Source: Candidatus Bilamarchaeum sp.
GTDB lineage: Archaea; Micrarchaeota; Micrarchaeia; Anstonellales; Bilamarchaeaceae
Assembly: GCA_035455205.1 (NCBI GenBank)
Contig: DATIFM010000015.1
Span: forward strand, 1,986 to 65,985
Length of the DNA: 64,000 nt
Direction: 5' to 3'
In this document: positions 1-64,000 of the stretch, piece after piece
Layout of the letters: every line of letters begins with the position of its first letter
Numbering within the stretch: position 1 is the first letter of the stretch
Made by a program: the position numbers and the translations under genes
Notes under the pieces: generated by a model
What the model was told of the DNA's origin: nothing
The model's input: only the letters and a program-made list of their open reading frames with translations
Databases searched by the model: none

Positions 1-239
1 AAGATTTTAAGGGCGTCTTTTTTCCCTGTCTCGTAAATCAGGTACGCGGAGACGCCCATCATCGCATACAGGATAATCCATACCGGGCCGAAAAGCCAGT
101 TCGGGGGCGCAAAATCGGGTTTTACGAGAGTGGCGTACCACGTCGGGATGGAAGAGAATGTGAAAACCGAGCCGATAACGCCTGCGAGCTCGCAGATAAG
201 GACCGCGGCGATTAGAAGCTTCCACTTCATGGACTTCAT
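1..239 (-). CDS. tspO: TspO/MBR family tryptophan-rich sensory protein (N-terminal part; gene runs off the window edge)
   Basis: My own translation from ATG 237-239 gives MKSMKWKLLIAAVLICELAGVIGSVFTFSSIPTWYATLVKPDFAPPNWLFGPVWIILYAMMGVSAYLIYETGKKDALKI. It fits the TspO signature Y..L.KP.F.PP.W.F.PVW..LY..MG. It is absent from the ORF track because it has no in-window stop. The listed 7..225 ORF is a different, Arg-rich frame. Confidence 0.8.
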   Translation of the reverse strand, partial: MKSMKWKLLIAAVLICELAGVIGSVFTFSSIPTWYATLVKPDFAPPNWLFGPVWIILYAMMGVSAYLIYETGKKDALKI

Positions 240-258
240 TTTCCGGCGAGGCTAATAA

Positions 259-515
259 AGCAGGCGCCCCGCGGGTCGGCCGGAGCTCCAGGGGTATGGC
301 AGCGGAAATTTCGTCCAGACGCTATTGAAGAGCGACCTCGTGGACGAGTTGCGCCTCAAAATCTACACGATAACCTTGGGCCAGGGAAAGAGGCTTTTGC
401 CGAAGGGACAATACCTGCCGCTTTCAAGCTCATTTACAGTAAACCGTCCCCGGATGGAGTCATCGAGGCCATGCACAAGAAAGCGGGCGAAATGAAGGCC
501 GGCTCCTTCGAATAG
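259..515 (+). pseudogene. Remnant of a RibD C-terminal/dihydrofolate-reductase-like family gene (C-terminal ~80 aa only, frameshifted)
   Basis: Frame 1 reads PELQGYGSGNFVQTLLKSDLVDELRLKIYTITLGQGKRL. After the T-run at 395-398 the family-typical continuation TIPAAFKLIYSKPSPDGVIEAMHKKAGEMKAGSFE* is in the -1 frame. An in-frame TAA at 256-258 removes any N-terminal half, and there is no start codon. Confidence 0.6.
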
Positions 516-575
516 GCGGACTTACGGCTCGTTTTGGGCCGCCCTATCGGCGTGAGCCCGAAGGGGCTCCCAAGC

Positions 576-1214
576 TTATGATGGTTTGGCGGAAAAAAGG
601 CCGTTTCCGTTCGCTTTTGCCATCTGATACTGAAGATGGGATGGGTTATTCCAAACCATGACAAGCTGCTCGCCATTTTCAGCGTCTATTCCGGTATCAA
701 CAAACCCGTTTTTTTGGAAGAACCTGGAAGGGCCGATGCCGTTAGCCTCCAGCTCTATCAGCTCATGCCCCTGGCCCTTGATGAATTCCAAGAACCGGCT
801 GCCGATGCCCATATTATGCCTGAAAACATCCAGCCTGGAGATATAGAGCACGGCCCCGAGCCCGGTGTAATCGGCATATCCGTTATATTGGGCAAGCGAC
901 GTCCGTGAAACCGGCTTCCCGTTGAAATCGGTCAGGTCCCCATTGGATGACAGCGCATCCAGCATCGAAATAGCTCCAATCGAGGGGTTGGGCGGCTTTT
1001 CACTACAAATTGCGTAGCCAAGAAGTTTGCCCCGTTCCGAGCTGGCGACATAGACGACCTTCTCCTTATCCGGAATCAGGGAGGTTTTTTCATCACTCAA
1101 TTCGAAATGATACCCCTTGGGTTTGAAATGGTAAAGCTTGTCGAATGATCTTTGGAGCCGGGCCGAAGCCTCCCTATCGGCCTCGTTTACTCTCCAAAAT
1201 TTGAGCTCTTGCAT
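576..1214 (-). CDS. GNAT family N-acetyltransferase
   Basis: 212-aa ORF. The GNAT-style core is ISRLDVFRHNMGIGSRFLEFIKGQGHELIELEANGIGPSRFFQKNGF (acetyl-CoA loop plus a C-terminal F..K.GF). Confidence 0.8.
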   Translation of the reverse strand: MQELKFWRVNEADREASARLQRSFDKLYHFKPKGYHFELSDEKTSLIPDKEKVVYVASSERGKLLGYAICSEKPPNPSIGAISMLDALSSNGDLTDFNGKPVSRTSLAQYNGYADYTGLGAVLYISRLDVFRHNMGIGSRFLEFIKGQGHELIELEANGIGPSRFFQKNGFVDTGIDAENGEQLVMVWNNPSHLQYQMAKANGNGLFSAKPS

Positions 1215-1276
1215 AGACTTATTGTGTTAAGAAGTGTTTAAAAACGAATATTAGTTAGGAGAAAATGCCCCTTCGG

Positions 1277-1780
1277 CTATGCGAACTTCTCCACAAGCCC
1301 GAGCCTGCGTATCTCATCGATGAGGGGGCCGTTGCATGAATAGGTGTAGCTCGTGGCGAATTTCTCTGCCCCGAGCTTGTCAACGATGCAGGTGGCGGTA
1401 AGCCCATCAAGGCCGGAAAAGCCGGGCGAGCTGTCTATCCTGGCATTTATATCGTCGATTTCCTCCTGGCTGCCGGAGTTCTCGGCCAAAATCCTGCCTA
1501 TCTGGGCCTTGCTTATCCCGCGGACAGTGACCGCGCAGCTTGTGTCCAGTTGAGGGCCGGTTATCTCGGCAATGGCTGGAGGGACGTGCTCGAAAAGCAT
1601 CACTTTCGCAGGAGCGCATCTTTGCATCGAAGCCTCGAAGCAATCCTGGCCGTCAGCGGAAAAAACGCCGCAGTCGCCCCCGAAACCTTCTCCCGTGACC
1701 GGCTGTTGGGCTGGACCGCCGCCGGTCATGCCGCAGAGTGAAAACAATGAGATGACCATCAATGCCGGAATGATTTCCAT
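1277..1780 (-). CDS. Secreted Cys-rich lipoprotein, unknown function (paralog of 9045..9491)
   Basis: Signal peptide with lipobox (LFSLCG). The Cys pattern CF..6..C...AEITG...C.V...C.V...C.GPL.D is shared with the 9045..9491 product. Confidence 0.7.
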   Translation of the reverse strand: MEIIPALMVISLFSLCGMTGGGPAQQPVTGEGFGGDCGVFSADGQDCFEASMQRCAPAKVMLFEHVPPAIAEITGPQLDTSCAVTVRGISKAQIGRILAENSGSQEEIDDINARIDSSPGFSGLDGLTATCIVDKLGAEKFATSYTYSCNGPLIDEIRRLGLVEKFA

Positions 1781-1853
1781 GCTTTTGCTGGGGGATTTAC
1801 GCTTATTAAGGGTTCTTCCTGGGCGTGCCGAGCAGAGCCCCGTGTTTTAGCTG

Positions 1854-2627
1854 TCAAAATGCGCCGTATCTGCGCTCCATTGCAGAAACCAGCCCGGGGA
1901 AAGCGGCTTGGACGAAATCCCGGTCCAGGACCTCGAGTATTTTCCGGTACAACCCCATATTCCGCAGGAAATCCTCGGGGGAATGCAGTAATTCGTCAGT
2001 TAGCAGCTTGTAAAGCAGCTCGTTGGAGTCGTTCAGGATATACACCCTCCCGATATCGATTTTCCCCTTTACTGATACTTCGTTAGACTTGTCATCGGCG
2101 CCGAGGAACAATTCCCTCCCCACCGGGTCTATCGCAAGCAGGAGGATCCTCGGGGCCGTGATGGCGACACGGATGGATTCGAATTGATAGCGGTTGCTGT
2201 TTATTTCCGAGAAATGCTTCCATTTCTGGGTGTACGGGAAGAGGTCCCGTAGCAATGCGACGCACGAGGTCCATGCGGTGCCGGTATTGTCATGGTTTCC
2301 AAAATAAGACATCCTTTCCGGTGCGCCTTCGGCGTAATCCCAGCTATGGTACAAAACCCTTGAAATGAACTTGTAATTGTCCACCGCCCTGAAAAGGAGC
2401 CCGTGGGGGGAATCCAGGGGCCTCGGCGCATCGAATTTGAACTCCCTGCGCAGCCCCATGCAGTCGGCGAGCTGGCTGCCGACGCCGTCTATTTTCAGGC
2501 CGCTCGGGGCAGCAGGGTATTCCGGGTCGGTTTTTTTCCACGCCCGTATCCTCGCCCTCGATTTCGCTGGCATTGCCGGCTTTGGCTTGAGCTCGTCGGG
2601 GAAATGGAGGTTTTTGAATTTTGCCAC
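1854..2627 (-). CDS. Hypothetical protein
   Basis: 257-aa ORF with balanced composition and G/C-rich third positions. The overlapping alternative frames are Arg/Pro-rich. No family recognised. Confidence 0.65.
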   Translation of the reverse strand: MAKFKNLHFPDELKPKPAMPAKSRARIRAWKKTDPEYPAAPSGLKIDGVGSQLADCMGLRREFKFDAPRPLDSPHGLLFRAVDNYKFISRVLYHSWDYAEGAPERMSYFGNHDNTGTAWTSCVALLRDLFPYTQKWKHFSEINSNRYQFESIRVAITAPRILLLAIDPVGRELFLGADDKSNEVSVKGKIDIGRVYILNDSNELLYKLLTDELLHSPEDFLRNMGLYRKILEVLDRDFVQAAFPGLVSAMERRYGAF

Positions 2628-2681
2628 GCGGTTAATTATGGATTTGAATATTTATATTTGTTTCCACTTATGGACACATAT

Positions 2682-2996
2682 TCATTTCAGCCGGGAAAGC
2701 GCCGCTTCCCTGACTTTTCCTGAAGAAGTTTCCGCTATCTGGTGGAGCAAATCCCTGCCGGTCGCCCTGCCCCCCGGGACATTGGCATCTATGTGTTCGT
2801 CCTTAATCTCGGAAATTGCCCTTATCGTCATATCTTCGTGCAAGGGAAGCCCCCAGCGTATCGAGGAATCCAGCTCTATCATGGCGGCCAGGGAATCCAG
2901 CCTCCCGTATAATGTCCTGCAGATGCCCGCCCTGTCGCCGTCCGTCTGGAACGCGAACCTCGTGCCCCTGGTTGATGCTGGCTTGCCTTGAATCAT
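2682..2996 (-). CDS. Hypothetical protein
   Basis: 104-aa ORF directly upstream of, and co-oriented with, 1854..2627. Its composition is more protein-like than the overlapping 2803..3318 Arg-rich ORF. Confidence 0.5.
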   Translation of the reverse strand: MIQGKPASTRGTRFAFQTDGDRAGICRTLYGRLDSLAAMIELDSSIRWGLPLHEDMTIRAISEIKDEHIDANVPGGRATGRDLLHQIAETSSGKVREAALSRLK

Positions 2997-3038
2997 GTTG
3001 TAGAATGTGGATAGAAGGCTTTTTAATTGCCCGGCCGC

Positions 3039-3278
3039 TTATTTTTCGGCCATGCTCCTTGCAAGCATGCCCGTCAGGAACAGCAAAACGCCGGCCAAAA
3101 CGAGCAGAAAAGACACGCCGTTCAATGACTGGACGAGCATCCGGTGAATCACGTTGAGGAATTCGGCCGGCGACTCTGCTGGAAACGCGGACGCCGCGAA
3201 AATCGCGCCTATCAGCATAAGGCCGTACAGGCAGGTCATGATTCCGATGTACGGCCAGTCCATCGCCTTGCCCTTCAT
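3039..3278 (-). CDS. Small membrane protein (2 predicted TM helices)
   Basis: 79 aa with two hydrophobic stretches: YIGIMTCLYGLMLIGAIFAASAF and VSFLLVLAGVLLFLTGML. Confidence 0.55.
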   Translation of the reverse strand: MKGKAMDWPYIGIMTCLYGLMLIGAIFAASAFPAESPAEFLNVIHRMLVQSLNGVSFLLVLAGVLLFLTGMLARSMAEK

Positions 3279-3300
3279 GCAATCGAAATCCGTGCCAAGA

Positions 3301-3310
3301 TATATAAAAA
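3301..3310 (+). promoter_or_regulatory. TATA-box-like element for the 3343 gene
   Basis: TATATAAAAA lies about 35 nt upstream of ATG 3343, with GAGGAG (3331-3336) as a Shine-Dalgarno. Confidence 0.4.
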
Positions 3311-3342
3311 CTATTCAAGAGAAAAGCTCCGAGGAGATTCTG

Positions 3343-3711
3343 ATGATTATCGGCGAATACGTGCTCGAATACAAGGGTAACAATACCTACGGGAAAAGGG
3401 GCGGCATGGGCATCGGCATGAAGATAGACGATGTCCGGAAAAGCGGGGAAAACCTTGAAGTCGAGTACTCGTTCCAGGCGGATTACCGGGAGCAGGGCAA
3501 AATACTTGTCCGGGGAGTCCTTATTGCGAAGGAAAACGACTCAAAAAAAATCCTCGACGGCTGGGCCGCGAACAAGCAGCTTCCGGAGGATTTTGCAAAA
3601 AACGTCTACACGGCGATAAACTACAGCGGATGCTCGAACGGCACCCTCGTAGCAAAGGTTCTCGGCCACACCGCGCCGCTCATCCCGCCGAAAGTCCACT
3701 CGAAATCCTGA
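3343..3711 (+). CDS. Hypothetical protein
   Basis: I chose the internal Met (MIIGEYVLEYKGNN...) of the 3154..3711 ORF. The upstream part overlaps the 3039..3278 gene, and a TATA box plus SD precede 3343. Confidence 0.6.
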   Translation: MIIGEYVLEYKGNNTYGKRGGMGIGMKIDDVRKSGENLEVEYSFQADYREQGKILVRGVLIAKENDSKKILDGWAANKQLPEDFAKNVYTAINYSGCSNGTLVAKVLGHTAPLIPPKVHSKS

Positions 3712-3754
3712 AACGCCCCCAGGTCTTTTAATTTTTCCCGAAGCATGGCTTAGC

Positions 3755-4768
3755 GTGTTCGAAATAGGGATCTACAATTTCGGGGAAATAACGCCGAATC
3801 CCGTTACGGGGAAGATGGCAAGCGCCGGCGAGCGGATACAGCAGCTCCTGGAGCAGGCAGAGGCGGCCGACAAGGCCGGCCTCGACGTGTTCGCCTTGGG
3901 AGAGCACCACCGAGGCGATTTCGCCGTTTCCGCTCCCACTGTCGTCCTTGCCGCAGCTGCCGAAAGGACCAAAAAAATCAGGCTTTCCACTTCGGTATCC
4001 ATCCTCAGTTCCGACGACCCAGTGAGGGTGTACCAGCAGCACGCAACGCTGGACTTGATCTCCAAGGGGCGCGCCGAAATGATGGTCGGCAGGGGCTCGT
4101 ATACCGAATCGTTTCCGCTATTTGGCTACAGCCTCGGGGATTACGACGATTTATTCGAGGAAAAGCTCCGCCTCCTCATGGAGATTCAGGATAACAACCC
4201 AATATCCTGGAAGGGCAGGTTCAGGCCCCCCCTGAAGAATGCGGACATCGCCCCGAGGCCGGAGCGGAAGCTCCCGCTCTGGGTGGCGGTTGGCGGCGCC
4301 CCGGCATCCGTGGCCCGCGCAGCGCAGCTGAAGCTTCCCCTCGCCCTGGCCATAATCGGGGGGGAGTGGAGGCGATTCAGGCCGTTCACGGACCTTTACC
4401 GGAAAACCAGCAGTCTGCCGATAGGCATAAACACGCCCGGGTTCGTCGCAAAAACGGCCGGGGAGGTCTACGAGATAGGCTTCCCGTATTTTGCAAAGGG
4501 ATGGATGGAGAACTTCCACGAGCGCCACCACGGGATAAAAGTGACGAAGGAGACTTTCGCGGCCCAGTCAGGCCCGGAGGGCGCGCTGTTCTTCGGGACA
4601 GTGGATGAAATCGTCGAAAAGATTGTCGCCCAGCACAAGGTTTTCGGGCATCAGCGCTTCATGATGCAACTGGGCTTCGGGAACGTCCCGCAGGAAGAGG
4701 CGTTGAAATCGATTGAGCTCCTGGGGAAGGAGGTTGCCCCGAGAGTGAGGAAGCTAGTACAAGAATAA
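3755..4768 (+). CDS. LLM-class (luciferase-like) flavin-dependent oxidoreductase
   Basis: 337 aa. The N-terminus has the typical form FGEITPNP..G...S.GERIQQLLEQAEAADKAGLDVFALGEHH, followed by RLSTSVSILSSDDPVRVYQQHATLDLISKGRAEMMVGRGS. Confidence 0.9.
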   Translation: MFEIGIYNFGEITPNPVTGKMASAGERIQQLLEQAEAADKAGLDVFALGEHHRGDFAVSAPTVVLAAAAERTKKIRLSTSVSILSSDDPVRVYQQHATLDLISKGRAEMMVGRGSYTESFPLFGYSLGDYDDLFEEKLRLLMEIQDNNPISWKGRFRPPLKNADIAPRPERKLPLWVAVGGAPASVARAAQLKLPLALAIIGGEWRRFRPFTDLYRKTSSLPIGINTPGFVAKTAGEVYEIGFPYFAKGWMENFHERHHGIKVTKETFAAQSGPEGALFFGTVDEIVEKIVAQHKVFGHQRFMMQLGFGNVPQEEALKSIELLGKEVAPRVRKLVQE

Positions 4769-4805
4769 AATTAAGGAAAAAAAGAAATTACCAATCTGGA
4801 AGCGT

Positions 4806-4949
4806 TTAGAACCGGGATTTCGGCTTGTAGCAGTTCTTGCAGTATACCGGCCTTCCTTCGGTTGGCTTGAACGGTACCTGGCAGGGCTGCCCGCATTTCG
4901 CGCATGTTGCGTCAAACATTTCTCTATCGCTTCCGCCTTCATATGCCAT
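4806..4949 (-). CDS. CxxC-x17-CxxC zinc-binding small protein
   Basis: The last 47 aa of the 159-aa ORF read MAYEGGSDREMFDATCAKCGQPCQVPFKPTEGRPVYCKNCYKPKSRF. GGTG sits 7 nt before ATG 4949. The upstream ORF extension is Arg-rich junk. Confidence 0.75.
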   Translation of the reverse strand: MAYEGGSDREMFDATCAKCGQPCQVPFKPTEGRPVYCKNCYKPKSRF

Positions 4950-5080
4950 ATATACACCTTTTTTATTGGAAAGTCTGGCTTTCCAACTTATCGGAATTAA
5001 TCCAGTCGCAATCTTAATACCTGCTATTTCGGGATTTTCCGCCTTAAACGCGGGATTCGGCCATTTTGTTCCAGCATTAA

Positions 5081-5743
5081 CTACCGAATTCTTCGCCCGC
5101 CCCGGGGCTCGGCCGGATGAAGGCGGGCGTAGGAAAGATACGAGTACGCGACGCTGGCGAGCGCCGCGGAGGCTACGGAGCCGAAAATGACGATGAATGA
5201 GTATTCCGGGATGAGCGCGGAAAGCAGGCACAGAGCGCCTGCGGCCATGAAGAGCTTCGAGCCGAGCCGGTGGGTTTTTGCCCACACCTCGGTGCTGCTC
5301 AGCGTCCAGGGCGTCCGTATCCCGATTGACCAGTTCTGCTTCGCCTTCGCGAGGAAGCTCCCGAGATAGAAAATCAGGCCGCCAAGGAGCACGGGCATCG
5401 TGAGGTTGAAGTTGATCCGGGTGCCGAGGTTCCAGAGCATCGCCTGGGCGTGCACGAGCAGGAGGAAGAGCAGCATTGCGATGCAGAACCTGAAATACGC
5501 CTTTTTGAAGGATTCGATGTTCGCGCGGAGCGGGTCGACCATGGGAACCGCGAGGAATACGAGCGCGAGCACCCCTGAAATCGCCGGGAGGAGGAAAGCC
5601 GCGTATTCCCTGGGCATGTAGCCGTCCGCTTCACCGGACGCGTTCCAGTGGGACACTGCGATTCCGGGGAGATGCGGGTAGGCATACGCCCCCACGGCGA
5701 ACGAAATGACGACCAAAAGGGCAATAGCTTTGAGCTCTATCAT
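5081..5743 (-). CDS. SdpI/DUF1648 family membrane protein
   Basis: 220 aa. It has a DUF1648-like start (PGIAVSHWNASGEADGYMPRE) and an SdpI-like NWSIGIRTPWTLSSTEVWAKTHR, with multiple TM helices. Confidence 0.75.
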   Translation of the reverse strand: MIELKAIALLVVISFAVGAYAYPHLPGIAVSHWNASGEADGYMPREYAAFLLPAISGVLALVFLAVPMVDPLRANIESFKKAYFRFCIAMLLFLLLVHAQAMLWNLGTRINFNLTMPVLLGGLIFYLGSFLAKAKQNWSIGIRTPWTLSSTEVWAKTHRLGSKLFMAAGALCLLSALIPEYSFIVIFGSVASAALASVAYSYLSYARLHPAEPRGGRRIR

Positions 5744-5780
5744 GAGCGGAATTCTCGGAGCGGCTTATTTATCCCTTTGT

Positions 5781-6287
5781 TCAGGGCTGAAAATGCCCCA
5801 GAACCGCCTTTACGTTGATATGGCAGTATCCGCCCGGGTTCTTCACTAGGTATTTCTGGTGGTATTCCTCGGCAGGCCAGAACGTCCCTGCAGGCTCTAT
5901 TGAAGTGGCTATCGGCTGGGAGTATTTCTTCTGCTCCATGGCCTTCGACGCTTCAGCGGCCTTCTTCTGCTCCTCCGAATGGAAGAATATCACCGGCCGG
6001 TACTGCGAGCCTATGTCGTTGCCCTGCCCGTCCGCCTGCGTCGGGTGGTGGGACATCCAGAACACCTCGAGCAGTTTCCCGTAAGTAGTCACGGTCGGGT
6101 CGTAAGTCATCTGGACGACTTCCACGTGGCCGGTCGTGTCGTCGCAGACCTGCTGGTAAGTCGGCTTCTTTGTCGAGCCGCCCATGTAGCCTACGGCCGT
6201 CTCCTTCACTCCCTTTATCTGCCTGAAAAGCTCCTCGGTGCCCCAGAAGCACCCTCCGCCGAATGTCGCCTTTTCCATGAGAACCAA
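5781..6287 (-). CDS. msrA: Peptide-methionine (S)-S-oxide reductase
   Basis: [15 protein letters not shown] active-site motif, [11 protein letters not shown] and YHQKYL. 168 aa. Confidence 0.95.
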
Positions 6288-6321
6288 TCCGCCAGATTCT
6301 TTTATATACGCGAGCCAGATT

Positions 6322-7386
6322 CTACTTCGTTATGGTCTGCTTGGGCCTTGCTATCTTCAGCAGCGGGTCAGAGAGCCACGGCGAGAAGTCTATGCCGGCG
6401 CTCGTCATCCTGGAGGTGAGCTCCATCAGCGCCCCGCTCGGGGTGTCGGCCGCCATCACCGCGTCGAAGCTCCCCGCCCCGAGCTTCCCGTCCACTATCC
6501 TCCGCACTTCCGTAAAATTGCCCGTCAGGAAGGCCCGCCTGAGGACGGAGTCGTCTTCGACGAGCTTCTGCAGCATGAATGCGACGCGCAGCTGCTGCGG
6601 ATAGGATGAATACGTCGTGTCATGGCCCGCATTCCTCGTCAGCTGCTGCGCGTAAAGCTCGGCAAGGCCTTCGTGGAGCCAGACCGCGGAGGGGCGGGCG
6701 CCGTTGAACACGGGCGCTCCCGCAGCCCCCCTCCAGCGCATGTTGCTGGGGTCTCCTCCGCCAAGGTGCGCGGCGTAATGGAGCGTTTCGTGGAGTATGG
6801 TGCGCCTCCGGTCGGCCTCCACTGCCAGGTCGTCGGCGATTATGATGTGGTTCGTTCCGGGCGAGTAATACGCGTTTGCGCCTGCCCCTTCGGCCTGCTC
6901 GAGGGCATCGAAAAAGCTGCGCGGCGCGGTAGTGAATACGGGCGGAGTCTGCCTGAGCCTGCCGCTTATCACTGGCCCGAGGAAGCTCTCGCCGAGCAAT
7001 CCCACGGCCTCATGGCCCTCGGCGTTCGGGCCGGACGACTGGGCCGAATCCGGGGATACGGATGCCGGAAAAGCATTATTGGGAACTGCGCTCCTGAATT
7101 TCTGGTATTCCCGGTCCACGCGCCTATCCGCCTCTTCGCTCCCTCCCACGATGGTTGCGGGGCGCTCGTGGCCCCGCTCGCAGCTGGAGAATATGTCCTC
7201 CTCCGAGAAATGCTGGGCGGGCGCGCTGGACAGGAAAAGGGACACCTTCGAAGAATGGAGCGAGAGCTGCGAAAGCGACGCCAGGGCTATTTCCGCAGAC
7301 TGGCGCGCAACTGGCGCTTCCGGGCGGAAAGGGTTCGGGCCCGGCGGGGCGGCTTCGGTTTCGGCCTGCGCCTGCTTCAGCACCAT
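6322..7386 (-). CDS. Gluzincin-type (HExxH...WLHEGLAE) metallopeptidase-like protein; cargo gene of cassette copy 1
   Basis: HETLH is followed 29 aa later by [10 protein letters not shown], the MA-clan HExxH + (N/H)EGxA pattern. I chose the start at ATG 7384-7386 ([15 protein letters not shown]...). GGGAGG lies 8 nt upstream and there is a 1-nt TGATG overlap with the preceding ORF. Confidence 0.7.
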
Positions 7387-7667
7387 CAGGAAGGCCTCCC
7401 GGAATCCAGTTCCGCGCATATCTCCGCAAACCTGCGGAGGCGGCCTGCTGCCCCGTCCTTCGGACCCGTGAGCGATTCCCGGGCCCAGCCTGAAAGGAGC
7501 CGGTGGGACGATTCAAGGTAGGCCCGGACCGTCTCCTGTTCTGCCGTCCTTTCCTTCATGGCTGAAAGCTCGGCAAGCGCGGCCTCGATTTTTGAGAGCG
7601 AGTAGCTCACCTTGCCAAGGGTTTCCGCTTCGAGCGAAGACGCCCGCTCGGAAAATGAAGGCATCAT
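7386..7667 (-). CDS. Small helical protein (homolog of 57159..57461); adaptor/chaperone-like partner of the downstream gene
   Basis: 93 aa. SLSKIEAALAEL...YLESSHRLLSGW...RRFAEICAEL aligns with TLSALESALASW...YLKFRDALAAW...EMFVKLCREY of the ORF upstream of the giant gene. ATGA overlap with the VOC gene. Confidence 0.6.
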   Translation of the reverse strand: MMPSFSERASSLEAETLGKVSYSLSKIEAALAELSAMKERTAEQETVRAYLESSHRLLSGWARESLTGPKDGAAGRLRRFAEICAELDSGRPS

Positions 7668-8065
7668 TTCTTCACGGGCTCCCAGATGGCAAGGGCGTTG
7701 CCTTCGGAATCGGTGAAGAACGCGAGCCTGCCTACGCCGGGGACGTTGACCCTCTCGCCCATTTCCTTCCCGCCGTTCTTCTTTATCACTTCCATGGTCT
7801 TGTCGACGCTCTCGACCTGGACGTAATTGGTTATCGGCTGGCCCGGGTACATCCGCTTCATCATCCCGCCGGAGTTGAGCTGGCTCATCTCGTAGCCGTC
7901 CCCGGCCTTTTCCAGCTTCGCCTTTCCGGTCATGACGCCGTGATAGTCAGCGGGTATGCCGGGCATCTTGGACTTCTCGATGCTCCACCCGAAAACCTTC
8001 ATGTAGAACTTCTTCGCCCTTTCGAGGTCGTCAGCCGGAATCTCGAAATACGCTATGTTTCCCAT
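7664..8065 (-). CDS. VOC (glyoxalase/bleomycin-resistance fold) family protein
   Basis: The start MGNIAYFEIPADDLERAKKFYMKVFGW and the ending GRLAFFTDSEGNALAIWE are typical VOC beta-alpha-beta modules. Confidence 0.85.
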   Translation of the reverse strand: MGNIAYFEIPADDLERAKKFYMKVFGWSIEKSKMPGIPADYHGVMTGKAKLEKAGDGYEMSQLNSGGMMKRMYPGQPITNYVQVESVDKTMEVIKKNGGKEMGERVNVPGVGRLAFFTDSEGNALAIWEPVKK

Positions 8066-8210
8066 CCCATCACCGCAGGGACTGGGCAGGTAAAATTAAT
8101 ATTTTGTGCGCTTTGTTTCGGTAAAGTTGTGTTTATTTTTCTGTTAGAATGTACCCCGGGGGTTTTGGGAATCCGGAATAGTTTTTAATGCCGCGAGGTA
8201 TTAATTTTCC

Positions 8211-8651
8211 ATGCGGGAATTGGTTCTTGCCCTTGCCATCATCCTCGTTTCCGGCTGCGTCTCAGAGCCGCCGGCAAACGAGACGGACCGGCTCGAATCC
8301 TGCCTCATCGCATGCAACGATTCCTTCACGCCGAACGGCTATGTCACGTGCAAGGCCGCCTGCTACACCAACGACGCCGAGGAACACCTCGAGGCGGGCA
8401 GGTGCGGGGCGATAAGCCGGATGGAGGAGTTCAAGGCGCTCGGCACGAACTCCACCTTCTGGTACGTTACCTGCGTCGGCAATGTAGCCCTGAGGAAGCG
8501 GGACGCCCTCGCCTGCTCGAAAATACCCCCGGGGATAGACCAGGACGTGTGCATCGCGGGCGTTGCCGAGAGCACCGGGAACCCCGCCATCTGCAATGGC
8601 ATAAACAATTCGATGGTGAAGGAAGCGTGCGTCGCCGACGCTACGGGCTAG
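8211..8651 (+). CDS. Cys-rich lipoprotein, unknown function
   Basis: Lipobox LVSGC follows a hydrophobic signal. There are 12 Cys in 146 aa. Confidence 0.7.
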   Translation: MRELVLALAIILVSGCVSEPPANETDRLESCLIACNDSFTPNGYVTCKAACYTNDAEEHLEAGRCGAISRMEEFKALGTNSTFWYVTCVGNVALRKRDALACSKIPPGIDQDVCIAGVAESTGNPAICNGINNSMVKEACVADATG

Positions 8652-9048
8652 TTGTTTCGCGTTTCTTCCTGTCCCTCAGCCAGAACCAGACTTCCGAGGC
8701 TATCAGGACGAAGAGGACGGCGACGTCGAACGACCCGGTGAGCCAGAGGACGACGCCGCTGGAGAGCATTATCAGGGCAAAGCGCGGGACGAAGAAGTCG
8801 AAAAGCCCTTTCTTCCGTAGCGATTCCCGAGAGGCGCCTCCGGCCCGGGTCAGCGCGAAAACCAGCGCCTTCGAAAGGAGGCCGAGAACCACGAAACCCC
8901 AGCCCATCGTGTACAGGGACAGGATGAAGACGTCCTGGAGCGTGGAATAGCCGAGGGGGAGCTGGAAAAAAAGGAAATAGAAAATCGAAAGGGCGACGCC
9001 GATTCCGGCAAAAACAAGGTAAAACCGCGCCCTGCGGTCCAGCTTCAC
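8641..9048 (-). CDS. Membrane protein (about 4 TM helices)
   Basis: The hydrophobic part of the 169-aa ORF. I propose a GTG start at 9046-9048, forming a GTGA overlap with the stop of 9045..9491. The upstream extension overlaps that gene. Confidence 0.55.
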   Translation of the reverse strand: MKLDRRARFYLVFAGIGVALSIFYFLFFQLPLGYSTLQDVFILSLYTMGWGFVVLGLLSKALVFALTRAGGASRESLRKKGLFDFFVPRFALIMLSSGVVLWLTGSFDVAVLFVLIASEVWFWLRDRKKRETTSP

Positions 9049-9491
9049 CTTGCCACCGCCATCATCCCGTCCATGAGAGGGCCGGAGCACGTATCCGCAC
9101 CTTCGCCATCTGTGAAGAAGTAGTATGTCCTGTCCGGCGCGACCGAACATGAAGCCGACTTCCCCTCGATGTTGCCGGAATAGTCGACTTCCGAAAGGTA
9201 TTCGTCCACGGCCGCCGGGTCCGCGCCCGAGTCAATCATCACTGAGCGGAAATCGCTCTCGGAGCGGCCGGTCAGGACTATCTTGCAGTTGCCTGCGGAA
9301 TCCTTGCCGGTTATCTCGGCGTCGACGGGAATGTCCAGGGTGTACTTCATCTTGACGTCCTGGCATCCGTCATTGGCGTATCCATCGAAGCAGGAAAGGT
9401 CGTTCTCGGGGCACGTGGCCGCCATGCCCGACACCCCGCAGCAGGCCAAAAACAGGACGCCCAGAAGGGGCGCAGCGATAAGGTTGCTCAT
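9045..9491 (-). CDS. Secreted Cys-rich protein (paralog of 1277..1780)
   Basis: The internal Met (MSNLIAAPLLGVLFLACCG...) is preceded by AGGAGG. It shares the CF..C...AEITG...C...C.GPLMD pattern with 1277..1780. Confidence 0.7.
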   Translation of the reverse strand: MSNLIAAPLLGVLFLACCGVSGMAATCPENDLSCFDGYANDGCQDVKMKYTLDIPVDAEITGKDSAGNCKIVLTGRSESDFRSVMIDSGADPAAVDEYLSEVDYSGNIEGKSASCSVAPDRTYYFFTDGEGADTCSGPLMDGMMAVAR

Positions 9492-9514
9492 GGGAATCCT
9501 CCTGAGCGGCGAAA

Positions 9515-10129
9515 TTAATATGATTTGCCTTCCAGCCTGACCGACTGGCGTATCCTGAAGCCCTCGTCCGTCCTCCCGCAAACCCCGTAAAGCCATGACG
9601 GGTCGAGCCGGTGAGTGCCCAGCTGGACCGTCAGGCGCGGGTCGAGGAATATTTCGGAGTTGAGAAGGCCCGCTTCCTTCATGGCCTGCAGGAAGGCGAG
9701 GGGCCGCATCAGGCAGATGCCGCTAATGAGGCGCTCGGACGGGCGGAGAAACCGGAGGGGCCCGGAGCCCCGCCCGATTCTCGCGTGCGCCCCGCCCACA
9801 ATCACCGGCCCGCCGGAGCGGTCCATGACCGAATCGAGAAACGGCGAGCTGCTGCAGTCCGAGAGCACGAATCCCGTGCCCGAGCCGTGGATGTCTATGG
9901 GGATTATCCCGCTTTCGCCCGCCCCCCGGTAGCCTGAAGGATGGGTGGAGAATACGGGGACGCCCGCCTCCTTCGAATAGCTGAGCATGCGGGCGAAGGC
10001 TTCCGCCGCATCACGGGGGTCTTCGGCCGCCCAGTTGTCCCTCATCAGGTGCGATGGCTGCTCTAGAAGTATGAAGCGGGGCTTTTCCGGGTACATTTTC
10101 CGGGCCGTGCCCTGCCTGAAGGCGTGCAT
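9515..10129 (-). CDS. Hypothetical protein
   Basis: 204-aa ORF with coding-like third-position bias. No motif I can assign. Confidence 0.5.
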   Translation of the reverse strand: MHAFRQGTARKMYPEKPRFILLEQPSHLMRDNWAAEDPRDAAEAFARMLSYSKEAGVPVFSTHPSGYRGAGESGIIPIDIHGSGTGFVLSDCSSSPFLDSVMDRSGGPVIVGGAHARIGRGSGPLRFLRPSERLISGICLMRPLAFLQAMKEAGLLNSEIFLDPRLTVQLGTHRLDPSWLYGVCGRTDEGFRIRQSVRLEGKSY

Positions 10130-10185
10130 CCAGTGGATATCCCGTCACACGATTTTAAACCAGGAGGTTAAAAAAATAAAAAAAT

Positions 10186-10899
10186 TCAGTCGGCCGGGTT
10201 CACGACATACCACTTGCCGCCGACGCCCTGGCCCTTCATGTCGCCCGGTGCGTTGTCCCCGGAGTAGTAGTAGAGGGGCATGCCGTTGTATGTGACCTGC
10301 GTGGTGTTGTCCGCGCGAAGTATGGCGCCCATCTTCCCCTTCATCCCGGTGGGTATCACTATCGTGTCGCTCACAAGGAGCGGAGGCCAGTTGTTCTGGC
10401 AGGTGCCTGAGCAGGCGCTCTTGTTCACCGAGTCCGCGGTGAACTTGTAGAGCGTGAAGCCGTTTCCGTCCACGAGTATTTCCCCGAGGCTCGTGTTCAT
10501 CGGCTTCACCGTGTATGCCGGGGCCTTGCATTCGGTTTCCCAGTTCCTGACGCACTGCTTCAGGATGTCGCACCAGGTGTATCCTGCCGAGGGCTTGCAG
10601 CCGTGCTCGTCCGTGTCGTTCCCGACCATCGGCGGGCATGGCGCGAATTCGCAGTTAGGGCCGGTCCTCCCGACAGTGCTTCCGTCAGGGCAGACCTTCG
10701 CTTCCTGCGTGCACGCCTTGGAGCAGTTCTCCTGCGGCATTATGCACTTGTTCTTGTCCGGGCACCACTGCGTTCCTGCGGTGCATCCATGTGCGTCAAC
10801 GTTGGACGTGTTGTTCTGCGTCGCATTGGCCGGGGGCGCCTGCGCGCAGCCCAGCATGACGACCAGTAAAATCGATAAGACAGCCAGAATCGGTTTCAA
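10186..10899 (-). CDS. Lipoprotein with Cys-rich N-terminal region and C-terminal COG4315/'secreted repeat' (Lipoprotein_15-like) domain
   Basis: Lipobox MLGCA. The C-terminus reads LYKFTADS...C.GTCQNNWPPLL...QVTYNGMPLYYYSGDNAPGDMKGQGVGGKWYVV. Confidence 0.85.
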   Translation of the reverse strand: MKPILAVLSILLVVMLGCAQAPPANATQNNTSNVDAHGCTAGTQWCPDKNKCIMPQENCSKACTQEAKVCPDGSTVGRTGPNCEFAPCPPMVGNDTDEHGCKPSAGYTWCDILKQCVRNWETECKAPAYTVKPMNTSLGEILVDGNGFTLYKFTADSVNKSACSGTCQNNWPPLLVSDTIVIPTGMKGKMGAILRADNTTQVTYNGMPLYYYSGDNAPGDMKGQGVGGKWYVVNPAD

Positions 10900-10950
10900 A
10901 CTATCACCGCCCGGAAATCTGCGGCTAGGTTTTTATTCCAGCGTTTCCAG

Positions 10951-11220
10951 CTAGCCTTTTTTGGTTTTCAGGTACTCCTTCCTGCTTACTTCGACGGGCA
11001 TTCCGGAATACCCGCACTTGGGGCAGGTAATCTTGCTCAGAATCGAGGATGAGAAGTCCGAAAGCCCCTCGGAGGTGAAATCCGCCTCGTCCACCGGGCG
11101 GCTGCACTTGGGGCATATGATGATATCGTCCTCGGATTCCTGGGCCCCCTCGTCGAGCTGCTTTTTCCGCTTTGCGGCGGCCTTGTCTTCCATGTCGTCA
11201 ACGGCATCGTCAGCGTCCAT
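10951..11220 (-). CDS. Zinc-ribbon protein with acidic N-terminus (paralog of 17887..18075)
   Basis: CPKCSRPVDEADF...SILSKITCPKCGYSGMPVEVSRKEY is closely parallel to CPRCKRPVEAKDF...SILQRINCRCGYNGLPISLSMEDY. Confidence 0.7.
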   Translation of the reverse strand: MDADDAVDDMEDKAAAKRKKQLDEGAQESEDDIIICPKCSRPVDEADFTSEGLSDFSSSILSKITCPKCGYSGMPVEVSRKEYLKTKKG

Positions 11221-11268
11221 GACCTACATCAGCACCGCTTCTTTTTTAGTATTTCCCCTGCAGCCGGA

Positions 11269-11631
11269 TCAGCACTTTGCGCCCAGGCCGCTTTTTTCTG
11301 CGAACGCCTCGATTTCATTCGCGCATGCCGGGCCGCATTTTTCTCCGAGGGTCTGCCTCCAGTGCGAATCCGAGGAGATGAGCCTCGAGAGGTCCGCGGC
11401 GCTTTTTATCCCGATGCCTGAAAGAAGCTTTACCGCCCTGACGCTTAGGGGGTCGAGCGATTCCGGGCGCTCGAGGAATTTTTCGGCGTCCTTCATGAGC
11501 CAGTATATCTCGCGCGCGTATCCGGCCTTCAGGCCGACCTTCTCCGCGACCTGCCTGAACCTGAGGCCGCCTTCGCGGAGGCGGACAATCTCCCGGTTCC
11601 TCTCAGGGTCTCCGGGGCAGAAAACCTTCAT
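11269..11631 (-). CDS. Putative DNA-binding protein (N-terminal HTH, helix-hairpin-helix-like middle)
   Basis: The last 120 aa of the 219-aa ORF read MKVFCPGDPERNREIVRLREGGLRFRQVAEKVGL...LSVRAVKLLSGIGIKSAADL. ATGA overlap with 11628..11873. Confidence 0.55.
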   Translation of the reverse strand: MKVFCPGDPERNREIVRLREGGLRFRQVAEKVGLKAGYAREIYWLMKDAEKFLERPESLDPLSVRAVKLLSGIGIKSAADLSRLISSDSHWRQTLGEKCGPACANEIEAFAEKSGLGAKC

Positions 11632-11873
11632 TCCTCGATGACCTTCCTCTGCCGGATGGTGCGCCTGATGACCTTCCCTTTCGATGCCTTGGAAGGCGCG
11701 GCCTTGACTTTGGGAAGCTCCTCCGGCTCCGGAACTATGCCGAACCCGATGAGCATAAGCCCGATGAGGAACGCCACGAACTCGAGCGGGCTCACGAAAT
11801 AGAATATCCCACCCCACACCAGCGCGAATCCGAAGAGAATGGATTTCGTCCTTTCCTTGTCCATGCTGTTCAT
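11628..11873 (-). CDS. Small membrane protein with basic C-terminal tail
   Basis: 81 aa. Two TM helices (ILFGFALVWGGIFYFV and FVAFLIGLMLIGFGIV) are followed by a Lys/Arg-rich tail. Confidence 0.6.
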   Translation of the reverse strand: MNSMDKERTKSILFGFALVWGGIFYFVSPLEFVAFLIGLMLIGFGIVPEPEELPKVKAAPSKASKGKVIRRTIRQRKVIEE

Positions 11874-11958
11874 ACTTACAATTCGGAAAGTTCATTTTAA
11901 TTACTTTAGTTTGCGAAATCAACATCATATTTAATAACTTTTTATCACATAACTGTGC

Positions 11959-12600
11959 ATGCGGTGCACCAAAATGCTCCCTGAGCGGGCGGTACGGGAC
12001 GTGCCGTACGAGGAAAAGTCACTCGTCGGCTTCCTTGCAAAGGAACTCTCCGGCTACTGGCAGGGCTCGAGGCCGTCCGGGGCACAGCTCGCGAACCATG
12101 CGGTGAAGGCGGGCACATTCCTGACCCTCAACGCAAGGGCGCCTCTGCTCGAGGACGCGCTCAGGGGCTCCCGCCTCTCGGACCTCGGGGCCGGCCTTTC
12201 CGTCGGGATGGAGGCGTTCTCTCTGTTCTATGGGGTGAGGGAATATGTCGCGGTTGACCTGTACGAGCGTTATCCTTCATCCGGGACTGACGGCCGGGTA
12301 CGCTACGTGAATTCCGACCTTCTCCTCTACCTGGCGGCACAGCCTGATTCATCGACAAACGTGTGCATGAATGCCATGGACATCCTCAACCACGGGGACA
12401 GAGTTGTGCTCGAGTCCTACCTTGCCATGGTTTTGAGGCAGATTTCCCGAGCCGTCCCTCCGGGCGGAATCGCCTTCGGGATGCAGACTCCGATGCTTCA
12501 CGGGCTTGCGGATTTCGGCTTCGAGCGCATCGAGGATCTGGGCGACAGGAGAGTGGGGATTCTCGGCGCGGTATACCGCAAGGCTTGGGATGCGCCATGA
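11959..12600 (+). CDS. Class I SAM-methyltransferase-like protein, tandem paralog 1
   Basis: LSDLGAGLSVG (motif I-like), EYVAVDL (motif II-like), NVCMNAMD and VPPGGIAFG. Confidence 0.65.
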   Translation: MRCTKMLPERAVRDVPYEEKSLVGFLAKELSGYWQGSRPSGAQLANHAVKAGTFLTLNARAPLLEDALRGSRLSDLGAGLSVGMEAFSLFYGVREYVAVDLYERYPSSGTDGRVRYVNSDLLLYLAAQPDSSTNVCMNAMDILNHGDRVVLESYLAMVLRQISRAVPPGGIAFGMQTPMLHGLADFGFERIEDLGDRRVGILGAVYRKAWDAP

Positions 12601-13259
12601 TTAAGGCAAAATGCACGCGGCCGGAGCCGACCCGGAAGGCATTCCCGAAAGACCTCTCGCCGCTGGAGGAGATGAACATAGACTTCCTTGCAGATGAGAT
12701 GGCATCGGCCTGGAAATGCCACAAGCCGCCCTCCACCCCCCTCGCGAGCAATCCCCTGCACGGAAGCGGTCTGCTCGACATAATCCGGGATTCATGCACG
12801 GTGAGGGGGGCACTCGGGGGAAGGATGCTCATCGACCTCGGGGCGGGCCACCCGTGGATGATGGCCGTGTTCGCGCGCTCCCACGGCGTCCGCGAATACG
12901 TCGCGGTGGACAGCCATTTCGGGTATTCCGGCCTCATCGAAATCCCCGGAGTGAGCCTCATAAATTCCGACATGCTCAGGTTCATGGCGTACATGCCGGA
13001 TTCGAGCGCGAACGTTTGCATGAACGCCATCGACGGTGCGGTCCTCCGCCATCCGGAGACTGTCATCGCCAAGATGTACACCCTGCGGCTCATGCAGGAG
13101 ATTGCCCGCGTGGTCCCAGAAGGGGGCATGGCATTCGGCTTCTCGTCCCCATGCCTGAACGGCCTCGGTGCCCATGGATTGACGCGCGTATCCTCGCTCG
13201 GCGGGTTCCGGCTCGGCGACTACTGCGCGGTTTATCTCAAGGAGGGCGGTGGGATATGA
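12597..13259 (+). CDS. Class I SAM-methyltransferase-like protein, tandem paralog 2
   Basis: The internal Met (MIKAKCTRPE...) forms an ATGA overlap with paralog 1. Motifs are LIDLGAGHPW, EYVAVDS, NVCMNAID and VPEGGMAFG. Confidence 0.65.
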   Translation: MIKAKCTRPEPTRKAFPKDLSPLEEMNIDFLADEMASAWKCHKPPSTPLASNPLHGSGLLDIIRDSCTVRGALGGRMLIDLGAGHPWMMAVFARSHGVREYVAVDSHFGYSGLIEIPGVSLINSDMLRFMAYMPDSSANVCMNAIDGAVLRHPETVIAKMYTLRLMQEIARVVPEGGMAFGFSSPCLNGLGAHGLTRVSSLGGFRLGDYCAVYLKEGGGI

Positions 13260-13870
13260 AACCGGTCTCCCGCGAGGACCGGAACAACCTCGACATGCTC
13301 GCACGCAGGATGCGCGAAACGTGGGATTCGTGCGGACACCCTGACGGACCCGTGGCCGGCAACGCAGTCAGGGGGCGCGGCTTCCTGAGCCTCGGCAGGA
13401 AATCAGTCATGATTTCGCGGGCGCTAGAAGGGCGCCGCCTCACCGACCTCGGTGCGGCCGAGCCATCGGGCATGCTCGAGTTCGCCCGGGCATACGGGGC
13501 CTCGGAGTATGTCGGCGTGGACAGCTTTTTCGACTATTCGGGCCGCTCCCTTCCCGGGAGGGCAAAACTCGTCAACGACGACCTCCTCAGGTACCTCTTT
13601 TCGCAGGACGACGGGAGCAGCAACATCGTGATGAACGCGATAGACGGCGTCGTGCTGATGAACCCCGACCGCGTCATAGAGGAGACATATTCCCAGCTTC
13701 TCCTCATGCAGATTGCCCGCGTCATCCCCCCGGGAGGAATCGCCTTCGGGCTCCTTTCGCCGGTCCTCAGGGGCCTCGGGGCCTACGGATTCGTAAAGGT
13801 GGGGAGGACTGACGCCGGCCCGCTTGAGGACATGGAAGAGCTCCACCGCAAGCCCCTGCGGCAGATTTAA
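13256..13870 (+). CDS. Class I SAM-methyltransferase-like protein, tandem paralog 3
   Basis: MKPVSREDRNN... starts in an ATGA overlap with paralog 2. Motifs are LTDLGAAEPSG, EYVGVDS, NIVMNAID and IPPGGIAFG. Confidence 0.65.
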   Translation: MKPVSREDRNNLDMLARRMRETWDSCGHPDGPVAGNAVRGRGFLSLGRKSVMISRALEGRRLTDLGAAEPSGMLEFARAYGASEYVGVDSFFDYSGRSLPGRAKLVNDDLLRYLFSQDDGSSNIVMNAIDGVVLMNPDRVIEETYSQLLLMQIARVIPPGGIAFGLLSPVLRGLGAYGFVKVGRTDAGPLEDMEELHRKPLRQI

Positions 13871-13892
13871 ACCTTTCAGGCGATTCATTGCC

Positions 13893-14771
13893 ATGGAAGA
13901 GGCACAATTCCGCGACTGGCTGTCCAGCTATACCGACGCCGAGCGGTGCCTCGCCGCATTTTCTTCGCAGAAGGATTTTTTCCGCGTGAACACCATCAAG
14001 ATTCCGGTGGGAGATTTCGAGGCCCTGACGAAGCTCAGGTGCTCCAGGTCGAAATATTACGGGGCGGCCTTCGAGCTGGCCGAGCGGAAAAATTTCCAGA
14101 TAGGTAAGAGCTGGGAGTATTTCCTCGGCCTGATATACCCCCAGAGCCTCTCGTCCATACTTGTTTCCCTCGTGGTCGGGCCCAAGCCGGGCGAAACCGT
14201 GCTGGACGTTTCGGCAGCGCCGGGCTCGAAGTTCTCGCACATGGCCATGCTCATGGAGAACCGGGGAGTGCTTGTCGGCAACGACCTGAAGGAGGAGAAG
14301 CTCTCGGCGATTTATGCGACGATAAACCGCATGAACATACTGAACTGCATAGTGACGATGCGCGACGGCTCGAAGCTCGACTGGAGGAGGAGGTTCGACA
14401 AGGTCCTCCTGGACGCGCCCTGCACCGCGCTTGGGAGCGGCGCCGAGGCGTGGCGGCGCTGGCTTCCGGAGAACTCGAAGCGCATCGGCTCCCTCCAGCG
14501 GAGGATGCTTTTCAGCGCGTTCGACGCCCTGAAGCCCGGCGGGGAGCTCGTGTATTCCACGTGCACTTATGCGAAGGAGGAGAACGAGGAAGTCGTGAAG
14601 AACCTTCTGGAAAACGTCGTCGGGGCGAGGCTGGAGCAGATTGCCCTCGACGTGCCTCACGAGCCGGGGCTTTCCGAGTACGGCGACGAGTTCAAAAAAT
14701 GCTACCGGATATACCCCCAGCACATAGAGAGCGAGGGGTTCTTCATAGCCAAGATACGGAAGGCGGGATGA
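13893..14771 (+). CDS. NOL1/NOP2/Sun (RsmB/Trm4-like) RNA cytosine-C5 methyltransferase
   Basis: VLDVSAAPGSKFSHMA, KVLLDAPCTALG and VYSTCTYAKEENEEVV, which contain the two catalytic Cys motifs. The start is set at MEEAQFRDW, after the end of paralog 3. Confidence 0.9.
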   Translation: MEEAQFRDWLSSYTDAERCLAAFSSQKDFFRVNTIKIPVGDFEALTKLRCSRSKYYGAAFELAERKNFQIGKSWEYFLGLIYPQSLSSILVSLVVGPKPGETVLDVSAAPGSKFSHMAMLMENRGVLVGNDLKEEKLSAIYATINRMNILNCIVTMRDGSKLDWRRRFDKVLLDAPCTALGSGAEAWRRWLPENSKRIGSLQRRMLFSAFDALKPGGELVYSTCTYAKEENEEVVKNLLENVVGARLEQIALDVPHEPGLSEYGDEFKKCYRIYPQHIESEGFFIAKIRKAG

Positions 14772-15206
14772 ATGGGATTCATAGCGCACAGGGAAAAGAA
14801 CTTCGTGAAATACCTCGAGAACCACTTCGGGATAGTCCTCCCGGAAGGGGTGTCCATATTCTATGCAAAGGGGATACGCATCGGCGCGAGCAGCCTGATG
14901 AAGAGCGACATCCACGGCGAGCTGGGCTATGCGGCGTGCGACGAGGGGTTCCACCCCACGAATGCGATGGCACAGAATTTCGGCCACCTCGCCACTAAGA
15001 ACGTCCTCGAAGTGGACGAGCCGAAGGCGAAGGAGTTCGCGGTGGGCCGGGGCCTCGGCGGAATCTCGCTCGGCGAAAAGGAAAAGTTCGTCATCGTCCG
15101 GTACAAGGGCATCCCGGTCGGCCTCGGGTTGTACTCGCCCGGGGAAAAGAAAGTCAAGAATTTAGTCCCGGAAAAAAGGAGAAGGAAGATAATCAATAGC
15201 CTGTGA
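14772..15206 (+). CDS. PUA-like RNA-binding protein (NIP7/methyltransferase C-terminal domain-like)
   Basis: 144 aa, abutting the m5C methyltransferase stop. FVIVRYKGIPVGLGLYSPGEKKVKNLVP resembles the PUA C-terminal strand pattern. Confidence 0.6.
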   Translation: MGFIAHREKNFVKYLENHFGIVLPEGVSIFYAKGIRIGASSLMKSDIHGELGYAACDEGFHPTNAMAQNFGHLATKNVLEVDEPKAKEFAVGRGLGGISLGEKEKFVIVRYKGIPVGLGLYSPGEKKVKNLVPEKRRRKIINSL

Positions 15207-15537
15207 TGTCGACTTTCAGCCGCCTCCTCAAATATTCGAGGCTGGCCTTGTCCATCGTGAGGTTCTCCAGTATCGCGATTTTCACTATCTCGGCAAACTC
15301 CTCCTTTCCGAACAGGAATATGCGCGCGTTGGACGTGTTCTCGGCATAATCGAGGAACCAGTTCTTTTGCCTTATCTTGCCCCTCTCGATGAGCCACGAG
15401 CAGACTTCCGCAATCACGAACTCGCTCAATATTACCTTGTCGCGGTCGAAGAGCCGTATCTCGCCGCGCGCCTTCGCGTGGAGCGGATGGGACGGGTCGA
15501 AAAACGCCTTCCAGAATGAAACTGTCGTTGCTATCAT
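15193..15537 (-). CDS. PIN-domain (VapC-like) protein, first acidic residue apparently replaced
   Basis: 114 aa. MIATTVSFWKAFFDPSHPLHAKA is the PIN N-terminal pattern (usually xxDTSxxxx..D..H..A), with A in place of the first Asp. It lies 1 nt downstream of a small antitoxin-like ORF. Confidence 0.6.
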   Translation of the reverse strand: MIATTVSFWKAFFDPSHPLHAKARGEIRLFDRDKVILSEFVIAEVCSWLIERGKIRQKNWFLDYAENTSNARIFLFGKEEFAEIVKIAILENLTMDKASLEYLRRRLKVDITGY

Positions 15538-15538
15538 G

Positions 15539-15736
15539 TCACCACTCCGGAAGCGCCCGCATCGCGTCCTGCAGGGTCAGGTATTTTTTCGGGCTAGACT
15601 TGTTCTGCTCATAGTACTCGATGCCAAAGTCCACGAGCTGGGTGAGCGCCTCGCCCACGGTTATCCCGTGGTCGCTCGCATATTTTGCAAGGGTTTCCTT
15701 TGTTTTTTCCCCTACGTTTCTGATGGTATATGCCAT
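15539..15736 (-). CDS. Antitoxin-like small DNA-binding protein (VapB-like)
   Basis: The last 65 aa of the 214-aa ORF read MAYTIRNVGEKTKETLAKYASDHGITVGEALTQLVDFGIEYYEQNK, which has a ribbon-helix-helix-like layout. The upstream extension is Arg/Gly-rich. Confidence 0.55.
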   Translation of the reverse strand: MAYTIRNVGEKTKETLAKYASDHGITVGEALTQLVDFGIEYYEQNKSSPKKYLTLQDAMRALPEW

Positions 15737-15822
15737 TTTACCGTGTATGCGTATTACATGTATTACATTTAAGCCTATCGCAAAAAAAGCCGCGAAAGGG
15801 CCACCAGGATGCAGGTTGTGAT

Positions 15823-16551
15823 TCAGAGGTGGCCGGTGAGCCACGCGCTCGTCGCATCCACCATCTCGCGGAAATGCGCCTCGGGGGCAAAGAAATGGTC
15901 CGCGCCCCTGACAACGACGAGCTTCTTTTCGCACTTGAGCGCGGCAATCAGCGACTCTGCCTGCGAAATCGGCACCGTGGCGTCCCTGTCGCCGTGGATG
16001 ACCACGGTCGGCGCTTCCACCATAGCGGCGACGGCATGCATGTCGTATTTCGCCTCGTCCTCGTAGGCCTCGAACTTCCAGTCGATGCCGAAAGGCCGGA
16101 TGGCGCCCTGCCTTTTCCAGAGGGCTATCCCCTCGGGCCCGAGGCGCATGTCCCAGAGCCCCCGGCCGTCGAAAACCGGGCACCTCAGGGCGAGAGCGGA
16201 AAACGGCCTTTTCGTGGCGCTGATGAGGGCGACCTGCCCGCTGAAGCTTGAGGCGGCGAATGCGATTTTCGTGTAGCCCATCGATTTAACGTGGTCGTAG
16301 ACCACGAGCGCATTTTCGACGACTTTGGAGACAGTCAGCCGCGAGATGTCGCCTTCGCTTTTGCCGTGGCCGTACATGTCGAAGGCGAAGGTGGAGATTT
16401 TCCGCGCATTCAGGATGGGGGCGAGCGCAGTGTTTGTCCGGCTCTCCTTTGCCGAGTGGTAGCCGTGGGTGAGTATCGCGGCGGAGCTTCCGCCGGCTTC
16501 GCGCGAATCGATGCAGACCTTGCCGGCCGGGGAATCGATGAACTCTTCCAT
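15823..16551 (-). CDS. Alpha/beta hydrolase (dienelactone hydrolase/esterase-like)
   Basis: 242 aa. The nucleophile elbow is AFAASSFSG, with late VVIHGDRDATVP and GADHFF (Asp/His of the triad). Confidence 0.8.
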   Translation of the reverse strand: MEEFIDSPAGKVCIDSREAGGSSAAILTHGYHSAKESRTNTALAPILNARKISTFAFDMYGHGKSEGDISRLTVSKVVENALVVYDHVKSMGYTKIAFAASSFSGQVALISATKRPFSALALRCPVFDGRGLWDMRLGPEGIALWKRQGAIRPFGIDWKFEAYEDEAKYDMHAVAAMVEAPTVVIHGDRDATVPISQAESLIAALKCEKKLVVVRGADHFFAPEAHFREMVDATSAWLTGHL

Positions 16552-16614
16552 CGCAGGGAAAGGCGGCGCAAAGTTTATTTAACGGAGCGGCATAACCTTG
16601 AGTGAGGTGAAGAG

Positions 16615-16779
16615 ATGGCGGTTTTGGAATGCTCCGAGGGGTGCGGCTCGAAGGTCGAGTCGAACAGGTGCTGCGGCGAGGCCATGGGCCTGAAAAACGA
16701 ATCCCTTTCGTGCGCGCGGTGCGGCAAGTCGGTTTCGGTCAACCGGTGCTGCGGCAAGCCCATGAAGGAAAAAAAGTAA
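16615..16779 (+). CDS. Small Cys-rich protein with an internal duplication (CxxCG-K-V-x-x-NRCCGxxM, twice)
   Basis: My own translation (below the ORF-track length cutoff) is MAVLECSEGCGSKVESNRCCGEAMGLKNESLSCARCGKSVSVNRCCGKPMKEKK*. GAGGTGA lies before the ATG. The two listed minus-strand ORFs here look spurious. Confidence 0.45.
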   Translation: MAVLECSEGCGSKVESNRCCGEAMGLKNESLSCARCGKSVSVNRCCGKPMKEKK

Positions 16780-16899
16780 AGGCACTATTGCCGAAGTAAA
16801 GTCGTTGTTTTTTGATTAATGTGCTGATTTAAATTCTTTTTCTTCATTATTCCTTTCAGGTGATTGGATCCGACTTTCAGAGAGGGCGAGGCCGCTTCC

Positions 16900-17911
16900 A
16901 TGGAGGAGCAACGGGGCGCTCGTCGAGAACCCCAAGCTCGTTTTCAGGAGCGCCAAGGAGTCCGAGGCCGGCGCCCTCAAGGCCCTGTACGAGGACGCAT
17001 GGGGCTGCGGCATAACCATCGGCGAGGGCCAGCTTGTCGCCCAGATGCGCAATTTCCCCGAGGGCCAGATAGTCGGGTGCGAGGGCGGCGTCCCCGTGTC
17101 GATGATAAACATCATGCTCACGGATTTCGACTCATCTTCGGGGTTCACCGCGGGCTACGAAAGGGTCAGCGGAGGGAGGACTTTTTCCACTCACGTCCCG
17201 TTCGCCGAGCTCCTCGAGCGCGCGGACTGGGGCACGCATTTGCCTGTCGCGCTCTGCATGTCGATTGCGGTTTTGCGCTCGCACGCCAAGAACGGCTACG
17301 CGATAGAGACGCTCAACCATGCCATCACTTTCGCAGAGGAGAACGGGATTATCGCGGTCCCTTACAGCGCGCCGCGCGGCTTTGCGCAGGCGCTGGCCAG
17401 GAACCCGGGGCTTTCCCTCGAGACATACCTTCACATGACCGTGCCCGGAGCCGGATACGATGAACATGCGGCAAGGGTGGGGCGCCTCAACATGATGCCG
17501 AGGATAACGAGGGCGTTCGGGAACGGAACGGGAAGCAGCCTCATGCTCGCGCGCGATGCGCTCTACAACGAATACCAGGCGATGGGCCGCGACGGGCCGG
17601 ATACCGGGCAAAAGGACCTTGCATTCTCAAGATTCCTTGAAACGGACGGCTACAGCTTTTTCCGCGCTTATGGAAGGTATCCCCACGTGGAGGATTTCTG
17701 CCTCCTGACAGGGAGGAAGCTCCTCGACCCCGTGATGAGGATGCACGTGGAGAACGGAGCGAGGTTTATCCGGGATGCAAATGGCAGGATAACCGCGGCG
17801 TTCGGGAACTCGCGCCCCGAGGACACCGCGGCCGCAGGCTACAACGTCCTCCTCACTTACGGCTACCATCCCCTGCTCGGGCAGGGCTACGCGGATTTCC
17901 AGCGCACGTAG
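16900..17911 (+). CDS. GNAT-like N-terminal domain protein with an extended C-terminal domain; 5' end disrupted or ambiguous (+1 shift within about 12 nt of ATG 16900)
   Basis: The coding-like frame (high GC3: ...NGALVENPKLVFRSAKESEAGALKALYEDAWGCGITIGEGQLVAQMRNF...) is open from 16820. It has no ATG/GTG/TTG before 17045. The only nearby ATG (16900, downstream of the AT-rich box at 16827-16835) is one nt out of frame. Confidence 0.55.
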
Positions 17912-18075
17912 TCTTCCATGGAAAGGGATATCGGCAGGCCGTTGTACCCGCACCTGCAGTTTATCCTCTGGAGTATCGAGTCTGTCGCCCCGAGGTAGAA
18001 GCGGTTCATGAAGTCCTTGGCCTCCACCGGCCGCTTGCAGCGGGGACAGCACAGGACAGAGTTATCTTCGCTCAT
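17887..18075 (-). CDS. Zinc-ribbon protein translationally coupled to rbcL (paralog of 10951..11220)
   Basis: 62 aa: MSEDNSVLCCPRCKRPVEAKDF...INCRCGYNGLPISLSMEDYVRWKSA. Its ATG overlaps the rbcL TGA (ATGA at 18072-18075). Confidence 0.65.
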   Translation of the reverse strand: MSEDNSVLCCPRCKRPVEAKDFMNRFYLGATDSILQRINCRCGYNGLPISLSMEDYVRWKSA

Positions 18076-19370
18076 TCCGGCTTCATCCTGCCCCACTTGG
18101 AGAGGGCCTCCCGGAGCTCCACGGACGTTTTCGCTTTTTCCTCGAGCGTTTCCCCGTCCATGGTGGCTTCTATGGCCTGCATCGCGGCCTTCGCGCCTGC
18201 GCGCGTGCCTCTCGGGTGGCCGTGTATCCCGCCGCTCACGAGGAGCACGAGGTCGTTCCCGTATATTTTCATCACGTCCGGAACGAGTCCCGGGTGGAGC
18301 CCGCCCGAGGAAACCGGGAACGCGGACTTTATGTGGCCCCAGTCCTGGTCGAGGAGGACGTGCTTCACCGCGCGCGTCTTCTTTTGCCGAAGGACGTCCG
18401 CGCACGCCGTGACCTCCTGCCTCGAGCCGACGAGCTTGCCTACCGCCGTGCCGGTGTGTATCTGCGACACGCCTATGAGGCGCATCTGCTTTGCCAGGAA
18501 TTCCATGGACATGCCGTGCTTGGGGTTGCGGTCGAACATCGCGTGCATCGCGCGGTGCGCGTGTATCGCGAGCCCGAGGTCCGAGCAGTAGTCCCGCAGC
18601 GTCATCACTCCGGAAGTGCCGGTGACGACGACGTCTATCATCGCGTAGTTCCATCCGTAGTCGTGGAGCATGTCCGCGCGCTTCTTCATCTCGTCGGTCT
18701 CGGCCGTGATGTTGATGTAGGCAGACTTGCGCTCGCCGGTGAGCTTCTCGGCCTTGTCCCTGAGCTTGGTCAGCGCCTTGACGCGGTCGGCGAACCTGTT
18801 GAATGAGGTGGAAGAAAGGTTCTCGTCGTCCTTGACAAAATCGAAACCGCCCATCCACGTCTCGAAACCTATGTCCGCATGCTCCTGCGCGCTGAAGCCG
18901 ATTTTCGGCTTCGGCACCGCGCCCGTGAGGGGCCTCTTCGGGATTTTCATCATTTTCCGGATGCCTTCCATCCCGAAATGCGGTCCCTTGAAGTGCTTGA
19001 TGTAAGAGGCGGGCAAGGACGCGTCAATCAGCTTCAGGTTCTTCAGGGCCTTCATGCCGAAGATGTTCCCGGCTATCCCGGAAAGGAGCTGCGGCAGGTT
19101 GCCTTCCTCCCAGAGGCCGGCCGGGTACGCGACCTTTACGTAATTGCCCTCGACGTGGAATGCGGTCGCCTGCAGTTTCTTCATGCGCGGGGGGAGCTTG
19201 AACAGGGTAGTCCACGTGCCGGTCGAGCTTTCGGACGCCACGCGCCCGACCGCCTCCTTCACGCTTATCCCCGCATCCGGCTCGAAATAAAAAAGCACGA
19301 CGATGTCGTCTTTCGCCGGCTTGTACCCGTAATCCACGAACTCCGTATACCACTCAACTTTGGATGACAT
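18072..19370 (-). CDS. rbcL: Ribulose-1,5-bisphosphate carboxylase/oxygenase large subunit, form III (archaeal type)
   Basis: SESSTGTWTT, KPKIGFS, GGFDFVKDDENL (carbamyl-Lys loop), AIHAHRAMHA and SGGIHGHP. There is no small-subunit gene nearby. I prefer the start at MSSKVEWYTEF (19370) over the upstream 19409. Confidence 0.92.
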   Translation of the reverse strand: MSSKVEWYTEFVDYGYKPAKDDIVVLFYFEPDAGISVKEAVGRVASESSTGTWTTLFKLPPRMKKLQATAFHVEGNYVKVAYPAGLWEEGNLPQLLSGIAGNIFGMKALKNLKLIDASLPASYIKHFKGPHFGMEGIRKMMKIPKRPLTGAVPKPKIGFSAQEHADIGFETWMGGFDFVKDDENLSSTSFNRFADRVKALTKLRDKAEKLTGERKSAYINITAETDEMKKRADMLHDYGWNYAMIDVVVTGTSGVMTLRDYCSDLGLAIHAHRAMHAMFDRNPKHGMSMEFLAKQMRLIGVSQIHTGTAVGKLVGSRQEVTACADVLRQKKTRAVKHVLLDQDWGHIKSAFPVSSGGLHPGLVPDVMKIYGNDLVLLVSGGIHGHPRGTRAGAKAAMQAIEATMDGETLEEKAKTSVELREALSKWGRMKPE

Positions 19371-19467
19371 GCTCTCTGAAAAGCAGGCAACGAATTTAAT
19401 CCTGAGCAAGGGGCGCGGCGCAAGCGATTTAAACTATGGAAGAGATATTTTTACCCCCATTCGGATT

Positions 19468-19830
19468 TCAGCACGGGCCGAACCCGCGGCCGTAGCTTGT
19501 GAAAGAAACCCCAAGGCCCGCGTTCCACCTGCACACCGCGACGAGCTCCCCGTCCTTGGCGGTCGCAACGACCTTCATCGCCACCGTGACGCCCTTAATC
19601 GAGCTCAAATGCTCGGTGATGAGGAGGTCGCTCGAGGAGGAGATGATGGCGGCCATGCGGGGCTCGTTCCGGAGGTCGGAGAGGGTCGGGGTGCCGGTTA
19701 TCGTCTCTTCCTGGAGCGGCTGGCCGCGGAATGCGCGGCTTATTTCCGGATGGCACTCCCTCTGGAGGTAAGACTCGACGAGCGCGCGGAAACGGGGAGG
19801 GACGTGCGGGAACCTGCTTACCATGGGCAT
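19468..19830 (-). CDS. Hypothetical protein (tandem paralog B)
   Basis: 120 aa. The C-terminus ELVAVCRWNAGLGVSFTSYG parallels KVCAISRWTPGEGITFIITN of the upstream gene. 1-nt TGATG overlap. Confidence 0.6.
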   Translation of the reverse strand: MPMVSRFPHVPPRFRALVESYLQRECHPEISRAFRGQPLQEETITGTPTLSDLRNEPRMAAIISSSSDLLITEHLSSIKGVTVAMKVVATAKDGELVAVCRWNAGLGVSFTSYGRGFGPC

Positions 19831-20183
19831 CAGTTGGTTATGATGAAGGTAATGCCCTCACCCGGCGTCCATCTGGAGATGGCGCACACCTTGCGGGACT
19901 GGTCGACGAGGACCACGTCCTTGCTTATTATGTTGTCGCGCTCGGCCCGGATTTCCAATTGGAAGCTGAACGTCCTCCCTGCGACGAACTGCGCCTCGAT
20001 GAACTCGCGGAGCTTCGGGTGCTTCTTTAGTTCGTCAAATGGCGGCGCCCTCGACGCTTCGCTGAAAAGGGGCTCGTAGTTCGGGAAAGCCGAGCGGAAT
20101 TCGGCCTGGAGCTTCGCGTCGTCGGCGAGCTTTATCTGCGTGACGCCGTTGAGCTTTTTGACCTTGAATTGCGCTACGGGCAT
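19830..20183 (-). CDS. Hypothetical protein (tandem paralog A)
   Basis: 117 aa. See the paralog at 19468..19830. No family recognised. Confidence 0.6.
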   Translation of the reverse strand: MPVAQFKVKKLNGVTQIKLADDAKLQAEFRSAFPNYEPLFSEASRAPPFDELKKHPKLREFIEAQFVAGRTFSFQLEIRAERDNIISKDVVLVDQSRKVCAISRWTPGEGITFIITN

Positions 20184-20243
20184 GACCAGATATTGTTGTA
20201 AAACATTTTAAAATGTGTTGAAAAGTGAGGCTTCCGGCAAAAA

Positions 20244-20522
20244 TCAGTTGAGTAGGCCCCGCTTGGCGAGGAAAACCCTAATGGTGAATGTCGGCAGGAA
20301 GTCCGGCACGAAGGGGAGGAGGAGCTCGGCCGCGCCGCTCAGGAGGGCTATCGACACGTTCTCATAGATTGCGAGGGCGAGGACGGTCTGGACGACGTCT
20401 ATGGCCTCCCCGACCACGGGGAGGAATCCGAGGATGTCCATCGCGTCGAGGATAAGGGAATACGCATAGGGGTGCGGAAAGCGGTCGAACGGCGCCCTGA
20501 GCTTCACTTCCTTGTCGGCCAT
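20244..20522 (-). CDS. Small membrane protein
   Basis: 92 aa with two hydrophobic helices: ILGFLPVVGEAIDVVQTVLALAIY and IALLSGAAELLLPFVPDFL. Confidence 0.55.
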   Translation of the reverse strand: MADKEVKLRAPFDRFPHPYAYSLILDAMDILGFLPVVGEAIDVVQTVLALAIYENVSIALLSGAAELLLPFVPDFLPTFTIRVFLAKRGLLN

Positions 20523-20609
20523 GCATCAGCCTCCGCGGGCGCGGTATTAATCCTTATCGACTGCGGGGCTGGGATAGGCTTATTAACTTTTGCATGGCCG
20601 ATTATTACC

Positions 20610-21989
20610 ATGAAGTCACTAAAAGAGCTGTTTTCATCAGCCATGTCCGAGCTCATACTTGACGAGAAAAAAGAGGAGCCCGTGCAGGCCAAGGAAGAGC
20701 AGATACAGAAATTCCAGACAATAAGCGAGCAGAAGATGGACGGAAACTCGCTTTCCGATTTCGACCGGATACTCGAGATGCTCGAGAGCGAGAACACCGC
20801 CTCGAGGAACAAGGGCATCCGCTCCCTCGAGAACCTGTCCGAGGACAACAGGCTCCTTTGCATCGCGATTTTCTCGCGGAACGCCGAAGCCAGGATGGCC
20901 GCGCTCGACCGGATTTCCAAGAACCCCGAGCTCCTCAGCACCGTTTACAGCGAATCCAAGTTCAGGGACACGTCCGAGGCGGCGATGCAGAAGCTCGTGG
21001 CCATGATGGAGCGGCTCAAGAGCCAGCGCGCGCTCGCGCTCATCGCGGGCAACCACCCCGACAGGGACAAGAGGATGAGGGCGCTGCGCCAGATAAAGGA
21101 GGCCAACGCCCTTCTCGAAGTCGCGTACAACTCGCGGTTCGAGGACGGCCGGTGGGAGGCGATAGGCAGCCTGAAGGACCTGAAGATTGACATCGGGCAG
21201 GACGACCTCCGGCACGACGACACGCTCATGAGCCTCGCGGACCAGCTCGTCAAGAGCTCCACGAGCGAGGAGGAGATTATCGAGGACATGGGAATCATCC
21301 TCGAGAACGTGAAATACCTCCAGGGGATGAAGAAGGGCGACGAGTTCGGCGGGATTGTCGCGGACAACCTGTCGGCATACCGCAGGATTCTGCGCGGGAT
21401 AGCTACATCATCGAAGCACCCGCAGGCCCGCGCCCTCGCGATAAAGGGCATGTCCTCGGATACTGACATGCTCGCCGAGATAGCCCAGCACTCTGAATAC
21501 GAGGACAGCGCCCAGCTCGCGGTGGAGATGATTGCCTCCGGGATAGGCCAGGCGGACCCGCAGGCTCTCGCGCTCGTGGCGTCCATGTCATCGGACGGCG
21601 AGAAGCGCTCCAAGGCCATTACGCGGCTGAAGGACGAGCAGATGCTCAAGCACGTCTGCAAGTTCTCGAGGTACGAGGACAGCAGGATGGCTGCCGCGCA
21701 CAAGCTCGCGGCCATAGTCGAGAAAATAGACGACCCGGAGTCGCTCAGGCTCGTGCTCACTTATGCAAAGGAATCCAAGAACAGGGCCCTTGCAGAAAGG
21801 AGAATCGACGAAATCACGAACAAGGCCCCGAAGGAGCTTCCCAAGATTGAAATCACGGCAAGGAGCGAGCCCGCGAAGGTAATGGAAGTCCCCGAGAAGG
21901 CACCGGAGCCGGCGCAGGAAAGGAAGAGCGAGCCCCAGCCCGCAGGAGGCGGCCTCCTCGCGATGCTAAAGGAGCTCATAGGTATCTAG
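20610..21989 (+). CDS. HEAT/PBS-lyase-like repeat protein
   Basis: The start is at MKSLKELF. There is a recurrent unit of about 35 aa with S(K/R/E)(F/Y)(R/E)D...A...L and ...R..A...(L/I). Examples are SKFRDTSEAAMQKL, SRFEDGRWEAIGSL, SEYEDSAQLAVEMI and SRYEDSRMAAAHKL. Confidence 0.7.
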   Translation: MKSLKELFSSAMSELILDEKKEEPVQAKEEQIQKFQTISEQKMDGNSLSDFDRILEMLESENTASRNKGIRSLENLSEDNRLLCIAIFSRNAEARMAALDRISKNPELLSTVYSESKFRDTSEAAMQKLVAMMERLKSQRALALIAGNHPDRDKRMRALRQIKEANALLEVAYNSRFEDGRWEAIGSLKDLKIDIGQDDLRHDDTLMSLADQLVKSSTSEEEIIEDMGIILENVKYLQGMKKGDEFGGIVADNLSAYRRILRGIATSSKHPQARALAIKGMSSDTDMLAEIAQHSEYEDSAQLAVEMIASGIGQADPQALALVASMSSDGEKRSKAITRLKDEQMLKHVCKFSRYEDSRMAAAHKLAAIVEKIDDPESLRLVLTYAKESKNRALAERRIDEITNKAPKELPKIEITARSEPAKVMEVPEKAPEPAQERKSEPQPAGGGLLAMLKELIGI

Positions 21990-22394
21990 ATGTTCCTTGC
22001 AAGGCAGGCCTCGGCGAGGGCCATCGGTCACAAATTCGCGGGCGGGGAGCCCATGTCCGAGGACATACGGCTCGCGGCATTTTCAGAGTCCCATGACGAG
22101 CGGATTTCGGCGGTAGGGAGGCTGAGGGGCAATCTCGAGGCCCTGATGAGCGTCCTCGTGAAAAGCGCGCACGGCGACTCGGCGAGGGAGGCTCAGAGGA
22201 TATACGGCGAATCCCTGGACGAGAAAAACCTCGCCATCGTGAACAAATGCGCCGCATTGTACGCGCCCGAAGAATCGGTGCGCGAAGCCGCCGTCCTTGC
22301 CCTGAAGAACCATCCGGACGAGCTCCGGGAAGTGTCCCTGGATTCCCGCTACCCCGGGACGCGCGCGATGGCACGCTCCATGCTCGCTATTTGA
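21990..22394 (+). CDS. HEAT-like repeat protein (continuation of the same repeat family)
   Basis: It abuts the previous stop and contains SVREAAVLALKNHPDELREVSLDSRYPGTRAMARSML, the same repeat signature. Confidence 0.6.
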   Translation: MFLARQASARAIGHKFAGGEPMSEDIRLAAFSESHDERISAVGRLRGNLEALMSVLVKSAHGDSAREAQRIYGESLDEKNLAIVNKCAALYAPEESVREAAVLALKNHPDELREVSLDSRYPGTRAMARSMLAI

Positions 22395-22752
22395 GCGCCT
22401 GCCTCAGCGCATCGAGCGGGAGGAGAGCGCACTTCATGCGCGAGGGGTTCTTTTCGAGGTTTATCCTGATGAGCTTCAGGACGTCCTCCTTTTCTATTTG
22501 GGAAAGCTCCGCCAGGGTTTTGCCCCGGAGGAAGCCGGTGAAAAGCGATGCGCTCGCCTGGCTTATCGCGCAGCCTTTTCCTGTGAATTTCGCCTCGGCG
22601 ACCCGGCCGTCCTTCACCCTGATGAAAAGCTCTATCATGTCGCCGCAGGTCGAGTTGTAGATTTGCGCCTTGTAGTCGGCTCCTTCCAGCCTGCCGAAAT
22701 TCAGCGGGTTCTTGTAAAGCTCGATTATGAATTCCTGGTAAAGCTCCTCCAA
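22387..22752 (-). CDS. sufU: SufU-type Fe-S cluster assembly sulfur-transfer/scaffold protein
   Basis: NSTCGDMIEL, GKGCAISQASASLF and SRMKCALLPLDAL, which give the three Cys plus Asp ligand pattern of SufU/IscU-like proteins. Confidence 0.85.
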   Translation of the reverse strand: MEELYQEFIIELYKNPLNFGRLEGADYKAQIYNSTCGDMIELFIRVKDGRVAEAKFTGKGCAISQASASLFTGFLRGKTLAELSQIEKEDVLKLIRINLEKNPSRMKCALLPLDALRQALK

Positions 22753-22756
22753 TCCC

Positions 22757-23962
22757 TCACCCGAAAACTTTCTTCGCCTTCTTCAGCGATTCGGCAAGCG
22801 CGTCGATTTCATCCTTCCTGTTGTATAGGTAGACGCTCGCGCGCGTGCTCGCCGCTATCCCGAGCTCCTCATGTATCGGCATCGCGCAGTGGTGGCCCGA
22901 GCGCACGCATATGTTGTCCTCGGCGAGCATCGCCGCCACGTCGTGCGGATGGATGCCTTCAAGAGCGAATGCGACGAGCGCGGCGCGCCCTTTCGCGGTT
23001 TTCGGGCCGATTATATCGAGGCCGGGTATCTCCTGAAGGCGCCTGAGCATATGGCCAACCAAAAGATCCTCGTGCGCGCGTATGTCTTCCATTCCGACCC
23101 GGTTCAGGTAGTCTATCGCCGCGCCGAGCCCGATAATCGCGTCGACGGCAGGCGTTCCGGCCTCGAACTTGTTCGGCAGGCCGCTCAACTCGGTCTTTTC
23201 GACCGAGACCGAGCGAATCATCTCGCTCCCGTAGAGCAGGGGGTCCATCCTCTCGAGCAGCTCCTCACGCCCGTAGAGCACGCCCGAGCCGAAAGGCGCG
23301 AGCATCTTGTGGCCTGAAAATGCCAGGAAGTCGCAGCCGAATTTGCGGACGTCCGTGGGGTTTGAAGGGACGAACTGCGCCCCGTCAACAAAGCTTATCG
23401 CGCCGTTATCCGATGCGAGCGAGCAGAGCTTTTCCGTTTCCGCGATTGCGCCGGTGACGTTGGATGCCGCCGAGAATGCGAAGAGGCCCGCCCCTTTGAG
23501 CTTCTTTTCCGCGTCAGCGAGGTCTATCCTGCCCTCCCCGTCCACGCCGACGACTTCGAAGCGGCATTTTTTGCGCCGCGCAAGCTCCTGCCATGGGACG
23601 AAGTTGCTGTGGTGCTCGGAAAGGGTAGCCACGACCTTGCCGCCTTTCTTCAGGAACTTCTCGCCCCAGCCGCGCATCACAACGTTCGAGCCCTCGGTGG
23701 TGTTCTTGGTGAATATGACCTGATTCGCGCCTTCGGCGCGGATGAACTTTGCGGCTTTCTCGCGCACTCCCTCGTATTCTAGCGTGGCCGCCTCTGCAAT
23801 CGGGTAAAGCCCCCGGTAGACGTTGGCGTTGAACGTTTTGTAGAAGTTGCTTACGGCGTCGATTACCTGCCGCGGCCGCTGGGACGTCGCCGCGGAGTCA
23901 AGATAGATGAGCTTGCCGTCCAGGATTGGGAAATCCCTCCGTATGGCATCCACATCAAGCAT
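22757..23962 (-). CDS. sufS: Cysteine desulfurase, SufS type (class V aminotransferase)
   Basis: 401 aa. IYLDSAATSQRP, DFLAFSGHKMLAPFGSGVLYG (PLP Lys) and RSGHHCAMP (catalytic Cys loop). Confidence 0.93.
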   Translation of the reverse strand: MLDVDAIRRDFPILDGKLIYLDSAATSQRPRQVIDAVSNFYKTFNANVYRGLYPIAEAATLEYEGVREKAAKFIRAEGANQVIFTKNTTEGSNVVMRGWGEKFLKKGGKVVATLSEHHSNFVPWQELARRKKCRFEVVGVDGEGRIDLADAEKKLKGAGLFAFSAASNVTGAIAETEKLCSLASDNGAISFVDGAQFVPSNPTDVRKFGCDFLAFSGHKMLAPFGSGVLYGREELLERMDPLLYGSEMIRSVSVEKTELSGLPNKFEAGTPAVDAIIGLGAAIDYLNRVGMEDIRAHEDLLVGHMLRRLQEIPGLDIIGPKTAKGRAALVAFALEGIHPHDVAAMLAEDNICVRSGHHCAMPIHEELGIAASTRASVYLYNRKDEIDALAESLKKAKKVFG

Positions 23963-24701
23963 GTTTACCCTTCAGGTAGGACGAATACCCGTGCTCCTCG
24001 ATTTCGTGCGCGAGTTTCTCTCCCCCGGAAAGCACGATTTTCCCGTGGGCAAGGACATGCACGAAGTCAGGCTTTATGTACTTGAGTATCCGCGGGTAAT
24101 GGGTGATTATGAGGAAGCTCCTCTTGCCGTCATTGAGCTTGGATATCGCCCCGGAGATGAGCTTGATGCCGTCGACGTCGAGGCCGGAGTCGACCTCGTC
24201 CAGGACTATGACTTTGGGCTTGAGCGCGAGCATCTGGAGGACTTCGAGCCGCTTCTTCTCCCCGCCCGAGAACCCCACGTTCAGCTCCCGCGATATGAAC
24301 GCCTTGTCCATGCCGAGCGACTCTGCGATGGCTATCAGCTCCTCGTGGGCCTTCACGAGGGCGTCGAGGTCCTGCTCCGCGCCGGTTTTCGCGGCGATTG
24401 CCTTTCGGACGAAATTGCTGACCTTGACCCCTTCGACCTCCTCGGGGGACTGGAACGCGAGGAAGAGGCCCGCCTTCGCCCGCACATCGGGCGGCGCGCC
24501 GGAAATTTCCGTCTCGTCGAGCTTGATGCTCCCCTCGACCTTGAGGGAAGGGTGGCCCATCAGAGCCTCGGCGAGCGAGCTCTTGCCCGCGCCGTTCGGG
24601 CCCATGACGGCGTGAATCTCGCCCGGCTTCAACGTCAGGTCGAGGCCTGTGATTATCTCCTTGTCGCCGGCTGACACTCTGAGGTCCTTGATAACGAACA
24701 T
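23955..24701 (-). CDS. sufC: Fe-S cluster assembly ATPase SufC
   Basis: Walker A GPNGAGKSSL, ABC signature GFSGGEKKRLE, Walker B VIVLDEVDSGLD and ITHYPRIL. Confidence 0.95.
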   Translation of the reverse strand: MFVIKDLRVSAGDKEIITGLDLTLKPGEIHAVMGPNGAGKSSLAEALMGHPSLKVEGSIKLDETEISGAPPDVRAKAGLFLAFQSPEEVEGVKVSNFVRKAIAAKTGAEQDLDALVKAHEELIAIAESLGMDKAFISRELNVGFSGGEKKRLEVLQMLALKPKVIVLDEVDSGLDVDGIKLISGAISKLNDGKRSFLIITHYPRILKYIKPDFVHVLAHGKIVLSGGEKLAHEIEEHGYSSYLKGKHA

Positions 24702-24708
24702 AAATGCA

Positions 24709-24737
24709 CCTAAGTAGGGTTGTCGAATAGACTTAGG
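24709..24737. promoter_or_regulatory. Inverted repeat CCTAAGT-N15-ACTTAGG in the sufC/sufB divergent intergenic region (candidate operator)
   Basis: A perfect 7-bp inverted repeat seen directly. It lies between the AT-rich box (24743-24760) and the sufC SD/ATG. Confidence 0.3.
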
Positions 24738-24742
24738 GCTAC

Positions 24743-24760
24743 CTAAATATTTAAATATAT
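24743..24760. promoter_or_regulatory. AT-rich TATA-like box shared by the divergent sufC and sufB promoters
   Basis: CTAAATATTTAAATATAT lies about 25-30 nt before sufB ATG 24782, which implies a leaderless or short leader. It is the only AT-rich block in the 80-bp intergenic region. Confidence 0.45.
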
Positions 24761-24781
24761 CTCAGCGGATATTGGCCTGTT

Positions 24782-26176
24782 ATGAGCGGGCAGATTAACT
24801 TCAGCTACCAGAAGTACGACTTCAAGGACGACATCCGCTACAAGCACCTCACCGAGAAGGGCCTGAGCGAGCAGACAGTCCGCACGATTTCCGAGATAAA
24901 GAACGAGCCGGAGTGGATGACCGAAATCCGGCTGAACGCGCTCAAGGTTTTCAGGGAAAAGGCGATGCCCCGCTGGGGCGCGGACCTGAAGGAAATCAAT
25001 TTCGACGACATACACTACTACGCGAGCCCCACCGACGGCAAGACGGACGCGTGGGACATGGTCCCGGAGGACATCAAGAAGGCCTTCGACAGGATAGGGA
25101 TTCCGGAGGCCGAGAGGAAGTTCCTCGGCGGCGCGAGCGCGCAGTACGACTCGGAAGTCGTGTACCACAACCTCAAGAAGGAGTGGGAGGACCAGGGCGT
25201 CATTTTCCTCGACATGGACAGCGGGCTGCGCCAGTACCCGGAAATAGTGAGGAAGCACTTCGGGAGCATCATACCGACGACGGACAACAAGTTCGCCGCG
25301 CTAAACACGGCAGTGTGGTCCGGGGGGAGCTTCGTCTATGTCCCGGCCGGGGTGAAGGTGAAGATTCCGCTCCAGGCGTATTTCAGGATAAACACCAAGA
25401 ACGCGGGCCAGTTCGAGCGCACGCTCATAATCGCCGAGGAAGGGGCGTCCGTGCATTACATCGAGGGCTGCAGCGCGCCGATATATTCCGCGGGAGCGCT
25501 CCACTCGGCCGTGGTCGAAGTCATCGCGAAGAAGAACGCCTACGTGAGATACACGACGATCCAGAACTGGTCCAACAACGTCTACAACCTGGTCACCAAG
25601 CGCGCGGTGGCGCACGAGAACTCGGTCGTCGAGTGGCTGGACGGGAACATCGGCTCGAAGATAACGATGAAATACCCGTGCATAATCCTCAAGGGCAGGG
25701 GGGCGCGGGGCGAAGTGCTATCGGTTGCATTCGCCGGCAAGGGCCAGAGCCAGGACGCGGGCGCAAAGATAATCCACCAGGCCCCGAACACCACGTCGAG
25801 GATAATCTCGAAGAGCATCTCGCAGGGCGGGGGGCGCGCTTCATACCGCGGCCTCCTGAAGGTGCTGAAGGGGGCGAAGAACTGCAAGGCTTTCGTCCAG
25901 TGCGACGCGTATCTCCTTGACGACAAGTCGCGCTCCGACACCTACCCGGCGATACAGATTGACGAGGACACGACCACGATAGGCCACGAGGCCAAGGTGG
26001 GCAAGATTGCCGACGACAAGCTGTTCTACCTCATGAGCCGCGGGATTCCGGAAAAGGACGCGCTCGCGATGATAGTGCTGGGGTTCATAGAGTCGTTCAC
26101 GCGCGAGCTTCCCATGGAGTATGCGGTCGAGCTGAACAGGCTTATCGAGATGCAGCTCGAAGGCGCAGTCGGCTAA
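24782..26176 (+). CDS. sufB: Fe-S cluster assembly protein SufB
   Basis: 464 aa. The typical SufB C-terminal half is [23 protein letters not shown]...[17 protein letters not shown]...[22 protein letters not shown]. Confidence 0.95.
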
Positions 26177-26587
26177 TCAGATAAGCCCGGATTCGAGCGC
26201 CGCTGCCTTTCCCGGCGGGACTGCCACCAGGAACATGCTTTCCCCTTTCTCCTTCTTGAGGACTTTCGCATCCTGCGGGCCCAGGCCCAGCAGTCCGCTG
26301 ACGATGAGATTGAAGCCTTCGTAAGGCTCCCTGAAAAGGAGGAAACTCCCCGAGTCGCTGCCAAGTACCATCGCCGGCCCGCCGCTTATCCGCGTCCCCT
26401 TCACCGAGGAGAGCGATGAGGCGAACCCGGCCAAATCGAAGCCCTCGCAGCTGCAGGAGGCAAGGCTCTCCCTGAGCTTGTCGAGAGGGCCCTTGGCCTG
26501 GAGGTTTTCGAGCATTGCCCGGCCCGCGAAGGGCGCCTTGGGCCGTTTTTCCTCTGAAACAGGCTGGGAAACAAGAACGTTTGTCAT
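26177..26587 (-). CDS. Hypothetical protein
   Basis: 136-aa ORF with balanced composition. Its stop abuts the sufB stop. The overlapping 26142..26597 ORF is Arg/Gly-rich. No family recognised. Confidence 0.5.
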   Translation of the reverse strand: MTNVLVSQPVSEEKRPKAPFAGRAMLENLQAKGPLDKLRESLASCSCEGFDLAGFASSLSSVKGTRISGGPAMVLGSDSGSFLLFREPYEGFNLIVSGLLGLGPQDAKVLKKEKGESMFLVAVPPGKAAALESGLI

Positions 26588-26659
26588 AATTATACATTTA
26601 CTGACAAACAGTATATAAACCCTGCTTTTCCACCCGTTCCCACAATAAAGCGGGGGGCG

Positions 26660-27376
26660 CTAGAATATGAGCTCCGAGCGGGTGAGGACGAAGTTGTCGC
26701 CGTTGTTCGTGAAGCGGCACACGACGGATTCGCCGTCCCTGACATTGGCGGGGTTCACGTACAACGTGTATGCCGCGTCCTTTGCCCCTATCGTTATCAG
26801 GAAGTTGTCGTCCCTGTCGAACATGCCGGAGACCTCGGTGATGTCCGCGACGAAAGCTTCTATGTCGAAATCCGCCGCCTTCTCCGATACCTGCGCGCCG
26901 GCGAACTTCTGCCGGACGTTCTCTGCCGTGTTTCCGCATATCGTCTCGAGGGCGTTCAGCTCCTTCGAGCTGATGCGGTAGAGGAAGAGCGGGGGGAACG
27001 TCTCGAAGACCAGCGACGTGCAGTTCTCGAAAAGCGACTTGTTGAGCCTCTTGAGCTTCTCACCGGCCTCGGCCGGGCCGAGGCCAGAGACGAGGAATAT
27101 CGAGCCGCCTTCGGTGAAGGCCACATCGAAGGAGAAGTCCTCGGCCTTCAGCTCGTTCACGCCGACCATGTGCTCCCTGAACACATCGAAGTTGATGCCG
27201 GCCGGGTCGCTGGACGAGGCGACCGAATAGTGCGACAGCTTCTTCTTGAGGTCGCCATACCTCTTTGTCTTGGGAAGTATGAGCCCCTCGGCCCCGGGGT
27301 CCTCTATCCTGATGCTGAGGGTCGAATCGACCTGCCGGACGTACGGCTGCTTCTTGCCTCCCTGCTTTGGTTCCAT
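26660..27376 (-). CDS. Hypothetical protein (tandem paralog of 27380..28165)
   Basis: 238 aa. It shares a basic N-terminus, a ...L(S)I(R/K)(I/L)(E/S)DP..EGL..P start and a C-terminal YTLYVNPA...CRFTNNGDNFVL with its neighbour (YYLYVNIA...ATFSYNGDTCVL). Confidence 0.65.
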   Translation of the reverse strand: MEPKQGGKKQPYVRQVDSTLSIRIEDPGAEGLILPKTKRYGDLKKKLSHYSVASSSDPAGINFDVFREHMVGVNELKAEDFSFDVAFTEGGSIFLVSGLGPAEAGEKLKRLNKSLFENCTSLVFETFPPLFLYRISSKELNALETICGNTAENVRQKFAGAQVSEKAADFDIEAFVADITEVSGMFDRDDNFLITIGAKDAAYTLYVNPANVRDGESVVCRFTNNGDNFVLTRSELIF

Positions 27377-27379
27377 TTT

Positions 27380-28165
27380 TCATGCCTCCAGGTAAAGAAC
27401 GCAGGTGTCGCCGTTATAGCTGAAGGTGGCCATCTCCTTCCGCCGCTCGGAAGGCGCCGGCGCGATGTTGACGTACAGGTAATAGCTCGTGCCGTCGCCT
27501 GTCTCAAGGTAATAGTGGGGGGTGTCGGTGCGTATCGGGGATGAGAAAGTGATTGAGTCCACGAACTCCGCGAACTCGAAGAGCATGTAGTTGCTCGACA
27601 CTCCCTTGGCCTTCGACAGCTTCCTCTTCAGGTCTTCGGTGCTGTCGAACCGGGTGTCGGTGATGGCGAGCGTGTCCTTGTCCACCGGGGACTTGTCGGC
27701 AATCGAGAGCAGGTTCATGTAGTGCCTTTTCGTCACGAAGGAGAAGAACAGCACCTTGCCGTCGGGCGCCTGCAGGTGGAAATTGTTCCTCAGATTCGCC
27801 GCGTCCATCAGCCCCGGAATCAGGTCGTGCATCGTCTCGTGCGTCTTTGAGTAGCGGACGTAGAAGCGCGTCTCCTCGCTCGTGGGGTTCCGCGTCATGT
27901 AGACCGCGAACGGATGGCCCTTGATGGTTATCGCGAAGACCCCGGCAAGGTCGCGCGTGAACCGCTCCAGCGACAGCTGGACGTTGTCCAAAACGACGAC
28001 GCAGGAGGACAGGCTGGCCCGCGCCTTCTCCACCGAAGGCAGCTCCCTGCCCGAGTCGCCCCCCTGCGGGACATAAAGACCCTCCACCGTCGGGTCTGAT
28101 AGCTTGATGCCGATGGTCGCTTCGGCCACCCTCCCCCGTTTGCTCTTCGGCTCATTATGAGACAT
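27380..28165 (-). CDS. Hypothetical protein (tandem paralog of 26660..27376)
   Basis: Only the C-terminal 261 aa (MSHNEPKSKRGRVAEATIGIKLSDPTVEGL...) of the 620-aa ORF are taken as real. The remainder is antisense to sufD. Confidence 0.65.
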   Translation of the reverse strand: MSHNEPKSKRGRVAEATIGIKLSDPTVEGLYVPQGGDSGRELPSVEKARASLSSCVVVLDNVQLSLERFTRDLAGVFAITIKGHPFAVYMTRNPTSEETRFYVRYSKTHETMHDLIPGLMDAANLRNNFHLQAPDGKVLFFSFVTKRHYMNLLSIADKSPVDKDTLAITDTRFDSTEDLKRKLSKAKGVSSNYMLFEFAEFVDSITFSSPIRTDTPHYYLETGDGTSYYLYVNIAPAPSERRKEMATFSYNGDTCVLYLEA

Positions 28166-28252
28166 GACTTTATATTGACTGCTCCGCTTTTTATTCTTTT
28201 CTTTCCTTCTTTTAACACCATTTGAACAAGGATTTTTATTAAACGCGAGGCT

Positions 28253-29011
28253 ATGACAGTTATGGAGAGGCTCAGTGTAAGCGGGGACGGCCGGTTCGAG
28301 ATAACTTCGAGCGCGGTCGTGGATGTTGCAGACGGCTCGGGCGCGTCGCTCGTAATCAGGCCCGGGAAGGACTGCAAAGTGGAGCTCATGGTCGGCAGGG
28401 ACTGCAGGCTCAGCGCTTTCATCGTGCAGGAGAAGGAGGCGAAAGTCGAGCAGGTAAGCCACGTCGGCAAGGGCTCGGTCGTCAGGACGAGCTGCATCTG
28501 GCTCTCGGGCGGCGAGGGGAAGGTTTTGAGCAGCCTCGAAGGGGAAGGCGCGGAGGCATACGACCTTCACGTTTTCATCGAGAAAGGCACGGACAGGCTC
28601 CACCTGGATTCGAGGCTGAGGCATGCCGCGAAGGACACGAAGGGGAACATACTCGTGAAGGGGATAGTGAGGGACAACGCAGCGGCAAAGCTGGACGGCA
28701 TGATAAAGATAGAAAAGAGCGGCGGCGGGGCCGAGTCGTTCCTGAGCGAGCACGTGATGCTCCTCAACCCCGGGGCGCACGCGACGGCCAACCCGGAACT
28801 CGAGATAGAGAACAACGACGTCTCGTCGCGCCACGCGGCGAGCGTGTCGCAGATTGACGAGGACAAGATATTCTACCTGATGGCGCGCGGGATAGCGAGG
28901 GAGGATGCGAGGAACCTCATAATCGAGGGCTTCCTCGAATCTGCCGTGGGCCGCATAAGCGACGAAGGCATGAGGAAATCGCTCATGGAGAAGGTGCTGG
29001 CGGCCATCTAG
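28253..29011 (+). CDS. sufD: Fe-S cluster assembly protein SufD (short archaeal form)
   Basis: 252 aa. NILVKGIVRDNAAAKLDGMIKIEK...AESFLSEHVMLLNPGAHATANPELEIENNDVSSRHAASVSQIDEDKIFYLMARGI is the SufB/D beta-helix C-terminal signature. Confidence 0.85.
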   Translation: MTVMERLSVSGDGRFEITSSAVVDVADGSGASLVIRPGKDCKVELMVGRDCRLSAFIVQEKEAKVEQVSHVGKGSVVRTSCIWLSGGEGKVLSSLEGEGAEAYDLHVFIEKGTDRLHLDSRLRHAAKDTKGNILVKGIVRDNAAAKLDGMIKIEKSGGGAESFLSEHVMLLNPGAHATANPELEIENNDVSSRHAASVSQIDEDKIFYLMARGIAREDARNLIIEGFLESAVGRISDEGMRKSLMEKVLAAI

Positions 29012-29027
29012 GGCCGCAGGTGTCAAT

Positions 29028-29372
29028 ATGAACGTCACAAGGAGCCAGCCCAGGCGGCATGAAGAGCGGGACCAGTTCGGGAAAGTCGCGGAGAGCGGCA
29101 TGTTCCTGCTCGTTAAGAGGCGGGGCATGGACATAGTCCGGAAGCTCCAGGGCAGCGAAATCACCGGCGCGGATGAGATGCGCGAGCTTGCGCAGGAGCT
29201 GTCGGTCCTGCTCCAGAGCAGCGAGGCCGGCCGCCTGACCATGATACAGGTCGATTATCCGCCATTGCCCCGCGCGGGCCGCGCGCAGGCGGAATACAGG
29301 ATAACGACGCTCTATTCGGCGCTCGTGGACTGCAGCGCGCACATAGCGGAAAGGCTCGCCGCCCCCGGATGA
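29028..29372 (+). CDS. Hypothetical protein
   Basis: 114 aa. Third codon positions are strongly G/C, with the AGG/ATA usage seen in neighbouring genes. I prefer it over the antisense 28983..29435 ORF. Confidence 0.5.
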   Translation: MNVTRSQPRRHEERDQFGKVAESGMFLLVKRRGMDIVRKLQGSEITGADEMRELAQELSVLLQSSEAGRLTMIQVDYPPLPRAGRAQAEYRITTLYSALVDCSAHIAERLAAPG

Positions 29373-29462
29373 GCCGATACGGCAGCTATCGGTGAGGTAA
29401 GCAGAAAATTTTAATATATTGGGGCATAAAGGCACTCAAAACTCAAATCACGAGGTTTAGCT

Positions 29463-30566
29463 ATGCGCAGAGAGGATGAATTCGGATTCGAGAGAGTAAT
29501 TGAAGTATATGACCAGAAGACCGGGATGCAGGGCGTTTGCGTAATCCACAACACCGCTCGCGGGCCCGGGAAGGGCGGCATCAGGATGGTTCCGGATGTC
29601 AGCACCGAGGAAGTGATGGGCCTCGCGAGGGCCATGACCTGGAAGAATGCGATGGCGGACCTTCCCTTCGGCGGCGCAAAGAGCGGCATCAAGGCCGACC
29701 CGAGGAAGCTCACCCCGGACCAGAAGGAAGTCCAGATGAGGGCGTTCGCAAGAAAAATCAGGGAAGTCGTGCCCGGCCTCTACATCGCAGGCCCGGACAT
29801 GAACACCACCGAGAGGGAGATGGCGCAGTTCGCTGACGAACTCGGGACGCCCAAGGCGTGCACCGGAAAGCCGGCGAGCGTCGGCGGCCTCCCGCACGAG
29901 CTCGGTTCCACCGGCTTCGGAGTCGCGACCGCGACGAAGGTCGCAGTCGAGCACATGGGAAAGAACCTCAACGGCATGACCGTGGCGATAGAAGGCTTCG
30001 GCAACGTCGGCACCTTCACCATGAAGTTCCTCACCGAGTGGGGCGCGAAAGTCGTCGCGGTATCCGACTCGAAGGGGACCATCTACAACAAGGACGGCCT
30101 GAAATACGAGGAGATGATGAAGGTGAAGGCCGAGAAGGGGACCGTCACGGCGGCGCACGGCGAAAAGCTCGACGCGGCCAAGCTGTTCGAGCTCCCGGTT
30201 GACATACTCGTCCCGGGCGCGAGGCCTGACGTCATAAACAAGGACAACGTCGGCCACATAAAGGCGAAGATAGTCGCCGAGGCGGCCAACCTGCCTGCAA
30301 AGTACGAGATAGAGCAGGTGCTCATGAAGAAGGGGGTAGTGGTGCTCCCGGACTTCGTGGCTAACGCCGGCGGCGTCATATCGAGCTGGTGCGAGACCAT
30401 GGGCTGGAACGAGGAGACGATGTTCAAGGTTGTCGAGAGCAAGCTGAAGAACAACACGAAGATGATGCTCGAGAGGACCAAAGACCACGATACGCGCAAG
30501 GCCGCGCTCGAAATCGCCAAGGAAAGGGTCAGGGACGCGATGGCCTTCAGGGGATGGGTGAAGTGA
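29463..30566 (+). CDS. Glu/Leu/Phe/Val dehydrogenase family protein (glutamate dehydrogenase-like, short N-terminus)
   Basis: RGPGKGGIRMVPDVSTEEVMGLARAMTWKNAMADLPFGGAKSGIKADP (catalytic Lys region) and the Rossmann motif VAIEGFGNVGTF. At 367 aa it is shorter than typical enzymes of about 415 aa. Confidence 0.88.
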   Translation: MRREDEFGFERVIEVYDQKTGMQGVCVIHNTARGPGKGGIRMVPDVSTEEVMGLARAMTWKNAMADLPFGGAKSGIKADPRKLTPDQKEVQMRAFARKIREVVPGLYIAGPDMNTTEREMAQFADELGTPKACTGKPASVGGLPHELGSTGFGVATATKVAVEHMGKNLNGMTVAIEGFGNVGTFTMKFLTEWGAKVVAVSDSKGTIYNKDGLKYEEMMKVKAEKGTVTAAHGEKLDAAKLFELPVDILVPGARPDVINKDNVGHIKAKIVAEAANLPAKYEIEQVLMKKGVVVLPDFVANAGGVISSWCETMGWNEETMFKVVESKLKNNTKMMLERTKDHDTRKAALEIAKERVRDAMAFRGWVK

Positions 30567-31042
30567 AGGAGACCGAAGCTGCCCTCGTAATCGCAGCAGT
30601 GGTGGTATTCGCCCTGCTAGCCTGCGGCGCAGTTTCGCTCATAGCGCTTTTTTTCCTTCCTTCTTCAGCCCCGCAGGTCCAGAATCCGCCCCCGGCGACG
30701 GGGAACCAGACCGGGAACGGAACGATAGTGCCGGTGCCCCCGGAAACAACCGACTATGACCTTGCCATCTGGAGCAAGATAAACAAGGGGACTGTGGAAA
30801 GCGTGTGCCTGCAGAAGGCGAAGGAGGAAGCGGGCCAGCAGGCGTCGCTCGTCTATTCCTGCGACTGCGGCGAGACTGTCCAGCCGAACCTGAAGGCATA
30901 CCGGTGCGACATCTCCACCGCAGACCCGTTCACCGCTTTTTTTGCCAACATCGACTGCTACCTGGAGCGCAAGGAGTGCGACGTGGAGACGAATTACGGA
31001 TTCCAGAAAGTCAACTTCACCCAGCTTAGCGAGCTGGAGTAG
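30554..31042 (+). CDS. Membrane-anchored Cys-rich extracytoplasmic protein
   Basis: The N-terminal TM is ALVIAAVVVFALLACGAVSLIALFFL, followed by a Pro/Asn-rich linker and a 7-Cys domain. The start is ATG 30554, or GTG 30563 in a GTGA overlap with the dehydrogenase stop. Confidence 0.6.
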   Translation: MGEVKETEAALVIAAVVVFALLACGAVSLIALFFLPSSAPQVQNPPPATGNQTGNGTIVPVPPETTDYDLAIWSKINKGTVESVCLQKAKEEAGQQASLVYSCDCGETVQPNLKAYRCDISTADPFTAFFANIDCYLERKECDVETNYGFQKVNFTQLSELE

Positions 31043-31550
31043 CGCCGGGCTCGTACGGCCCGAGAAGCTTCCTGCACTCGGCGAGCGCGTCGTTTATCGC
31101 ACGGGCGTTTTCCCGGACCATCTTGTCGAATATCCTCAGCTGGAGCGCCGGGAGGACCAGGTGGCAGAAGCAGAGCGTGATAATCGTTATCACGGCATTC
31201 GCCGCGAAAGCCGCGCCCGAATTGCGGGCCGCGGCATGGAGAAAGCTGAGCGTGAGGGTTGCGAGGCTCAGGACAGACACCGCGGCGGAGAGCATGAACG
31301 TTTTTTCCATGCGCTCCGAGAGCCGGGAGCCGAGCGCCTCGTCGCAGTTCTGCGCCTCGAATGCGAAGGCCCGCCCCGCCCTCTTTATCCCATCGTCGAT
31401 ATCATAGGCGAGGATGTTGCGCTCGGGCTCGCTGATTTCCTTGAACCTCTCGAGTGCCGAGTGCAAAGACCGGAGGGAATCCGACGTCCTCCGGAAACCG
31501 AGCGCGTCCGCCGCGAGCTTCGCGCGGGCGGTCTTCATGGCTGCTTCCAT
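31026..31550 (-). CDS. Helical membrane protein (architecture like 37415..37951 and 41706..42206)
   Basis: 174 aa. It has an N-terminal amphipathic helices region, two central TM helices (FMLSAAVSVLSLATLTLSFL and AVITIITLCFCHLVLPAL) and a C-terminal helix. Confidence 0.55.
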   Translation of the reverse strand: MEAAMKTARAKLAADALGFRRTSDSLRSLHSALERFKEISEPERNILAYDIDDGIKRAGRAFAFEAQNCDEALGSRLSERMEKTFMLSAAVSVLSLATLTLSFLHAAARNSGAAFAANAVITIITLCFCHLVLPALQLRIFDKMVRENARAINDALAECRKLLGPYEPGATPAR

Positions 31551-31639
31551 GACGTAAGACTTACTACCATAACTCTTTTAATTGCCCCGAACGCGGCAGG
31601 CTTATTATTGGATGCGGGGAATCCTGAAAGGTGGTTTGG

Positions 31640-32026
31640 ATGCCTGACGTGGTGCATTTCGAGATACCTGCTGATGACGTGGAGAGGGCGAAGAAGTTCT
31701 ATTCATCGCTCTTCGGATGGAAGATTGCGAAATGGGACGGCCTCAAGAGCGCGAACGACTACTGGCTGATCGACACTTCGGCCAAGGCGCCCGTGAGCGG
31801 CGGGATAATCAAGAGGCAGGCCCCGGGGCACCCTTTCATGAACTATGTGGGCGTGGACTCCATCGACGAGTGCATGAACAAGGCTGTCGCCCTCGGGGGG
31901 AAAGTGGCGCTCCCGAAGCAAACAGTCCCTGGAGTGGGCGCTTTCGCGGCTTTCATCGACACCGAGAACAACGTCATAGGCCTCCATGAGAGGGAAGCGG
32001 GCTCGAGATTCGGGCCGAAGAAGTGA
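31640..32026 (+). CDS. VOC (glyoxalase fold) family protein, paralog of 7664..8065
   Basis: MPDVVHFEIPADDVERAKKFYSSLFGW...VGAFAAFIDTENNVIGLHE. I prefer ATG 31640 (GGTGG 5 nt upstream, and the N-terminus aligns with the paralog) over GTG 31631. Confidence 0.85.
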   Translation: MPDVVHFEIPADDVERAKKFYSSLFGWKIAKWDGLKSANDYWLIDTSAKAPVSGGIIKRQAPGHPFMNYVGVDSIDECMNKAVALGGKVALPKQTVPGVGAFAAFIDTENNVIGLHEREAGSRFGPKK

Positions 32027-33174
32027 TGGCAAAAACTACATCGCGGTTTTGCCACGCTTGCCTGAATATTATTCATTTTTCTCCTTATAGAACCACTTTA
32101 AAAAGCCCTTCGGGAAAATATGCGCTAATGGACGTTTCGGTGCGCGGGGCAATCAGGGATGCTATTTCAAAATCAGACAACCCGCTCGGGAAGGCCCGTG
32201 AGCTGCTGACAGAAGAATACAGGAAGACCGGCGGCGCGAGCGACATCCGCGTGCCGGTGTGCGCCGCGTTCGAGATTCGCCGCTCGATAGCGGTTCAGGC
32301 GGCATACGAGAGGATGTCCGGAACAGAGTGGCTCGGCGCGGGCCTGATTGGGCCGGAGATGGAAGACGCAGAGGAGATGCGCTGGTACCGGATGCAGGAT
32401 GGCGCCGGATTCTTCCTGAAGGGCGTGCCGGATGGCGTTTTAGATGCAAACGCGAAGGCCCGGCTCATCGCGCTTGACCAGGAGGCAGTCACCCCCGAGA
32501 GGTTTTTAGGCTCTTTCAGGGTCTATGCCCCTGGCGTGGGGTATGCGGTCACGGCAAGGAAAAGGCTGCTCGAGAACCAGGATTCGTTCCTTGTCCGCGG
32601 CGGGGGCAGGAAAATCCTTGCCGTCGCCGACGGATGCGGCTCCGAGAGGTTCTCGGCGCTTGCAAGCCACATGTGCGTCAGGGAGCTTGCCGCGCTGGAC
32701 GATGCCGGCGCAAAGGATGTCGTTTCCATAAGCGGGAAGGTAGCCGCGATGATTAACACGCGGGGCATCATCGGCCACTGCGGAGGCCTCGGGACGAGCA
32801 CCCTGCTTGCCGCTGTGAGCTCCGGCGGCGGAAAGCGCGTTTTCAAGGTCGGCGACAGCATAGGCTTCGCGGCATACGAAGGCGTGGTCGAGGAGCTTTC
32901 GAAGGACAGGGAGATGCGCAACGTCATCGGCTACCCGGGCCTCGGCGAGGAGAACGTAGAGTGCTATGCGGCAGACGGAGGCCAGATAGTCCTCACGAGC
33001 GACGGTGCGACGAACTACATCCCAGAGATAGACATCCTGCTTTCCAGGATAACAGCGATAACGACCGACGCGGTGATCGTGGCCGAAAGGCTGCTGCGCG
33101 CGGCCCTTGCAAACCAGGCTGCGTGGGGGCATTCGGACGACGTGACAATCGTGGTAGAGGAGAGCGCGGATTAA
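32026..33174 (+). CDS. PP2C-family (PPM) Ser/Thr phosphatase domain protein with an N-terminal extension of unknown function
   Basis: The C-terminal half reads NQDSFLV...ILAVADGCGSE...TLLAAV...VFKVGDSIGF...GQIVLTSDGATNYI...HSDDVTIVV. The start is uncertain: a TGATG overlap with VOC, or the later Met at 32128. Confidence 0.7.
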   Translation: MAKTTSRFCHACLNIIHFSPYRTTLKSPSGKYALMDVSVRGAIRDAISKSDNPLGKARELLTEEYRKTGGASDIRVPVCAAFEIRRSIAVQAAYERMSGTEWLGAGLIGPEMEDAEEMRWYRMQDGAGFFLKGVPDGVLDANAKARLIALDQEAVTPERFLGSFRVYAPGVGYAVTARKRLLENQDSFLVRGGGRKILAVADGCGSERFSALASHMCVRELAALDDAGAKDVVSISGKVAAMINTRGIIGHCGGLGTSTLLAAVSSGGGKRVFKVGDSIGFAAYEGVVEELSKDREMRNVIGYPGLGEENVECYAADGGQIVLTSDGATNYIPEIDILLSRITAITTDAVIVAERLLRAALANQAAWGHSDDVTIVVEESAD

Positions 33175-33202
33175 GAACATTTTTAAACGGATTAAGACAC
33201 AA

Positions 33203-33655
33203 ATGATTCAGATGACCAGGAAGAAGGCGGGCAGGAAAGGCATCACTCTGGATGCCGCAAAAAAACCGAAGGCAGCCCTGCCCATGGAGGAGGGGCGCAT
33301 GGGGATTTCGTTCGTCCGCGGCGACATCGAAACGGACCCGGAGATAATCGCCATGCTCGGCCGCGTAAACCTCAACCACGGGGACATAGACCACGAGAGC
33401 ATCGGCGTCTTGTCCTCGATGGGCGACGAACTGCAGATATGGAACGCGATAGTCATACTCGCCCACACGAAAGTCCTCGCGGGGGAGAAATCCTTCGGGA
33501 AGGAACTTGAGCACGAGCTTGTGGGCGCGATAAAGGGCCTCAAGGCGCACAACATCTCCCGCTCGATGGCCGGGCTCCTGAAGCAGATAGTTGATGAGAG
33601 CCCGAACGAGCTTGCGAGGGCGGCCGCGAGAAAGAAGCTGGAGGCGAGGGAATGA
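33203..33655 (+). CDS. Hypothetical helical protein (HEAT-like C-terminus)
   Basis: 150 aa. It ends ...SPNELARAAARKKLEARE and overlaps the next gene by ATGA. Confidence 0.5.
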   Translation: MIQMTRKKAGRKGITLDAAKKPKAALPMEEGRMGISFVRGDIETDPEIIAMLGRVNLNHGDIDHESIGVLSSMGDELQIWNAIVILAHTKVLAGEKSFGKELEHELVGAIKGLKAHNISRSMAGLLKQIVDESPNELARAAARKKLEARE

Positions 33656-34092
33656 GGAGGGCTGTTTTGGCTTCGGTGCTGGCGGTTTCCTGCGCAACGG
33701 CACAGTTGCCGCCGGTCACTATAGAGCTGCCTGCGCCGCTCCTGTCCGAACCGAGGCTTGAGCCGGTCCCGAGGAACTGGCATCGCACGGAGTCCGCTGC
33801 CGAAACCAGAGTGGTTGCAAGCGGCATGGCGCTTTTTGCAGAAGGGAATATGCTCAGGGCGGTAGTCAGCGTATCCGACTCGGCAGTCCCGGGAGGCCCT
33901 GCGAGCGTGAATAGCCCGCGCGTCGACTTCTCGGTTTTTGAAAACGGCAAATGGCGCGCAATCGCGGCATGCCAGGGTGTTTCCGAGTGCGACATATCGC
34001 CCTTCATGGCTCCGGGGTTCAGGATACGTGCGCTCTTCAGGCCGGGAACGGGCGAGGCCGGGACAGCGGTCAGCGGCGAATACTCGCCTTAG
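33652..34092 (+). CDS. Putative lipoprotein
   Basis: Signal plus lipobox: MRRAVLASVLAVSCA. 146 aa. Confidence 0.6.
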   Translation: MRRAVLASVLAVSCATAQLPPVTIELPAPLLSEPRLEPVPRNWHRTESAAETRVVASGMALFAEGNMLRAVVSVSDSAVPGGPASVNSPRVDFSVFENGKWRAIAACQGVSECDISPFMAPGFRIRALFRPGTGEAGTAVSGEYSP

Positions 34093-34517
34093 CGGCCGAG
34101 CGATTTTATGAGCGGCCGGTCCCCGGAAACCCACTCGAAATTTTTCAGCTCTTTCCTAAGCACCCACTTCGAGTCCTGCACGTCAAGGTTCTTCAATGTC
34201 CCTGATTCGTAGTCCGCGAGAAAGACGAGGAGGACGACATGGAGCTTCTTCCCTTCTAAATCATAGACGTGCGAGAGCACCGCGTGCAATTTCCGTATTT
34301 TTATCCGGATGTTCAATTCCTCCATTATCTCGCGCCGCAGGGCGTCCTCGGGGTGCTCGCCGAACTCGAGCTTGCCGCCCGGGAACTCCCAGCGGTCCGC
34401 CTCGAGCCGGCTGTCCTTCTTCCTCTGGGCGATGAGTATGCGGTTCCCCTTGCGGATGATTGCCGCGACTACCGGCACTGTCATGGACGAAGATGAAACG
34501 GCACGGTTTAAAATCAC
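34089..34517 (-). CDS. NUDIX hydrolase (MutT/8-oxo-dGTP diphosphatase-like)
   Basis: Nudix box GGKLEFGEHPEDALRREIMEELNI (Gx5Ex7REUxEExGU). Confidence 0.9.
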   Translation of the reverse strand: MILNRAVSSSSMTVPVVAAIIRKGNRILIAQRKKDSRLEADRWEFPGGKLEFGEHPEDALRREIMEELNIRIKIRKLHAVLSHVYDLEGKKLHVVLLVFLADYESGTLKNLDVQDSKWVLRKELKNFEWVSGDRPLIKSLGR

Positions 34518-34538
34518 GTTTAATGACAGTTAGTGGTC

Positions 34539-34673
34539 ATGAGAGGCGAATCAGCAATCAAGCCAGTCCTTCCCAAATACAAGAAGGACCGCGACAGGCT
34601 TTTGGCAAAGAAGGCCAAGGAAGCTATGGCGAAGCTGGCGGTCCTCACGGACAGCTACGCGAAGAAAAACTAG
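34539..34673 (+). CDS. Possible small Lys-rich protein (44 aa)
   Basis: My own translation is MRGESAIKPVLPKYKKDRDRLLAKKAKEAMAKLAVLTDSYAKKN*. It fills the otherwise empty 150-bp gap. There is no recognisable family and only a weak start context. Confidence 0.3.
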   Translation: MRGESAIKPVLPKYKKDRDRLLAKKAKEAMAKLAVLTDSYAKKN

Positions 34674-36028
34674 AGCTCCATCCTCTTTTCCTTCTCTGGT
34701 ATCCTAACATTCGCGTGCATGCCGCGGAAGTCTGCGGCGCGCTGGGTGTGCATGGGAACGAGGAGGCGCGGGCTGATTGCCTTTATCATTTGCGCGAGGT
34801 CCTTCTTGCTCGCGTGCCCGGAGCAGTGCGCCTTGTGGAATTTCACATTGAAGTGGCGCATCCAGTTCTCGAGCACGGTCCGCTCGTCCTCGTTCTCCTC
34901 GCCCTCGAGGAAGTGCTCGGAAGACGAGTAGATGTAGTCCGCGTTTTCCGGCCGGATGTAGACGAGCTCCACGAGCTTGTTGAAGCTCATGTGCATGACG
35001 AGCGACGCCTGGTTTTTGCGGACGTAGTCGGACGTTATCATCTTCGGCATGAACTTCCTCTCATAGATGTAATAGTCCTTTTCGTCGTAAGTCCCGCTTT
35101 TCGAGAGCCGGAAGTATACGAGTATGTTCTTGTCATTCATGACGTCCGGAAGCACCGGAATCTTGTCCTTCAGGCTGTCGAGTATGTACGCGAACTTGCT
35201 GTCCACGACGAGCTTCTTCCCGTTTTTCAATGCCGCGCGGTAGAACGACATGAAGCGGTCGATGTTCGACATCGAGAAGTACGCGAAGACGATGCCTTTG
35301 GACTCCCGGATTATCTTCCCGACCTTCTCCTCGACGTCGGCCTCGGTCATCGCCGGCTCTTCAGCGTCGCCCATCCGCGTCCCTTCGGAAAGCAGGACGT
35401 AAGGCTGTGATTCCGCGGCCTTTTCGATGAACTCGTGCGTCATGTTGCTCTGGGGGCCGTGGAGCCTGAAGTCGCCCGTGTATATGAGCGCGCCCTTGCT
35501 CGTGTGGACTATGAAGCCGTACGCTCCCGGCACGGAATGCTCGACATGCACCGGCTCGATTTCGAGGTGCTTGATTCTGATTCTGTCACCCGACTTGAAC
35601 AGGTGGATGTTATCGTGCTCGCCGATGTCCACGAGGGACGGGTAGAGCTTGTGGTATATCTCGAAGATTTTGTGCGTCCCGTGGCCCATATAGACAGGTA
35701 TCGACTCGTCGAGGAACTGGAGGTGGTTCGAGTGGTCGGAGTGGGAGTGCGATATGAACACGGCATCGATGTCCGGCTTCTCGTATTTTACGTCCGTGCG
35801 CTCCAGCATTGTCTTGCTGTAGAGGCGCGGGACCTTCGGCATCAGGCCGAACTCGAAATACACCTCCAGGCCGTTTGCGGCCCTTGGCTGGAGGTATTCG
35901 TAGAAATAGTCCTCGCCGAAGTCGAAGCTCTGGCCGAAGTCGAGGTAAATCCTCGCGTCAAGGTCCTCGAGGAGTATCTTGTTCCCCCCGATTTCGTTCG
36001 CCCCGCCGTAGAATGTGAGTGAGACCAT
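34670..36028 (-). CDS. MBL-fold/beta-CASP ribonuclease (archaeal RNase J-like)
   Basis: The N-terminus LTFYGGANEIGGNKILLE and the metallo-beta-lactamase motif ISHSHSDHSNHL. At 452 aa it lacks the bacterial C-terminal domain. Confidence 0.8.
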   Translation of the reverse strand: MVSLTFYGGANEIGGNKILLEDLDARIYLDFGQSFDFGEDYFYEYLQPRAANGLEVYFEFGLMPKVPRLYSKTMLERTDVKYEKPDIDAVFISHSHSDHSNHLQFLDESIPVYMGHGTHKIFEIYHKLYPSLVDIGEHDNIHLFKSGDRIRIKHLEIEPVHVEHSVPGAYGFIVHTSKGALIYTGDFRLHGPQSNMTHEFIEKAAESQPYVLLSEGTRMGDAEEPAMTEADVEEKVGKIIRESKGIVFAYFSMSNIDRFMSFYRAALKNGKKLVVDSKFAYILDSLKDKIPVLPDVMNDKNILVYFRLSKSGTYDEKDYYIYERKFMPKMITSDYVRKNQASLVMHMSFNKLVELVYIRPENADYIYSSSEHFLEGEENEDERTVLENWMRHFNVKFHKAHCSGHASKKDLAQMIKAISPRLLVPMHTQRAADFRGMHANVRIPEKEKRMEL

Positions 36029-36030
36029 GT

Positions 36031-36714
36031 TCAGCCCTCCAGTTCCTCGACAACCTTCAGTAAATCCTCGAATTTCCCGATTTCAAAATCCGCCTTCACA
36101 TCGCTTCTCCTCCCCATCGCGCCGTACTTGGCAAGGCACGTCTTCATGCCCGCGTCCCTCGCGCCCAAAATGTCGCGCTCGGAGTTGTCCCCCACGAAAA
36201 GCACCGCTTCGGGAAGGACGCCGAGCTTTTTGAGGGCGAGGTTGAACACCGAAGGGTGCGGCTTGTTCTCCATCGTGTCCTCATGCGTAACGACGAAGTC
36301 GAACGCGTCGTGCAGCCCGGTGAGAATCAGCCTCTGCCATGCCTTGTTCCTCGGCGCGTCAGTCACTATGCCGAGCTTGTATTTCCCGGCAAGGCGCGAG
36401 AGCGCCGGCCGCACGGAGGGGTAGGAGCGGAGGACGCGGAATTTCGTCTCGAGGTACGCAAGTATCGCCGCCTGCTGTATCCTCTCGGCCTGGTTTATCT
36501 CGAGGCCGAACGGCTTCACGACTTCGTAGAATGTTTTCTGGTATTCTATGCCCCTCTCGTCGTAGACTGAGAAAATCTTCCCGTACGCCTGGAGTTCCGT
36601 AGCGGGGAGGCCGTGCTTCACCATCGCAGCAGCCGCGGCTTTCGCGGTCTCGACCTTGAAGTGCAGGAAATTGATGAGCGTGTTGTCCAGGTCGAAAAGT
36701 ATCGCTTTGAGCAT
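36031..36714 (-). CDS. HAD-superfamily hydrolase (subfamily IA)
   Basis: Motif I AILFDLDNTL, motif II GIVTDAP and motif III/IV K....FVGDNSERDILGA. Confidence 0.9.
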   Translation of the reverse strand: MLKAILFDLDNTLINFLHFKVETAKAAAAAMVKHGLPATELQAYGKIFSVYDERGIEYQKTFYEVVKPFGLEINQAERIQQAAILAYLETKFRVLRSYPSVRPALSRLAGKYKLGIVTDAPRNKAWQRLILTGLHDAFDFVVTHEDTMENKPHPSVFNLALKKLGVLPEAVLFVGDNSERDILGARDAGMKTCLAKYGAMGRRSDVKADFEIGKFEDLLKVVEELEG

Positions 36715-36768
36715 CGTTTTGGTTATGCTCTCTTGGTTTAAAACGGCTTCAGGCGGGGCGTTTCCGCG

Positions 36769-37359
36769 CTAGTTCAGGAAGACGTCGCTGTTGCGGAGCC
36801 GCTCCAGCGAGTCCTCGAGCATTTCGCGCAGGTTCGGGTCGGGCGGTTCCGAGGCGAGCAGCTTTTCGAGCGGCCCTATCGCCGACTTGTCGCCGATGTG
36901 GCCGAGCGAGTGAACCACGTCCGTGAGCGCGAGGGTTTCGCCGCCCTGCGCATAGCTTTCGAGCATCTCGAGGAGCATCGGCACCGCGCCGGAGAACATG
37001 CCGGGGTTGGCCGCGGCGATGGCGGAGAAAATCCAGACTTCGTCGGAGGGAACCGCCGGGTTGAAGCGCCTTTCCAGCTCCGGGACGAGCGCGATTATCT
37101 CGGGGTGGCCCGGGTTGTAGAGGATTATGAGCGGTATGACTTCTATGGCCTCGCCTATCAGCTGGTCGCCGCGGGCAACAAGCTCCAAGAGCGCCGGGAG
37201 CGCATTTGCGTCCTTTTTGTCGCCTGCCTCGTTTATCGCGCGCAGCTTTGCCATCCCGTCGCTCCCGAGGAGCCGGGATTCCCACGAATCGACGAGCGGC
37301 TCGGGCTTCAGGTCGCGCTTCTCCGCATCCCCAGCCGGTCTTTTCCAGAAAAGCTTCAT
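36769..37359 (-). CDS. HEAT repeat protein
   Basis: 196 aa. Repeats of the type ALPALLELVARGD..., IIALVPELERRF..., AVPMLLEMLESYA... and AIGPLEKLLASEPPDPNLREML. Confidence 0.65.
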   Translation of the reverse strand: MKLFWKRPAGDAEKRDLKPEPLVDSWESRLLGSDGMAKLRAINEAGDKKDANALPALLELVARGDQLIGEAIEVIPLIILYNPGHPEIIALVPELERRFNPAVPSDEVWIFSAIAAANPGMFSGAVPMLLEMLESYAQGGETLALTDVVHSLGHIGDKSAIGPLEKLLASEPPDPNLREMLEDSLERLRNSDVFLN

Positions 37360-37414
37360 CCAGAGCGGATTTAGCCCGGAGGGAATTTAAAGTATTCGTT
37401 GTAAGTGTAAACTA

Positions 37415-37951
37415 ATGGTTAGCTACGCCGTATTGAGAAAACTCTCCTCAGCCCGCAACAGTGCGGGCGACGCGGGGCTCGGCGGGACGGCCGAGCGCCT
37501 CGACATCCTGCGGAGGCGCCTTGCCGAGTACAAGGACATTCCGGCAGAAGGCCGGGAAAAGAGGCTCAGGTGGGCCGCAGGGAAAGTGGAGGACACCCGC
37601 GAGACGCTCAGGAAGGAGCTGTGCGCAATGGGTGACGAGACGCGGAGGGAAATCGAGCACAGGAGCGGCGACGGCGCAATACTTGCCAAGGGCGCAGGCT
37701 TCCTCGCATTCGCGTGGCTGACCTTCAGGGCCATCGACGCGATAGAGGACCACGCCTTCCTTCTGATAGCCGGCGGAATAGCCGCATTCACGGCCTTCAC
37801 CGGCTTCATCGACAATTTCATAGGGCCGGTTTCATTTGAAAAGACGAAAAACGGGATAGAGGATGCGCTTTCGCAGTGCGCGAGGGCGATAGAGCGGCGC
37901 AGGGACGGGCTGAAGGGAATCGCGGCTTGCGCCCGGCCTGAGGAGTCCTAG
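37415..37951 (+). CDS. Helical membrane protein, paralog of 41706..42206
   Basis: 178 aa. L.KLSSARN.A..AGL....RL..(I/L)R...........P......R..WA.G..E and GAILAK+G followed by two TM helices are shared with 41706..42206. Confidence 0.65.
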   Translation: MVSYAVLRKLSSARNSAGDAGLGGTAERLDILRRRLAEYKDIPAEGREKRLRWAAGKVEDTRETLRKELCAMGDETRREIEHRSGDGAILAKGAGFLAFAWLTFRAIDAIEDHAFLLIAGGIAAFTAFTGFIDNFIGPVSFEKTKNGIEDALSQCARAIERRRDGLKGIAACARPEES

Positions 37952-38059
37952 GCCGCGGAAATCCTCCCCCGCAACACTTATTTTCCGCAAAGCCGCGTCT
38001 TCAGCCGGTGATAGGATGAGAAGGAGCGAATTGTTCGTCAACGCACTGGGGCTATTCGA

Positions 38060-38329
38060 ATGGGAAGGACAATACCGAGCGTAAGCCGGAGGATAGAGGA
38101 GCGCATGGCGAGGTGGGAGAATTTCGCGAGGCACCTGCGCGGCGATGAGAGGGAGGCGTTCGGGAGGCTGGCGCGGGCCGTGAAGGACATGCGCGGGGCC
38201 ATCGATGCGGCGGACGAGCCGGACCTGGCTGTGGCGATGCTCCTTGCAATAGCGGTGCATATCGAGGCGGAGAATGAACGGGCTGGAAGTCAGGAGAGGA
38301 AAGGTCAGGAGCGGCTACCCGGAGCTTGA
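38060..38329 (+). CDS. Hypothetical small protein
   Basis: 89 aa and Arg/Glu-rich. It overlaps the next gene by 56 nt. Its coding status is uncertain. Confidence 0.4.
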   Translation: MGRTIPSVSRRIEERMARWENFARHLRGDEREAFGRLARAVKDMRGAIDAADEPDLAVAMLLAIAVHIEAENERAGSQERKGQERLPGA

Positions 38330-38936
38330 GCGGGCGCTCTCCATAGGCACGGGCATCGTCACGATAAGGTGCGCGCACGCGCAATGGCTCTTCGACCTCG
38401 TCGCCAATATGATGGTGAGGAATTACTCGGCGGGAAGGCGCATCCTCTACATGCACTGGGTGGACTACCACGAGCGGTACTGGAGCTTCGACTACGACCG
38501 CGTGCTCGGAATCGCGAAGAGGGCCGGCGCGGACGCGGAGGGGCTTTCCGAGAGCGTGATATTCCTGCGCGCCTTCTCGAGGGACAACGTGGAGGTGGAG
38601 GAGAACTGGAAAAGGACGGCAGAGGCCGGGAAGTTCGACCTGATAATACTCGACTCGGTGGGCGAGCTTTATTCTGAGAAGAAGGAGGGGAGCAAGGCCA
38701 TGACGTATTCAATCGGGAAGTTCTCCCAGCTCTGCACAAGGAACGACTGCGTCGGGATAGTGCTGGACAGGATGGGGGGCAGGCTGCACAACTACCTCGC
38801 GCACGTCTCTTCGGTGATACTGGAAATCGAAGTGTCCCGCGAGATAGCTTTCACGATACTGAAGCACCCGTGCATGGCCGAGAGTTCCGAGGCATTCCCG
38901 CGCGACGGGCAGTACAGGCTGGCAAGATGGCTCTAG
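38274..38936 (+). CDS. RadB/KaiC-like RecA-superfamily protein lacking the Walker A P-loop
   Basis: The layout matches RadB: SGYPELERALSIGTGIVTI (where G..GsGKT would follow, it reads RCAHAQWLFDL), Walker-B-like FDLIILDSVGELY, and the C-terminal VILEIEVSREIAFTILKHPCMAES...F. Confidence 0.6.
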   Translation: MNGLEVRRGKVRSGYPELERALSIGTGIVTIRCAHAQWLFDLVANMMVRNYSAGRRILYMHWVDYHERYWSFDYDRVLGIAKRAGADAEGLSESVIFLRAFSRDNVEVEENWKRTAEAGKFDLIILDSVGELYSEKKEGSKAMTYSIGKFSQLCTRNDCVGIVLDRMGGRLHNYLAHVSSVILEIEVSREIAFTILKHPCMAESSEAFPRDGQYRLARWL

Positions 38937-40801
38937 CATTCCTGCTGAACGCGTATGTGGAGCGCGGCGGCGTGCGCCTTCTTTTCAAGGGCGAGTGCGG
39001 GCGCTTTTCAATCCGCGACAGGTACGAGCCGTATTTCTACATAATATGCAGGAACCCCGACGAGACGCGGTGGCTTATTTCCCAGCACCCCTCGGTCACC
39101 CGCGCGTCCATAGAGGAAAGGTTCCAGGATTTGCGGAGCCGGGAGAAGGCGCCCCTCGTGAGGGTTCAGTGCGGGCTCGGGGATTTTCGGGAAGTGGTGC
39201 AGGATGCGAGAAAGCTCGAGGGCATCAGCGAGATAGCGGAAACGTCGGTGCCGCACTATTACCGCTACGTGATGGACAACGGGCTGAAGTTCTTCGGCGC
39301 GTACGAGCTGAGTGGCGGGAAGTTCAGGCCCGCCGGGAGCGAGGCCCTTCCCGAGCTCGATTGCGCGCTCTGGAGGGGCGGACCGATACCGGATGCGGAC
39401 GTTGTCTTCACGGACGGGGGCGACTATTCCCTGCGGGGGGCAAGGGGCGTTCTCCAGTCCACGCTCGGCTGCTTCCTCCCCGAGTCCCTGCACATCGACC
39501 TGAGGCAGGACAGGGACCACGACATCTACAACGAGGGGGGAAGCGCCGGGCCGGAGGACGACGCGCGGCTGATGGCCGCCGGCAGGGAGAGGCTGATTCG
39601 GATAATCGAGCTTTCGCAGATATCAGGGGCGAAGCCAGACCTGATTCCGAGGATAAGCCCGGGCAAGCTCAACTGCTACCTCCATATGAGCGCCGCAAGG
39701 AAGGCCGGCCACATAGTCCCTGATATCCGCAAGTCGGTCGAGAGGCCCAAAAGCATGAAGCTATTGAAGAAGATGGACCGGGGCGGGACGATAATCTACC
39801 CCAAGCCCGGCATTTTCCGCAATGTCGCCAAGTGCGACTTCTCCTCGCTCTACCCGAGCATAATAGTGAACTGCAACATCAGCCCGGAAACGATGCACTG
39901 CGGATGCGGGGACGATGCGATTGTGCCCGAAACCGGCTGGAGGATATGCCGCAGGCGGGGCCTGATACCCGAAGGCCTCGAGCCCGTGCTGCGCAGGCGG
40001 CTGGAGCTGAAGGCGGAAATGCGCGCGAGCAGCGGCGAGCAGAGAAAAAAATGCGACATACGGCAGAAGGCGCTCAAGAACATTTTGGTCACCTGCTTCG
40101 GCTACATGGGCTACAGCAATTTCGTATTTTCAAACGTGGAGACCAAGGAATGCGTGATGCACTACGGCAGGGTCATCATGGAAAGGACCAAGGACATCGC
40201 GGATTCGATGGGCCTTGATGTCCTCTACGGATACGTGGACAGCATATTCGTGGCAGGCGGGAGCCGCGACGACTACAGCGAGTTCATGCGGGCGGCGGGC
40301 GCGGAGTTCGGAATCGAGCTCGCCCTCGACTGCACGTTCGACTCGGTAGCATTCCCGCGCGGTGCGGCCGGGTGCGCGGCCGCGAACCACTATTACGGCA
40401 TCACGGATTCCGGGGAGATAGAGGCGCGCGGCATAGCGTACAGGCATTCGGACGCGCCGCTTTTCATAAAAAGATACCAGGGGGAGGCGATGCGCGCCTT
40501 CCTCGGAAATGACAGCGGAGGCTTCGAAGCGGCGTATGAAAAGTGCAGGGCCGGGCTCCTCGGCAGGGAATTCCCCCTCGACGAACTCAAGATAGCGAGG
40601 CGGCTCCGCAAGGAGTCCTACAAGGCCGCCCAGCCGCACGTGCGGGCATACATGCAGTCGCACGACAAGAGCGGCTTTGTAGAGTTCGTCTACACGGCCT
40701 ACGGCCCCAAGCCGATGGAACTCGCGCGCATTGAAGAGATAGACGCGGGAAAATACCTTGCCCTCCTCGCGCGGGCGCGGAAGGAACTTGTAAATTTTTA
40801 A
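38927..40801 (+). CDS. polB: Family B DNA polymerase, short form with degenerate exonuclease motifs (PolB2-like?)
   Basis: Motif A is CDFSSLYPSII and motif B-like is KALKNILVTCFGYMGY. Motif C reads YGYVDS instead of YGDTDS (40226-40243). Exo I position is LDCALW instead of FDIE. At 624 aa it is far shorter than replicative archaeal PolB. The start is at MALAFLLNAY, overlapping the previous gene. Confidence 0.8.
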   Translation: MALAFLLNAYVERGGVRLLFKGECGRFSIRDRYEPYFYIICRNPDETRWLISQHPSVTRASIEERFQDLRSREKAPLVRVQCGLGDFREVVQDARKLEGISEIAETSVPHYYRYVMDNGLKFFGAYELSGGKFRPAGSEALPELDCALWRGGPIPDADVVFTDGGDYSLRGARGVLQSTLGCFLPESLHIDLRQDRDHDIYNEGGSAGPEDDARLMAAGRERLIRIIELSQISGAKPDLIPRISPGKLNCYLHMSAARKAGHIVPDIRKSVERPKSMKLLKKMDRGGTIIYPKPGIFRNVAKCDFSSLYPSIIVNCNISPETMHCGCGDDAIVPETGWRICRRRGLIPEGLEPVLRRRLELKAEMRASSGEQRKKCDIRQKALKNILVTCFGYMGYSNFVFSNVETKECVMHYGRVIMERTKDIADSMGLDVLYGYVDSIFVAGGSRDDYSEFMRAAGAEFGIELALDCTFDSVAFPRGAAGCAAANHYYGITDSGEIEARGIAYRHSDAPLFIKRYQGEAMRAFLGNDSGGFEAAYEKCRAGLLGREFPLDELKIARRLRKESYKAAQPHVRAYMQSHDKSGFVEFVYTAYGPKPMELARIEEIDAGKYLALLARARKELVNF

Positions 40802-40824
40802 AGAATTGCCATTAATGTCTGGAT

Positions 40825-41709
40825 ATGTATGCGGTGCGGGACGCGTCGCTCAGGGAGCGGCGCAACGGATTCATGAAAGCGAGGGACGGGGTCCTCGTCG
40901 AGTATTCCTATTTCGACAGGAAAGCCGAGACGACAATCGCGTTCATCAACGGCTGGGGGACCGTCAGCTTTTCGGAATGGGCAAGGCAGGTGCGCCTTGC
41001 CGACCACAACCTGCTGATGCACAACAGCCGGGGCATGGGGAGGAGCGGCCTCGGCAGCGGCGACTACCTCCACAACGAGGCAGGAGACCTCGGCGAGCTG
41101 ATTACGCATGTCGGCGCCAAGGGGGTGCACCTGGTCGGCCACAGCATGGGCGGGCTCATAGGGACATTGTTCCTTTCGAGGTACCGGAACGGCGCGGACA
41201 TACGCACGATGACATACGTCTGCTCGCCGGACGGCGACCCCGTGGAGACGTTCTCGCTCAAGGGGATACTTAGATTCGACGTGGACAGGGCGATTTCGTC
41301 CTATGAGAGCGGGTTCCTCGGGGAGCTTGCATCGCTTGCAGAAAGGAGCAGGGCGGCCGAGGCGCTCGCATACGTGGCCACCTTCGGCGGGGGCGTCCGA
41401 TTCCACAGGGGGGAGTTCTCGCGGCTCTACCATAATTTCCTTGCCCACAGGGAAGCCGTCGCGAAGGCTCTCAAGTCGATGAGGGAAAACGGGGAGGAGA
41501 TAGGCGGGATGCTGAAGGACGTGGACGTCCCGGCATTGATAATCGCGGGCAGGTACGATTTCCTCGTGGAATACACGGCCGCGAAAAGGATGCACGGGGA
41601 GATTCCGCAGTCGAAACTGGTGATATTCGAGAAATCCAGCCACGCGCCGATGTTCGAGGAGCCCGCGCGCTTCAACCAGGTCCTTTCGGACTTTCTGGAG
41701 TACAGATGA
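40825..41709 (+). CDS. Alpha/beta hydrolase
   Basis: HLVGHSMGG nucleophile elbow, a late AGRYDFLV and SSHAPMFEEP (His). Confidence 0.9.
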   Translation: MYAVRDASLRERRNGFMKARDGVLVEYSYFDRKAETTIAFINGWGTVSFSEWARQVRLADHNLLMHNSRGMGRSGLGSGDYLHNEAGDLGELITHVGAKGVHLVGHSMGGLIGTLFLSRYRNGADIRTMTYVCSPDGDPVETFSLKGILRFDVDRAISSYESGFLGELASLAERSRAAEALAYVATFGGGVRFHRGEFSRLYHNFLAHREAVAKALKSMRENGEEIGGMLKDVDVPALIIAGRYDFLVEYTAAKRMHGEIPQSKLVIFEKSSHAPMFEEPARFNQVLSDFLEYR

Positions 41710-42206
41710 TGCGGACCGGAATCCTCTCGAGGCTCGCCTGTGCGAGGAACTTTGCAGAGCAGGCCGGCCTCTACGAAACATCCTGCAGGCTCGAGGAGAT
41801 ACGGAAGGAGATGAGCCGGTTCCACGAGCTCCCCCGCGAGCGGCAGGCATACAGGGCCGCATGGGCCCTTGGCAGGGCGGAGGAGGCGAAAAACGCCATG
41901 GAGCGCGAGCTTTCGCCCGGTATGGAAAGGACGGTGAAGGACAGGCGTGCCGACAAGGACTCGGGGGCGATACTTGCCAAAATCGGCCTTTGCATCTGCA
42001 CTATGTTCGGGGGGATGCTGGCCCTGATGGCCAATGAGAGCCACCGCATACTCACCGGCGCGGCATTCGTCATAGGGACGGTTGCGGCGGCGTTCACGAT
42101 AGACAGCATGATAGGGTCAAAGGAGCCGCAGGAAACCGCGGAGCAGGTCCGGAAAACGCTCGACGAGCTCCGCAGGGCGCTCACGTGCCGCATGCTCGGC
42201 AGATAA
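41706..42206 (+). CDS. Helical membrane protein, paralog of 37415..37951
   Basis: 166 aa with an ATGA overlap with the hydrolase. See 37415..37951 for the shared motifs. Confidence 0.65.
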   Translation: MMRTGILSRLACARNFAEQAGLYETSCRLEEIRKEMSRFHELPRERQAYRAAWALGRAEEAKNAMERELSPGMERTVKDRRADKDSGAILAKIGLCICTMFGGMLALMANESHRILTGAAFVIGTVAAAFTIDSMIGSKEPQETAEQVRKTLDELRRALTCRMLGR

Positions 42207-42233
42207 TAAATACGTTCATGCGCATAAACCATC

Positions 42234-42866
42234 ATGGATTTCAATTTCATCGAGAGGAAGGAGTTCAAGATACTCGTTCTCCTCGTCATACCCTTCCTCT
42301 ACGGCCTGGTGCTACCGCACAAGGAGCTGATAGTTAGCGGCGGGGCAGGCTCGCCCGGCGAGGGCGGGCTGCAGAACGACACCTCGCTGGACTACAACTC
42401 GGTGCAGGTCGAGACGGTGCCGGGGGAGGTCAACTCGGTATTCGCGCTCGGGAAATACTTATCGTTCTGGCCGCTCGTCTCGTTCAGCGACCCCGAAATA
42501 TGCTTCGAGGACAACGGGAGCTACGTCGCATACCCCAACGGGACAAAAATAACCGCGGCCATAATCTGGAACATAACGGTGGGGAACCGGAGCATCGAGC
42601 TCCAGCAGGGGCAGAGGGCGTGCGAGGCGGTCGCTTTCGGGCATAACGTGTCGTACCGCTGGGTCGGGAAGCTATTCTTCCTCGTGGAGACGAACGAGAG
42701 CGCAGGCGGCGTGAAAGTCGTGCCGCAGACGAGCACGTACCACAGGTTCGGCTATGACTACGGGATACTGCAGGGAATCGCGCTGATACCTGCGTTCTAC
42801 CTGCTTTTCTGGTATCCCCTCATCGGGATACTGAAGAAGATAGACAAGGGATGGAAGGAGCAGTAG
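42234..42866 (+). CDS. Membrane protein with a large extracytoplasmic loop (N- and C-terminal TM helices)
   Basis: 210 aa. The TMs are FKILVLLVIPFLYGLVL and IALIPAFYLLFWYPLIGIL. The central domain carries N-x-S/T sequons. Confidence 0.6.
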   Translation: MDFNFIERKEFKILVLLVIPFLYGLVLPHKELIVSGGAGSPGEGGLQNDTSLDYNSVQVETVPGEVNSVFALGKYLSFWPLVSFSDPEICFEDNGSYVAYPNGTKITAAIIWNITVGNRSIELQQGQRACEAVAFGHNVSYRWVGKLFFLVETNESAGGVKVVPQTSTYHRFGYDYGILQGIALIPAFYLLFWYPLIGILKKIDKGWKEQ

Positions 42867-43865
42867 CTATTCGCTTTTGATGTGGGAGAAGAAGTCCGCG
42901 ACGACGCTCCTGAACGACTCGAACTCGTGCTGGGGCGGCGGGGGGGAGGCGCTCATGCGCCGCAGTATGAACGTCAGCCTCATGAAGTCCAGCTCCAGCC
43001 TGCCCAAATCCATCTTTTCGGCCTTTACCGCGTCAAGGAGGCCCTGTGTCTGGCGCGCGAGCTCCGCGACAGAATTTGCGTTCCAGCCTCCCGCGCCGGT
43101 CTTCTCTACGAACGCGCAGAGGGCTGAAAGGCTCGCCCGGGAGGTGCTGGCCGAGCCCGTGATGTCAGCGGCGAAAATCCGGATCACGTCGCTCTGCGCG
43201 ATATAGACCGCGCTCCTCCGGAAAACCCGGTTTCCGCTTTTCACGACGTCCGAGATGCCCTTCAAGGTCCCGTTCCTCATCAATGGGGCGGCCTCGCGGA
43301 TTCCGGCGAGTATCGGGCTGTTCTCCATGATGGGGAACGCCTTCTTGGCAGCCTCGTTCCGGAAGCTCGAGAAGCCGAGGGCTATCGAGTAGTCGATGAC
43401 GGGGAAGGGGTAGAATATCTGGGGGCCGTCCCTCTTTTCCCTGAAGCACACCTGCAGGACGCCATCCAAGAGCGACGCCCTGCGCTCGAAGTTCCGGCCT
43501 ATGGCGCTGTAGTCGGGCAGCGTCGCATTCCGCCCGGCCGTGAGCTCCTGCGCCGCCTCCTTCCAGCCCGAGAGCGCCGGGTGCTCCAGCCCCTTGGGGC
43601 GTATCTCGGGGAAGCGCTCGAGGGAAGCGTTGTTGAGCATGAGCACTTTCCCGAGTTTCACATCGACAAGGATGATCGGGTCGGGAAATGCCTGCAGCGC
43701 AGATGCTGCGCGGAGCGCCTTCGCGAGCTCGTCCATAGCGGCCCCGTCCAGCGCGCCGACTATGCCCTCGGACTTTATCTTCAGCTTCTGGAGCTCTGCT
43801 GTAAGCCTGGACGCAGGCGTTTCAAATCCCCTGAGTGTGGGTGAAATAGTCTTTCGTTCGGTCAT
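42867..43865 (-). CDS. Hypothetical protein with PAS-like segments
   Basis: 332 aa. FPDPIILVDVKLGKVLMLNNASLERF resembles a PAS N-terminal strand/helix. No kinase or output domain is seen. Confidence 0.5.
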   Translation of the reverse strand: MTERKTISPTLRGFETPASRLTAELQKLKIKSEGIVGALDGAAMDELAKALRAASALQAFPDPIILVDVKLGKVLMLNNASLERFPEIRPKGLEHPALSGWKEAAQELTAGRNATLPDYSAIGRNFERRASLLDGVLQVCFREKRDGPQIFYPFPVIDYSIALGFSSFRNEAAKKAFPIMENSPILAGIREAAPLMRNGTLKGISDVVKSGNRVFRRSAVYIAQSDVIRIFAADITGSASTSRASLSALCAFVEKTGAGGWNANSVAELARQTQGLLDAVKAEKMDLGRLELDFMRLTFILRRMSASPPPPQHEFESFRSVVADFFSHIKSE

Positions 43866-43930
43866 CCGCTTCCCGGAACCATAATGTTGGCAAAGGGTTA
43901 AAAAGATGGAATTATTTAAGTTGTCAATAT

Positions 43931-44485
43931 ATGGGAGAGATTACGAGGACGAAAAAGCTTTTCACGACGAGGGTGGTCGGGGAGGATTCCATCGGCGGGC
44001 TGCAGTGCACGATAGACGCAAGGAAAACGCCCTTCTCCAGCCGCTACGAGGTCCTGCTCGACACCCCGGGAAAATCCGACGAGCCGAGGCTGGTCGCCTC
44101 GGGCTCTTTCATCGAGGCGCTCCGGGCGCTCAAGAGGAGCCCGGAAACCGGGGAGTGCGTGGGCCTCCTGAAGGCGGTCTCGCTTTCCCTCGGCGACGAG
44201 GATGCGGAGCTGTCGAGGAGGTTCAGGGACGACGAGCTTTCCGTGCTCGTGCTCCTCGTGGGCGGGGAAATGGGCGCAGGGAGGATGAGTGAGATACTCA
44301 AAATGCCCGAAAGCACGCTGGAGCTCACCCTCATCTCGCTCAAGGGCGATGGCATAGTCTCGCGCAAGGCCGGGGGGAACCGCCCGTACTGCCTTTCGGA
44401 AACCGGAAGGCGTATCTGCGAGCTGATGAAGGACGATGCGAAAGTCATGGAAATCGTGAGGCGCGTCACTTCCGGAATCGGGTGA
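43931..44485 (+). CDS. Winged-helix (MarR/ArsR-like) DNA-binding domain protein
   Basis: The C-terminal LSVLVLLVGGEMGAGRMSEILKMPESTLELTLISLKGDGIVSRK is a wHTH pattern. The N-terminal domain is unknown. Confidence 0.55.
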   Translation: MGEITRTKKLFTTRVVGEDSIGGLQCTIDARKTPFSSRYEVLLDTPGKSDEPRLVASGSFIEALRALKRSPETGECVGLLKAVSLSLGDEDAELSRRFRDDELSVLVLLVGGEMGAGRMSEILKMPESTLELTLISLKGDGIVSRKAGGNRPYCLSETGRRICELMKDDAKVMEIVRRVTSGIG

Positions 44486-44486
44486 T

Positions 44487-45404
44487 TCAGGAGCAGTTTG
44501 CCCCGTCGCAGGCCCACGGCTCGTAGCAGTAACCGTAATCGCCTTCCACGCAGCAGGACGCGCCGATGAAGCCGCAGTCCGTCCTCTCGATGAAGACTTC
44601 GGTGACGATGATGAATTCGTTGACCTGTGAAATCCCGATCCCTTCCTCGCCGAATGACGGCTCGAGGACGTTCGCGCGGTGGCCTGGGCTCGCAAGCCAG
44701 CCCTGAACGACTTTCGCCTCGAGCGCGCTTTCGCCCACCCAGTCGATTTTCGTCCAGTTCACACGAACCGCGGATTCTGCATATTTTTCCCGCGCGGCGA
44801 GGTCGGAAAGGACGCCCGCGGGGTCAGCGTATTCCTCGACTATCTGCGTTCCGCCTTCGCACGGCGCGTATGGCACGTCCGCGTATTTGAACGACCACTC
44901 GGGCGCCATGAAGATGTTCTCGCCCGACGCGTTGAAGTAGTATATGGAAGCGTTCATAAGGCGCCCCTCCTGATAGAGGCCTGTTTCGAAGCCCTCATGG
45001 TGGATGAAGATGTCCGGGCAGTATATCGAGGGGTCCGTGAGGTTCGCGTTCTCGCGTGCGAGGGCCTCGGAGTGCCCCCTCGCGACCTTCGCCACATCAT
45101 AGTTGTATTCGAGGGGCTCCAGGCCGTTTTTCAGGCGCTCGGCGTTTATCAATGCATGGATTCGCAGCTCCATCGCGGTCAGATTGTACTGCGGCCGGGG
45201 CGCGGGCTTTTCCGGCTGGGGGGAATTGATGCCGGGAATGGGCGGGATTTGAGGGGCCGGCCCTGAAGGCGGGGATGCGGGCTTTTGCGTTCCGGCGGAG
45301 GGGGCCGGGGCCTTTTGCGGGAACAATGCCGGGACTATGAAGAACACGGCAAGGAGCAGGAAAAACAACAGGACCAGAACAAGCATCCTCGCCATGAATA
45401 GCAA
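44487..45404 (-). CDS. Secreted CAP/SCP/PR1-like (YkwD-type) domain protein with Pro-rich linker and Cys-rich C-terminal tail
   Basis: An N-terminal TM/signal, a PAPS-rich linker, INAERLKNGLEPLEYNYDVAKVARGHSEALA and WLASPGHRANVL. Confidence 0.8.
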   Translation of the reverse strand: MLFMARMLVLVLLFFLLLAVFFIVPALFPQKAPAPSAGTQKPASPPSGPAPQIPPIPGINSPQPEKPAPRPQYNLTAMELRIHALINAERLKNGLEPLEYNYDVAKVARGHSEALARENANLTDPSIYCPDIFIHHEGFETGLYQEGRLMNASIYYFNASGENIFMAPEWSFKYADVPYAPCEGGTQIVEEYADPAGVLSDLAAREKYAESAVRVNWTKIDWVGESALEAKVVQGWLASPGHRANVLEPSFGEEGIGISQVNEFIIVTEVFIERTDCGFIGASCCVEGDYGYCYEPWACDGANCS

Positions 45405-45428
45405 AACAAAAACAGGAATAAATGCCTT

Positions 45429-45887
45429 TCACTTGGAAGGCGTGATGTCAACGGTGACAGTCACGCGCTCCGGAGTCGCCTCGTCGAGGGTTATATTGAC
45501 GTCGAGCTTCTTGGAAGGCACGGGGAGCGTCGCGGGCTCGTGGAGCTTCAGGCGGAGGCCGCTCTCGGCCAGGCTCGTCTGCGCCGAGTATTTTATGCGG
45601 GCGATTACATCGGAGCCGGAATTCTCGTAGCTTATCCTGAAGCCGCCTATCTTGTGCTCGCGGCCGTAGGGTATCGTCCCGATTACCTTTTCCGCGAAGT
45701 ATTCGGTCGTGGGCGGAGCAGGGAGCTGCGCTTCGTGGCGCCTGCCCCTGCGCTGCTGCCTCTCTTCCTGCCTCGCTCGGCCCGGCTCGTTTGCGGGGCA
45801 TTCCGTGAGAAGGTAAGTGGAAAGCAGGCCCAGGCTGAGGCCGACTGCCGCGGCTTTTGCTATGCTGGTCTTTGTTACTGGTGGCAT
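45429..45887 (-). CDS. Membrane-anchored hypothetical protein
   Basis: The start is at MPPVTKTSIAKAAAVGLSLGLLSTYLL (TM), followed by an Arg/Gln-rich linker and a beta-rich domain. Confidence 0.5.
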   Translation of the reverse strand: MPPVTKTSIAKAAAVGLSLGLLSTYLLTECPANEPGRARQEERQQRRGRRHEAQLPAPPTTEYFAEKVIGTIPYGREHKIGGFRISYENSGSDVIARIKYSAQTSLAESGLRLKLHEPATLPVPSKKLDVNITLDEATPERVTVTVDITPSK

Positions 45888-46003
45888 GTTATAGAAAATG
45901 TCACGAAAAGGTTTAAAAGAGATGTCAATCCCGGATGCCGGAACCGACGCGGCAAAGCGCAGGGAAGAACGGTTAAAAAGATGTTTCAAGGGTAGTCATT
46001 CTG

Positions 46004-46555
46004 ATGAAAAGGAAATCGGGCGGTGAACGCGGAACGGCGGGCGAATCACAGAAGCCTGCAGCTGGGTACCATCCGGAAACGGATACCATGCCTGCACAGG
46101 TCGGAAGGGAGGCAGTCGTCGCCATGCTCTCCAGGGTGGGAGCCTCGGCGAGCAAAGCCTCGAGCCCGGTGCCATCTGAGCTTGTCGAGCGGCTGGGCAT
46201 TCCGGAAAAACTGTTTTCCGAGGACAGGTGGACGTTCTCCTCCGACCCAGGAATTTCCGTGAAAGCAGTCGCGGAAGCCCTTTTCCGGGGCGCTCCATTG
46301 AATGGAAACCTTCCGGAGCTTCCAGGCTACGGGTTGTGCGTCTTCGGCCGCGGCTCGAGTTCGCTCCTGGTCCTGGTCGACAAGAGCAGAAAAATAGCGG
46401 TAATCGCTACGATAATGTCACATTCCGGGACGCCCGAATGGCAGTCTTTCCTGAAATCCATCGACGAAGGCCTGGAAAGGGCGAAGAAGCTGAGGGCAGA
46501 TGGCACGGCGTTCAAAGTAGTCGTCAACAATTCCTCGCTCACTACGCACATCTGA
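46004..46555 (+). CDS. Hypothetical protein, convergent with and abutting the giant gene's 3' end
   Basis: 183-aa ORF whose stop lies 3 nt from the giant ORF's stop. No family recognised, and the start is uncertain (Met-29 is possible). Confidence 0.5.
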   Translation: MKRKSGGERGTAGESQKPAAGYHPETDTMPAQVGREAVVAMLSRVGASASKASSPVPSELVERLGIPEKLFSEDRWTFSSDPGISVKAVAEALFRGAPLNGNLPELPGYGLCVFGRGSSSLLVLVDKSRKIAVIATIMSHSGTPEWQSFLKSIDEGLERAKKLRADGTAFKVVVNNSSLTTHI

Positions 46556-46558
46556 CTA

Positions 46559-49500
46559 TCATTGAGCCGGCGGCTTCGGGATGAATATCTGCGGCTTTTC
46601 CGGCCACATGCCGGGCACATCGGTTTCTGTTGTGCCGAAGCCGGTGCGGAATATGTCCAGGATTTCCTGGAGCGCTTTCCTTTTCTCGCCCGGCTCCATC
46701 ACAAGCTTCGCAAGAGCTTCGAGCTCATTTGCATCCGCTATCGTCCTGCCTTCCGTGTTCTGGTACACCCTGGCCCTCCCCGCCTCGACGATTATGCCGC
46801 CTACGGGTGCATCCCGTTTGAGGAGGCCGAAGAGCTGTCCGTCATGGTTCTGCAGCTCTTTGGACATTGCGCCCTGGACCTGTGGCGGGTCGGGGAGGGT
46901 GGCGCCCCGGTAAGAGCGTATGAACTCGCCTGCGAGCTGGGTCTTGTCAACTGCCATTCCGCGGGACTCCAGAGCAGTATGGACCATCGTCACGAATTCC
47001 GTGCTTTTCATGGCGAAGTCGCGGTTGAAGAACCCCATCTCGGCTCCGGGAGGCGCCGGGAGTCCGGGCTTCGGCTGGACCATTCCGGCCACCCAGTCGG
47101 TATCGAACGGCTGGAACGTAATTTTCGTCCCATCCGGGGTTTCGACCAGGAAAACGGCGGTGTTCCTGACGGCCCGATCGGCCACGAGAGCGCGCCGTGA
47201 CATCTCATGGTAGGCCGACCAGGCCTGGAACAGCTGGGCCCGCCCTTCAGGAGTCGCAGCCATGTCGAAGAACTGCTTCACTGCCGGATAGCGCGGGTCA
47301 TTCGGGTTCGCCAAAATGCCAGATACCCTGGCCGGGTCCCTCAAAATCTCGCTGTCGAGCATGGCAACGCTCTTTACCGGATATTCGCCGGACTGCCCGT
47401 CGGGAAGCCGCAGCTTGAGGGACTTGCCCACGTATCCGTGCACGTCCTCGCTGAGGCTAAACGTCCCTTCGACGGGCCTTCCGTTTGCATCCGACAGGCC
47501 GGTCTGATATTTGAACGTATGGAGGCCGGCAGAGTAATCGAGCAGCCCCTGCGCGCCGCAAAGCCTGGACCCGAAGGCGGTCGGGCCGAGGTCCTCGTTT
47601 TTGAGGAATATCGTCCTGCCGTCGCTGAGCTTCATCATGTAGGCGCCGGCGTTGCCGCCAAGATGCGCAATGTCGGCTACATACGCGTTCTCGTATCCGG
47701 CGAGGGAACGCAGGTTGCCTTCGAGGTTGCCGCTCAGCACGAATTCGGCCAGCTGCTGGTGCTCCTGGAAGAATGCCCTCCTCTCTTTGGAAAGCCTGAG
47801 CCGGGCATCGGTCGCCATGCCGGGCGGCGCTCCGAGCATTTCGTCCATGACTCCGAATACGCCGTCCCTCTGGTACGCAGCTTTTAAAGCGTCCCGGAAT
47901 TCTCCCGGCTTTACCCCTCTTGCCTGGGCCATGGACGCTATTGTCGCGTGCGGTGGCTCGGCATCCAGTATAGCCCTGGCCCGGCCATCAAGGGTGAGAA
48001 GGGGGATGTCGTTGCTCATTCCCAGGGAACCCATGACCGCCCGCGTTTCTTCGATGCCGCCGCGGAGGTACGCCTCCATGAGCTGGTTCCGGATTTGCTC
48101 GGGGGGAACCCCCCGGGCGTCGGCGGCGGTCTTTATTATCTGCTCAAGAGTAGGGTTCCTCTGACCTTTGGCCAGGGCGACGAATGCAGAATCGAGCGAC
48201 TTGCCGTCTGCATCCCTCCTTGCCAGCCGGTCCAATTCTGCCTGCTCCCGTGCGGGGGCGGCGCTTTCCCACTCCTTTGCGAGCTTCTGGACCTCCGGGC
48301 TGCCGGCTTCGTATTTGAGCATTTCCTCGACCATGCGCCTGACCGCAGGCTCGAGCTTGTCCATCTCACCGGTGAACTCCTGGCCCCTGAGCCCTCGGAC
48401 TTTTTCTGAAATCGCAACAAGCTCCTTTGCGCTCGGCCCTTCCTGTGCAGGCGGGACGCCCGGAGCCTCGCGCCGTGTGATATCTTCGTCAGGCGAAGGC
48501 TGCTTGACTTCTCCCTTCCGGGGCTGCTCGTGCGGCGCTGCAGGGCCTTCCTTCTGGACCATGGCTGGCTTCTGCGGCTCATTCGCAGGAGGCTGCTTCG
48601 GCGTCCCCTCGGGCGGTTTATCTGCCATCGCGACAGGCTTCACCGGCCCTTCCTCGCCCTGTGATTTCTTCGGCTGGTGGAGCTCGTCCAAAACGGGCCG
48701 GGGTGCCTCGACATCAGGGGATGCGCTCGCCGCCTTGGCCCGGGGCTCGGTGGATTCGGGCATCGCCCGGATTACCATGCCCCGTGCAGTTTCAACGAGC
48801 GCTTTTCCGCCCTTGGTATCCGACACCCACTCTTCGAAGCCCTTGCCCTGCGCTTTCATCCGGAACATCTTCTGGCTGTCTTTAGTGGGCATCTGCCCTG
48901 GCTCGCCGGTGATGTGCCTGAGCGCTGCCTGCACGTCCTTCGGAAGCGCGTCGAACCGCGCCGCAACAGAGTCGTCTTTTTTCAGGCCGCTCTCGTGGAG
49001 ATAAAGGTCCCTCGCAAACAAGGCGAGGGATTTGGCATCGGAAAGGTTCATCTGCTTTGCCAGCTCGAAGCCGACATCCTTCTTCATCGGCTCGGGGATT
49101 TGGGGAGTCTCGCCCTTGATGATTGAGGCCGCGATGTCCGTCGGGGATTTCGCTTCCTGGGGCTGGACCGGCGCGGCATTCACCGGAGGCTCGACTTTCT
49201 GGGCAGGCGCTTCCTTCCCCTTGTATTTCACGAAGTCGAGCGCAGCCTGCTCGTGCGGCTGGAGCGGAGTGCCGGCCTTCTGCTTGTCGCGGGCGATTTT
49301 CGCGAGCCGCTCTATCTGGTCGGTCGGCTCACCCGGGCGGTACTGTTTCGTTATTTCCGGCTTCTGGAAATATGAGTCGAGCGTTTTTGACGCGCTGTCA
49401 AGTATCTCGCCCTTCCTGCGGCCCGCCTCTGTCCGGAAAGCCGATGCCCTCCGGTAGAGTTCGACTGCGTCCCCCTTCATGCTCGCGGGGAGCGCGTCGG

Positions 49501-52500
49501 CCCTGGCGTCCATCTCGATTGCGCGGCTCATGAGCGACTCAGGGCTCGCGCCTCCGATGCTCTCGAACCGGGCCTCCTTGGCGAATTTTGCGCGCTCATT
49601 CAGGGCTTCGGTTTCGAGCGCGATGTCGCGCTTCGCGTAGTTCTCGAAGCTCGCCCGCCCCCCTCCAATCCTGAAGTTGTCGTATCTCGTATTGAGGGAC
49701 GAGAAGCTCTCGAAATCGAGCGACGGCTCGACTTTCCGGGCGGTCTCGTAGTTGTTAAGGAGCTCCACCTGCCGCTCGTATCCTATCCCGCGCTTGCTGG
49801 CATAGCTGTTGAATGCCTTCTGCTCCGGCTTGGGAAGCTGGGCCAGGCCCTCGGTAACGGCCTTCTTGTAAATGCCCTCCTGCCACGCTGCGCGGTATTG
49901 CGCCCGGCTTTCGGGCGGAGTGCCGAATATGAGCATCTCTCCTATCTGGAGGGCCCTGCTCCGGTAGACGGGCAGTCCGGTCCTGCTAACCTGCGCGCCA
50001 CGCAGCGCATGGAGGCCGGGCTGGACGCCGCTCTGGATTCCCGTGAGTATTCCTTCGGCGACCGCATACCATCCGGAAACCTGGCCGGATGATGCGGCCT
50101 GGCTAAGCTGGTAGATGGAAACGCCGCCCTGGACTGCGCCCCCGGCTATCATGACGCGGCCGAGCCACGTGGAAGTCAGCTCGAGGGCGGTCGGCGCGAG
50201 CGCGCTCTCGGCCTCGAGGCCGAGCTGGGCCATGCGCGCGGCATTCTGCGCCTGGGCAAGCTCGCCCACGACCGGCGCTGCGGCCGCGCCTATCGCCATC
50301 CCGACCTGGAAAATCATGAACGCCTGCTCGCCAGCTGACATCCCGCTGAAGTCACCGCCGCACGCCTCATAGTATTCCGCGGCGCCGATGAAGCCCTCGG
50401 TCGCGGCGATGGCGCCCGCGAGGTATCCCGTGGCCCCGCCGGTTACAGGCGAGAGCGCGAAGAGCACGCCGTAGCCGGCCATCTTGAGCACGCTCTTTCC
50501 GAGGTTCGCGGCGTCCTGCCAGTCCTGCTTGGACCGCGTCCATTTGCCGGTCTCGTAGTCCGGGTCCCAGAGCTTGCCGTTTATCTCCTGGAACGGCATG
50601 CCCTGCTTGTATACCTGCTCGGACTCGGCGATGACCTCGCTCAGGTACCGCCCTCCGGGGTTCTTGACGATGATTTCCGCGGAGCGGTGGAAGTCCCGCG
50701 AGCGCGTGCCGACGCGCGCAAGGTAATGCTGCTCGTCGGACTCCCACACCCCCACGCCCGCCTTCATCACTATGTCGTTCTCGAGGTTCGTGAACTGGGC
50801 GTAGGCTTCGGATATCCTCCTGAATTCCCCGGGCGTCATCTGGAACTTCTCGAGCGTTCCGTCGTCCTTCTTCCTGAAGCCGCTCAGCCAGAGCTGCATC
50901 TCGGTCTTCATCTGGGCATAGTCCTCGGCATTCCACTTCTTCTGGAGCTCGTTGTCGAGGTCGGACTTGGCGAAGATGATGTTGTAGGCCTCAAGGTTAA
51001 TCTCGTAATCGTTCTTCAGCATGGTCCTGACGCGGTCCGAATCGTTCATCCACCCGTATCCGTCGCGCGTGAGGCTCTTTGCCATCGCAATCGACTCGCC
51101 TGAAAGCCGGTAGAGCTTCAGCTTGTCGTTCTCGTCCTGCGTTATCGCCGCCCGGTTCTGGAGCACTTTCGCGGTCTGGAGGCGCTTCGACACGTACGGC
51201 TCGATTGAGGTGTCCCATTCCATGTTGTTCTTCCGCGCGACGAGGCCGGATGAGAGGGCGAGGAGCTGGACTACCTGGTCGTCGCTGAACTCCTCGGTCC
51301 CCCCGGCCCGCTGGACCGCGGCGAAAAGGAGCTCGGGGCGGTTCGTGAGGACATGGCTCCAGAGCGCCCTGACCTTCTGCTCGTACGAAGGGTCGTTCAC
51401 AGCGCCCTTGGCGTCCTCGAGCATCTTCTTTATCTCCTTCACTTCCGGGCTGTTCGTGTCGGGTATTTTCGAGAGGAGGGAAATCATGCCGTCCTCGTTG
51501 AGCGTGAGCTTGCCCGCCGTGCGCTCTATCGAGTCCCTGCTCTTTAGCGCGAGGCGGGAGGCCGCCCCGTTCTGCTTGGCCCGGCCGAGGAGCCCGCCCT
51601 TCAGTTCATCCACTGCAGGCTCGAGCTGGCGCTTTGCCTTGCCTGCCGCTATCCGCTCGTCGAGGTTCCTTTTCTTGTCGGCCCCGCTCGCCGAGTCGTC
51701 GAGCAGTCCCGGCTCCTCCGGATACCATTCCTTGGTCTTGTACGCGCGCCGCGTGTACTCGTACTCGGCATAGTCGAAGGCCACGCGCTCGTTGTCCGCC
51801 TCCTGCATGCCGACTTTCGTGTAAGAGACGTCCTGCGCGTCCTGGAGCGCGAACTCCGCGCTGGCGATGTCGCCCTTTGCCGCAAGGCCCCTCGCGTCCA
51901 CCACTTTCTGCACGAGCGCATCGCGGTCGAAATAGATGAGGTCTCCGTCCACTATCTTGTCGGCCATGCTCTTGCCGCCAGGAGGGGTGTAGAAGTTGGA
52001 CTGAAGGGCGTCGAGCATCATCTCGCGGCCGAAGTCGCCTCCCTTTCCCTTGTCCATCTTGTCGAGCTTGTCGTAAAAGTCCTGCCGCTTCGCTTCGGGG
52101 AGGTGGGCTATCAGCTGCCGCAGGAGCAGCTCGCTCGGGTATGGCCAGCCGCCTTTGTTCACGGGGAACCCGCCGAGCCCGCGCTCGTCGCTTTTCGGGG
52201 CCGCGAGCCGGAGCTGGCGGCTCAGGCGGAATTCGTCTATGTTCAGCGAGGCGATGAGCCCGCCGCTTTCCATGTCGAATTTGGCCTGCCGGCTCAAGGC
52301 GCCGGCCGCCGCGAAGTTCTCGCCCCAGTAGAGGCCCACGACCTGCTGGAATTTCTTCTCGTTCGCGAGCGGGTCGTACGGTGTCTTGGCCTCCCCGTCC
52401 TCGTAATAGACCATCTTGATGCCGTCAGGGTGGTTCACATCCGTCGTCCCGCTCGCGAGGCTGAAGTAGTATTTCTGGAGCTTGTCGAATTTCTCCGGGT

Positions 52501-55500
52501 CCTCGCTTTCGGCTATCTTCTTGGCCTCGTCCTTCACGTTCTGCGCGGTCTGCGGGTCCAGGTCCGCTATCTTGCCTATCAGCTCCAGGGACTTGTTGAG
52601 GTTCCCTTTCTGCAGGGTCTCCTTGGCCGCGGCTATCCCTGCGTCCCTCGTCCTCATTATGTCCTGCTGCAGTTTCACGGCCTGCTTCCCGGCCTTACCC
52701 GCGCCCGCGGCCTGCTCGAACAATGCAGACTCGCGCTCAGGCGTGAGCGCGCCTTCCTTCCGGTTGCCGAGCCGGTCTGCGTCGTAGCCCAGCCCTATGG
52801 CGAGGTCGGTCTTTATCGCGATGTTGAGCTGGAACCTGCCGCGCTCGCGGTGTATCGTGTTCACTTTCCTGACGCTCTCGTCCATGGTGCCGAGGTCGGA
52901 GGCAAGCGAGCCGGCCGCGAGGCTGAGCTTGTCCGAGTTCTGCCTCGCCTGCGCCGCCTGCGCATAGAGAGCGCCGGCCTGCTCCGAGAGCTTCCCCGCC
53001 TCATCAGCCTTTCCGGCGTCCGCCGCCGCCTTCGCCTGCGCTGCAAGGGAATCGGCCTGGTCCGAGAGCTTTTCGGCCTTCTCGAGCTCTGATGCGGCCT
53101 TCGCGAGCATCTCCCTGCCTTTTGCTATCGCGTCAGTCGCGAAGCCGCGGTCCACTTCCGCCGCCTTAGAGTCATAATAATCGGCGAACGCATTCCTCCC
53201 GGCCTTGCGGTTCTGGTCCGCAAGCGCCTTGAAGCGCTTGCTTTCGCCCTCCCACTGCGCATCTATTCCTTTTCCGAGGAGGTTGTCGAAATCCGTGGCG
53301 TGGGACGCTATGAAGGCGATTTTCGTGAAGGACGCGGCATCCTCCTGCAGTTTTGCAAATGAATCGCCCATCGAATCCTTCAGCGGCTTCTTGGAGAGGA
53401 CTGCCACGGCGGCAGGCGCGCTCACATCCTCAGGCTTCTTTTCGGCAATCCTTTTCGCGTCCTTCTTGTAGTCGCCGAGGTATTTCTCGATTGAAGCCAT
53501 CGCGTCCGCGCGCTGTTTCTTCGAGTCCTTGTCCAGCGCGGACTCCCGCGATGAGGCCAGGGATGAATATGCGAGGGCGAGCTGGCGGAGCTCCTGCGCG
53601 CCGGTCATATCGCCGTTAGCGGCCGCAACCTCGGCAAGGTCGAAGTACGCCCTCGCGTTCGCGAGCTGGCCGCGGTCGCCGATTTTCTTCTCGACTTCGG
53701 CGCGCGCGGAAATATCGCCGAGTATGAACATGCCGGCGCCGGGCGGGATTTTTCCCTCGTCGCACGCCTTCGCTGTTTCTGCGATGCGCGAAAGCTCGCC
53801 GGGGTTCGCAAGCCCGGCCTGCGCGGCCTGCAGGAAGAGCATGCCCTTGTCGGAGTCGCCCGCGATGAACGCCTTCGCGCCCTTTTCGAAAAGCCCGGCA
53901 AGCTCGGGCTTCGGATTTTTTCCTGCCTTGAGCATAAGGTCCCGGAGCGCCATGAGCCCCTTGATGCGCTCGCGCTCGGCGACGATCGCGGCGGACTTTG
54001 CCGCCCTTGCGATAGCCAGCTCCATCGCGTCCGCGTCGGAGATTCCGGGGTTCTCCGCCTTTGCCTCCGCTGCAAGCAGGTCTATCTGCTTTTTGAACTC
54101 CGGGTCCTTCAGCATGTCGCGGACCTGGCCGAGATACTGCTCCGCCTTCTTTTCGTCCGAGAGGTCCTCGCCCCTTGCAATCATGCCCCGGACGCGGTCG
54201 AGCTCCTTTGAAATGTCATTGAGCGGGCCTGCCATCGCGCTTCCCTTCGGAAGCTCGGATGCCATCTTCGCCGCGATTACTGACTGGTCGTTTATCTGGA
54301 TGAAAGTCTGCACGTCCGGCATCGCAGAATCCGGGTCCTTGGCCACCCGCGCCGAGAGCGACTCCAAATCCGCGCGCTGGGATTCGTCGGGCGCCAAGAG
54401 ATATTTTTCGGCAAGGAACTTCTGCGTGCCTGAAATCGAGGGGTCGAGCCCGGCCAGCGTAGCCGAGAGCGCGCGGTTGTATATCGCGACGGCGCCCTTC
54501 CTGCGCTCCTCCGGGAGGCGCGCCCCGGCCGAGCCGCCGAGGAAATCGTTCATGCTTTTGACTACGTCGAGGGCGGCCCTCGCGCGCGAAAGGGATTCCA
54601 AATCGTCGCCGGGCTTTATCTGCGAGAGTATTTCCTGCGTGCTCTCATCCGGGGCCTTGGCCTTTGCGAGCTTCTTTTCGAGCGACTGCTTTATCACCCC
54701 GATGAGCTTTGCGCAGGCCTCCTTTGCCTTGGCAGGGTCCTTCATCGCCGAAACCTGCTGCATGATGTCCCTGCGGTATGAGCCGGCCTCGAAATCGAAT
54801 GCCGCATTCGCCCGCAGCTCGCTTGCCGCGAACATCAGGGTGCGGTACTGCTCGGTTTCGCCCCCCTCCAGCTTGTCGAGCGCGATTCCGTAGAGCTCGG
54901 TGAGGTTTTTTTTCAATTCAAAATTGTCCGTTTTCTGGAACTCCTCGGACATGCGCCGCATCTCGCGCGAGCGGGCGATAAGCGCGCCAACATCGCCTGC
55001 CTTGTCGAAATCCTTGAGCGCGGCGCCTATGTCGCCAAGGAGCTTCTCTGCCCTGCCCTGGAGTTCCTTGGGGAGCGATGGCAGGGATTCTAGGAGAGCC
55101 GACTGCTCGTACGTCAGGTCTTCGCGTGCCTGCTCCTTCATCTTCACGAGCGCCTCGGAATACTGCTTCAGGGCCTCCAGCGCCTGCTCTTCCGGCGCGG
55201 AGACGAGCTCGTTCGCGAACCCGAGCGCCTTGAGCGCGCCGTTCAAATTGTCTGCCTTGAGGGCGGTGAGCGCCTTGCCCGTGACAGAGAGAACGCCGCT
55301 CCGGAGCGTCTCGTTCTCCTTCGGGAGGACCTTGCTCCTGATGAAGCCGAAAATGCCGAGGGCCTGGCTCGCCTTTCCGAGCAGGCCCAGGTCCGCATTC
55401 CCATCCCGGAGCGGCTTGAAGAGCGAGGCGAACGTGTCGGCGAGCTCCGGGCTTACTTTGCGGAGGATTCCCTCTGCCGCCTCCGCATCCTTCAGGAAGC

Positions 55501-57169
55501 GCGCGGAGAGCCGGGACCTCACCTCGTCGAGGCCGATCTTCCCTTTCGAAAGGCCGTCGCTAAGCTCCGAAAGCAGCTTCCGGTATTCCGGGTCTGCGGC
55601 CATCAGGTGTTCGCCTGCGATGAATTTCAGGAGGCTGGCAGCCTCGGACTTCGGGTCCTTCATCGCCGAATCCACTGCGTTCGCGATGAGTCCGGCGGAT
55701 TCCTCGCGCGCCTGCTTCTCCTTGTCTGTCTTTGCCGGCAGTTTCAGCAATGCGGCGAGCGAGCCTTTCAGGTACTGGAGGGTTTCCCCTGCGCCCCTGA
55801 GGTATTCCGCGGTAATGCCTTCCCCGCTCTTCAGCCTGTCCTGTATGGACTTGAGAAGCTTTCCAGCGGCCTCTCGGAGCGGCTTGCTTCCTGTCTCTTC
55901 GATTCCCTTCAGCATGCCCTGGAGCGACGACTCCAGGCCCTGCAGGGCCTTCATCTTGTCGGATTTGGCTTTTGCAATCGCGTCGAGCGCCTTCCCGAGG
56001 TCTTTCTGGAACGAATTGATTGCTTCGGTGAGCTTTTTCCTGTCCAGGAGGCCGGCCGAGACCATCTTGGAGGTGGAAACCAGCTTGTTCAGGAGCGTCT
56101 TGTCCTTCAATAAGAGCTCCTTGTTCCGGAGGAATGTGACGCCGAGCTGGAGGAGCTGCTGGCCCCTTTCGCGGAGAGCGGCGGTCTTGGATTCGAGCAG
56201 TTTTCCCGCCCCCTTCAACGCGGCGACGAGCTCGGGGGGCGCCCCGGCCTCGGTGAGCGCAAGCTCGAGCGCGGATGCCACGAGCTTCTCCGCCTTCTTC
56301 TCCAGCTCGGCCATCTCCTTTTCCTTCTCGTCCTTGTCCTTCTTTGAATCCGTTATTTTCGCGAGCGCGCCCGCGAGGTCCCCGAGGAGCTTGTCCATCT
56401 GGTCCTTCATCTTCGTGCCCACGATTTCCGAGGTCATGACGCTCTGGAGCATCGCGGAGACGCTCTGGAGGGCCGCGACGTCGCTCACCCTCGCGCTCGC
56501 AATAGTGAAATTCTGCTGGAGGGACTGGAATGCCGAGGTCGCCTCGGACGCGCTCATCTGCACGGATGGGTCGGTGAGCCGCCCTACGGTCGCGAGCAGG
56601 CTTCTCCTTGCCTGCTCGTTGCCGGGGGCGTTGTAAACCTGGGGATTGTCCAATAAGTTCTTCGCGCCGAACACCGCTGAGGCCACCCTTTCCGTCCCCC
56701 CTTCGGTGCCTATCATGCCGAACCCGCGCTGGAGGTTGTCGCTCAGCGCCTTTGCCTCGGCCGAGCCGTCCTGCTGGGCCTTGTATTGCGCCATCACGCC
56801 GAAAACAAGCACGATTGCTCCGCCCTGCGCCTGCTGGAGCAGGCTCGCGTCGCCGGTCTGGAGCGCCCTTGTTGCCATGTCCGCTATCCGGTCGACCTGC
56901 TGGCTGTAATCGTATTCGCCCATCCGCGCGCCCTTGGCCTTGCTCGCCCAGTCCAGTATCGAGCGTGCCTGCCCGACCTGCGTCTCGTTAAGGCCGGAGT
57001 CGAGGCGGTCGGACTGGCGCAATGCCTGCCCTACCCGGGAATCCGTATCCCTCTCGACCTGCCGCAGGTCCTGCTGCTGGACAGGCGGGGGCCCGTGCCT
57101 CGGCGGGACGTGCATCTGGGGCGGGTTCGCCTCGACCTGGTCCGGGGCCTGCTTCTGCTTATCGGCCAT
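46559..57169 (-). CDS. Giant protein (3,536 aa): helical N-terminal ~2,200 aa, 3-4 Gly/Ala-rich TM segments, Pro-rich linkers, C-terminal PI3K/PI4K-like kinase-fold candidate
   Basis: An uninterrupted ORF with G/C-rich third positions throughout. GGGAGGG lies 6 nt before the ATG. The TM cluster is encoded at about 50030-50510, and the kinase-like motifs (GGNAGAY, IFLKNEDL, ADRAVRN, QPFDTD) at about 47090-47700. Confidence 0.9.
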   Translation of the reverse strand: MADKQKQAPDQVEANPPQMHVPPRHGPPPVQQQDLRQVERDTDSRVGQALRQSDRLDSGLNETQVGQARSILDWASKAKGARMGEYDYSQQVDRIADMATRALQTGDASLLQQAQGGAIVLVFGVMAQYKAQQDGSAEAKALSDNLQRGFGMIGTEGGTERVASAVFGAKNLLDNPQVYNAPGNEQARRSLLATVGRLTDPSVQMSASEATSAFQSLQQNFTIASARVSDVAALQSVSAMLQSVMTSEIVGTKMKDQMDKLLGDLAGALAKITDSKKDKDEKEKEMAELEKKAEKLVASALELALTEAGAPPELVAALKGAGKLLESKTAALRERGQQLLQLGVTFLRNKELLLKDKTLLNKLVSTSKMVSAGLLDRKKLTEAINSFQKDLGKALDAIAKAKSDKMKALQGLESSLQGMLKGIEETGSKPLREAAGKLLKSIQDRLKSGEGITAEYLRGAGETLQYLKGSLAALLKLPAKTDKEKQAREESAGLIANAVDSAMKDPKSEAASLLKFIAGEHLMAADPEYRKLLSELSDGLSKGKIGLDEVRSRLSARFLKDAEAAEGILRKVSPELADTFASLFKPLRDGNADLGLLGKASQALGIFGFIRSKVLPKENETLRSGVLSVTGKALTALKADNLNGALKALGFANELVSAPEEQALEALKQYSEALVKMKEQAREDLTYEQSALLESLPSLPKELQGRAEKLLGDIGAALKDFDKAGDVGALIARSREMRRMSEEFQKTDNFELKKNLTELYGIALDKLEGGETEQYRTLMFAASELRANAAFDFEAGSYRRDIMQQVSAMKDPAKAKEACAKLIGVIKQSLEKKLAKAKAPDESTQEILSQIKPGDDLESLSRARAALDVVKSMNDFLGGSAGARLPEERRKGAVAIYNRALSATLAGLDPSISGTQKFLAEKYLLAPDESQRADLESLSARVAKDPDSAMPDVQTFIQINDQSVIAAKMASELPKGSAMAGPLNDISKELDRVRGMIARGEDLSDEKKAEQYLGQVRDMLKDPEFKKQIDLLAAEAKAENPGISDADAMELAIARAAKSAAIVAERERIKGLMALRDLMLKAGKNPKPELAGLFEKGAKAFIAGDSDKGMLFLQAAQAGLANPGELSRIAETAKACDEGKIPPGAGMFILGDISARAEVEKKIGDRGQLANARAYFDLAEVAAANGDMTGAQELRQLALAYSSLASSRESALDKDSKKQRADAMASIEKYLGDYKKDAKRIAEKKPEDVSAPAAVAVLSKKPLKDSMGDSFAKLQEDAASFTKIAFIASHATDFDNLLGKGIDAQWEGESKRFKALADQNRKAGRNAFADYYDSKAAEVDRGFATDAIAKGREMLAKAASELEKAEKLSDQADSLAAQAKAAADAGKADEAGKLSEQAGALYAQAAQARQNSDKLSLAAGSLASDLGTMDESVRKVNTIHRERGRFQLNIAIKTDLAIGLGYDADRLGNRKEGALTPERESALFEQAAGAGKAGKQAVKLQQDIMRTRDAGIAAAKETLQKGNLNKSLELIGKIADLDPQTAQNVKDEAKKIAESEDPEKFDKLQKYYFSLASGTTDVNHPDGIKMVYYEDGEAKTPYDPLANEKKFQQVVGLYWGENFAAAGALSRQAKFDMESGGLIASLNIDEFRLSRQLRLAAPKSDERGLGGFPVNKGGWPYPSELLLRQLIAHLPEAKRQDFYDKLDKMDKGKGGDFGREMMLDALQSNFYTPPGGKSMADKIVDGDLIYFDRDALVQKVVDARGLAAKGDIASAEFALQDAQDVSYTKVGMQEADNERVAFDYAEYEYTRRAYKTKEWYPEEPGLLDDSASGADKKRNLDERIAAGKAKRQLEPAVDELKGGLLGRAKQNGAASRLALKSRDSIERTAGKLTLNEDGMISLLSKIPDTNSPEVKEIKKMLEDAKGAVNDPSYEQKVRALWSHVLTNRPELLFAAVQRAGGTEEFSDDQVVQLLALSSGLVARKNNMEWDTSIEPYVSKRLQTAKVLQNRAAITQDENDKLKLYRLSGESIAMAKSLTRDGYGWMNDSDRVRTMLKNDYEINLEAYNIIFAKSDLDNELQKKWNAEDYAQMKTEMQLWLSGFRKKDDGTLEKFQMTPGEFRRISEAYAQFTNLENDIVMKAGVGVWESDEQHYLARVGTRSRDFHRSAEIIVKNPGGRYLSEVIAESEQVYKQGMPFQEINGKLWDPDYETGKWTRSKQDWQDAANLGKSVLKMAGYGVLFALSPVTGGATGYLAGAIAATEGFIGAAEYYEACGGDFSGMSAGEQAFMIFQVGMAIGAAAAPVVGELAQAQNAARMAQLGLEAESALAPTALELTSTWLGRVMIAGGAVQGGVSIYQLSQAASSGQVSGWYAVAEGILTGIQSGVQPGLHALRGAQVSRTGLPVYRSRALQIGEMLIFGTPPESRAQYRAAWQEGIYKKAVTEGLAQLPKPEQKAFNSYASKRGIGYERQVELLNNYETARKVEPSLDFESFSSLNTRYDNFRIGGGRASFENYAKRDIALETEALNERAKFAKEARFESIGGASPESLMSRAIEMDARADALPASMKGDAVELYRRASAFRTEAGRRKGEILDSASKTLDSYFQKPEITKQYRPGEPTDQIERLAKIARDKQKAGTPLQPHEQAALDFVKYKGKEAPAQKVEPPVNAAPVQPQEAKSPTDIAASIIKGETPQIPEPMKKDVGFELAKQMNLSDAKSLALFARDLYLHESGLKKDDSVAARFDALPKDVQAALRHITGEPGQMPTKDSQKMFRMKAQGKGFEEWVSDTKGGKALVETARGMVIRAMPESTEPRAKAASASPDVEAPRPVLDELHQPKKSQGEEGPVKPVAMADKPPEGTPKQPPANEPQKPAMVQKEGPAAPHEQPRKGEVKQPSPDEDITRREAPGVPPAQEGPSAKELVAISEKVRGLRGQEFTGEMDKLEPAVRRMVEEMLKYEAGSPEVQKLAKEWESAAPAREQAELDRLARRDADGKSLDSAFVALAKGQRNPTLEQIIKTAADARGVPPEQIRNQLMEAYLRGGIEETRAVMGSLGMSNDIPLLTLDGRARAILDAEPPHATIASMAQARGVKPGEFRDALKAAYQRDGVFGVMDEMLGAPPGMATDARLRLSKERRAFFQEHQQLAEFVLSGNLEGNLRSLAGYENAYVADIAHLGGNAGAYMMKLSDGRTIFLKNEDLGPTAFGSRLCGAQGLLDYSAGLHTFKYQTGLSDANGRPVEGTFSLSEDVHGYVGKSLKLRLPDGQSGEYPVKSVAMLDSEILRDPARVSGILANPNDPRYPAVKQFFDMAATPEGRAQLFQAWSAYHEMSRRALVADRAVRNTAVFLVETPDGTKITFQPFDTDWVAGMVQPKPGLPAPPGAEMGFFNRDFAMKSTEFVTMVHTALESRGMAVDKTQLAGEFIRSYRGATLPDPPQVQGAMSKELQNHDGQLFGLLKRDAPVGGIIVEAGRARVYQNTEGRTIADANELEALAKLVMEPGEKRKALQEILDIFRTGFGTTETDVPGMWPEKPQIFIPKPPAQ

Positions 57170-57461
57170 CGTAACCCTCCCGGTACTCGCGGCAGAGCTT
57201 CACGAACATTTCGAGGCGCGTTTTCCGCATCTCGAACGGGTCGCCGTTGTCCCTCGAGCGGAGCATCAGCGTGAGCCACGCGGCGAGCGCGTCCCTGAAT
57301 TTCAAATAGCGGGCGAACTTCTCCTTCAGCTCCTCGGGCTTGTCCTTCGACAGTTCCCATGAAGCGAGGGCGCTTTCCAGAGCCGAGAGTGTGCTGCTCG
57401 CTATGCGGATTGTCTCCCGCTCCTGCTCGGTTATGCTGGTTTCGCCTATCTTTTCAGCCAC
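57159..57461 (-). CDS. Small helical protein overlapping the giant gene's start (homolog of 7386..7667)
   Basis: 100 aa with a GTG start about 25 nt downstream of a TTAATAAAA box (leaderless-type). It overlaps the giant ORF by 11 nt and aligns with the 93-aa ORF at 7386..7667. Confidence 0.65.
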   Translation of the reverse strand: MAEKIGETSITEQERETIRIASSTLSALESALASWELSKDKPEELKEKFARYLKFRDALAAWLTLMLRSRDNGDPFEMRKTRLEMFVKLCREYREGYDGR

Positions 57462-57540
57462 GGAAAGGATTCTTCAGCAGGTTTTATTAATCGTCAAGGA
57501 GCCACGCTGGAATTATTAAGCTGAATAAAGGATTCCGGTC

Positions 57541-58722
57541 ATGCCAGAATTCGCTTTAAGCTATTCGCTCGGGGCCGCTTCCGGGGAAGGAAAGTGCGCC
57601 ATCGAGGATGAGTGCATTTCCATCATGCCTTCGATGGGCGAGCCGCTCCGGATTCCGTTCAGGGACATGCTGGGGGTTTCGCCTGCCGACTACAAGATAG
57701 CCATAACGCTTCCAAAAAACACGCTCATCCTATCCGGCCTCGGATTGAAATACGAGGATTTCGTCAGGGAGCTCTTCCATGCGCGAAACGAATTGACGCT
57801 GAAGGACATGCTGATGGAGGATGCCAAAGTGATTGGCAGGGCAAGATGCCCGTTTTCCTATGTTTCAGAAGGGAAGGAATCGAAAGGCGAGTGCGAAGCG
57901 AGGGTTTACGAGACGTCGCTCGTGATTCTTCCGGACAGCGGCGAGCTCGCGAGAATTCCGTTCTGCGAGGTCTCGCTCTTCAACCAGGAGGGGTATTCGC
58001 TCGTCATCTCCACCGAATACGGGGAGAAGCTAACGCTTTCTGCCCTTGGAAGGCAGATGGACCCGCTCAGGAAAGCTGTTTCCGATGCGATGAATTCGCT
58101 CTCGCTAAAGACGCAGAAAATCCTGAAGGACGCCGCGCCAGAAGCCGGCCCGGACGAGATTGCCGCAGCCGCGCGCATGATGCGGGACGGGCGGGCTGCG
58201 CGGAGGAAATCGCTCGATGGAATTTCGCCGGCGATATGGGCCGGGCTACGGAAAAAAATCGAGGTTGCGGGCCTGAAGGACGAATACGCGTTTTTGGAAT
58301 CCATATCCGAGCCCGCGGAGATGTGCATCGGGGTGAAGCGGAGCCTCATGGGCGACATGGAAGGCGAATATATCTGGTTCCTTGCGCCCCTGAAGGGAAA
58401 AAACGTCATCGCGATGGAAGCCACATCCGAGGAAAGCGGGCGCGCGACATACCTTTTCAGGGTGATGCCCGAGAAGGAGTTCCGGGGCGAATTGTCTGAG
58501 GAAAACATCCTTGCCGGCATGAGGAGAATAAACAGGTGCATGATTGCGATTAACTTCAGGCGCGAGCCGGTTTACCTCGACGAAAAATCCCTCGGCGACC
58601 CGAAATACGCCTCTTACCGGTTTTCCATAGCGAGGCTCCCGCAACTGCGCGAGCTGCGCTCGCTTTTCATCGGGCGCGCGATACACAACGAGGGCTGGAA
58701 GCGGAACGTCGCGGGGCAATAG
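57541..58722 (+). CDS. Hypothetical protein with an internal N-terminal duplication (PH/GRAM-like?)
   Basis: 393 aa. CISIMPSMGEPLRIPFRDMLGVSPADYKIAITLPKNTLILSGLG repeats as SLVILPDSGELARIPFCEVSLFNQEGYSLVISTEYGEKLTLSALG. Confidence 0.65.
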   Translation: MPEFALSYSLGAASGEGKCAIEDECISIMPSMGEPLRIPFRDMLGVSPADYKIAITLPKNTLILSGLGLKYEDFVRELFHARNELTLKDMLMEDAKVIGRARCPFSYVSEGKESKGECEARVYETSLVILPDSGELARIPFCEVSLFNQEGYSLVISTEYGEKLTLSALGRQMDPLRKAVSDAMNSLSLKTQKILKDAAPEAGPDEIAAAARMMRDGRAARRKSLDGISPAIWAGLRKKIEVAGLKDEYAFLESISEPAEMCIGVKRSLMGDMEGEYIWFLAPLKGKNVIAMEATSEESGRATYLFRVMPEKEFRGELSEENILAGMRRINRCMIAINFRREPVYLDEKSLGDPKYASYRFSIARLPQLRELRSLFIGRAIHNEGWKRNVAGQ

Positions 58723-58751
58723 CTTATATTTATTTTCGGAGGATTTTGGCT

Positions 58752-59069
58752 ATGCCTGGATACAAGCACCCGTGCAGGTACTGCAGCGGGCTGATAGACA
58801 GCGATTCGAATTACTGCCCTCTCTGCGGCAGGAGCGGCCCCTTCGGCGGGCGCTGCCCGGCCTGCAAGAACAAGGTCGAGGACGGCTGGAAACGGTGCGG
58901 AAGCTGCGGCCTTCCGCTCGAGGCTAATTGCCCCAAGTGCGGAAAGAGCACGTTCATCGTCGGGGAGTGCAGGAACTGCAAGGCCCCATTGACAATCGAA
59001 TGCAAGAAATGCAAGAACATAGAGCCCTTGGGCACAAAGGAATGCTCAAAGTGCGGGAAACAGATGTAA
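58752..59069 (+). CDS. Multi-zinc-ribbon protein (four to five CxxC pairs; double-zinc-ribbon type)
   Basis: CRYC..CPLCG..CPACK..CGSCG..CPKCG..CRNC..CKKC..CSKCG. ATG 58752 lies 9 nt after GGAGG; the track's 58746 start is a TTG. Confidence 0.75.
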   Translation: MPGYKHPCRYCSGLIDSDSNYCPLCGRSGPFGGRCPACKNKVEDGWKRCGSCGLPLEANCPKCGKSTFIVGECRNCKAPLTIECKKCKNIEPLGTKECSKCGKQM

Positions 59070-59078
59070 GGTGAAAAT

Positions 59079-59744
59079 ATGGCATTGCAGCCTTTTACGA
59101 GCAATTTCGAGGACAACAGCACTGACGCGGGATTCCAGTTCACTTTCTACTGCGACATATGCAGGGAAGGGTACAAGACCGGCTTCAAGGAATCCGGCAC
59201 ATACAAGAAAGCCGGGCTTCTCCGCGGCCTCGGGCAGGCGATTTCGCTCGGCGCGAGCCTGACCGGCCACAGCAACGTCGGCTACAGCGCCGAGAGGGGC
59301 TCGAGCATCCTAGGCGAGAGGTTCCAGGGCATGTCCCCCGAGTGGCACAAGGAGCACGAGAAGGCCTTCGAGCAGGCGCAGAACGAAGCGAAGGGCCACT
59401 TCCAGAGGTGCCCCAAGTGCAAGAAATACGTCTGCGAGAACGACTGGAACGAGGAGGAGGGGCTCTGCGTCGAGGACGCGCCCCGCGTGGCCGTCGAAGT
59501 CGCCGCGGCAAAAGGCAAGAAGATGGTGCAGGACGTGCAGGAAAAGGCCTCGAAGACGCAGGTCTTTTCCGGCGAGATAACGTCCAAGCAGACCCTATGC
59601 CCGCAGTGCGGCAAGCCGGCAGGCGAAGGCAAATTCTGCAACAACTGCGGCGCTAATCTGGCCATGCAGAAATGCCCCAAGTGCGGCGCGGCAGTCGCCG
59701 CCGGCACGAAATTCTGCGGCGAGTGCGGGAACAGGATGGCCTGA
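59079..59744 (+). CDS. Zinc-ribbon domain protein (N-terminal F.F.CD.C..GY module, C-terminal double zinc ribbon)
   Basis: FQFTFYCDICREGY, CPKCKKYVC, CPQCGKPAGEGKFCNNCG and CPKCGAAVAAGTKFCGECG. Confidence 0.7.
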   Translation: MALQPFTSNFEDNSTDAGFQFTFYCDICREGYKTGFKESGTYKKAGLLRGLGQAISLGASLTGHSNVGYSAERGSSILGERFQGMSPEWHKEHEKAFEQAQNEAKGHFQRCPKCKKYVCENDWNEEEGLCVEDAPRVAVEVAAAKGKKMVQDVQEKASKTQVFSGEITSKQTLCPQCGKPAGEGKFCNNCGANLAMQKCPKCGAAVAAGTKFCGECGNRMA

Positions 59745-59802
59745 AATCCCGCTTTCTGCCATAATAGGCACATCTAAATACAAGGTCTGTCACAATATAG
59801 TA

Positions 59803-60318
59803 ATGAAAAAACTCTACCCTACTTTTGCCGAGGTAACCAACTACAGGGGAAAAATGGGCCGCGCGCAGAAACTGAGCGCACGGGAATTCGAGAAGCTCCA
59901 GTCCGACATACTTGAAAGGGACCGCCACAAATGCGCATACTGCGGCTTCCAGGGCGATGAGTGGCAGACGATAAACTACAGCGACGGGGACATAAGCAAC
60001 AACAGCAGGAGCAATTTGACGACGGTATGCCCCATGTGCAACCTCATCCTGAACACTCCGCTCGGCTGCAAGGTCGAGGGGATAGTCGAGCTCTATGAAT
60101 CCGCAAGGTATCCTCAGAACAAGGTCATCCAGATGACGCGCAAGATGCGCTCCGAAGGGAAGGCAGACGCAGAGATAATCCGCGTGCTCGGCCTGAAGAA
60201 CAAGGTCCCGTTCAAGCCTGACAAGGACTACCTAAAGGGGCTTATCGGGTTCGTCACATCATGGAAGGGCTCCTGGGGACAGGTCGAGGAGGCCCTCCAA
60301 TACGGATACGGGCACTAG
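59803..60318 (+). CDS. HNH-like nuclease-fold protein with a non-canonical motif
   Basis: RHKCAYCGF...INYSDGDISNNSRSNLTTVCPMCN follows the C.YCG...(D)H...GG...NL...C..CN layout, but Asn-Tyr occupies the usual His position. Confidence 0.5.
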   Translation: MKKLYPTFAEVTNYRGKMGRAQKLSAREFEKLQSDILERDRHKCAYCGFQGDEWQTINYSDGDISNNSRSNLTTVCPMCNLILNTPLGCKVEGIVELYESARYPQNKVIQMTRKMRSEGKADAEIIRVLGLKNKVPFKPDKDYLKGLIGFVTSWKGSWGQVEEALQYGYGH

Positions 60319-60998
60319 TTTTTTCGCCTGAAAATCAGGTAAATCGCCAAAAGGGCCAGCAGGACGACTCCGGCATAGAGAAGGAGGTTGTCCTCCTGCG
60401 CCGGAGCCTTCGGGGCCTGCGATAGGTATGGAGTCGGGATAGGCTTCTGCTCCGGGGGCACGGGGGCCGTGGAGTTGGGGCCCAGGCCGCACTTGTCCGG
60501 GCAGGTGAGCGGCGTTTCGCCGATGCGCTCGTCGCATCCGGGGGCGCTCGAGCATTCCACCGCGACTTCAAGGCTGTTCGAGAATGCCTTCCCGCCCGGG
60601 AAGAGAACCTCGGTGGGGCCGAACGAGAGAATCCCAACTGTTTTCGGCTTCACACGGTAAACGAGGCTTTGCGATTCCCCGGGCCCGAGTGAAAGCTCCC
60701 AGGAAAGGCGCGGAGGCTGGGCGGCAAGCGAATCCCCGATGACGTCCGTGTAGTTCGGCAGCGGGTCCACGGGCTCGACATTGCCCAGGTATTCGTTGAC
60801 CGTGACTCTGACCTCCGAGCTGCCATTGTTCCTCAGGGTAATCGTAACGGGAAATTCTTCCGTGAGATTTACCGAGAGGGGCGCGTATTTCATGACGTCC
60901 AGATTCCCGGCGAATTTCTGCTCCGGATAGCTCACGCTCGAGTCCTGCGCGTGCGCAAGGCAAAGGAGAATGAAAACTAAGGCGAGCTGCTTCAGCAT
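60315..60998 (-). CDS. Secreted protein with a beta-sandwich (CARDB/DUF11-like?) domain, Pro-rich stalk and C-terminal TM anchor
   Basis: The start is at MLKQLALVFILLCLAHA (signal). It contains VTITLRNNGSSEVRVTVNEYLG and the C-terminal LLLYAGVVLLALLAIYLIFRRKN. Confidence 0.7.
   Translation of the reverse strand: MLKQLALVFILLCLAHAQDSSVSYPEQKFAGNLDVMKYAPLSVNLTEEFPVTITLRNNGSSEVRVTVNEYLGNVEPVDPLPNYTDVIGDSLAAQPPRLSWELSLGPGESQSLVYRVKPKTVGILSFGPTEVLFPGGKAFSNSLEVAVECSSAPGCDERIGETPLTCPDKCGLGPNSTAPVPPEQKPIPTPYLSQAPKAPAQEDNLLLYAGVVLLALLAIYLIFRRKN

Positions 60999-64000: not shown

Follow-up and report, generated by a model that had tools for sequence, protein, structure and literature searches.

In Firmicutes, the LXG toxins of the T7SSb are accompanied by small helical helper proteins encoded upstream, Lap1 and Lap2, which are WXG100-like. 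Other bacterial export routes use dedicated chaperone-substrate pairs, for instance CesA-EspA, FliS-flagellin, and the class I-III T3SS chaperones. To our knowledge, no T7SS has been found in an archaeon of the kind studied here, nor do we know of a T3SS in archaea. Polymorphic toxin systems were described by Zhang et al. (2012, PMC3482391), and archaeal examples are mentioned in PMC6393860. Among the giant proteins of DPANN archaea is the SPEARE protein of Nanohaloarchaeota (PMC6642349, PMC10266531).

Little is known about how DPANN archaea attach to their hosts and exploit them; their giant proteins are prime suspects for host interaction, yet difficult to work with. The Micrarchaeota are tiny symbiotic archaea. 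Here, we analysed a stretch of 64,000 nt (the window) from Candidatus Bilamarchaeum sp. (Micrarchaeota; GCA_035455205.1, contig DATIFM010000015.1, positions 1,986-65,985, forward strand). It holds two pairs of a small ORF and a large downstream protein (the cargo), one of zincin type and one of giant type, and all four genes lie on the minus strand. The first pair and its surroundings comprise the following features, in positions of the window:

8090..8105, minus strand: putative promoter of the VOC/small ORF A/zincin operon, an AT-rich TATA-like box (AAAATATTAATTTTAC) read from the sequence, about 25-40 nt 5' of the VOC start
7664..8065, minus strand: VOC/glyoxalase-fold gene, 133 aa, gene 1 of the copy-1 operon (Pfam Glyoxalase 1.6e-10, Ble-like_N 6.4e-9)
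7386..7667, minus strand: small ORF A, 93 aa, cluster 5 (zincin-associated subfamily), family HMM 3.6e-18
7395..7400, minus strand: SD-like GGGAGG in the 3' end of small ORF A, 8-13 nt before the zincin ATG
7384..7388, minus strand: TGATG stop/start overlap of small ORF A and the zincin gene, 1 nt
6322..7386, minus strand: cargo 1 (zincin-like), 354 aa, a flexible N-terminal region of about 60 aa followed by a zincin-like domain
6778..6792, minus strand: HETLH motif of cargo 1, aa 199-203
6658..6681, minus strand: WLHEGLAE motif of cargo 1, aa 236-243

The coupling of the VOC gene to small ORF A by an ATGA overlap, noted in a preliminary description of this DNA, is indeed present, and the Glyoxalase match bears out the fold. 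The order VOC-small ORF-zincin also occurs in L008 and L010/L011, the VOC proteins of the window and L010 being 75% identical. In the window, the zincin gene is followed by msrA with a TATA-like box of its own. The second pair reads as follows:

57482..57490, minus strand: putative promoter of the small ORF B/giant operon, a TATA-like box (TTAATAAAA) read from the sequence, 21-29 nt 5' of the GTG start of small ORF B
57159..57461, minus strand: small ORF B, 100 aa, GTG start, cluster 14 (giant-associated subfamily), family HMM 2.4e-32
57175..57181, minus strand: SD-like GGGAGGG in the 3' end of small ORF B, 5-11 nt before the giant ATG (57169..57167)
46559..57169, minus strand: giant protein, 3,536 aa

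From the position of its TATA-like box, the small ORF B/giant transcript is possibly leaderless. A convergent 183-aa ORF comes after the giant in the window and an opposite-strand VOC gene in L002, and one weak pair aside, no conserved third gene was seen around the giant loci.

The small proteins A and B had been proposed to be related, and they are. BLASTP aligned them with 29% identity over 84 aa (E 2e-4), the Smith-Waterman score was 67 against 29.4±5.4 for shuffled sequences (z=7, with 0 of 5000 shuffles as high), and both match one family HMM. This previously unannotated family comprises 208 clusters (representatives at 50% identity), and its subfamilies include cluster 14 with 57 and cluster 8 with 26 representatives. 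All members listed (150 of 208) are standalone proteins of 77-151 aa, typically about 95-105 aa, in which a Glu, two Trp, and a Leu (in the order Glu, Trp, Trp, Leu) are near-invariant; a Cys that lies within helix 3 is invariant in clusters 5 and 14. The AF2 model of small ORF A is an antiparallel three-helix bundle with pLDDT 95.5, its helices (5-36, 42-67, and 70-89) measuring 32, 26, and 20 residues. Structural searches of the PDB gave no specific relative (best match E 0.57), and the neighbours were coiled-coil bundles. A Pfam scan of 146 members found no recurrent family, Pfam, NCBIfam, and PADLOC returned no match for this family or for the zincin-like family, the same three resources revealed no DNA-binding or known antitoxin domain in the small protein, and HTH profiles did not match it. 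The small three-helix protein constitutes a new family. The claim that no archaeal system with these components has been described held as well, since literature searches found no account of the module. The median pI of the family is 8.7, an observation that speaks against a chaperone, as classical secretion chaperones are acidic.

As reported, each small ORF runs into the start of the next gene, by 1 nt (TGATG) in copy 1 and by 11 nt in copy 2. Most pairs in other genomes are spaced by 0, -1, or -4 nt, and most carry a G-rich SD-like tract before the cargo ATG. In L001, the junction between small ORF and giant shows an in-frame TGA and lacks an ATG, which may point to read-through or to a non-canonical start. 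Given this tight spacing and the SD-like tract inside the first gene, the pair is translated as a coupled unit. A similarity of the two junctions at the nucleotide level had also been put forward, and it exceeds chance weakly (score 24 against 14.1±4.2, a value reached by 15 of 3000 random window segments); much of it consists of the SD-like GGGAGG and the ATGG, which most pairs elsewhere carry too.

Cargo 1 is zincin-like with a gluzincin-type motif, and enzyme activity is predicted for it at motif level only. The two signatures described earlier, HETLH and WLHEGLAE, are present and invariant throughout the family (H199, E200, H203, H238, E239, G240, and E243, the first three in 22 of 22 sequences), whereas the gap between them measures 32 aa and not 29 aa. 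Twenty-four homologues were found, those named being from Micrarchaeota, and the family is restricted to MAGs of this phylum, one contig of unassigned origin (L013) aside. Its members are 350-450 aa long, and most begin with M.G..LERRVE.AE. In the AF2 model of cargo 1 (pLDDT 84.8), the first ~60 aa form a low-confidence helix that is not packed against the domain. The best PDB profile match was the motif region of an M61 aminopeptidase (7xyo), where WLHEGxxE, the candidate site of a Glu that would be the third zinc ligand as in M1/M61, aligns with SEGFTEY at a weak E of 0.031. Fold matches in the PDB (best foldseek E 0.43) and in BFVD were enriched in zincins, and Pfam gave weak SprT-like and M78 matches (best E 0.015, below the curated cut-off).

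The best fold neighbour in BFVD is an IrrE-like (IrrE N-terminal-like) protein (E 0.014), which together with the weak M78 (IrrE) and SprT-like matches and a fitting upstream-partner gene order might suggest a regulatory pair of the ImmR/ImmA or Xre-COG2856 type, with the small protein as a regulator or as a substrate cleaved by the zincin. Such a pair is very unlikely. The M78 (PF06114) match is far under the Pfam cut-off (E 0.2, 11.9 bits against 22, in 1 of 22 members), the partner is a bundle of long coiled-coil helices with neither an HTH nor a match to a DNA-binding family, and regulation by cleavage cannot account for pairs in which the giant has no protease domain.

The second cargo, rich in Ala, Leu, Lys, and Glu, contains no HExxH and no Pfam domain above threshold. 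A zincin domain hidden in the giant was considered and ruled out by the missing HExxH and a zincin-family (C1) HMM E>1. Giants of this family span 2,864-7,279 aa. Orthologues share 60% identity over 2,853 aa (L001), 41% (L002), and 46% (L005) with the window protein, and the 7,279-aa giant of L037 shares 25%, in segments. The bodies thus align at 41-60% identity, with BLAST alignments stopping at aa 2841 (L001) and 2598 (L002), whereas the tails show no significant similarity between orthologues (best E 0.32), L002 has no tail of the window type, and the C-termini vary from genome to genome. The features of the window protein that matter here are:

49997..50482, minus strand: Gly/Ala-rich hydrophobic stretch, aa ~2230-2391, candidate membrane-interacting segment
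46559..48645, minus strand: C-terminal ~700 aa after aa ~2841, past the BLAST-alignable part common with the L001 orthologue
47630..47647, minus strand: GAYMMK in the tail, short motif earlier read as kinase-like
47162..47179, minus strand: DRAVRN in the tail, short motif earlier read as kinase-like
47096..47107, minus strand: FDTD in the tail, short motif earlier read as kinase-like

The Gly/Ala-rich stretch itself was delimited by visual inspection and contains the single Kyte-Doolittle peak >1.5 of the protein (aa 2283-2305). The kinase-like reading of the C-terminus was not upheld, as Pfam gave no match at E≤10 on isolated C-termini and phmmer against the PDB none of relevance. The tail shares only short motifs with that of L001, and no known toxin family matched the giant tails in Pfam or the PDB. 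Of the variable enzymatic C-termini that had been postulated, the zincin therefore stands at motif level, whereas the kinase is without database support.

The composition of the giants, the fact that the majority of the small-protein family (clusters 14 and 8) includes the giant-linked members that were checked, and the fixed stoichiometry suggested by coupled translation could all be explained if the small protein were a structural co-subunit, i.e., a stoichiometric cap, nucleator, or anchor in a fibrous or surface assembly built from giants, with the link to zincins as a later co-option. This explanation is rather unlikely, since a 1:1 structural role is less natural beside a 354-aa soluble enzyme, and neither repeats nor known assembly domains were detected.

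Co-occurrence of small ORF and cargo recurs in many related genomes and with two unrelated cargo types, as had been anticipated. Of the 35 zincin genes that could be assessed in Micrarchaeota MAGs, 25 are immediately preceded by a family member in the same orientation, often in tandem arrays of 2-3 pairs, and one further zincin is an in-frame fusion with the small protein. Ten zincin paralogues are without a small partner, which is therefore not obligatory for zincins, and this weighs against the chaperone reading. Giants come after small ORFs of clusters 14 and 8 in L001, L002, L004-7, L009, and L037, and small ORF B is 52-60% identical to its counterparts before the giants of all these loci except L037. 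Every recovered giant N-terminus is preceded by a small ORF, the loci themselves having been found by small-ORF search. Long ORFs also lie downstream of small proteins of clusters 6 and 9, while the zincin-linked small ORFs all fall into cluster 5. Each subfamily of small proteins keeps to its own cargo family, and among the zincin pairs, small protein and neighbouring cargo have diverged together: the identity matrices correlate with r=0.52, a value reached by 0 of 2000 full permutations and by 36 of 2000 partner swaps within loci.

These data also bear on whether the two genes are functionally linked at all. The two genes might be neighbours only because of a past duplication or as an operon of convenience, with the small ORF serving as a translational-coupling leader only, and the zincin paralogues without a partner as well as an N-terminal cargo similarity that is not significant (see below) would fit. 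Protein-level conservation across 208 clusters with the near-invariant residues, the confident fold of the small protein, the co-divergence of the partners, and an adjacency kept over deep divergence with two cargo families make this explanation extremely improbable.

A small-ORF alignment no better than shuffled controls, missing co-occurrence in related genomes, or N-terminal similarity due solely to the shared SD/overlap sequence had been named beforehand as outcomes that would speak against the observation; all three points were checked, and all outcomes favour the small-ORF/cargo observation. We regard it as nearly certain that the two-gene module is real and conserved. So far, it has been found in Micrarchaeota only, and scans of JGI metagenomes gave no matches. 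A mobile-element or viral origin was considered and dropped after no matches were obtained in IMG/VR contigs or GenBank phages, and a defence system likewise, PADLOC giving no match.

The preliminary description further proposed an N-terminal tag common to both cargos. This could not be substantiated, because over the first ~40 residues 281 of 5000 shuffles scored as high and the similarity is not family-wide. In hhalign comparisons, the cargo N-termini scored E 0.0019 (probability 14%) when the profiles were small, and a better profile weakened the match to E 0.035 (1.4%). Six of 377 gene calls, four of them cargos, carry [KR][QH][KRQ] within their first 9 residues, but this motif was defined post hoc, and this count is circular and a hint only. 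Homology of the small ORF to the cargo N-terminus was tested and rejected (hhalign E 0.04-0.47). On inspection, no signal peptide is evident in either cargo N-terminus, both being polar and Pro-rich. That no shared N-terminal docking domain is demonstrable between the cargo classes also speaks against a chaperone.

As the small protein is encoded directly before, and coupled to, either a zincin or a giant, it most likely serves these large proteins as a dedicated partner, and it probably binds its cargo. Its role might tentatively be that of a chaperone or adaptor and not of an inhibitor or structural subunit. The best overall reading, to which we lean with some reserve and which keeps the adaptor or chaperone logic of the preliminary description, is a cognate chaperone/adaptor for large signal-less proteins. 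The small protein would be made together with its cargo as a cognate binding partner, and the bundle would bind a conserved, probably N-terminal, helical part of it; in the zincin, the first ~60 aa of the modelled structure are a possible docking site. It could thereby keep the large, signal-less cargo soluble or inactive and may pass it to an assembly or export route in the interaction of symbiont and host. No export apparatus was identified among ~17 window ORFs scanned, mostly near the two cassettes. The small protein would also track the conserved body of the cargo and not its variable C-terminal end: since small ORF B and the giant bodies are both conserved and the tails are unalignable, the tracking is adaptor-like and not immunity-like.

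The small protein has also to be considered as an inhibitor, antitoxin, or trans-prodomain that neutralises the downstream protein in the producer cell, in one variant by blocking the zincin active site up to the moment of cargo release. Matrix metalloproteinases are blocked in this way by their three-helix prodomain, and the three-helix bundle with its conserved helix-3 Cys, the upstream overlapping gene order as in type II antitoxins, and an intact catalytic motif that could need restraint would all agree with it. A cysteine-switch prodomain was considered in particular and set aside, the Cys being kept in giant-linked members too and lying inside a helix instead of an extended switch segment. 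Inhibition is on the whole somewhat unlikely, because the same family, Cys included, pairs with giants that have neither an HExxH nor a zincin domain, variation at the C-terminal ends of the giants is not mirrored in the small protein, ten zincin paralogues do without it, and no DNA-binding or known antitoxin domain was found in it.

A more far-reaching version of the chaperone/adaptor reading would make the small protein the targeting adaptor of a new DPANN effector-delivery route, an archaeal counterpart of bacterial adaptor-dependent secretion. The adaptor would recognise signal-less zincins as well as giants whose C-terminal ends are exchangeable, and would deliver them to the cell-cell contact apparatus for transfer into the host archaeon. 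This we consider unlikely at present. If the small protein is a true adaptor, the module would be, as far as our searches show, the first chaperone/adaptor-cargo system of such a type in archaea. The analysis defines two new families, the small partner with its 208 clusters and a zincin specific to Micrarchaeota, and joins them in one module. The family HMM can serve as a genomic marker for candidate interaction proteins in Micrarchaeota, and a small, confidently folded, co-encoded partner offers a handle for co-expression, pull-downs, and localisation.

Compared with the systems described so far, the module does not fully show the defining features of polymorphic toxins, T7SS, toxin-antitoxin systems, or ImmA/IrrE. 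ImmA/IrrE (M78, COG2856) differs in that the PF06114 cut-off is not reached here and the partner is not an HTH repressor. With type II toxin-antitoxin systems, the module has in common that an upstream small gene overlaps the downstream gene, whereas RHH, HTH, AbrB, and PHD domains and known small toxin families are absent and one cargo has 3,536 aa. The invariant HExxH and downstream (W)LHEGxxE helix resemble gluzincins (M1/M61) and minimal zincins (M78, SprT/Wss1), but cargo 1 has no significant match to known families and has an N-terminal helical region of its own.

Membership in the polymorphic toxins, suggested earlier, found no support. The long conserved body and unalignable C-terminal regions of the giant orthologues and the tandem paralogue arrays of zincin genes are reminiscent of them. 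On the other hand, neither cargo has a recognised trafficking or pre-toxin domain (Pfam, NCBIfam, PADLOC), there is no DUF4157 signature (1 of 22 zincin members matches eCIS_core, E 0.4), neither a conserved immunity gene downstream nor an orphan toxin cassette was found, and the conserved accessory gene is an upstream one whose versions are homologous even where the cargos differ. SPEARE resembles the giants as a very large protein of a reduced symbiont genome with a suspected role in host interaction, but literature searches found no dedicated small upstream partner described there.

From T3SS chaperones, the small proteins differ by a median pI that is not acidic and by substrates that are enzymes and giants and not filament subunits, and 1 of 146 members matched CesA at chance level (E 0.0066). 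Common to them and to CesA-EspA and FliS is a small dedicated partner encoded beside its substrate with coupled expression, whose helices could form a complete bundle together with a helix of the substrate. From T7SSb LXG systems, the module is set apart by its archaeal host, by a three-helix bundle in place of the WXG hairpin, by lacking a downstream immunity gene, and by lacking matches to the WXG100 (PF06013), LXG, DUF3130, and DUF3958 profiles among 146 members and the cargos. It nevertheless resembles them in that an all-helical protein of ~100 aa lies directly upstream of a large protein without a signal peptide, the large proteins differ at the C-terminal end while an N-terminal or central body is conserved, and the helpers are cognate and co-inherited with their cargo.

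Two operon-like arrangements, both on the minus strand, were found in the window (59.6% G+C, no tRNA and no Rfam matches):

7664..8065, minus, VOC/glyoxalase-fold gene with a Ble-like N-terminus (copy 1)
7386..7667, minus, small ORF A, 93 aa (copy 1)
6322..7386, minus, cargo 1, ORF of 354 aa (copy 1)
57159..57461, minus, small ORF B, 100 aa, GTG start (copy 2)
46559..57169, minus, cargo 2, giant ORF of 3,536 aa (copy 2)

In copy 1, the VOC gene and small ORF A join at ATGA, and small ORF A and the 354-aa ORF at TGATG; small ORF B and the giant ORF overlap by 11 nt. As read from the sequence, a GGGAGG tract lies within the 3' end of the small ORF, 5-13 nt before the cargo ATG, in both copies. 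The VOC start and small ORF B each have an AT-rich TATA-like box 20-40 nt 5' of them, and msrA, 3' of the 354-aa gene, has one of its own.

The preliminary description had regarded the two small ORFs as related, and this was confirmed against shuffled controls: BLASTP gave 29% identity over 84 aa (E 2e-4), and the Smith-Waterman score of 67 was reached by none of 5000 shuffles (29.4±5.4). A word-indexed search retrieved only 8 relatives, and an exhaustive profile search 208 representatives of 50%-identity clusters at E≤1e-3 (144 at E≤1e-10). All 150 listed representatives are 77-151 aa long, and in none is the family a domain of a larger protein. No Pfam family recurred among 146 members, and PADLOC and NCBIfam gave no match. 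AlphaFold2 with the family alignment predicted a three-helix bundle (pLDDT 95.5; helices 5-36, 42-67 and 70-89), for which a PDB fold search returned only generic bundles (best E 0.57), namely designed three-helix coiled coils, syntaxin Habc and NLR CC domains. Among the conserved positions are an N-terminal E.ET, two Trp and, within helix 3, RL..F..IC; the median pI is 8.7.

For cargo 1, 24 relatives were detected, all of them Micrarchaeota where a source is named; scanning the species genomes of GTDB yielded 22 loci, all from Micrarchaeota or archaeal MAGs. HExxHY..LGGG and WLHEGxxEL are invariant in the family. The AlphaFold2 model of the 354-aa protein (pLDDT 84.8) is confident save for the first ~60 residues, a detached helix. 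Matches were weak to SprT-like proteins (7 of 22 members, best E 0.015), to M78 (E 0.2) and, in the motif region, to M61 aminopeptidase (E 0.031), and fold matches in PDB and BFVD were enriched in zincins with none significant. Because the database matches are weak, the protein is labelled a putative zincin with a gluzincin-type motif, outside any curated family. One homologue, P0013 (L013:8001-9188, 53% identical), lies on a 3.0-Mb contig of 45% G+C beside lectin, VWA and Ser/Thr-kinase/TPR genes and has no small ORF upstream; as this contig far exceeds a Micrarchaeota genome in size, it may reflect horizontal transfer into another organism.

Pairing was scored with HMMs of both families across all loci. 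Upstream DNA could be assessed for 35 zincin genes; 25 of them had a small-family member directly upstream on the same strand, and ten had no such partner. The distance from the small ORF to the nearest zincin start codon was 0 nt in 12 pairs, where the cargo ATG follows the small-ORF stop directly and in frame, -1 nt in 5; of the other 8, 7 lay within -20 to +10 nt. The exact arrangement of copy 1, including the VOC gene and downstream msrA, recurs in loci L010/L011 and on the 701-bp contig L008. The co-occurrence in related genomes that the preliminary description had set as a check was found, and it extends to giants in several loci. That small ORF and cargo have no functional link was weighed as a rival account.

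Every zincin-linked small ORF belongs to one subfamily, cluster 5. Pairwise identities of small ORFs and adjacent zincins were correlated (r=0.52), a value reached by 0 of 2000 full permutations and 36 of 2000 within-locus partner swaps; the two members of a pair have therefore been duplicated and have diverged together. Two or three pairs often stand in tandem (L014, L017, L019, L021, L022, L025, L027, L029). The last zincin paralogue of some arrays lacks its own small ORF (L014:12840-14235, L025:6546-7841, L034:5476-6669), and an 82-aa ORF after the last zincin of L014 resembles the N-terminal extension of the family member P0017. In the RIFCSPLOWO2_12_FULL_37_11 MAG, a truncated small ORF is joined in frame to a zincin: a single stop-to-stop ORF (L023:1231-2727) comprises small-family helices 1-2, with helix 3 missing, and a complete zincin (P0027). 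This may be a natural fusion, with the small protein attached to the N-terminus of the cargo, or else an artefact of a deletion.

Giants are preceded by other subfamilies. Cluster 14 (57 representatives, ORF B among them) precedes giants in L001, L002, L004-7 and L009, which show 41-60% identity with that of the window across as many as 2,853 residues (partial giants across whatever length was available); the L009 giant aligned over its first 220 residues only (34%). Behind a cluster-8 member lies a giant of 7,279 aa, with 25% identity to that of the window across long segments, and ORFs of >571 aa and >373 aa, running off short contigs, follow cluster-6 and cluster-9 members. In L001 (MAG016, GCA_040758235.1), giant homology begins just after the small-ORF TGA, in the same frame and with no ATG (10280-10360; …GTG ATG TGA CTG GCG GAA AAG…), which may mean that translation starts at a non-canonical CTG, that the stop codon is read through to yield a small-giant fusion, or that the assembly is in error. 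An alignment of giant N-termini had no match in a 5.8-billion-protein collection, not even the window's own giant, and the window's small ORFs and zincin are present there; giants may be absent from this collection or badly indexed in it, and their apparent rarity should not be over-read.

The window giant has a Gly/Ala-rich hydrophobic stretch at about aa 2230-2391, and no HExxH, zincin domain or Pfam domain above threshold. Its alignments with orthologues end at aa 2598-2841, leaving one region unaligned:

46559..48645, unalignable C-terminal region of the giant, with the 3' ends of the L001 and L002 giants as counterparts

The L002 giant ends at 2,864 aa, without this tail. Similarity among tails was not significant (best E 0.32), and only three short motifs, G.GAYM.K, D(R/H)..RN and (F/I)DTD, are common to the window and L001 tails. 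It was these motifs that had been taken as kinase-like in the preliminary description. Pfam and PDB searches with the isolated tails returned nothing, and the kinase call is best given up, barring new evidence. Judged from the alignments, the C-terminal regions of orthologous giants resemble exchangeable modules. The small protein could be an inhibitor or antitoxin of its cargo, but it tracks the conserved giant bodies and not the variable tails, which argues against an immunity role.

The two cargos were also thought to share an N-terminal tag. The score of their first 40 residues was reached by 281 of 5000 shuffles, and comparing the N-terminal regions profile against profile yielded E 0.0019 (probability 14%) from thin profiles and E 0.035 (probability 1.4%) once a 31-sequence zincin profile was used, so the tag is best given up, barring new evidence; beyond the first dozen residues nothing in common was detectable. 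The likeness of the nucleotide junctions stands in modest form (15 of 3000 random window segments as high) and is largely the SD-like tract and ATGG, which most such junctions of other genomes have too. Most zincins start with M.G..LERRVE.AE, and the N-terminus of the window lineage is shortened. Anecdotally, the first ~15 residues of giants resemble zincin paralogues of the same genome more than orthologues elsewhere. The resembling stretches of the window are 57120..57169 (giant start, MADKQKQAPDQVEA, KQKQAPDQVEA in the stretch compared) and 7336..7386 (zincin start); in MAG016 (L001, L020, L024) the giant starts AEKHREPDE and the zincins MVEPKHRERRFDEP (PKHRERRFDEP in the stretch compared) and MAERQKREGG. 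A basic/Gln motif, chosen post hoc, occurred in 2 of ~370 other genes. This within-genome likeness may be taken as a hint, not a result.

VOC genes adjoin small-ORF cassettes of both cargo types or lie within a few kb of them:

L001:6136-6519, VOC/glyoxalase-fold gene, Ble-like N-terminus
L002:11721-12107, same type
L009:374-1246, same type
L010:3894-4370, same type

The window VOC shares 75% identity with that of L010 and 45-48% with the VOC genes beside the giants in L001 and L002. The loci may have a common ancestor, or there may be a functional link. Other neighbours in the window are:

5081..5743, SdpI/DUF1648 membrane protein
5781..6287, MsrA
44487..45404, CAP-domain protein
60992..63391, probable surface protein of 799 aa that combines PKD, fn3 and purple-acid-phosphatase-N domains

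Beyond the msrA of the copy-1 arrangement in L010/L011 and L008, none of these was found recurring beside cassettes in other genomes. A 183-aa ORF (46004..46555, plus), with no Pfam match, converges on the giant 3' end. It shows weak similarity (26% over 135 aa, E 2.4e-4) to a gene of 186 aa that lies close to the 7,279-aa giant (L037 7424-7984), and is possibly another accessory gene of such loci.

Taken together, the module consists of two conserved, translationally coupled genes, and its small-protein subfamilies pair specifically with one or other of two unrelated cargo families. The cassette is real and much broader than could be seen from one window; its earlier interpretation is supported in part, without the N-terminal tag and the kinase call. 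The small protein would be a cognate binding partner of the cargo, most probably a chaperone or adaptor, because expression is tightly coupled, the small gene is always upstream of the cargo, one natural fusion joins it to a cargo N-terminus (if L023 is so read), the small protein follows the conserved bodies of the giants and no signal peptide is evident by inspection in the cargo N-termini. Against a chaperone or adaptor it counts that no docking domain common to the cargos was found, that ten zincins have no partner, that the pI of the small family is basic and that no export machinery was identified. Other readings of the small protein are a structural co-subunit, and an ImmR/ImmA-like regulator or substrate.

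The small ORF-cargo pair was not found described in literature searches, and none of the tested sequence-defined traits of known systems was clearly present. The module was classed as a dedicated small partner with a large effector-like protein, from two unannotated, phylum-restricted families. Polymorphic toxins are partly alike through the variable giant tails and zincin paralogue arrays, and the closest logic is that of bacterial helper-cargo pairs, such as T7SSb LXG toxins with Lap helpers and T3SS/flagellar chaperones.

What the first reader, a model, noticed from the sequence alone, without database searches (positions are those of the whole stretch)
38060..40801. Overlapping operon of a P-loop-less RadB-like protein and a short PolB with degenerate exonuclease and altered motif C
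The 220-aa product of 38274..38936 follows the RadB/KaiC layout: TG-type N-terminus, Walker-B-like FDLIILDSVGELY, and C-terminal ...VILEIEVSREIAFTILKHPCMAES. Where GxxGxGKT should be, it reads RCAHAQWLFDL, so ATP binding is probably lost.

It overlaps a 624-aa family-B polymerase:
- Motif A (DFSSLYPS) and a motif B-like KxxxNxxxGYxG are retained.
- YGYVDS replaces YGDTDS.
- LDCALW replaces the Exo I FDIE.
- The exonuclease region is strongly shortened.

Inactivated or 'PolB2'-type archaeal polymerases are known. A conserved pairing with an inactivated RecA-family protein is not something I know to be described. It suggests a non-replicative DNA-transaction module, perhaps in repair, translesion synthesis or defence.
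Basis: partly seen in the sequence, partly recalled or inferred. Interest (0 to 1): 0.62.

Follow-up and report, generated by a model that had tools for sequence, protein, structure and literature searches.

The report
Known PolB2 translesion polymerase operon
The overlapping genes are a Micrarchaeota copy of the already published three-gene archaeal operon for a damage-tolerance DNA polymerase (PolB2) and its two partners, so the pairing is real but not new.

Summary
Window 38060-40801 (+) carries three overlapping, co-oriented genes, not two:
- an 89-aa helical protein starting MGRTIPS;
- a 220-aa RadA/Rad51-fold protein without a P-loop;
- a 624-aa family-B polymerase with no exonuclease motifs and YVD in place of DTD.

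This is the PPB2-iRadA-PolB2 "PolB2 mutasome" operon (Makarova 2014; Timinskas 2025). Its Sulfolobus polymerase, Dpo2, is an experimentally shown damage-inducible translesion extender.

All testable defining features are met:
- the MGRT arm of PPB2;
- the RadA core fold of iRadA, with Walker A lost;
- the PolB2-specific D(K/R)GG and LVTCFGY signatures;
- a tree position with S. islandicus Dpo2 and away from PolB3.

In a 201-genome sample of the phylum, the three genes co-occur strictly: six genomes carry all three, and one holds a decayed remnant. The genome also encodes a canonical PolB3, PolD, a Y-family polymerase and PCNA, so this polymerase is not the replicase.

The iRadA C-terminus is a PCNA-binding box (Q and W invariant), while PolB2 has none.

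One possibly new side observation: a GCGGAAAY element 10-19 nt upstream of the TATA box is shared, across the genus, by this operon, nre, mcm and a short orc1/cdc6 paralog.

The parts
37955..37962 (+). Upstream promoter element GCGGAAAT, 14 nt before the TATA-like box
   Evidence: Read directly from the sequence. The same element lies upstream of the PPB2 start in L004, L036, L037 and L040. Genome-wide, GCGGAAAY shows a peak of TATA-like boxes 10-19 nt downstream, which control cores lack.
37977..37988 (+). TATA-like box CTTATTTT (37977-37984), overlapped by an inverted half-site ATTTTCCGC (37980-37988)
   Evidence: Sequence. The function is inferred from position, about 75 nt upstream of the PPB2 ATG.
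38060..38329 (+). PPB2 (arCOG07300) gene, 89 aa. The N-terminal arm MGRTIPS is at 38060-38080.
   Evidence: - In 11 homologs M1, G2, R3, I5, P6, S7, R11 and W19 are invariant.
- The AF2 model shows a free N-terminal arm and three helices, at 8-23, 28-48 and 53-81 (pLDDT 74).
- The 'MGRT' motif and the three-helix description come from PMC11791011.
38274..38936 (+). iRadA gene, 220 aa: a RadA/Rad51 core without the N-terminal domain and without a Walker A motif
   Evidence: - A profile of 27 homologs finds RAD51/RadA in the PDB (best E 2.3e-8).
- The AF2 model (pLDDT 82) matches RAD51/RadA filament structures by Foldseek, with TM about 0.7 and E about 1e-11.
- Alignment.
38352..38399 (+). Degenerate Walker A position (GIVTIRCAHAQWLFDL)
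   Evidence: It aligns with the G-GKT stretch of S. solfataricus RadA in the profile alignment. None of the 27 homologs has GK[ST] here.
38634..38657 (+). Walker-B-like strand FDLIILDS
   Evidence: L126 and D127 are invariant and S128 nearly so. It aligns with the RadA/RAD51 Walker B strand.
38910..38933 (+). C-terminal PCNA-binding (PIP) box QYRLARWL of iRadA
   Evidence: The pattern Q-x-x-[LM]-x-x-W-[LMVI] sits at the extreme C-terminus in all 27 homologs, with Q213 and W219 invariant. It is present in all six related loci. PCNA motifs on iRadA are described in PMC11791011. PCNA is encoded in this genome.
38927..40801 (+). PolB2 gene, 624 aa: an exonuclease-less family-B polymerase
   Evidence: - PF00136, E 3e-28.
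- 29% identity and E 6e-40 to S. islandicus Dpo2, from the N-terminus through motif C.
- The tree places it with Dpo2 and Methanogenium PolB2 and apart from PolB3 (SH-aLRT 99).
39353..39382 (+). Remnant of the Exo I region (ELDCALWRGG); the catalytic D and E are lost
   Evidence: Alignment with the genome's own PolB3 (FDIET) and with 20 PolB2 homologs, none of which has D-x-E here.
39713..39787 (+). Loop IVPDIRKSVERPKSMKLLKKMDRGG, ending in the PolB2-specific D(K/R) motif (D284-R285)
   Evidence: D[KR]GG is present in most PolB2-side rows and in no PolB3 row. It aligns with 253-DK-254 of S. islandicus Dpo2. The paper models the preceding segment as the iRadA-binding beta-alpha motif; that contact was not modelled here.
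39836..39859 (+). Polymerase motif A DFSSLYPS (catalytic Asp kept)
40076..40105 (+). Altered motif B KNILVTCFGY (PolB3 has KILANSFYGY)
   Evidence: K..LV[TAC][CS]FGY appears on the PolB2 side and K..ANSxYGY on the PolB3 side.
40226..40243 (+). Motif C YGYVDS: the first Asp of DxD is replaced by Tyr, the second Asp is kept
   Evidence: -.
- Micrarchaeota relatives have I, M or V at this position, and S. islandicus has IID.
- The YVD variant occurs 35 times in the published operon table.

Best explanation
This locus is a PPB2-iRadA-PolB2 operon, the archaeal 'PolB2 mutasome'. Three translationally coupled genes encode the parts of one specialised DNA-damage-tolerance polymerase.

**The three parts**
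- **PolB2** keeps the two metal-binding aspartates (motif A, and the second Asp of motif C) but has lost all three exonuclease motifs. By analogy with Sulfolobus Dpo2, it is an active, proofreading-free polymerase that extends primer ends opposite lesions or mismatches.
- **iRadA** is a RadA core that can no longer bind ATP. It serves as an adaptor. It docks onto a loop of PolB2 that mimics the RadA oligomerisation motif, and its C-terminal QxxLxxWL box tethers the complex to PCNA at a stalled fork.
- **PPB2** forms a helical trimer. Its conserved MGRT arm inserts between PolB2 and iRadA, next to the DNA.

**What is shown here**
- gene content, order and overlaps;
- the motifs, the folds of iRadA and PPB2, and the clade membership of PolB2;
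- strict co-occurrence of the three genes;
- the presence of separate replicative polymerases and of PCNA.

**What is taken from the literature or inferred**
- polymerase activity and the extender role (Sulfolobus experiments);
- the 1:1:3 complex and its contacts (published AlphaFold models);
- PCNA binding;
- damage-inducible transcription.
For: **Family matches**
- The polymerase matches PF00136 at E 3e-28. The RadA-like protein has only weak Rad51/RadB hits as a single sequence.

**Published description of the system**
- PolB2 + inactivated RadA + arCOG07300 operon: PMC4104785.
- The MGRT arm, the D(K/R) motif, PIP boxes mostly on iRadA, and the heteropentamer model: PMC11791011.

**Experiments in Sulfolobus**
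- Dpo2 is damage-inducible and solely responsible for targeted mutagenesis: PMC7390963.
- Dpo2 is a robust exonuclease-free mismatch and lesion extender: PMC8764526.

**Results on this locus**
- The triad occurs in the same order, overlapping, in six other Micrarchaeota loci.
- Among 201 genomes of the phylum, PolB2 orthologs, iRadA and PPB2 occur in the same six genomes. One further genome holds a PPB2 + truncated-iRadA remnant without PolB2.
- iRadA fold.
- The PIP box is conserved, with Q and W invariant.
- PolB2 signatures and tree.
- The genome also encodes PolB3 (FDIET, DTD, C-terminal PIP), PolD DP2, a Y-family polymerase and PCNA.
Against: - There are no biochemical or expression data for any Micrarchaeota copy.
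- iRadA and PPB2 here show almost no detectable sequence similarity to the Sulfolobus proteins. The hhalign E-values are 0.012 and 3.8e-4, and the PPB2 match covers only the first 29 residues. Their orthology therefore rests on fold, motifs and context.
- Tyr at the first DxD position and Val/Phe in motif B are untested substitutions. This particular enzyme could be weaker than Dpo2.
- The gene order PPB2-iRadA-PolB2 is not one of the two orders named in the parts of the published tables I could read.
- No orc1/cdc6 gene was seen among the ORFs examined around the operon, roughly 34-45 kb of the window, unlike many euryarchaeal loci.
- The complex itself was not modelled here, because only monomers could be predicted.
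Confidence: 0.88

Rival explanations
1. A catalytically dead pseudo-polymerase complex. All three proteins would be non-enzymatic and act only as a structural or regulatory factor at stalled forks or origins. This was the original 2014 reading of PolB2.
For: - The first Asp of DxD is replaced (YVD), and motif B has lost the Asn and Tyr of KxxxNSxYG.
- The RadA partner has lost Walker A.
- Makarova 2014 proposed this reading.
Against: - The motif A Asp and the second motif C Asp are conserved throughout the clade.
- S. islandicus and S. solfataricus Dpo2 carry the same class of substitutions (IID, LVASFGY) and are robust polymerases. They are required for targeted mutagenesis.
Confidence: 0.08
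2. A decaying, non-functional remnant of a once active polymerase operon in a reduced symbiont genome.
For: - The operon is patchy, found in 6 of 201 genomes of the phylum.
- One genome (G018) holds only PPB2 and a truncated iRadA, so loss does occur.
Against: - All three frames are intact here and in six other loci at only 40-58% identity.
- Functional motifs are conserved across these copies: MGR-IPS, the PIP box and D[KR]GG, and the motif A Asp and second motif C Asp stay invariant.
- More than 50 full-length homologs exist.
Confidence: 0.03
3. The polymerase module of a mobile element or a defence system, such as a casposon-type or protein-primed PolB.
For:
- Paralogous genes flank the block.
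- There is a PADLOC 'HEase' match.
Against: - The PADLOC match covers only polymerase residues 304-385 of a 1671-position profile, so it reflects shared polymerase sequence.
- There is no integrase or Cas1, and there are no terminal repeats.
- The flanking paralogs are only 30% identical as proteins, and they are absent from the related loci.
- G+C content shows no anomaly.
- The tree places the protein with chromosomal PolB2.
Confidence: 0.01

Closest known systems
PolB2 mutasome operon (PolB2/Dpo2 + iRadA + PPB2/arCOG07300): Makarova, Krupovic & Koonin 2014 (PMC4104785); Timinskas, Timinskas & Venclovas 2025 (PMC11791011)
   Same: - The same three components are encoded in one co-oriented, overlapping operon.
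- PPB2 has the MGRT N-terminus and three helices.
- iRadA is a RadA core without the N-terminal domain and without ATPase motifs.
- PolB2 has no exonuclease active site, a substituted first Asp of DxD, and the D(K/R) loop motif.
- The clamp-binding motif is on iRadA rather than on PolB2.
   Different: - The gene order is PPB2-iRadA-PolB2. The orders named in the readable parts of the published tables are iRadA-PPB2-PolB2 (1a, 1375 of 1823 operons) and PPB2-PolB2-iRadA (3a/3b). I could not see the paper's Fig. 2, so this order may already be listed there.
- The polymerase belongs to a well-supported Micrarchaeota-only clade, sister to the other PolB2 rows in my limited tree.
- No orc1/cdc6, SRAP or DUF72 neighbour was seen.
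Sulfolobus islandicus / Saccharolobus solfataricus Dpo2 (PMC7390963, PMC8764526)
   Same: - 29% identity over 446 columns, E 6e-40.
- ADKGG aligns with MDRGG, DFSSMYPS with DFSSLYPS, LVASFGY with LVTCFGY, and IID with YVD.
- It coexists with a replicative PolB and a Y-family polymerase.
   Different: - The Sulfolobus order is PPB2-PolB2-iRadA.
- The Sulfolobus iRadA and PPB2 are barely alignable with those here.
- Damage induction by Orc1-2 through the ANTTTC element is shown only in Sulfolobus.
E. coli Pol V mutasome (UmuD'2C-RecA-ATP)
   Same: The architecture is analogous: a translesion polymerase, a RecA-family subunit and a small oligomeric accessory protein. This comparison is the thesis of PMC11791011.
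   Different: - Pol V has a Y-family polymerase, not a B-family one.
- Its RecA is active and ATP-bound, whereas iRadA has lost its ATPase motifs.
- The two systems are not homologous as systems.
   Same: Both are short RadA paralogs that lack the N-terminal HhH domain.
   Different: - RadB keeps Walker A; this protein does not.
- The TIGR02237 score is 20.8 bits against a cut-off of 172.4.
- RadB is not linked to polB2.

Membership tests
PolB2 (Dpo2) group of family-B DNA polymerases | Family-B polymerase palm and fingers with motif A Asp and the second motif C Asp | tested here: met
   PF00136 at E 3e-28. DFSSLYPS and YGYVDS align with DFRSLYPS and SDTDG of a Thermococcus-type PolB structure and with the genome's own PolB3.
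PolB2 (Dpo2) group of family-B DNA polymerases | Exonuclease active site (Exo I, II, III) absent or decayed | tested here: met
   - There is no PF03104 hit.
- FDIE aligns to WRGG, and NSxxFD aligns to DGGDYS.
- No PolB2-side row has FDIE.
- The region before motif A is 122 residues shorter than in the genome's own PolB3.
PolB2 (Dpo2) group of family-B DNA polymerases | First Asp of the DxD motif usually substituted | tested here: met
   The motif is YVD here. Micrarchaeota relatives have IVD, MVD or VVD, and S. islandicus has IID. YVD is listed 35 times in the published table.
PolB2 (Dpo2) group of family-B DNA polymerases | Conserved D(K/R) motif in the loop before motif A | tested here: met
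   KKMDRGG at residues 281-287 aligns with MMADKGG (253-DK-254) of S. islandicus Dpo2. The motif is absent from all PolB3 rows.
PolB2 (Dpo2) group of family-B DNA polymerases | Phylogenetic placement with characterised PolB2 and apart from PolB3 and PolB1 | tested here: inconclusive
   The window protein falls on the side of the split that holds S. islandicus Dpo2 and Methanogenium PolB2. The 14 exo+/DTD PolB3-type rows lie on the other side (SH-aLRT 99, quick search). The result is limited: no PolB1 or casposon sequences were available, and the Dpo2 row is partial with a long branch.
PolB2 (Dpo2) group of family-B DNA polymerases | Polymerase activity without 3'-5' exonuclease; efficient mismatch and lesion extension | not testable with these tools
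   This is known only for Sulfolobus Dpo2 (PMC8764526).
iRadA (inactivated RadA of PolB2 operons) | RadA/Rad51 ATPase-core fold | tested here: met
   The profile search of the PDB returns RAD51/RadA as the top hits, with best E 2.3e-8. The AF2 model has pLDDT 82, and its top 50 Foldseek hits are all RAD51, DMC1 or RadA, with TM about 0.7.
iRadA (inactivated RadA of PolB2 operons) | ATPase site lost (no Walker A) and no N-terminal helical domain | tested here: met
   GIVTIRCAHAQWLFDL occupies the P-loop position, and none of the 27 homologs has GK[ST] there. The protein starts where residue ~82 of S. solfataricus RadA aligns.
iRadA (inactivated RadA of PolB2 operons) | Encoded in the same operon as PolB2 and PPB2 | tested here: met
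   The gene overlaps PPB2 by 56 nt and PolB2 by 10 nt. The arrangement is the same in six other loci. Strong iRadA matches occur only in genomes with the PolB2 ortholog, apart from one remnant.
iRadA (inactivated RadA of PolB2 operons) | Sequence similarity to a characterised-system iRadA (S. islandicus) | tested here: inconclusive
   hhalign gives E 0.012 and probability 3.5%. The 2014 paper already notes that iRadA arCOGs have diverged beyond easy recognition.
PPB2 (arCOG07300) | About 90-aa protein of three helices with a free N-terminal arm | tested here: met
   The protein is 89 aa. The AF2 model shows an arm at residues 1-7 and helices at 8-23, 28-48 and 53-81, with pLDDT 74.
PPB2 (arCOG07300) | Conserved N-terminal 'MGRT' motif with conserved Arg residues | tested here: met
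   The protein starts MGRTIPSVSRR. M1, G2, R3, I5, P6, S7 and R11 are invariant in 11 homologs. The S. islandicus PPB2 starts MGRTQPSY.
PPB2 (arCOG07300) | Homotrimer that docks on PolB2-iRadA | not testable with these tools
   Only monomer prediction was available. The trimer and heteropentamer are published AlphaFold models, not experiments.
RadB (TIGR02237) | Intact Walker A and a score above the family cut-off | tested here: not met
   The score is 20.8 bits against a cut-off of 172.4, and there is no GKT.
Replicative archaeal PolB3 | Exo I-III, KxxxNSxYG, DTD and a C-terminal PIP box; the genome's main family-B polymerase | tested here: not met
   None of these features is present in the window protein. 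A separate 790-aa gene on contig C9 has all of them: FDIET, KILANSFYGY, YADTDS and KQKSLDSFF.

The most novel reading that the evidence does not exclude
In this Micrarchaeota genus, the PolB2 operon may belong to a small replication/repair regulon marked by a fixed-position promoter element.

**The element.** GCGGAAAY lies 10-19 nt upstream of the TATA box. In front of the short orc1/cdc6 paralog it forms an inverted repeat, GCGGAAAT-N7-9-ATTCCGC.

**Genes that carry it.** The element precedes the PPB2-iRadA-PolB2 operon, the repair gene nre, mcm, and a short orc1/cdc6 paralog. It does not precede the genes for PolB3, PolD or the Y-family polymerase.

**The boldest reading.** The short Orc1/Cdc6 paralog binds this element, autoregulates, and switches these genes in response to DNA damage or the cell cycle. 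That would be a DPANN counterpart of the Sulfolobus Orc1-2/ANTTTC damage response. That the element is a real shared cis-element is well supported. Who binds it, and what signal it answers to, is pure inference.
Probability: 0.25. Interest if true: 0.5.

Novelty: new member of a known kind. Interest (0 to 1): 0.2.

Why it matters
**The locus itself.** It adds little. It shows that some of the larger Micrarchaeota (DPANN) genomes keep the complete PolB2 translesion complex alongside PolB3, PolD and a Y-family polymerase. It also shows that in this lineage the PCNA-binding box sits on iRadA, which agrees with the published in-silico model.

**Practical use.** The three genes can be annotated PPB2, iRadA and PolB2 instead of 'hypothetical protein' and 'DNA polymerase domain-containing protein'.

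**The promoter element.** Its value is that it can be tested. If it is a damage or cell-cycle switch, it would give a first handle on transcriptional regulation of replication and repair in DPANN archaea. It would also extend the link between Orc1/Cdc6 paralogs and PolB2 beyond Sulfolobales.

Tried and rejected
- **Single-protein scan of genome contigs.** `search for related loci` with the polymerase returned only two loci, one of them a PolB3. Whole-genome searches in the phylum were used instead.
- **Pfam family of the PPB2 homologs.** PF26485 is precomputed for them but is not in the local libraries, so its name could not be read.
- **First tree.** It used a spurious 873-aa opposite-strand ORF as 'own PolB3'. 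It was discarded and redone.
- **PADLOC 'HEase' hit.** Rejected as shared polymerase sequence.
- **Mobile-element idea.** Rejected: there are no flanking DNA repeats, and the flanking paralogs are only 30% identical and not conserved in the related loci.
- **Equating GCGGAAAY with the Sulfolobus ANTTTC element.** Only some copies contain a literal ANTTTC on the opposite strand, for example AATTTC at the orc1/cdc6 promoter. Most nre copies do not. I claim only a shared TTTC/GAAA core.
- **The orc1/cdc6 promoter as a replication origin.** Not supported. The intergenic region is about 70 nt, lies behind an unrelated gene, and has no AT-rich unwinding region.


Full report
**1. What is there**

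Window 38060-40801 (+) holds three co-oriented, overlapping ORFs.
- 38060-38329 encodes 89 aa, starting MGRTIPSVSRR.
- 38274-38936 encodes 220 aa and overlaps the first ORF by 56 nt.
- 38927-40801 encodes 624 aa from the ATG. This ATG overlaps the stop of the 220-aa gene in ATGGCTCTAG.

G+C content is unremarkable.

**2. Single-sequence family searches**

- The polymerase matches PF00136 (E 3e-28) but no exonuclease domain family.
- Its best NCBIfam model is a 665-position 'type B DNA-directed DNA polymerase' model, NF004416 (E 8e-62, below cut-off). This scores ahead of the PolB1/PolB3-type models.
- The 220-aa protein gives only weak Rad51, RadB and DMC1 hits, with E around 1e-3 to 1e-4. Its RadB score is 20.8 bits against a cut-off of 172.4.
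- Against PDB sequences, the polymerase aligns with Thermococcus-type PolB from the palm onward. DFSSLYPS aligns with DFRSLYPS, and YGYVDS with YSDTDG.

**3. The literature already describes this system**

- Makarova, Krupovic and Koonin 2014 (PMC4104785) report that PolB2 genes form a predicted operon with an inactivated RadA-family gene and a ~90-aa helical protein, arCOG07300. They find this across archaea and in some bacteria.
- Timinskas et al. 2025 (PMC11791011) name the partners iRadA and PPB2 and analyse 1823 operons.
  - They model a PolB2:iRadA:PPB2(3) heteropentamer.
  - They show the conserved N-terminal 'MGRT' arm of PPB2.
  - They describe a D(K/R) motif in PolB2, preceded by a segment that binds iRadA like a RadA oligomerisation motif.
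  - They find clamp-binding motifs more often on iRadA than on PolB2.
- Experiments in Sulfolobus show that Dpo2 (a PolB2) is damage-inducible and solely responsible for targeted mutagenesis (PMC7390963).
- Dpo2 is also a robust polymerase that lacks proofreading and extends mismatched or lesion-opposed primer ends (PMC8764526).
- Its induction depends on Orc1-2, which binds an ANTTTC promoter element (PMC6061795).

**4. Membership tests: PPB2**

- Eleven homologs share invariant M1, G2, R3, I5, P6, S7, R11 and W19.
- The AF2 model (pLDDT 74) has a free arm and three helices.
- Sequence similarity to the S. islandicus PPB2, taken from the paper's supplement, is limited to the first 29 residues (hhalign E 3.8e-4).
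- Foldseek found no PDB match.

**5. Membership tests: iRadA**

- I aligned 27 homologs, all from Micrarchaeota-type metagenome contigs.
- The profile finds RAD51/RadA in the PDB with best E 2.3e-8. The alignment to S. solfataricus RadA starts at RadA residue ~82, so the N-terminal domain is absent.
- The AF2 model (pLDDT 82, pTM 0.82) has RAD51, DMC1 and RadA as its top 50 Foldseek hits, with TM about 0.7 and E about 1e-11.
- No homolog has a GK[ST] P-loop. The Walker-B-like hhhhD strand is kept.
- The last eight residues form Q-x-x-[LM]-x-x-W-[LMVI], with Q and W invariant. This is an archaeal PIP box of the same kind as the KQKSLDSFF end of the genome's own PolB3.
- PolB2 ends ..KELVNF and has no such box.
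- PCNA is encoded on contig C9.

**6. Membership tests: PolB2**

- I aligned it with 20 homologs and with the genome's own PolB3.
  - No Exo I, II or III residues remain.
  - The region before motif A is 122 residues shorter.
  - KKMDRGG is the D(K/R) signature.
  - Motif B reads KNILVTCFGY against KILANSFYGY in PolB3.
  - Motif C reads YGYVDS.
- BLASTP against S. islandicus Dpo2 gives 29% identity over 446 columns (E 6e-40), starting at the N-terminus. DK aligns on DR and IID on YVD.
- A maximum-likelihood tree of 36 rows has a split with SH-aLRT 99.
  - One side holds 14 PolB3-type rows. All have D-T/S-D in motif C and none has D[KR]GG. Most keep a literal FDIE and KxxANSxYG and end in a PIP-like C-terminus.
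  - The other side holds 22 rows, including the window protein, S. islandicus Dpo2 and a Methanogenium 'type B DNA-directed DNA polymerase'. None has FDIE, most have D[KR]GG, all have LV[TAC][CS]FGY-type motif B, and nearly all have a substituted first Asp.
  - The window protein sits in an 11-row Micrarchaeota clade (support 100).
- Caveats: no PolB1 or casposon references were available, the Dpo2 row is partial, and the search was 'quick'.
- An earlier tree used a wrong ORF and is void.
- YVD occurs 35 times in the published operon table, so it is a known variant.

**7. Is the association conserved, and is this the replicase?**

- Homolog names identify the lineage as Micrarchaeota.
- I searched 201 genomes of the phylum.
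  - PolB2 orthologs (E below 1e-100) occur in six: the window's own genome, three congeners, and two from other families.
  - Strong iRadA and PPB2 matches occur in exactly the same six.
  - One further genome (G018) has PPB2 followed by a truncated iRadA and no PolB2, a remnant caught in decay.
- In the six related loci I examined (five of those genomes plus L004, a contig from the separate genome-contig scan), the order is PPB2-iRadA-PolB2 and the genes abut or overlap. The flanking genes differ.
- All six carriers have genomes of 1.2-1.5 Mb, at the large end for the phylum.
- The window's genome is 1.39 Mb in 37 contigs and about 82% complete. It also encodes:
  - a canonical 790-aa PolB3;
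  - the PolD large subunit;
  - a Y-family polymerase.
- The window polymerase is therefore an accessory enzyme.

**8. How this copy differs from the published picture**

- The order PPB2-iRadA-PolB2 is not one of the orders named in the parts of the supplementary tables held here. Those parts name 1a, iRadA-PPB2-PolB2 (1375 of 1823 operons), and 3a/3b, PPB2-PolB2-iRadA. The string 'PPB2-iRadA' does not occur.
- I could not see Fig. 2, and the tables were cut when stored. This is therefore at most a minor variant and may already be listed.
- The one Micrarchaeota operon visible in the held (cut) parts of the tables is of the Methanomicrobia-like 1a type.
- No orc1/cdc6, SRAP or DUF72 gene was seen among the neighbours. 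These are NUDIX, a metallo-beta-lactamase-fold nuclease-like protein, HAD, a HEAT-repeat protein, an alpha/beta hydrolase, a CAP-domain protein and two paralogous membrane proteins.

**9. Rivals**

- A fully inactive regulatory complex is unlikely. The two metal-ligand aspartates are conserved, and Dpo2 with equivalent substitutions is active.
- A decaying remnant is unlikely, given intact frames and conserved functional motifs at 40-58% identity.
- A mobile or defence module is not supported.

**10. Side observation: a shared promoter element**

- Upstream of the PPB2 start, the window has GCGGAAAT (37955-37962), 14 nt before a TATA-like box.
  - The same element is present in all three congeners that carry the operon and in L004.
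  - Weaker variants occur in the two more distant loci.
- In the window's genome, GCGGAAAY is followed by a TATA-like octamer 10-19 nt downstream far more often than at any other spacing. The count is 20 in those ten positions, against about 1 per 5-nt bin elsewhere.
- Control cores (CCGGAAAY, GCGCAAAY, GCGGGAAY) show no such peak.
- Seventeen sites fit GCGGAAA plus a box. Assignable downstream genes include:
  - a short Orc1/Cdc6 paralog;
  - MCM;
  - Nre (PF04894 + PF04895);
  - this operon;
  - a HAD hydrolase.
- Footprinting across relatives gave these results.
  - nre carries the element at -51/-52 from the ATG in 10 of 15 congeners, and at -57 to -82 in three more, 13 of 15 in all. It is absent outside the genus.
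  - The short orc1/cdc6 paralog carries an inverted repeat, GCGGAAAT-N7-9-ATTCCGC, directly before the TATA box in 11 of 14 congeners.
  - mcm carries it in the window's genome and in 6 of 13 congeners in the sample, and also in G109 (L046).
- The element is absent upstream of the genome's PolB3, PolD and Y-family genes.
- It shares only a TTTC/GAAA core with the Sulfolobus ANTTTC element.
- Earlier notes of this scan report TTTC-containing elements about 20 nt upstream of the TATA box of PolB2 operons in Thermoplasmatota and Marine Group II archaea. I did not check those.
- That this is a shared cis-element seems well supported. Its regulator and its signal are unknown.

**11. Verdict**

The functional guess is right, but the claim that the pairing is undescribed is wrong. 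The locus is an ordinary, intact, deep-branching Micrarchaeota member of the published PolB2-iRadA-PPB2 system.

Noticed in passing
window 37955-37988; own genome contigs C6 (orc1/cdc6 short paralog), C9 (nre), C21 (mcm); loci L046-L060, L071-L082, L101-L111: GCGGAAAY lies 10-19 nt upstream of the TATA box, and genome-wide only this core shows a spacing peak. Across the genus the element is conserved in front of the PolB2 operon, nre, mcm and a short orc1/cdc6 paralog, where it forms an inverted repeat. It is absent in front of the PolB3, PolD and Y-family polymerase genes. It is a candidate replication/repair regulon element.
   Followed up: partly
L101-L113 (mcm promoters of the genus), about 25-35 nt upstream of the ATG: A second conserved word, (T)AGACTTCCACTAT(T/A)TTT, lies downstream of the TATA box in most mcm promoters of the genus. 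A similar GTTCCACTTTTCCAC precedes the orc1/cdc6 promoter of the window's genome. It looks like an ORB-type TTCCA element, but this rests on memory only.
   Followed up: no
L042 (G018:C18), about 5612-6323 on the minus strand: A Micrarchaeota genome holds an intact PPB2 gene followed by a truncated, out-of-frame iRadA and no PolB2. This is a remnant of the operon caught during loss.
   Followed up: partly
L043 (G173:C19), L044 (G132:C4), L041 (G173:C94): A second, very divergent set occurs in another Micrarchaeota family.
- A PPB2-like protein starts MGRTVPSY.
- Nearby lies a 139-187-aa protein that looks like a more degenerate iRadA (..IFIDAGNVFNPYYI..).
- On a separate small contig there is a 747-aa PolB with DKGG, LVTCFGY and IID that falls on the PolB2 side of the tree.

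The components are not adjacent.
   Followed up: partly
window 37415-37951 (+) and 41706-42206 (+): Two paralogous proteins with a predicted membrane segment (30% identity, E 2e-18) bracket the operon plus an alpha/beta hydrolase gene (40825-41709). Neither the paralogs nor the hydrolase accompany the operon in related loci, and no DNA repeats flank the block.
   Followed up: partly
window 44487-45404 (-); L036 8263-9291 (+); L040 5061-5957 (-): A secreted CAP-domain protein with a Cys-rich C-terminus (..CYEPWxCDGxxC) lies directly downstream of PolB2 in two congeners. In the window it is 3.7 kb away on the opposite strand, which suggests a local insertion or inversion here.
   Followed up: no
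L045 (G169:C5 ~17.3 kb) and L046 (G109:C22, 4866-5120 -): Weak PPB2-like small helical ORFs without the MGRT arm lie 1-2 kb from mcm in two congeners that lack the PolB2 operon.
   Followed up: no
own genome C6:11003-12064 (-) and C5:9345-10157 (-): The genome and all 24 sampled relatives encode two Orc1/Cdc6 paralogs that are about 33% identical. In the window's genome only the shorter one (354 aa) turned up among the GCGGAAA + TATA sites; the promoter of the longer paralog was not examined directly.
   Followed up: partly

Follow-up and report, generated by a model that had tools for sequence, protein, structure and literature searches.

Giant surface proteins of DPANN symbionts have been described in nanohaloarchaea. 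These SPEARE proteins, which have been proposed to act in host interaction, contain a Sec signal peptide, Ig-like and β-propeller ectodomains and a VirB4/TraG-like ATPase, and they are lineage-specific and poorly conserved (PMC10266531). The giant protein analyzed here is encoded in a 64,000-nucleotide stretch of DNA (the window) from a Candidatus Micrarchaeota (DPANN) archaeon. In comparison with SPEARE, it has no Sec signal, no Ig-like or β-propeller ectodomains and no VirB4/TraG ATPase, and no sequence similarity to these proteins was found. Pfam searches with this protein and 12 relatives gave no signal peptide, no Ig, PKD or propeller-type extracellular domain, and no recognizable secretion or trafficking domain (T5/T6/T7SS, RHS etc.). 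No description of the family was found in the literature searched, and it is apparently new.

The giant gene and its two partner genes

The giant gene is located on the minus strand (46559..57169), starts with an ATG and encodes 3,536 aa (stop codon included). The preliminary description of the locus had presented it as a single unbroken coding frame with G/C-rich third positions and a good SD sequence, and all three features are confirmed. The chance of a stop-free run across 3,536 codons is about 1e-51 at the base composition of the window, the dN/dS ratio is 0.22-0.28 all along the core of the protein, and GC3 is high in every 300-codon block (0.79-0.87, down to 0.73-0.75 past aa 2700). The sequence GGGAGGG is found 5 nt ahead of the ATG. 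The long antisense frames at 53529..54893 and 54900..56636 (both on the plus strand) are indeed shadow ORFs, with 22-23% Ser, 13-17% Ala and 8-9% Arg. The neighboring SufB is 88% and 82% identical to SufB of Micrarchaeota MAGs, in agreement with the archaeal origin of the gene. The open frame is thus a real gene under purifying selection.

In a metagenome-assembled source, an artefact might be suspected (chimeric misassembly, repeat collapse or an open frame that does not code), especially as clustering at 90% identity leaves this exact protein as a singleton. Such an artefact is effectively refuted by the coding evidence (the ~1e-51 probability, codon bias throughout and a dN/dS near 0.25) and by the assembly itself. 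An identical protein is present on a separately assembled Logan contig, and the gene has no tandem or internal repeats that could collapse. The junction is covered from both sides, since orthologues in other assemblies can be aligned collinearly with aa 1-2837 and further relatives with aa 2699-3534.

Directly upstream is a small ORF (57159..57461, minus strand; 100 aa, helical, GTG start), which overlaps the ATG of the giant gene as originally noted; the 11 nt that the two frames have in common are ATGGCCGATAA. A TATA-like box (TTAATAAA, 57483..57490, minus strand), read from the sequence, lies 22-29 nt upstream of the GTG and suggests a leaderless or short-leader bicistronic transcript. The small protein is 54-56% identical to those encoded at the same position in loci L082 and L083, with a dN/dS of about 0.2. 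Searching with its profile yielded 78 homologues, 79-151 aa in length; those that carry a name are all from Ca. Micrarchaeota/Micrarchaeia. For the three homologues that were looked up, a giant of 4,655-7,058 aa starts 4 nt later in each case. The giant follows directly in all eight contexts examined (the pair in the window and seven others, in L082, L083, L086 (two), L092, L093 and L094). The synteny establishes the small ORF as a genuine partner.

On the other side, a convergent ORF (46004..46555, plus strand; 183 aa) ends 3 nt from the stop codon of the giant gene. It is also called as a gene on the Logan contig. Members of its family lie convergent past the 3′ end of a giant or kinase-domain gene in the window and at eight other loci (L082, L083, L085, L086 with four copies, L087 with two, L088, L089 and L091), often in 2-4 copies. 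The protein has no Pfam or PADLOC match and is fast-evolving, being only 28-30% identical between orthologous loci as compared to 55-66% for the core of the giant, with a dN/dS of 0.4-0.6. Its divergence does not track the type of the C-terminal module among the three orthologous loci compared. The giant gene is therefore the middle member of a conserved three-gene cassette, with a coupled ~100-aa gene upstream and a convergent ~180-aa gene downstream.

The cassette in the window is flanked by housekeeping or surface-protein genes, syntenic with L083, and the Pfam annotation supports the earlier observation that no phage, secretion-system or mobile-element genes are found beside it. Neither the window nor the related loci revealed any machinery for secretion or transfer, and no signal or cleavage site was recognized there. 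The cassette of L082 adjoins SIR2, GmrSD, methyltransferases and a PIN/RHH pair, in what looks like a defence island.

A second, divergent copy of the small ORF (93 aa; 7386..7667, minus strand) was detected in the window with the small-ORF profile (hmmsearch E value of 5e-8). It overlaps the start of a gene for a 365-aa protein with an HExxH motif (ILHETLHY; 6322..7419, minus strand), which has no Pfam match and is homologous to an internal module of another giant, P0006 (phmmer E value of 1e-21). The two genes are a stand-alone pair of small partner and cargo, a pairing that would be expected of a small protein serving a whole class of cargo proteins.

Modular organization of the giant protein

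The giant had been considered unassignable, but an exhaustive HMMER search finds 53 representative relatives (28 with E values of 1e-30 or below), most of them giants of 3,000-7,300 aa. The protein in the window is a short member of this Micrarchaeota family of modular giants (3,000-7,700 aa). A collinear core of ~2,600 aa, predicted to be all-α, forms the N-terminal part of its members and closes with a conserved Gly/Ala-rich, weakly hydrophobic segment. Residues 1-2681 are equivalent to residues 1-2692 of P0009, and residues 23-2837 and 5-2599 are aligned with P0018 and P0041, respectively; collinear matches to the core are also found in P0013, P0014 and P0020. The identity of the core to that of the syntenic orthologues is 66% for P0018 and 55% for P0009. 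The arrays of enzyme-like modules at the C-terminus differ from member to member, and one genome contains three giants (6,069, 5,879 and 7,685 aa) within 38 kb.

The N-terminus (aa 1-60; 56990..57169, minus strand) appears by eye to be polar and Pro/Gln-rich, and a similar Pro-rich stretch is seen at the N-termini of relatives. As in the original reading, there is no N-terminal signal peptide. The core (aa 61-2215; 50525..56989, minus strand), assigned from collinearity, an AF2 model and composition, is probably an all-α rod or bundle. It is non-repetitive, rich in Ala, Lys, Glu and Leu, and collinear with the six relatives named above. The AF2 model, covering aa 1480-2460, is all-helical with pLDDT values mostly of 80-95 up to about aa 2210, and the helicity of aa 61-1479 is suggested by composition. 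No Pfam, PHROG or PDB match was obtained for the core. Foldseek searches with the aa 1480-2460 model gave nothing significant; the best matches are the rods of talin and vinculin (E values of 0.07-1, TM scores of about 0.1), which likewise are chains of long-helix bundles, and there is no evidence of homology.

The Gly/Ala-rich segment (aa 2216-2390; 50000..50524, minus strand) is conserved in 10 family members. Three to four hydrophobic segments of this kind had been noted; they are present, as four helices, but their hydrophobicity is marginal. The Kyte-Doolittle profile peaks at 1.9 with a single window above 1.4, and the best Hessa-type 19-residue sum is +3.8, as compared to -4.7 to +1.3 for real transmembrane or signal segments in neighboring genes. 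The pLDDT values in the AF2 model are below 50 here. The segments are too weakly hydrophobic for classical transmembrane helices, and the earlier label of a membrane-inserting protein is not supported. The segment is a candidate for either conditional membrane insertion or buried core helices.

The combination of long helices and Gly/Ala-rich hydrophobic stretches recalls tape-measure proteins, and a viral or other mobile-element relic was considered; an integrated archaeal virus might, for instance, encode such a giant as a tape-measure-like or capsid-injected protein. A very weak TMP_3 match (E value of 0.028, 14.6 bits against a cutoff of 41) points in the same direction, as do the best BFVD matches of the kinase-like head, which include haloarchaeal tailed-virus proteins and large phage portal/ART fusions. 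However, there is no PHROG match, and no relative was found among 2.9 million viral contigs with the giant protein or the kinase profile. Capsid, portal, terminase and integrase genes are absent nearby, the chromosomal locus is syntenic across species, and its GC and GC3 agree with the host genome. A viral origin is thus very improbable.

Profile searches for the tape-measure, MARTX/RTX and SMC-like families, to which most of the protein might have belonged, gave no match above cutoff. A phage tape-measure protein was rejected on the TMP_3 score and the lack of PHROG matches, viral relatives and nearby phage genes; a MARTX/RTX toxin, as there are no Pfam matches to RTX nonapeptides or the cysteine protease and no internal repeats; and an SMC-like protein, as there is no Pfam match to the SMC ATPase head or hinge.

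A helical region (aa 2391-2640; 49250..49999, minus strand) closes the family core and is conserved at the same relative position in P0009, P0013, P0014, P0018, P0020 and P0041. It is followed by two Pro/Gln/Lys-rich linkers (aa ~2641-2690 and ~2791-2915), located where they had been placed from the translation, around a helical module of ~100 aa (aa ~2691-2790); the entire zone, defined by composition and the homology break, spans aa 2641-2915 (48425..49249, minus strand). Homology to the orthologues ends in this zone, at aa 2681 for P0009 and aa 2837 for P0018. Residues ~2690-2850 are matched elsewhere in the chains of P0007, P0010, P0017, P0019, P0021 and P0029. The next region (aa 2916-3124; 47798..48424, minus strand) is helical and contains two short repeats with the pattern ARGV.P..(I/F)R..L..AY.R.G. 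It shows a weak match to DUF5817_CT (E value of 9e-4, below cutoff), and another weak match to this model (E value of 3e-4) lies outside it, at aa 2437-2471. In P0006, P0007, P0008, P0011 and P0012, this repeat-containing unit is likewise found ahead of the kinase-like domain.

Beyond the linkers, the syntenic orthologues P0009 and P0018 carry modules of a different type (type B) in place of the type A module of the protein in the window. Between orthologues at the same locus the core is kept, the C-terminal modules are non-homologous, the break falls inside the Pro/Gln linkers, and GC3 is lower beyond it. Relatives have matches to PIN, Metallophos (metallophosphatase), PolyA_pol and HopA1, each an enzyme or effector of cytoplasmic type. 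Among the relatives, the kinase-like module is mobile and at times duplicated or internal, alongside unrelated enzymes.

Variable, toxin-like heads (PIN, kinase-like, nucleotidyltransferase) next to a fast-evolving gene would also be expected of a self-directed conflict system, in which the giant is a sensor-effector for anti-virus defence or abortive infection, or a toxin-antitoxin-like element, with the heads as executioners and the ~180-aa protein as antidote. The apparent defence island at L082 fits such a system, but PADLOC models match none of the three cassette proteins, and the cassette in the window sits among housekeeping and surface-protein genes with synteny to L083. Moreover, it is hard to see why an intracellular sensor would need a 2,600-aa rod under purifying selection, and devoting 10-60 kb of a roughly 1-Mb genome to it would be extreme. 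We regard this explanation as improbable.

The C-terminal kinase-like domain

The C-terminal globular domain of ~380 aa recognized in the preliminary description corresponds to aa 3125-3510 (46640..47797, minus strand), based on a sequence alignment, AF2 and Foldseek; the mostly helical character of the remainder is likewise supported by the AF2 model of aa 1480-2460 and by composition. The AF2 model of this type A domain has a pLDDT of 93.5 and a pTM of 0.91. No motif had been placed in any family, but the model has a protein-kinase-like fold, and the catalytic-type residues are all present in the sequence: G3172 and G3175 of the Gly loop, K3190, D3331-R-A-V-R-N3336 and D3356-T-D3358. An alignment of 40 sequences (A1) shows invariant G, D, N, D and D; D3331, N3336, D3356 and D3358 are kept in all 40 sequences and K3190 in 33.

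The top 50 Foldseek matches of the model in the PDB are all kinases or kinase complexes, led by ATM and VPS34 (E value of 6e-4). In BFVD, the top match is a PI3K/PI4K catalytic-domain protein (E value of 1.6e-4), and most of the other top matches are kinases. TM scores are low, at 0.2-0.35, with E values of ~1e-3 to 1e-4. Sequence searches are silent: aa 3101-3536 match no Pfam family at E values up to 1 (PI3_PI4_kinase, Pkinase or similar), the equivalent domains of five relatives match no Pfam kinase model, and a PDB search with the A1 profile gave no match. Within the family, hhalign relates the domain to the type B module with a probability of 99.1%, and the motifs of type A align with D-x-H-x-x-N and IDTDD of type B. 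From the model and the alignment, the C-terminal array of this protein consists of one divergent domain of the protein-kinase-like type. The assignment rests on its fold and motifs, both of which are closest to those of PI3K/PI4K-type kinases.

With PI3K/PI4K-type and atypical kinases (VPS34, ATM), the predicted domain shares the bilobal fold, the Gly-rich loop, the β3 Lys and a metal-binding Asp after a β-hairpin. The signature of PI3K/PI4K kinases is DRHxxN; the catalytic loop here is D-R-x-x-x-N, and several paralogues have D-R-H-x-x-N or D-x-H-x-x-N. In both structure libraries the best matches are PI3K/PI4K-like kinases, including a PI3K/PI4K-domain protein of Halorubrum sodomense tailed virus 2. 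In contrast to these kinases, the domain is missed by Pfam PF00454 and by all PDB sequence profiles, has an invariant D-x-D instead of DFG, and contains an extra β-hairpin insert and a ~130-aa C-terminal subdomain.

The overall layout, with 3,000+ aa, a long all-helical N-terminus and a PI3K-like head near the C-terminus, recalls the PIKKs (ATM, DNA-PKcs and mTOR). The giant differs from these in having no Pfam matches to FAT, FATC or HEAT, no HEAT solenoid match for the aa 1480-2460 model, a mobile kinase-like module, a Gly/Ala-rich hydrophobic segment and a prokaryotic operon partner. The resemblance is architectural and is not evidence of homology.

The same resemblance counts in favor of the main rival to a host-directed role, in which the giant never leaves the Micrarchaeon. 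It would be a rod-like scaffold with a cytoskeletal or organizing function, comparable in architecture to talin/vinculin rods or to giant kinases of the PIKK/titin type, maybe peripheral on the cell's own membrane, with a head that signals or modifies the cell's own lipids or proteins. In that case the small ORF would encode a chaperone for folding, and the protein encoded downstream would act as regulator or substrate. In line with such a scaffold-kinase are the missing signal peptide and secretion genes, recognizable modules that are all cytoplasm-type enzymes, a core under uniform purifying selection like a structural protein, the non-significant likeness of that core to talin and vinculin rods, and a hydrophobic segment too weak for a true membrane anchor. 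On the other hand, the swapping of C-terminal enzymes between close orthologues, three divergent copies at one locus, modules of the PIN/HopA1 type and a fast-evolving, multi-copy small gene alongside are all unexpected for a housekeeping scaffold, and FAT/FATC or HEAT signatures were not found. We consider the scaffold-kinase unlikely, though a serious competitor.

Proposed role and comparison with known systems

We tentatively favor a reading of the cassette as a modular system of the effector or interface type, with a chaperone-like partner, that works where the symbiont contacts another cell, the host being the most likely one. The small protein would be dedicated to the polar, Pro-rich N-terminus of the giant, as its chaperone or adaptor. 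The rod-like core and the Gly/Ala-rich segment would provide reach and conditional membrane association, and the kinase-like head, dependent on ATP, would act in a cytoplasm to modify a lipid or a protein. The ~180-aa protein may serve the C-terminal module as its cognate inhibitor, immunity factor or regulator. An effector or host-interaction role gains some support because the modules are swapped, relatives have PIN, metallophosphatase and HopA1 matches, and a fast-evolving small gene is invariably found downstream. Micrarchaeota giants that end in a kinase-like domain and are flanked by two small partner genes are thus good candidates for a tool for dealing with the host cell.

Several observations count against an effector: the absence of identified secretion machinery, signal or cleavage site in the window and related loci, the hydrophobic segments that are too weak for classical transmembrane helices and could be buried, and the downstream gene, which is convergent and whose divergence does not follow the type of the C-terminal module. 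Immunity genes are usually co-directional.

A more far-reaching form of the effector proposal is rather doubtful. Here the cassette would be a delivery or interface apparatus of a hitherto unknown type, specific to the Micrarchaeota lineage. Its giant would be self-contained and loaded by the ~100-aa adaptor, and the ~2,600-aa helical rod and the Gly/Ala segment would bridge or penetrate the host envelope without a dedicated secretion machine. This would place interchangeable heads (PI3K/PI4K-like kinases, nucleases, phosphatases and HopA1-like modules) in the host cytoplasm or membrane. If true, the apparatus would be an archaeal counterpart of multi-effector toxins, made from unrelated parts, and a main determinant of DPANN-host specificity.

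The arrangement of the small ORF is similar to that of the chaperone-effector pairs of specialized secretion systems, such as those with class I chaperones in type III secretion, with a ~100-aa helical protein directly upstream of, and translationally coupled to, a large partner; within this genome, the small-ORF family is in addition paired with an unrelated second cargo. In comparison, no secretion apparatus and no sequence or profile similarity to these pairs were found, and binding between the giant and the small protein is putative.

Polymorphic toxins and MARTX-type proteins (Zhang, Aravind et al. 2012, PMC3482391) differ from the giant in several respects. The giant has no recognizable secretion or trafficking domain, signal peptide, RHS/RTX repeats or processing protease, its core has no relative in sequence or fold, and it belongs to a DPANN archaeon. 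The 3′ partner is convergent rather than co-directional, with a candidate immunity role only, and an obligatory ~100-aa upstream partner is outside the classical scheme. The similarities to these toxins lie in the conserved long N-terminus, the C-terminal enzymes that differ between close homologues with breaks at linkers, and the heads of the relatives, which include PIN, phosphoesterase, nucleotidyltransferase and HopA1-type modules. A small, fast-evolving and often multi-copy gene is also found at the 3′ end of the giant gene, and the weakly hydrophobic Gly/Ala-rich central segment resembles a feature of translocating toxins.

The giant gene and its family

The giant ORF (46559..57169, minus strand) is a single unbroken frame of 3,536 codons with an ATG start, and the sequence GGGAGGG is located 5 nt 5' of this start. 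The small ORF upstream (57159..57461, minus strand) has 100 codons, a GTG start, and a TAA stop. This stop lies within the first codons of the giant, and therefore 11 nt (ATGGCCGATAA) are common to both ORFs. For the base composition of the window, a run of 3,536 codons without a stop has a probability of about 1e-51, and the G/C content at third codon positions (GC3) is 0.73-0.87 in each 300-codon block, compared to 0.36-0.48 at second positions. A Logan contig of 21.9 kb, assembled separately, encodes the identical protein and has its genes in the same order. The giant does not contain tandem or internal repeats able to mask a collapsed assembly, as an internal-repeat search found compositional similarity only. 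Frame length, codon bias, and the Logan copy confirm the overlapping pair reported in the preliminary description as real, and an artefact is hardly conceivable. The two long antisense ORFs pointed out there are indeed Ser/Ala/Arg-rich shadow frames.

The window also encodes PolB, glutamate dehydrogenase, a form III RuBisCO (18072..19409, minus strand), a SufS-SufC-SufB cluster (22757..26176; SufC tentatively assigned), and a PP2C-type phosphatase (32023..33174, plus strand). No tRNA genes or Rfam RNA genes were found in it. SufB is 88% and 82% identical to SufB of two Candidatus Micrarchaeota MAGs, which places the small archaeal genome guessed from the sequence in a DPANN archaeon of Micrarchaeota. 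The next matches are bacterial (60-66%; Chloroflexota, Actinomycetota), and this closeness outside Micrarchaeota hints at an old horizontal transfer of SufB.

Pfam searches with the giant, whole and as nine overlapping segments, gave no matches above the cutoff, with DUF5817_CT and TMP_3 as weak noise only. Single-sequence searches of PHROGs, PADLOC, and PDB sequences were empty. Membership in the tape-measure proteins (TMP_3 below cutoff, no PHROG match) and in the MARTX/RTX and SMC families (no Pfam match above cutoff) is rejected; profile searches placed the giant in none of these described families. Exact-peptide patterns of the giant are absent from GTDB genomes, JGI metagenomes, and viral contigs, which rules out very close relatives only. 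Word-index searches with the C-terminal 607 residues and the middle 1,000 residues gave zero matches, with even the query itself unlisted. Such searches are unreliable for long, compositionally biased queries (a 100-aa profile succeeded), and these negatives are given no weight because an exhaustive search showed them to be false.

The exhaustive search compared residues 2337-3536 with 1.84 billion cluster representatives by phmmer. It yielded 53 proteins with E≤1e-3, of which 28 reach E≤1e-30, and most of these relatives have 3,000-7,300 residues. The giant had been described as unassignable, a view that does not stand given these relatives and its kinase-like C-terminal domain. A local comparison of the whole protein shows that the N-terminal ~2,600 residues (the core) are collinear among the relatives. 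The core consists of a helical region, an aromatic-richer middle, a Gly/Ala-rich segment, and ~250 residues beyond. It is common end-to-end to the giant and six relatives (P0018, P0009, P0041, P0013, P0014, and P0020), with weaker matches in about nine more. A C-terminal module of ~400 residues is present in nearly all the relatives, sometimes twice and often internally, and also in short proteins of 290-840 residues.

The only Pfam domains recognized in 12 relatives (47,000 residues) are a single PIN and a single Metallophos, and the family is dark matter to current profile libraries. Targeted literature searches, with incomplete coverage, returned no earlier description of it, only nanohaloarchaeal and bacterial giants; the surveys of giant proteins consulted do not mention it.

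The C-terminal head and the helical core

Only seven columns are invariant in the alignment of 40 copies of the C-terminal module of the window giant (type A; alignment A1): three Gly residues, D3331, N3336, D3356, and D3358 (window numbering). R3332 is found in 38 of the 40 copies, and K3190 in 33. The motifs of this head, HLGGNAGAY...IFLK...ADRAVRN...FQPFDTD, read as a putative Gly-rich loop, a Lys at the end of a strand, a catalytic loop of the form D-x4-N, and, following a β-hairpin, the Asp of a metal site.

The AlphaFold2 model of the head, calculated with A1, is very confident (pLDDT 93.5, pTM 0.91). With Foldseek, each of the top 50 matches in the PDB is a kinase or a kinase complex; ATM and VPS34 lead the list (E 6e-4 to 2e-3), with Src, Lck, and PINK1 behind them. 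A Foldseek comparison of AlphaFold models of segments had been proposed in the preliminary description. In BFVD, Halorubrum sodomense tailed virus 2 supplies the best match, a protein with a PI3K/PI4K catalytic domain (E 1.6e-4, probability 0.96). That the giant itself is a relic of a virus is highly improbable, as there is no PHROG match, no relative in viral contigs, and no phage neighbor.

The Foldseek TM-scores of the head are low (0.2-0.35), and searching the PDB with the A1 profile found no sequence profile that ties it to known kinases. The head is therefore called a very divergent protein-kinase-like domain, with the PI3K/PI4K type nearest, that is in no curated family.

The orthologues P0009 and P0018 end in a second type of module (type B). 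A comparison by hhalign (probability 99.1%, E 5e-19) aligns the motifs D-x-H-x-x-N and IDTDD of type B with D-R-x-x-R-N and IDTD of type A. From this alignment, type B is a clear paralogue of type A. The motif D-R-H-x-x-N is presumably the catalytic-loop signature of PI3K/PI4K.

The AlphaFold2 model of residues 1480-2460 of the core, obtained with 10 sequences, has a pLDDT of 74.7 (80-95 up to about residue 2210) and contains long helices throughout, packed in bundles. Foldseek finds nothing significant for this model, the best matches being talin/vinculin rods (E 0.07-1). Therefore, proposals of a talin-, HEAT- or toxin-delivery-like core are rejected. For residues 61-1479, we infer helicity from the composition (40-50% Ala/Lys/Glu/Leu, few Pro and Gly), and the core as a whole is predicted to be an all-α rod with no assignable family.

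The Gly/Ala-rich segment (residues ~2216-2390) is strongly conserved within the family. Only one 19-residue window in it passes a Kyte-Doolittle value of 1.4, and its best Hessa-type sum is +3.8, compared to -4.7 to +1.3 for genuine transmembrane or signal segments of neighboring proteins. AlphaFold2 confidence is low over this segment. With such marginal hydrophobicity and low confidence, classical co-translational insertion is unlikely, and the membrane insertion first proposed for the giant is not supported. The segment may insert conditionally, by analogy with translocating toxins, or may simply be buried within a helical domain.

A three-gene cassette with exchanged C-terminal modules

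The small ORF, the giant, and a convergent gene 3' of the giant (the 'down' gene) form a conserved cassette. The 'down' gene of the window (46004..46555, plus strand, 183 residues) ends 3 nt from the stop of the giant on the opposite strand. Pfam finds nothing in the small ORF or the downstream 183-aa protein. L083, the JGI metagenome locus of P0009, has the same gene order as the window: Zn-ribbon genes, small ORF, giant, and convergent small ORF, continuing with a CAP-domain protein, a hydrolase, a HAD protein, and a metallo-β-lactamase. The Ca. Micrarchaeota MAG locus of P0018 (L082) has the central genes and PolB in common with the window.

The small ORF shares 54-56% identity with its positional counterparts in L082 and L083 (dN/dS ~0.2). 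A profile of five copies finds 78 homologues (79-151 residues), and those with a named source are all from Ca. Micrarchaeota/Micrarchaeia. In all three homologues that were looked up, a giant (7,058, 4,655, and 6,046 residues) starts 4 nt later. The synteny of small ORF and giant looked for in related genomes is thus found in eight of eight contexts (the window, L082, L083, two pairs in L086, and the three look-ups).

Members of the 'down' family are placed likewise, 3' and convergent, in L082, L083, L085, L086 (four copies), L087 (two), L088, L089, and L091; among these positions is one behind an 804-aa protein bearing the kinase-like module only. Between orthologous loci the 'down' gene is 28-30% identical, compared to 55-66% for the core, and its dN/dS is 0.4-0.6, compared to 0.22-0.28 along the core. 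These comparisons indicate that it evolves much faster than its neighbors. A look for co-variation of the 'down' gene with the type of C-terminal module in the three orthologous loci gave ~30% identity for every pair.

Neither L082 nor L083 has the divergent 393-aa neighbor on the other side (57541..58722, plus strand), which is therefore excluded from the cassette. The 79-nt divergent intergenic region has two AT-rich TATA-like boxes back to back, within 57483..57520. One (TTAATAAA) is located 22-29 nt 5' of the GTG of the small ORF and the other (TTATTAAG) ~20-28 nt 5' of the ATG of 57541..58722. Their positions suggest possible leaderless divergent transcripts.

Genes of secreted or surface proteins flank the cassette at a distance. 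The gene at 60992..63391 (minus strand) encodes an fn3/PKD/purple-acid-phosphatase-N-like protein of 799 residues whose C-terminus is Cys-rich. The gene at 44487..45404 (minus strand), syntenic in L083, encodes a CAP-domain protein that has a signal/TM segment at its N-terminus.

The Ca. Micrarchaeia locus L086 (NCBI GCA_046331685.1, JAXLQI010000002.1, 1..37640) has three giants (6,069, 5,879, and 7,685 residues) within 38 kb, equal to ~59 kb of coding sequence. Small-ORF homologues precede the 5,879- and 7,685-aa genes, and two to three 'down' genes follow the 6,069-aa gene and likewise the 5,879-aa gene in convergent orientation. The locus stops short of the start of the 6,069-aa gene and of the end of the 7,685-aa gene.

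In L082 (796..8467; NCBI GCA_040758235.1), the cassette adjoins SIR2_2, GmrSD_N, two DNA methyltransferases, an RHH/PIN pair, and a GGDEF protein. Its gene content gives this neighborhood the look of a defence or variable island; in L083, too, the cassette has the RHH/PIN pair and the GGDEF gene beside it. That the cassette itself is a defence or abortive-infection module is improbable, as PADLOC was negative.

The homology of the giant to its syntenic orthologues ends at residue 2681 (P0009) and residue 2837 (P0018), within the Pro/Gln/Lys linkers. Past this break, P0009 and P0018 bear type B modules and the window giant type A. GC3 of the giant falls from 0.79-0.87 for residues 1-2700 (48700..57169) to 0.73-0.75 for residues 2701-3536 (46559..48700). 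This drop coincides with the end of homology and is consistent with a later arrival of the type A head.

Pfam matches reveal further modules in other members of the family: PIN, metallophosphatase, PolyA_pol (in the 7,685-aa giant of L086), and HopA1, a Pseudomonas type III effector family. The precomputed HopA1 match is in a 6,046-aa member 3' of a small-ORF homologue (L094, 8295..18290; ENA ERZ27283517).

The window has a second, miniature cassette (6322..7667, minus strand). Its small ORF (7386..7667, minus strand; 93 residues) is a paralogue of the one before the giant (E 5e-8) and shares 34 nt with the start of the ORF for an HExxH (ILHETLHY) protein of 365 residues (6322..7419, minus strand). 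This protein is homologous to a module inside P0006, a giant of 3,693 residues (E 1e-21). Neither protein has a Pfam match.

Possible function and known systems

The most likely reading, a tentative one, is that the cassette serves the symbiont as a modular effector or interface system. The heads are cytoplasm-type, cofactor-dependent enzymes, and the giant has neither a signal peptide nor an extracellular-type domain. Heads are swapped between close relatives and shadowed by the fast-evolving small gene, and the small partner precedes giant and stand-alone cargo alike. The small protein would be a chaperone or adaptor for the Pro-rich N-terminus of the giant, the rod and the Gly/Ala segment would give it reach and let it associate conditionally with a membrane, the kinase-like head would act on a lipid or protein target, and the downstream protein may be the cognate inhibitor or regulator. 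No export route for the giant was identified in the window or the related loci. An intracellular scaffold-kinase is the main, somewhat less likely alternative.

To our knowledge, DPANN attachment, feeding, and host manipulation are long-open questions, with almost no molecular players beyond the nanohaloarchaeal giants. The family makes the question of DPANN and their hosts directly testable, through the profiles A1 and A4 (the small-ORF family), the residues D3331/N3336/D3356, and two putative partner interactions. The orphan mega-ORF has become a defined, searchable family with three conserved components and a confidently modeled enzymatic head, restricted to Micrarchaeota among the named sources. 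The three-copy locus, with its ~59 kb of coding sequence, would amount to several percent of a genome assumed to be ~1 Mb. The head adds a predicted, very divergent archaeal PI3K/PI4K-like kinase clade that current profile libraries miss. Cultured Micrarchaeota-Thermoplasmatales co-cultures exist, and they could show localization and targets if they carry the cassette.

The giant has nothing in common with the SPEARE-type nanohaloarchaeal giants (PMC10266531), and membership among them is rejected. Its overall architecture recalls that of the PIKKs, but it is not one of them, being without FAT/FATC or HEAT. Within the kinase superfamily, the head would be a divergent member that curated models miss. 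The cassette would work most like polymorphic toxin and multi-effector systems, but it does not have the trafficking domain by which such systems are recognized, and its conserved, fast-evolving, often multi-copy 'down' gene, a candidate immunity gene, is convergent, an orientation atypical for immunity genes. With a core that has no known relative, the giants of this family are modular effector-like proteins of symbionts.
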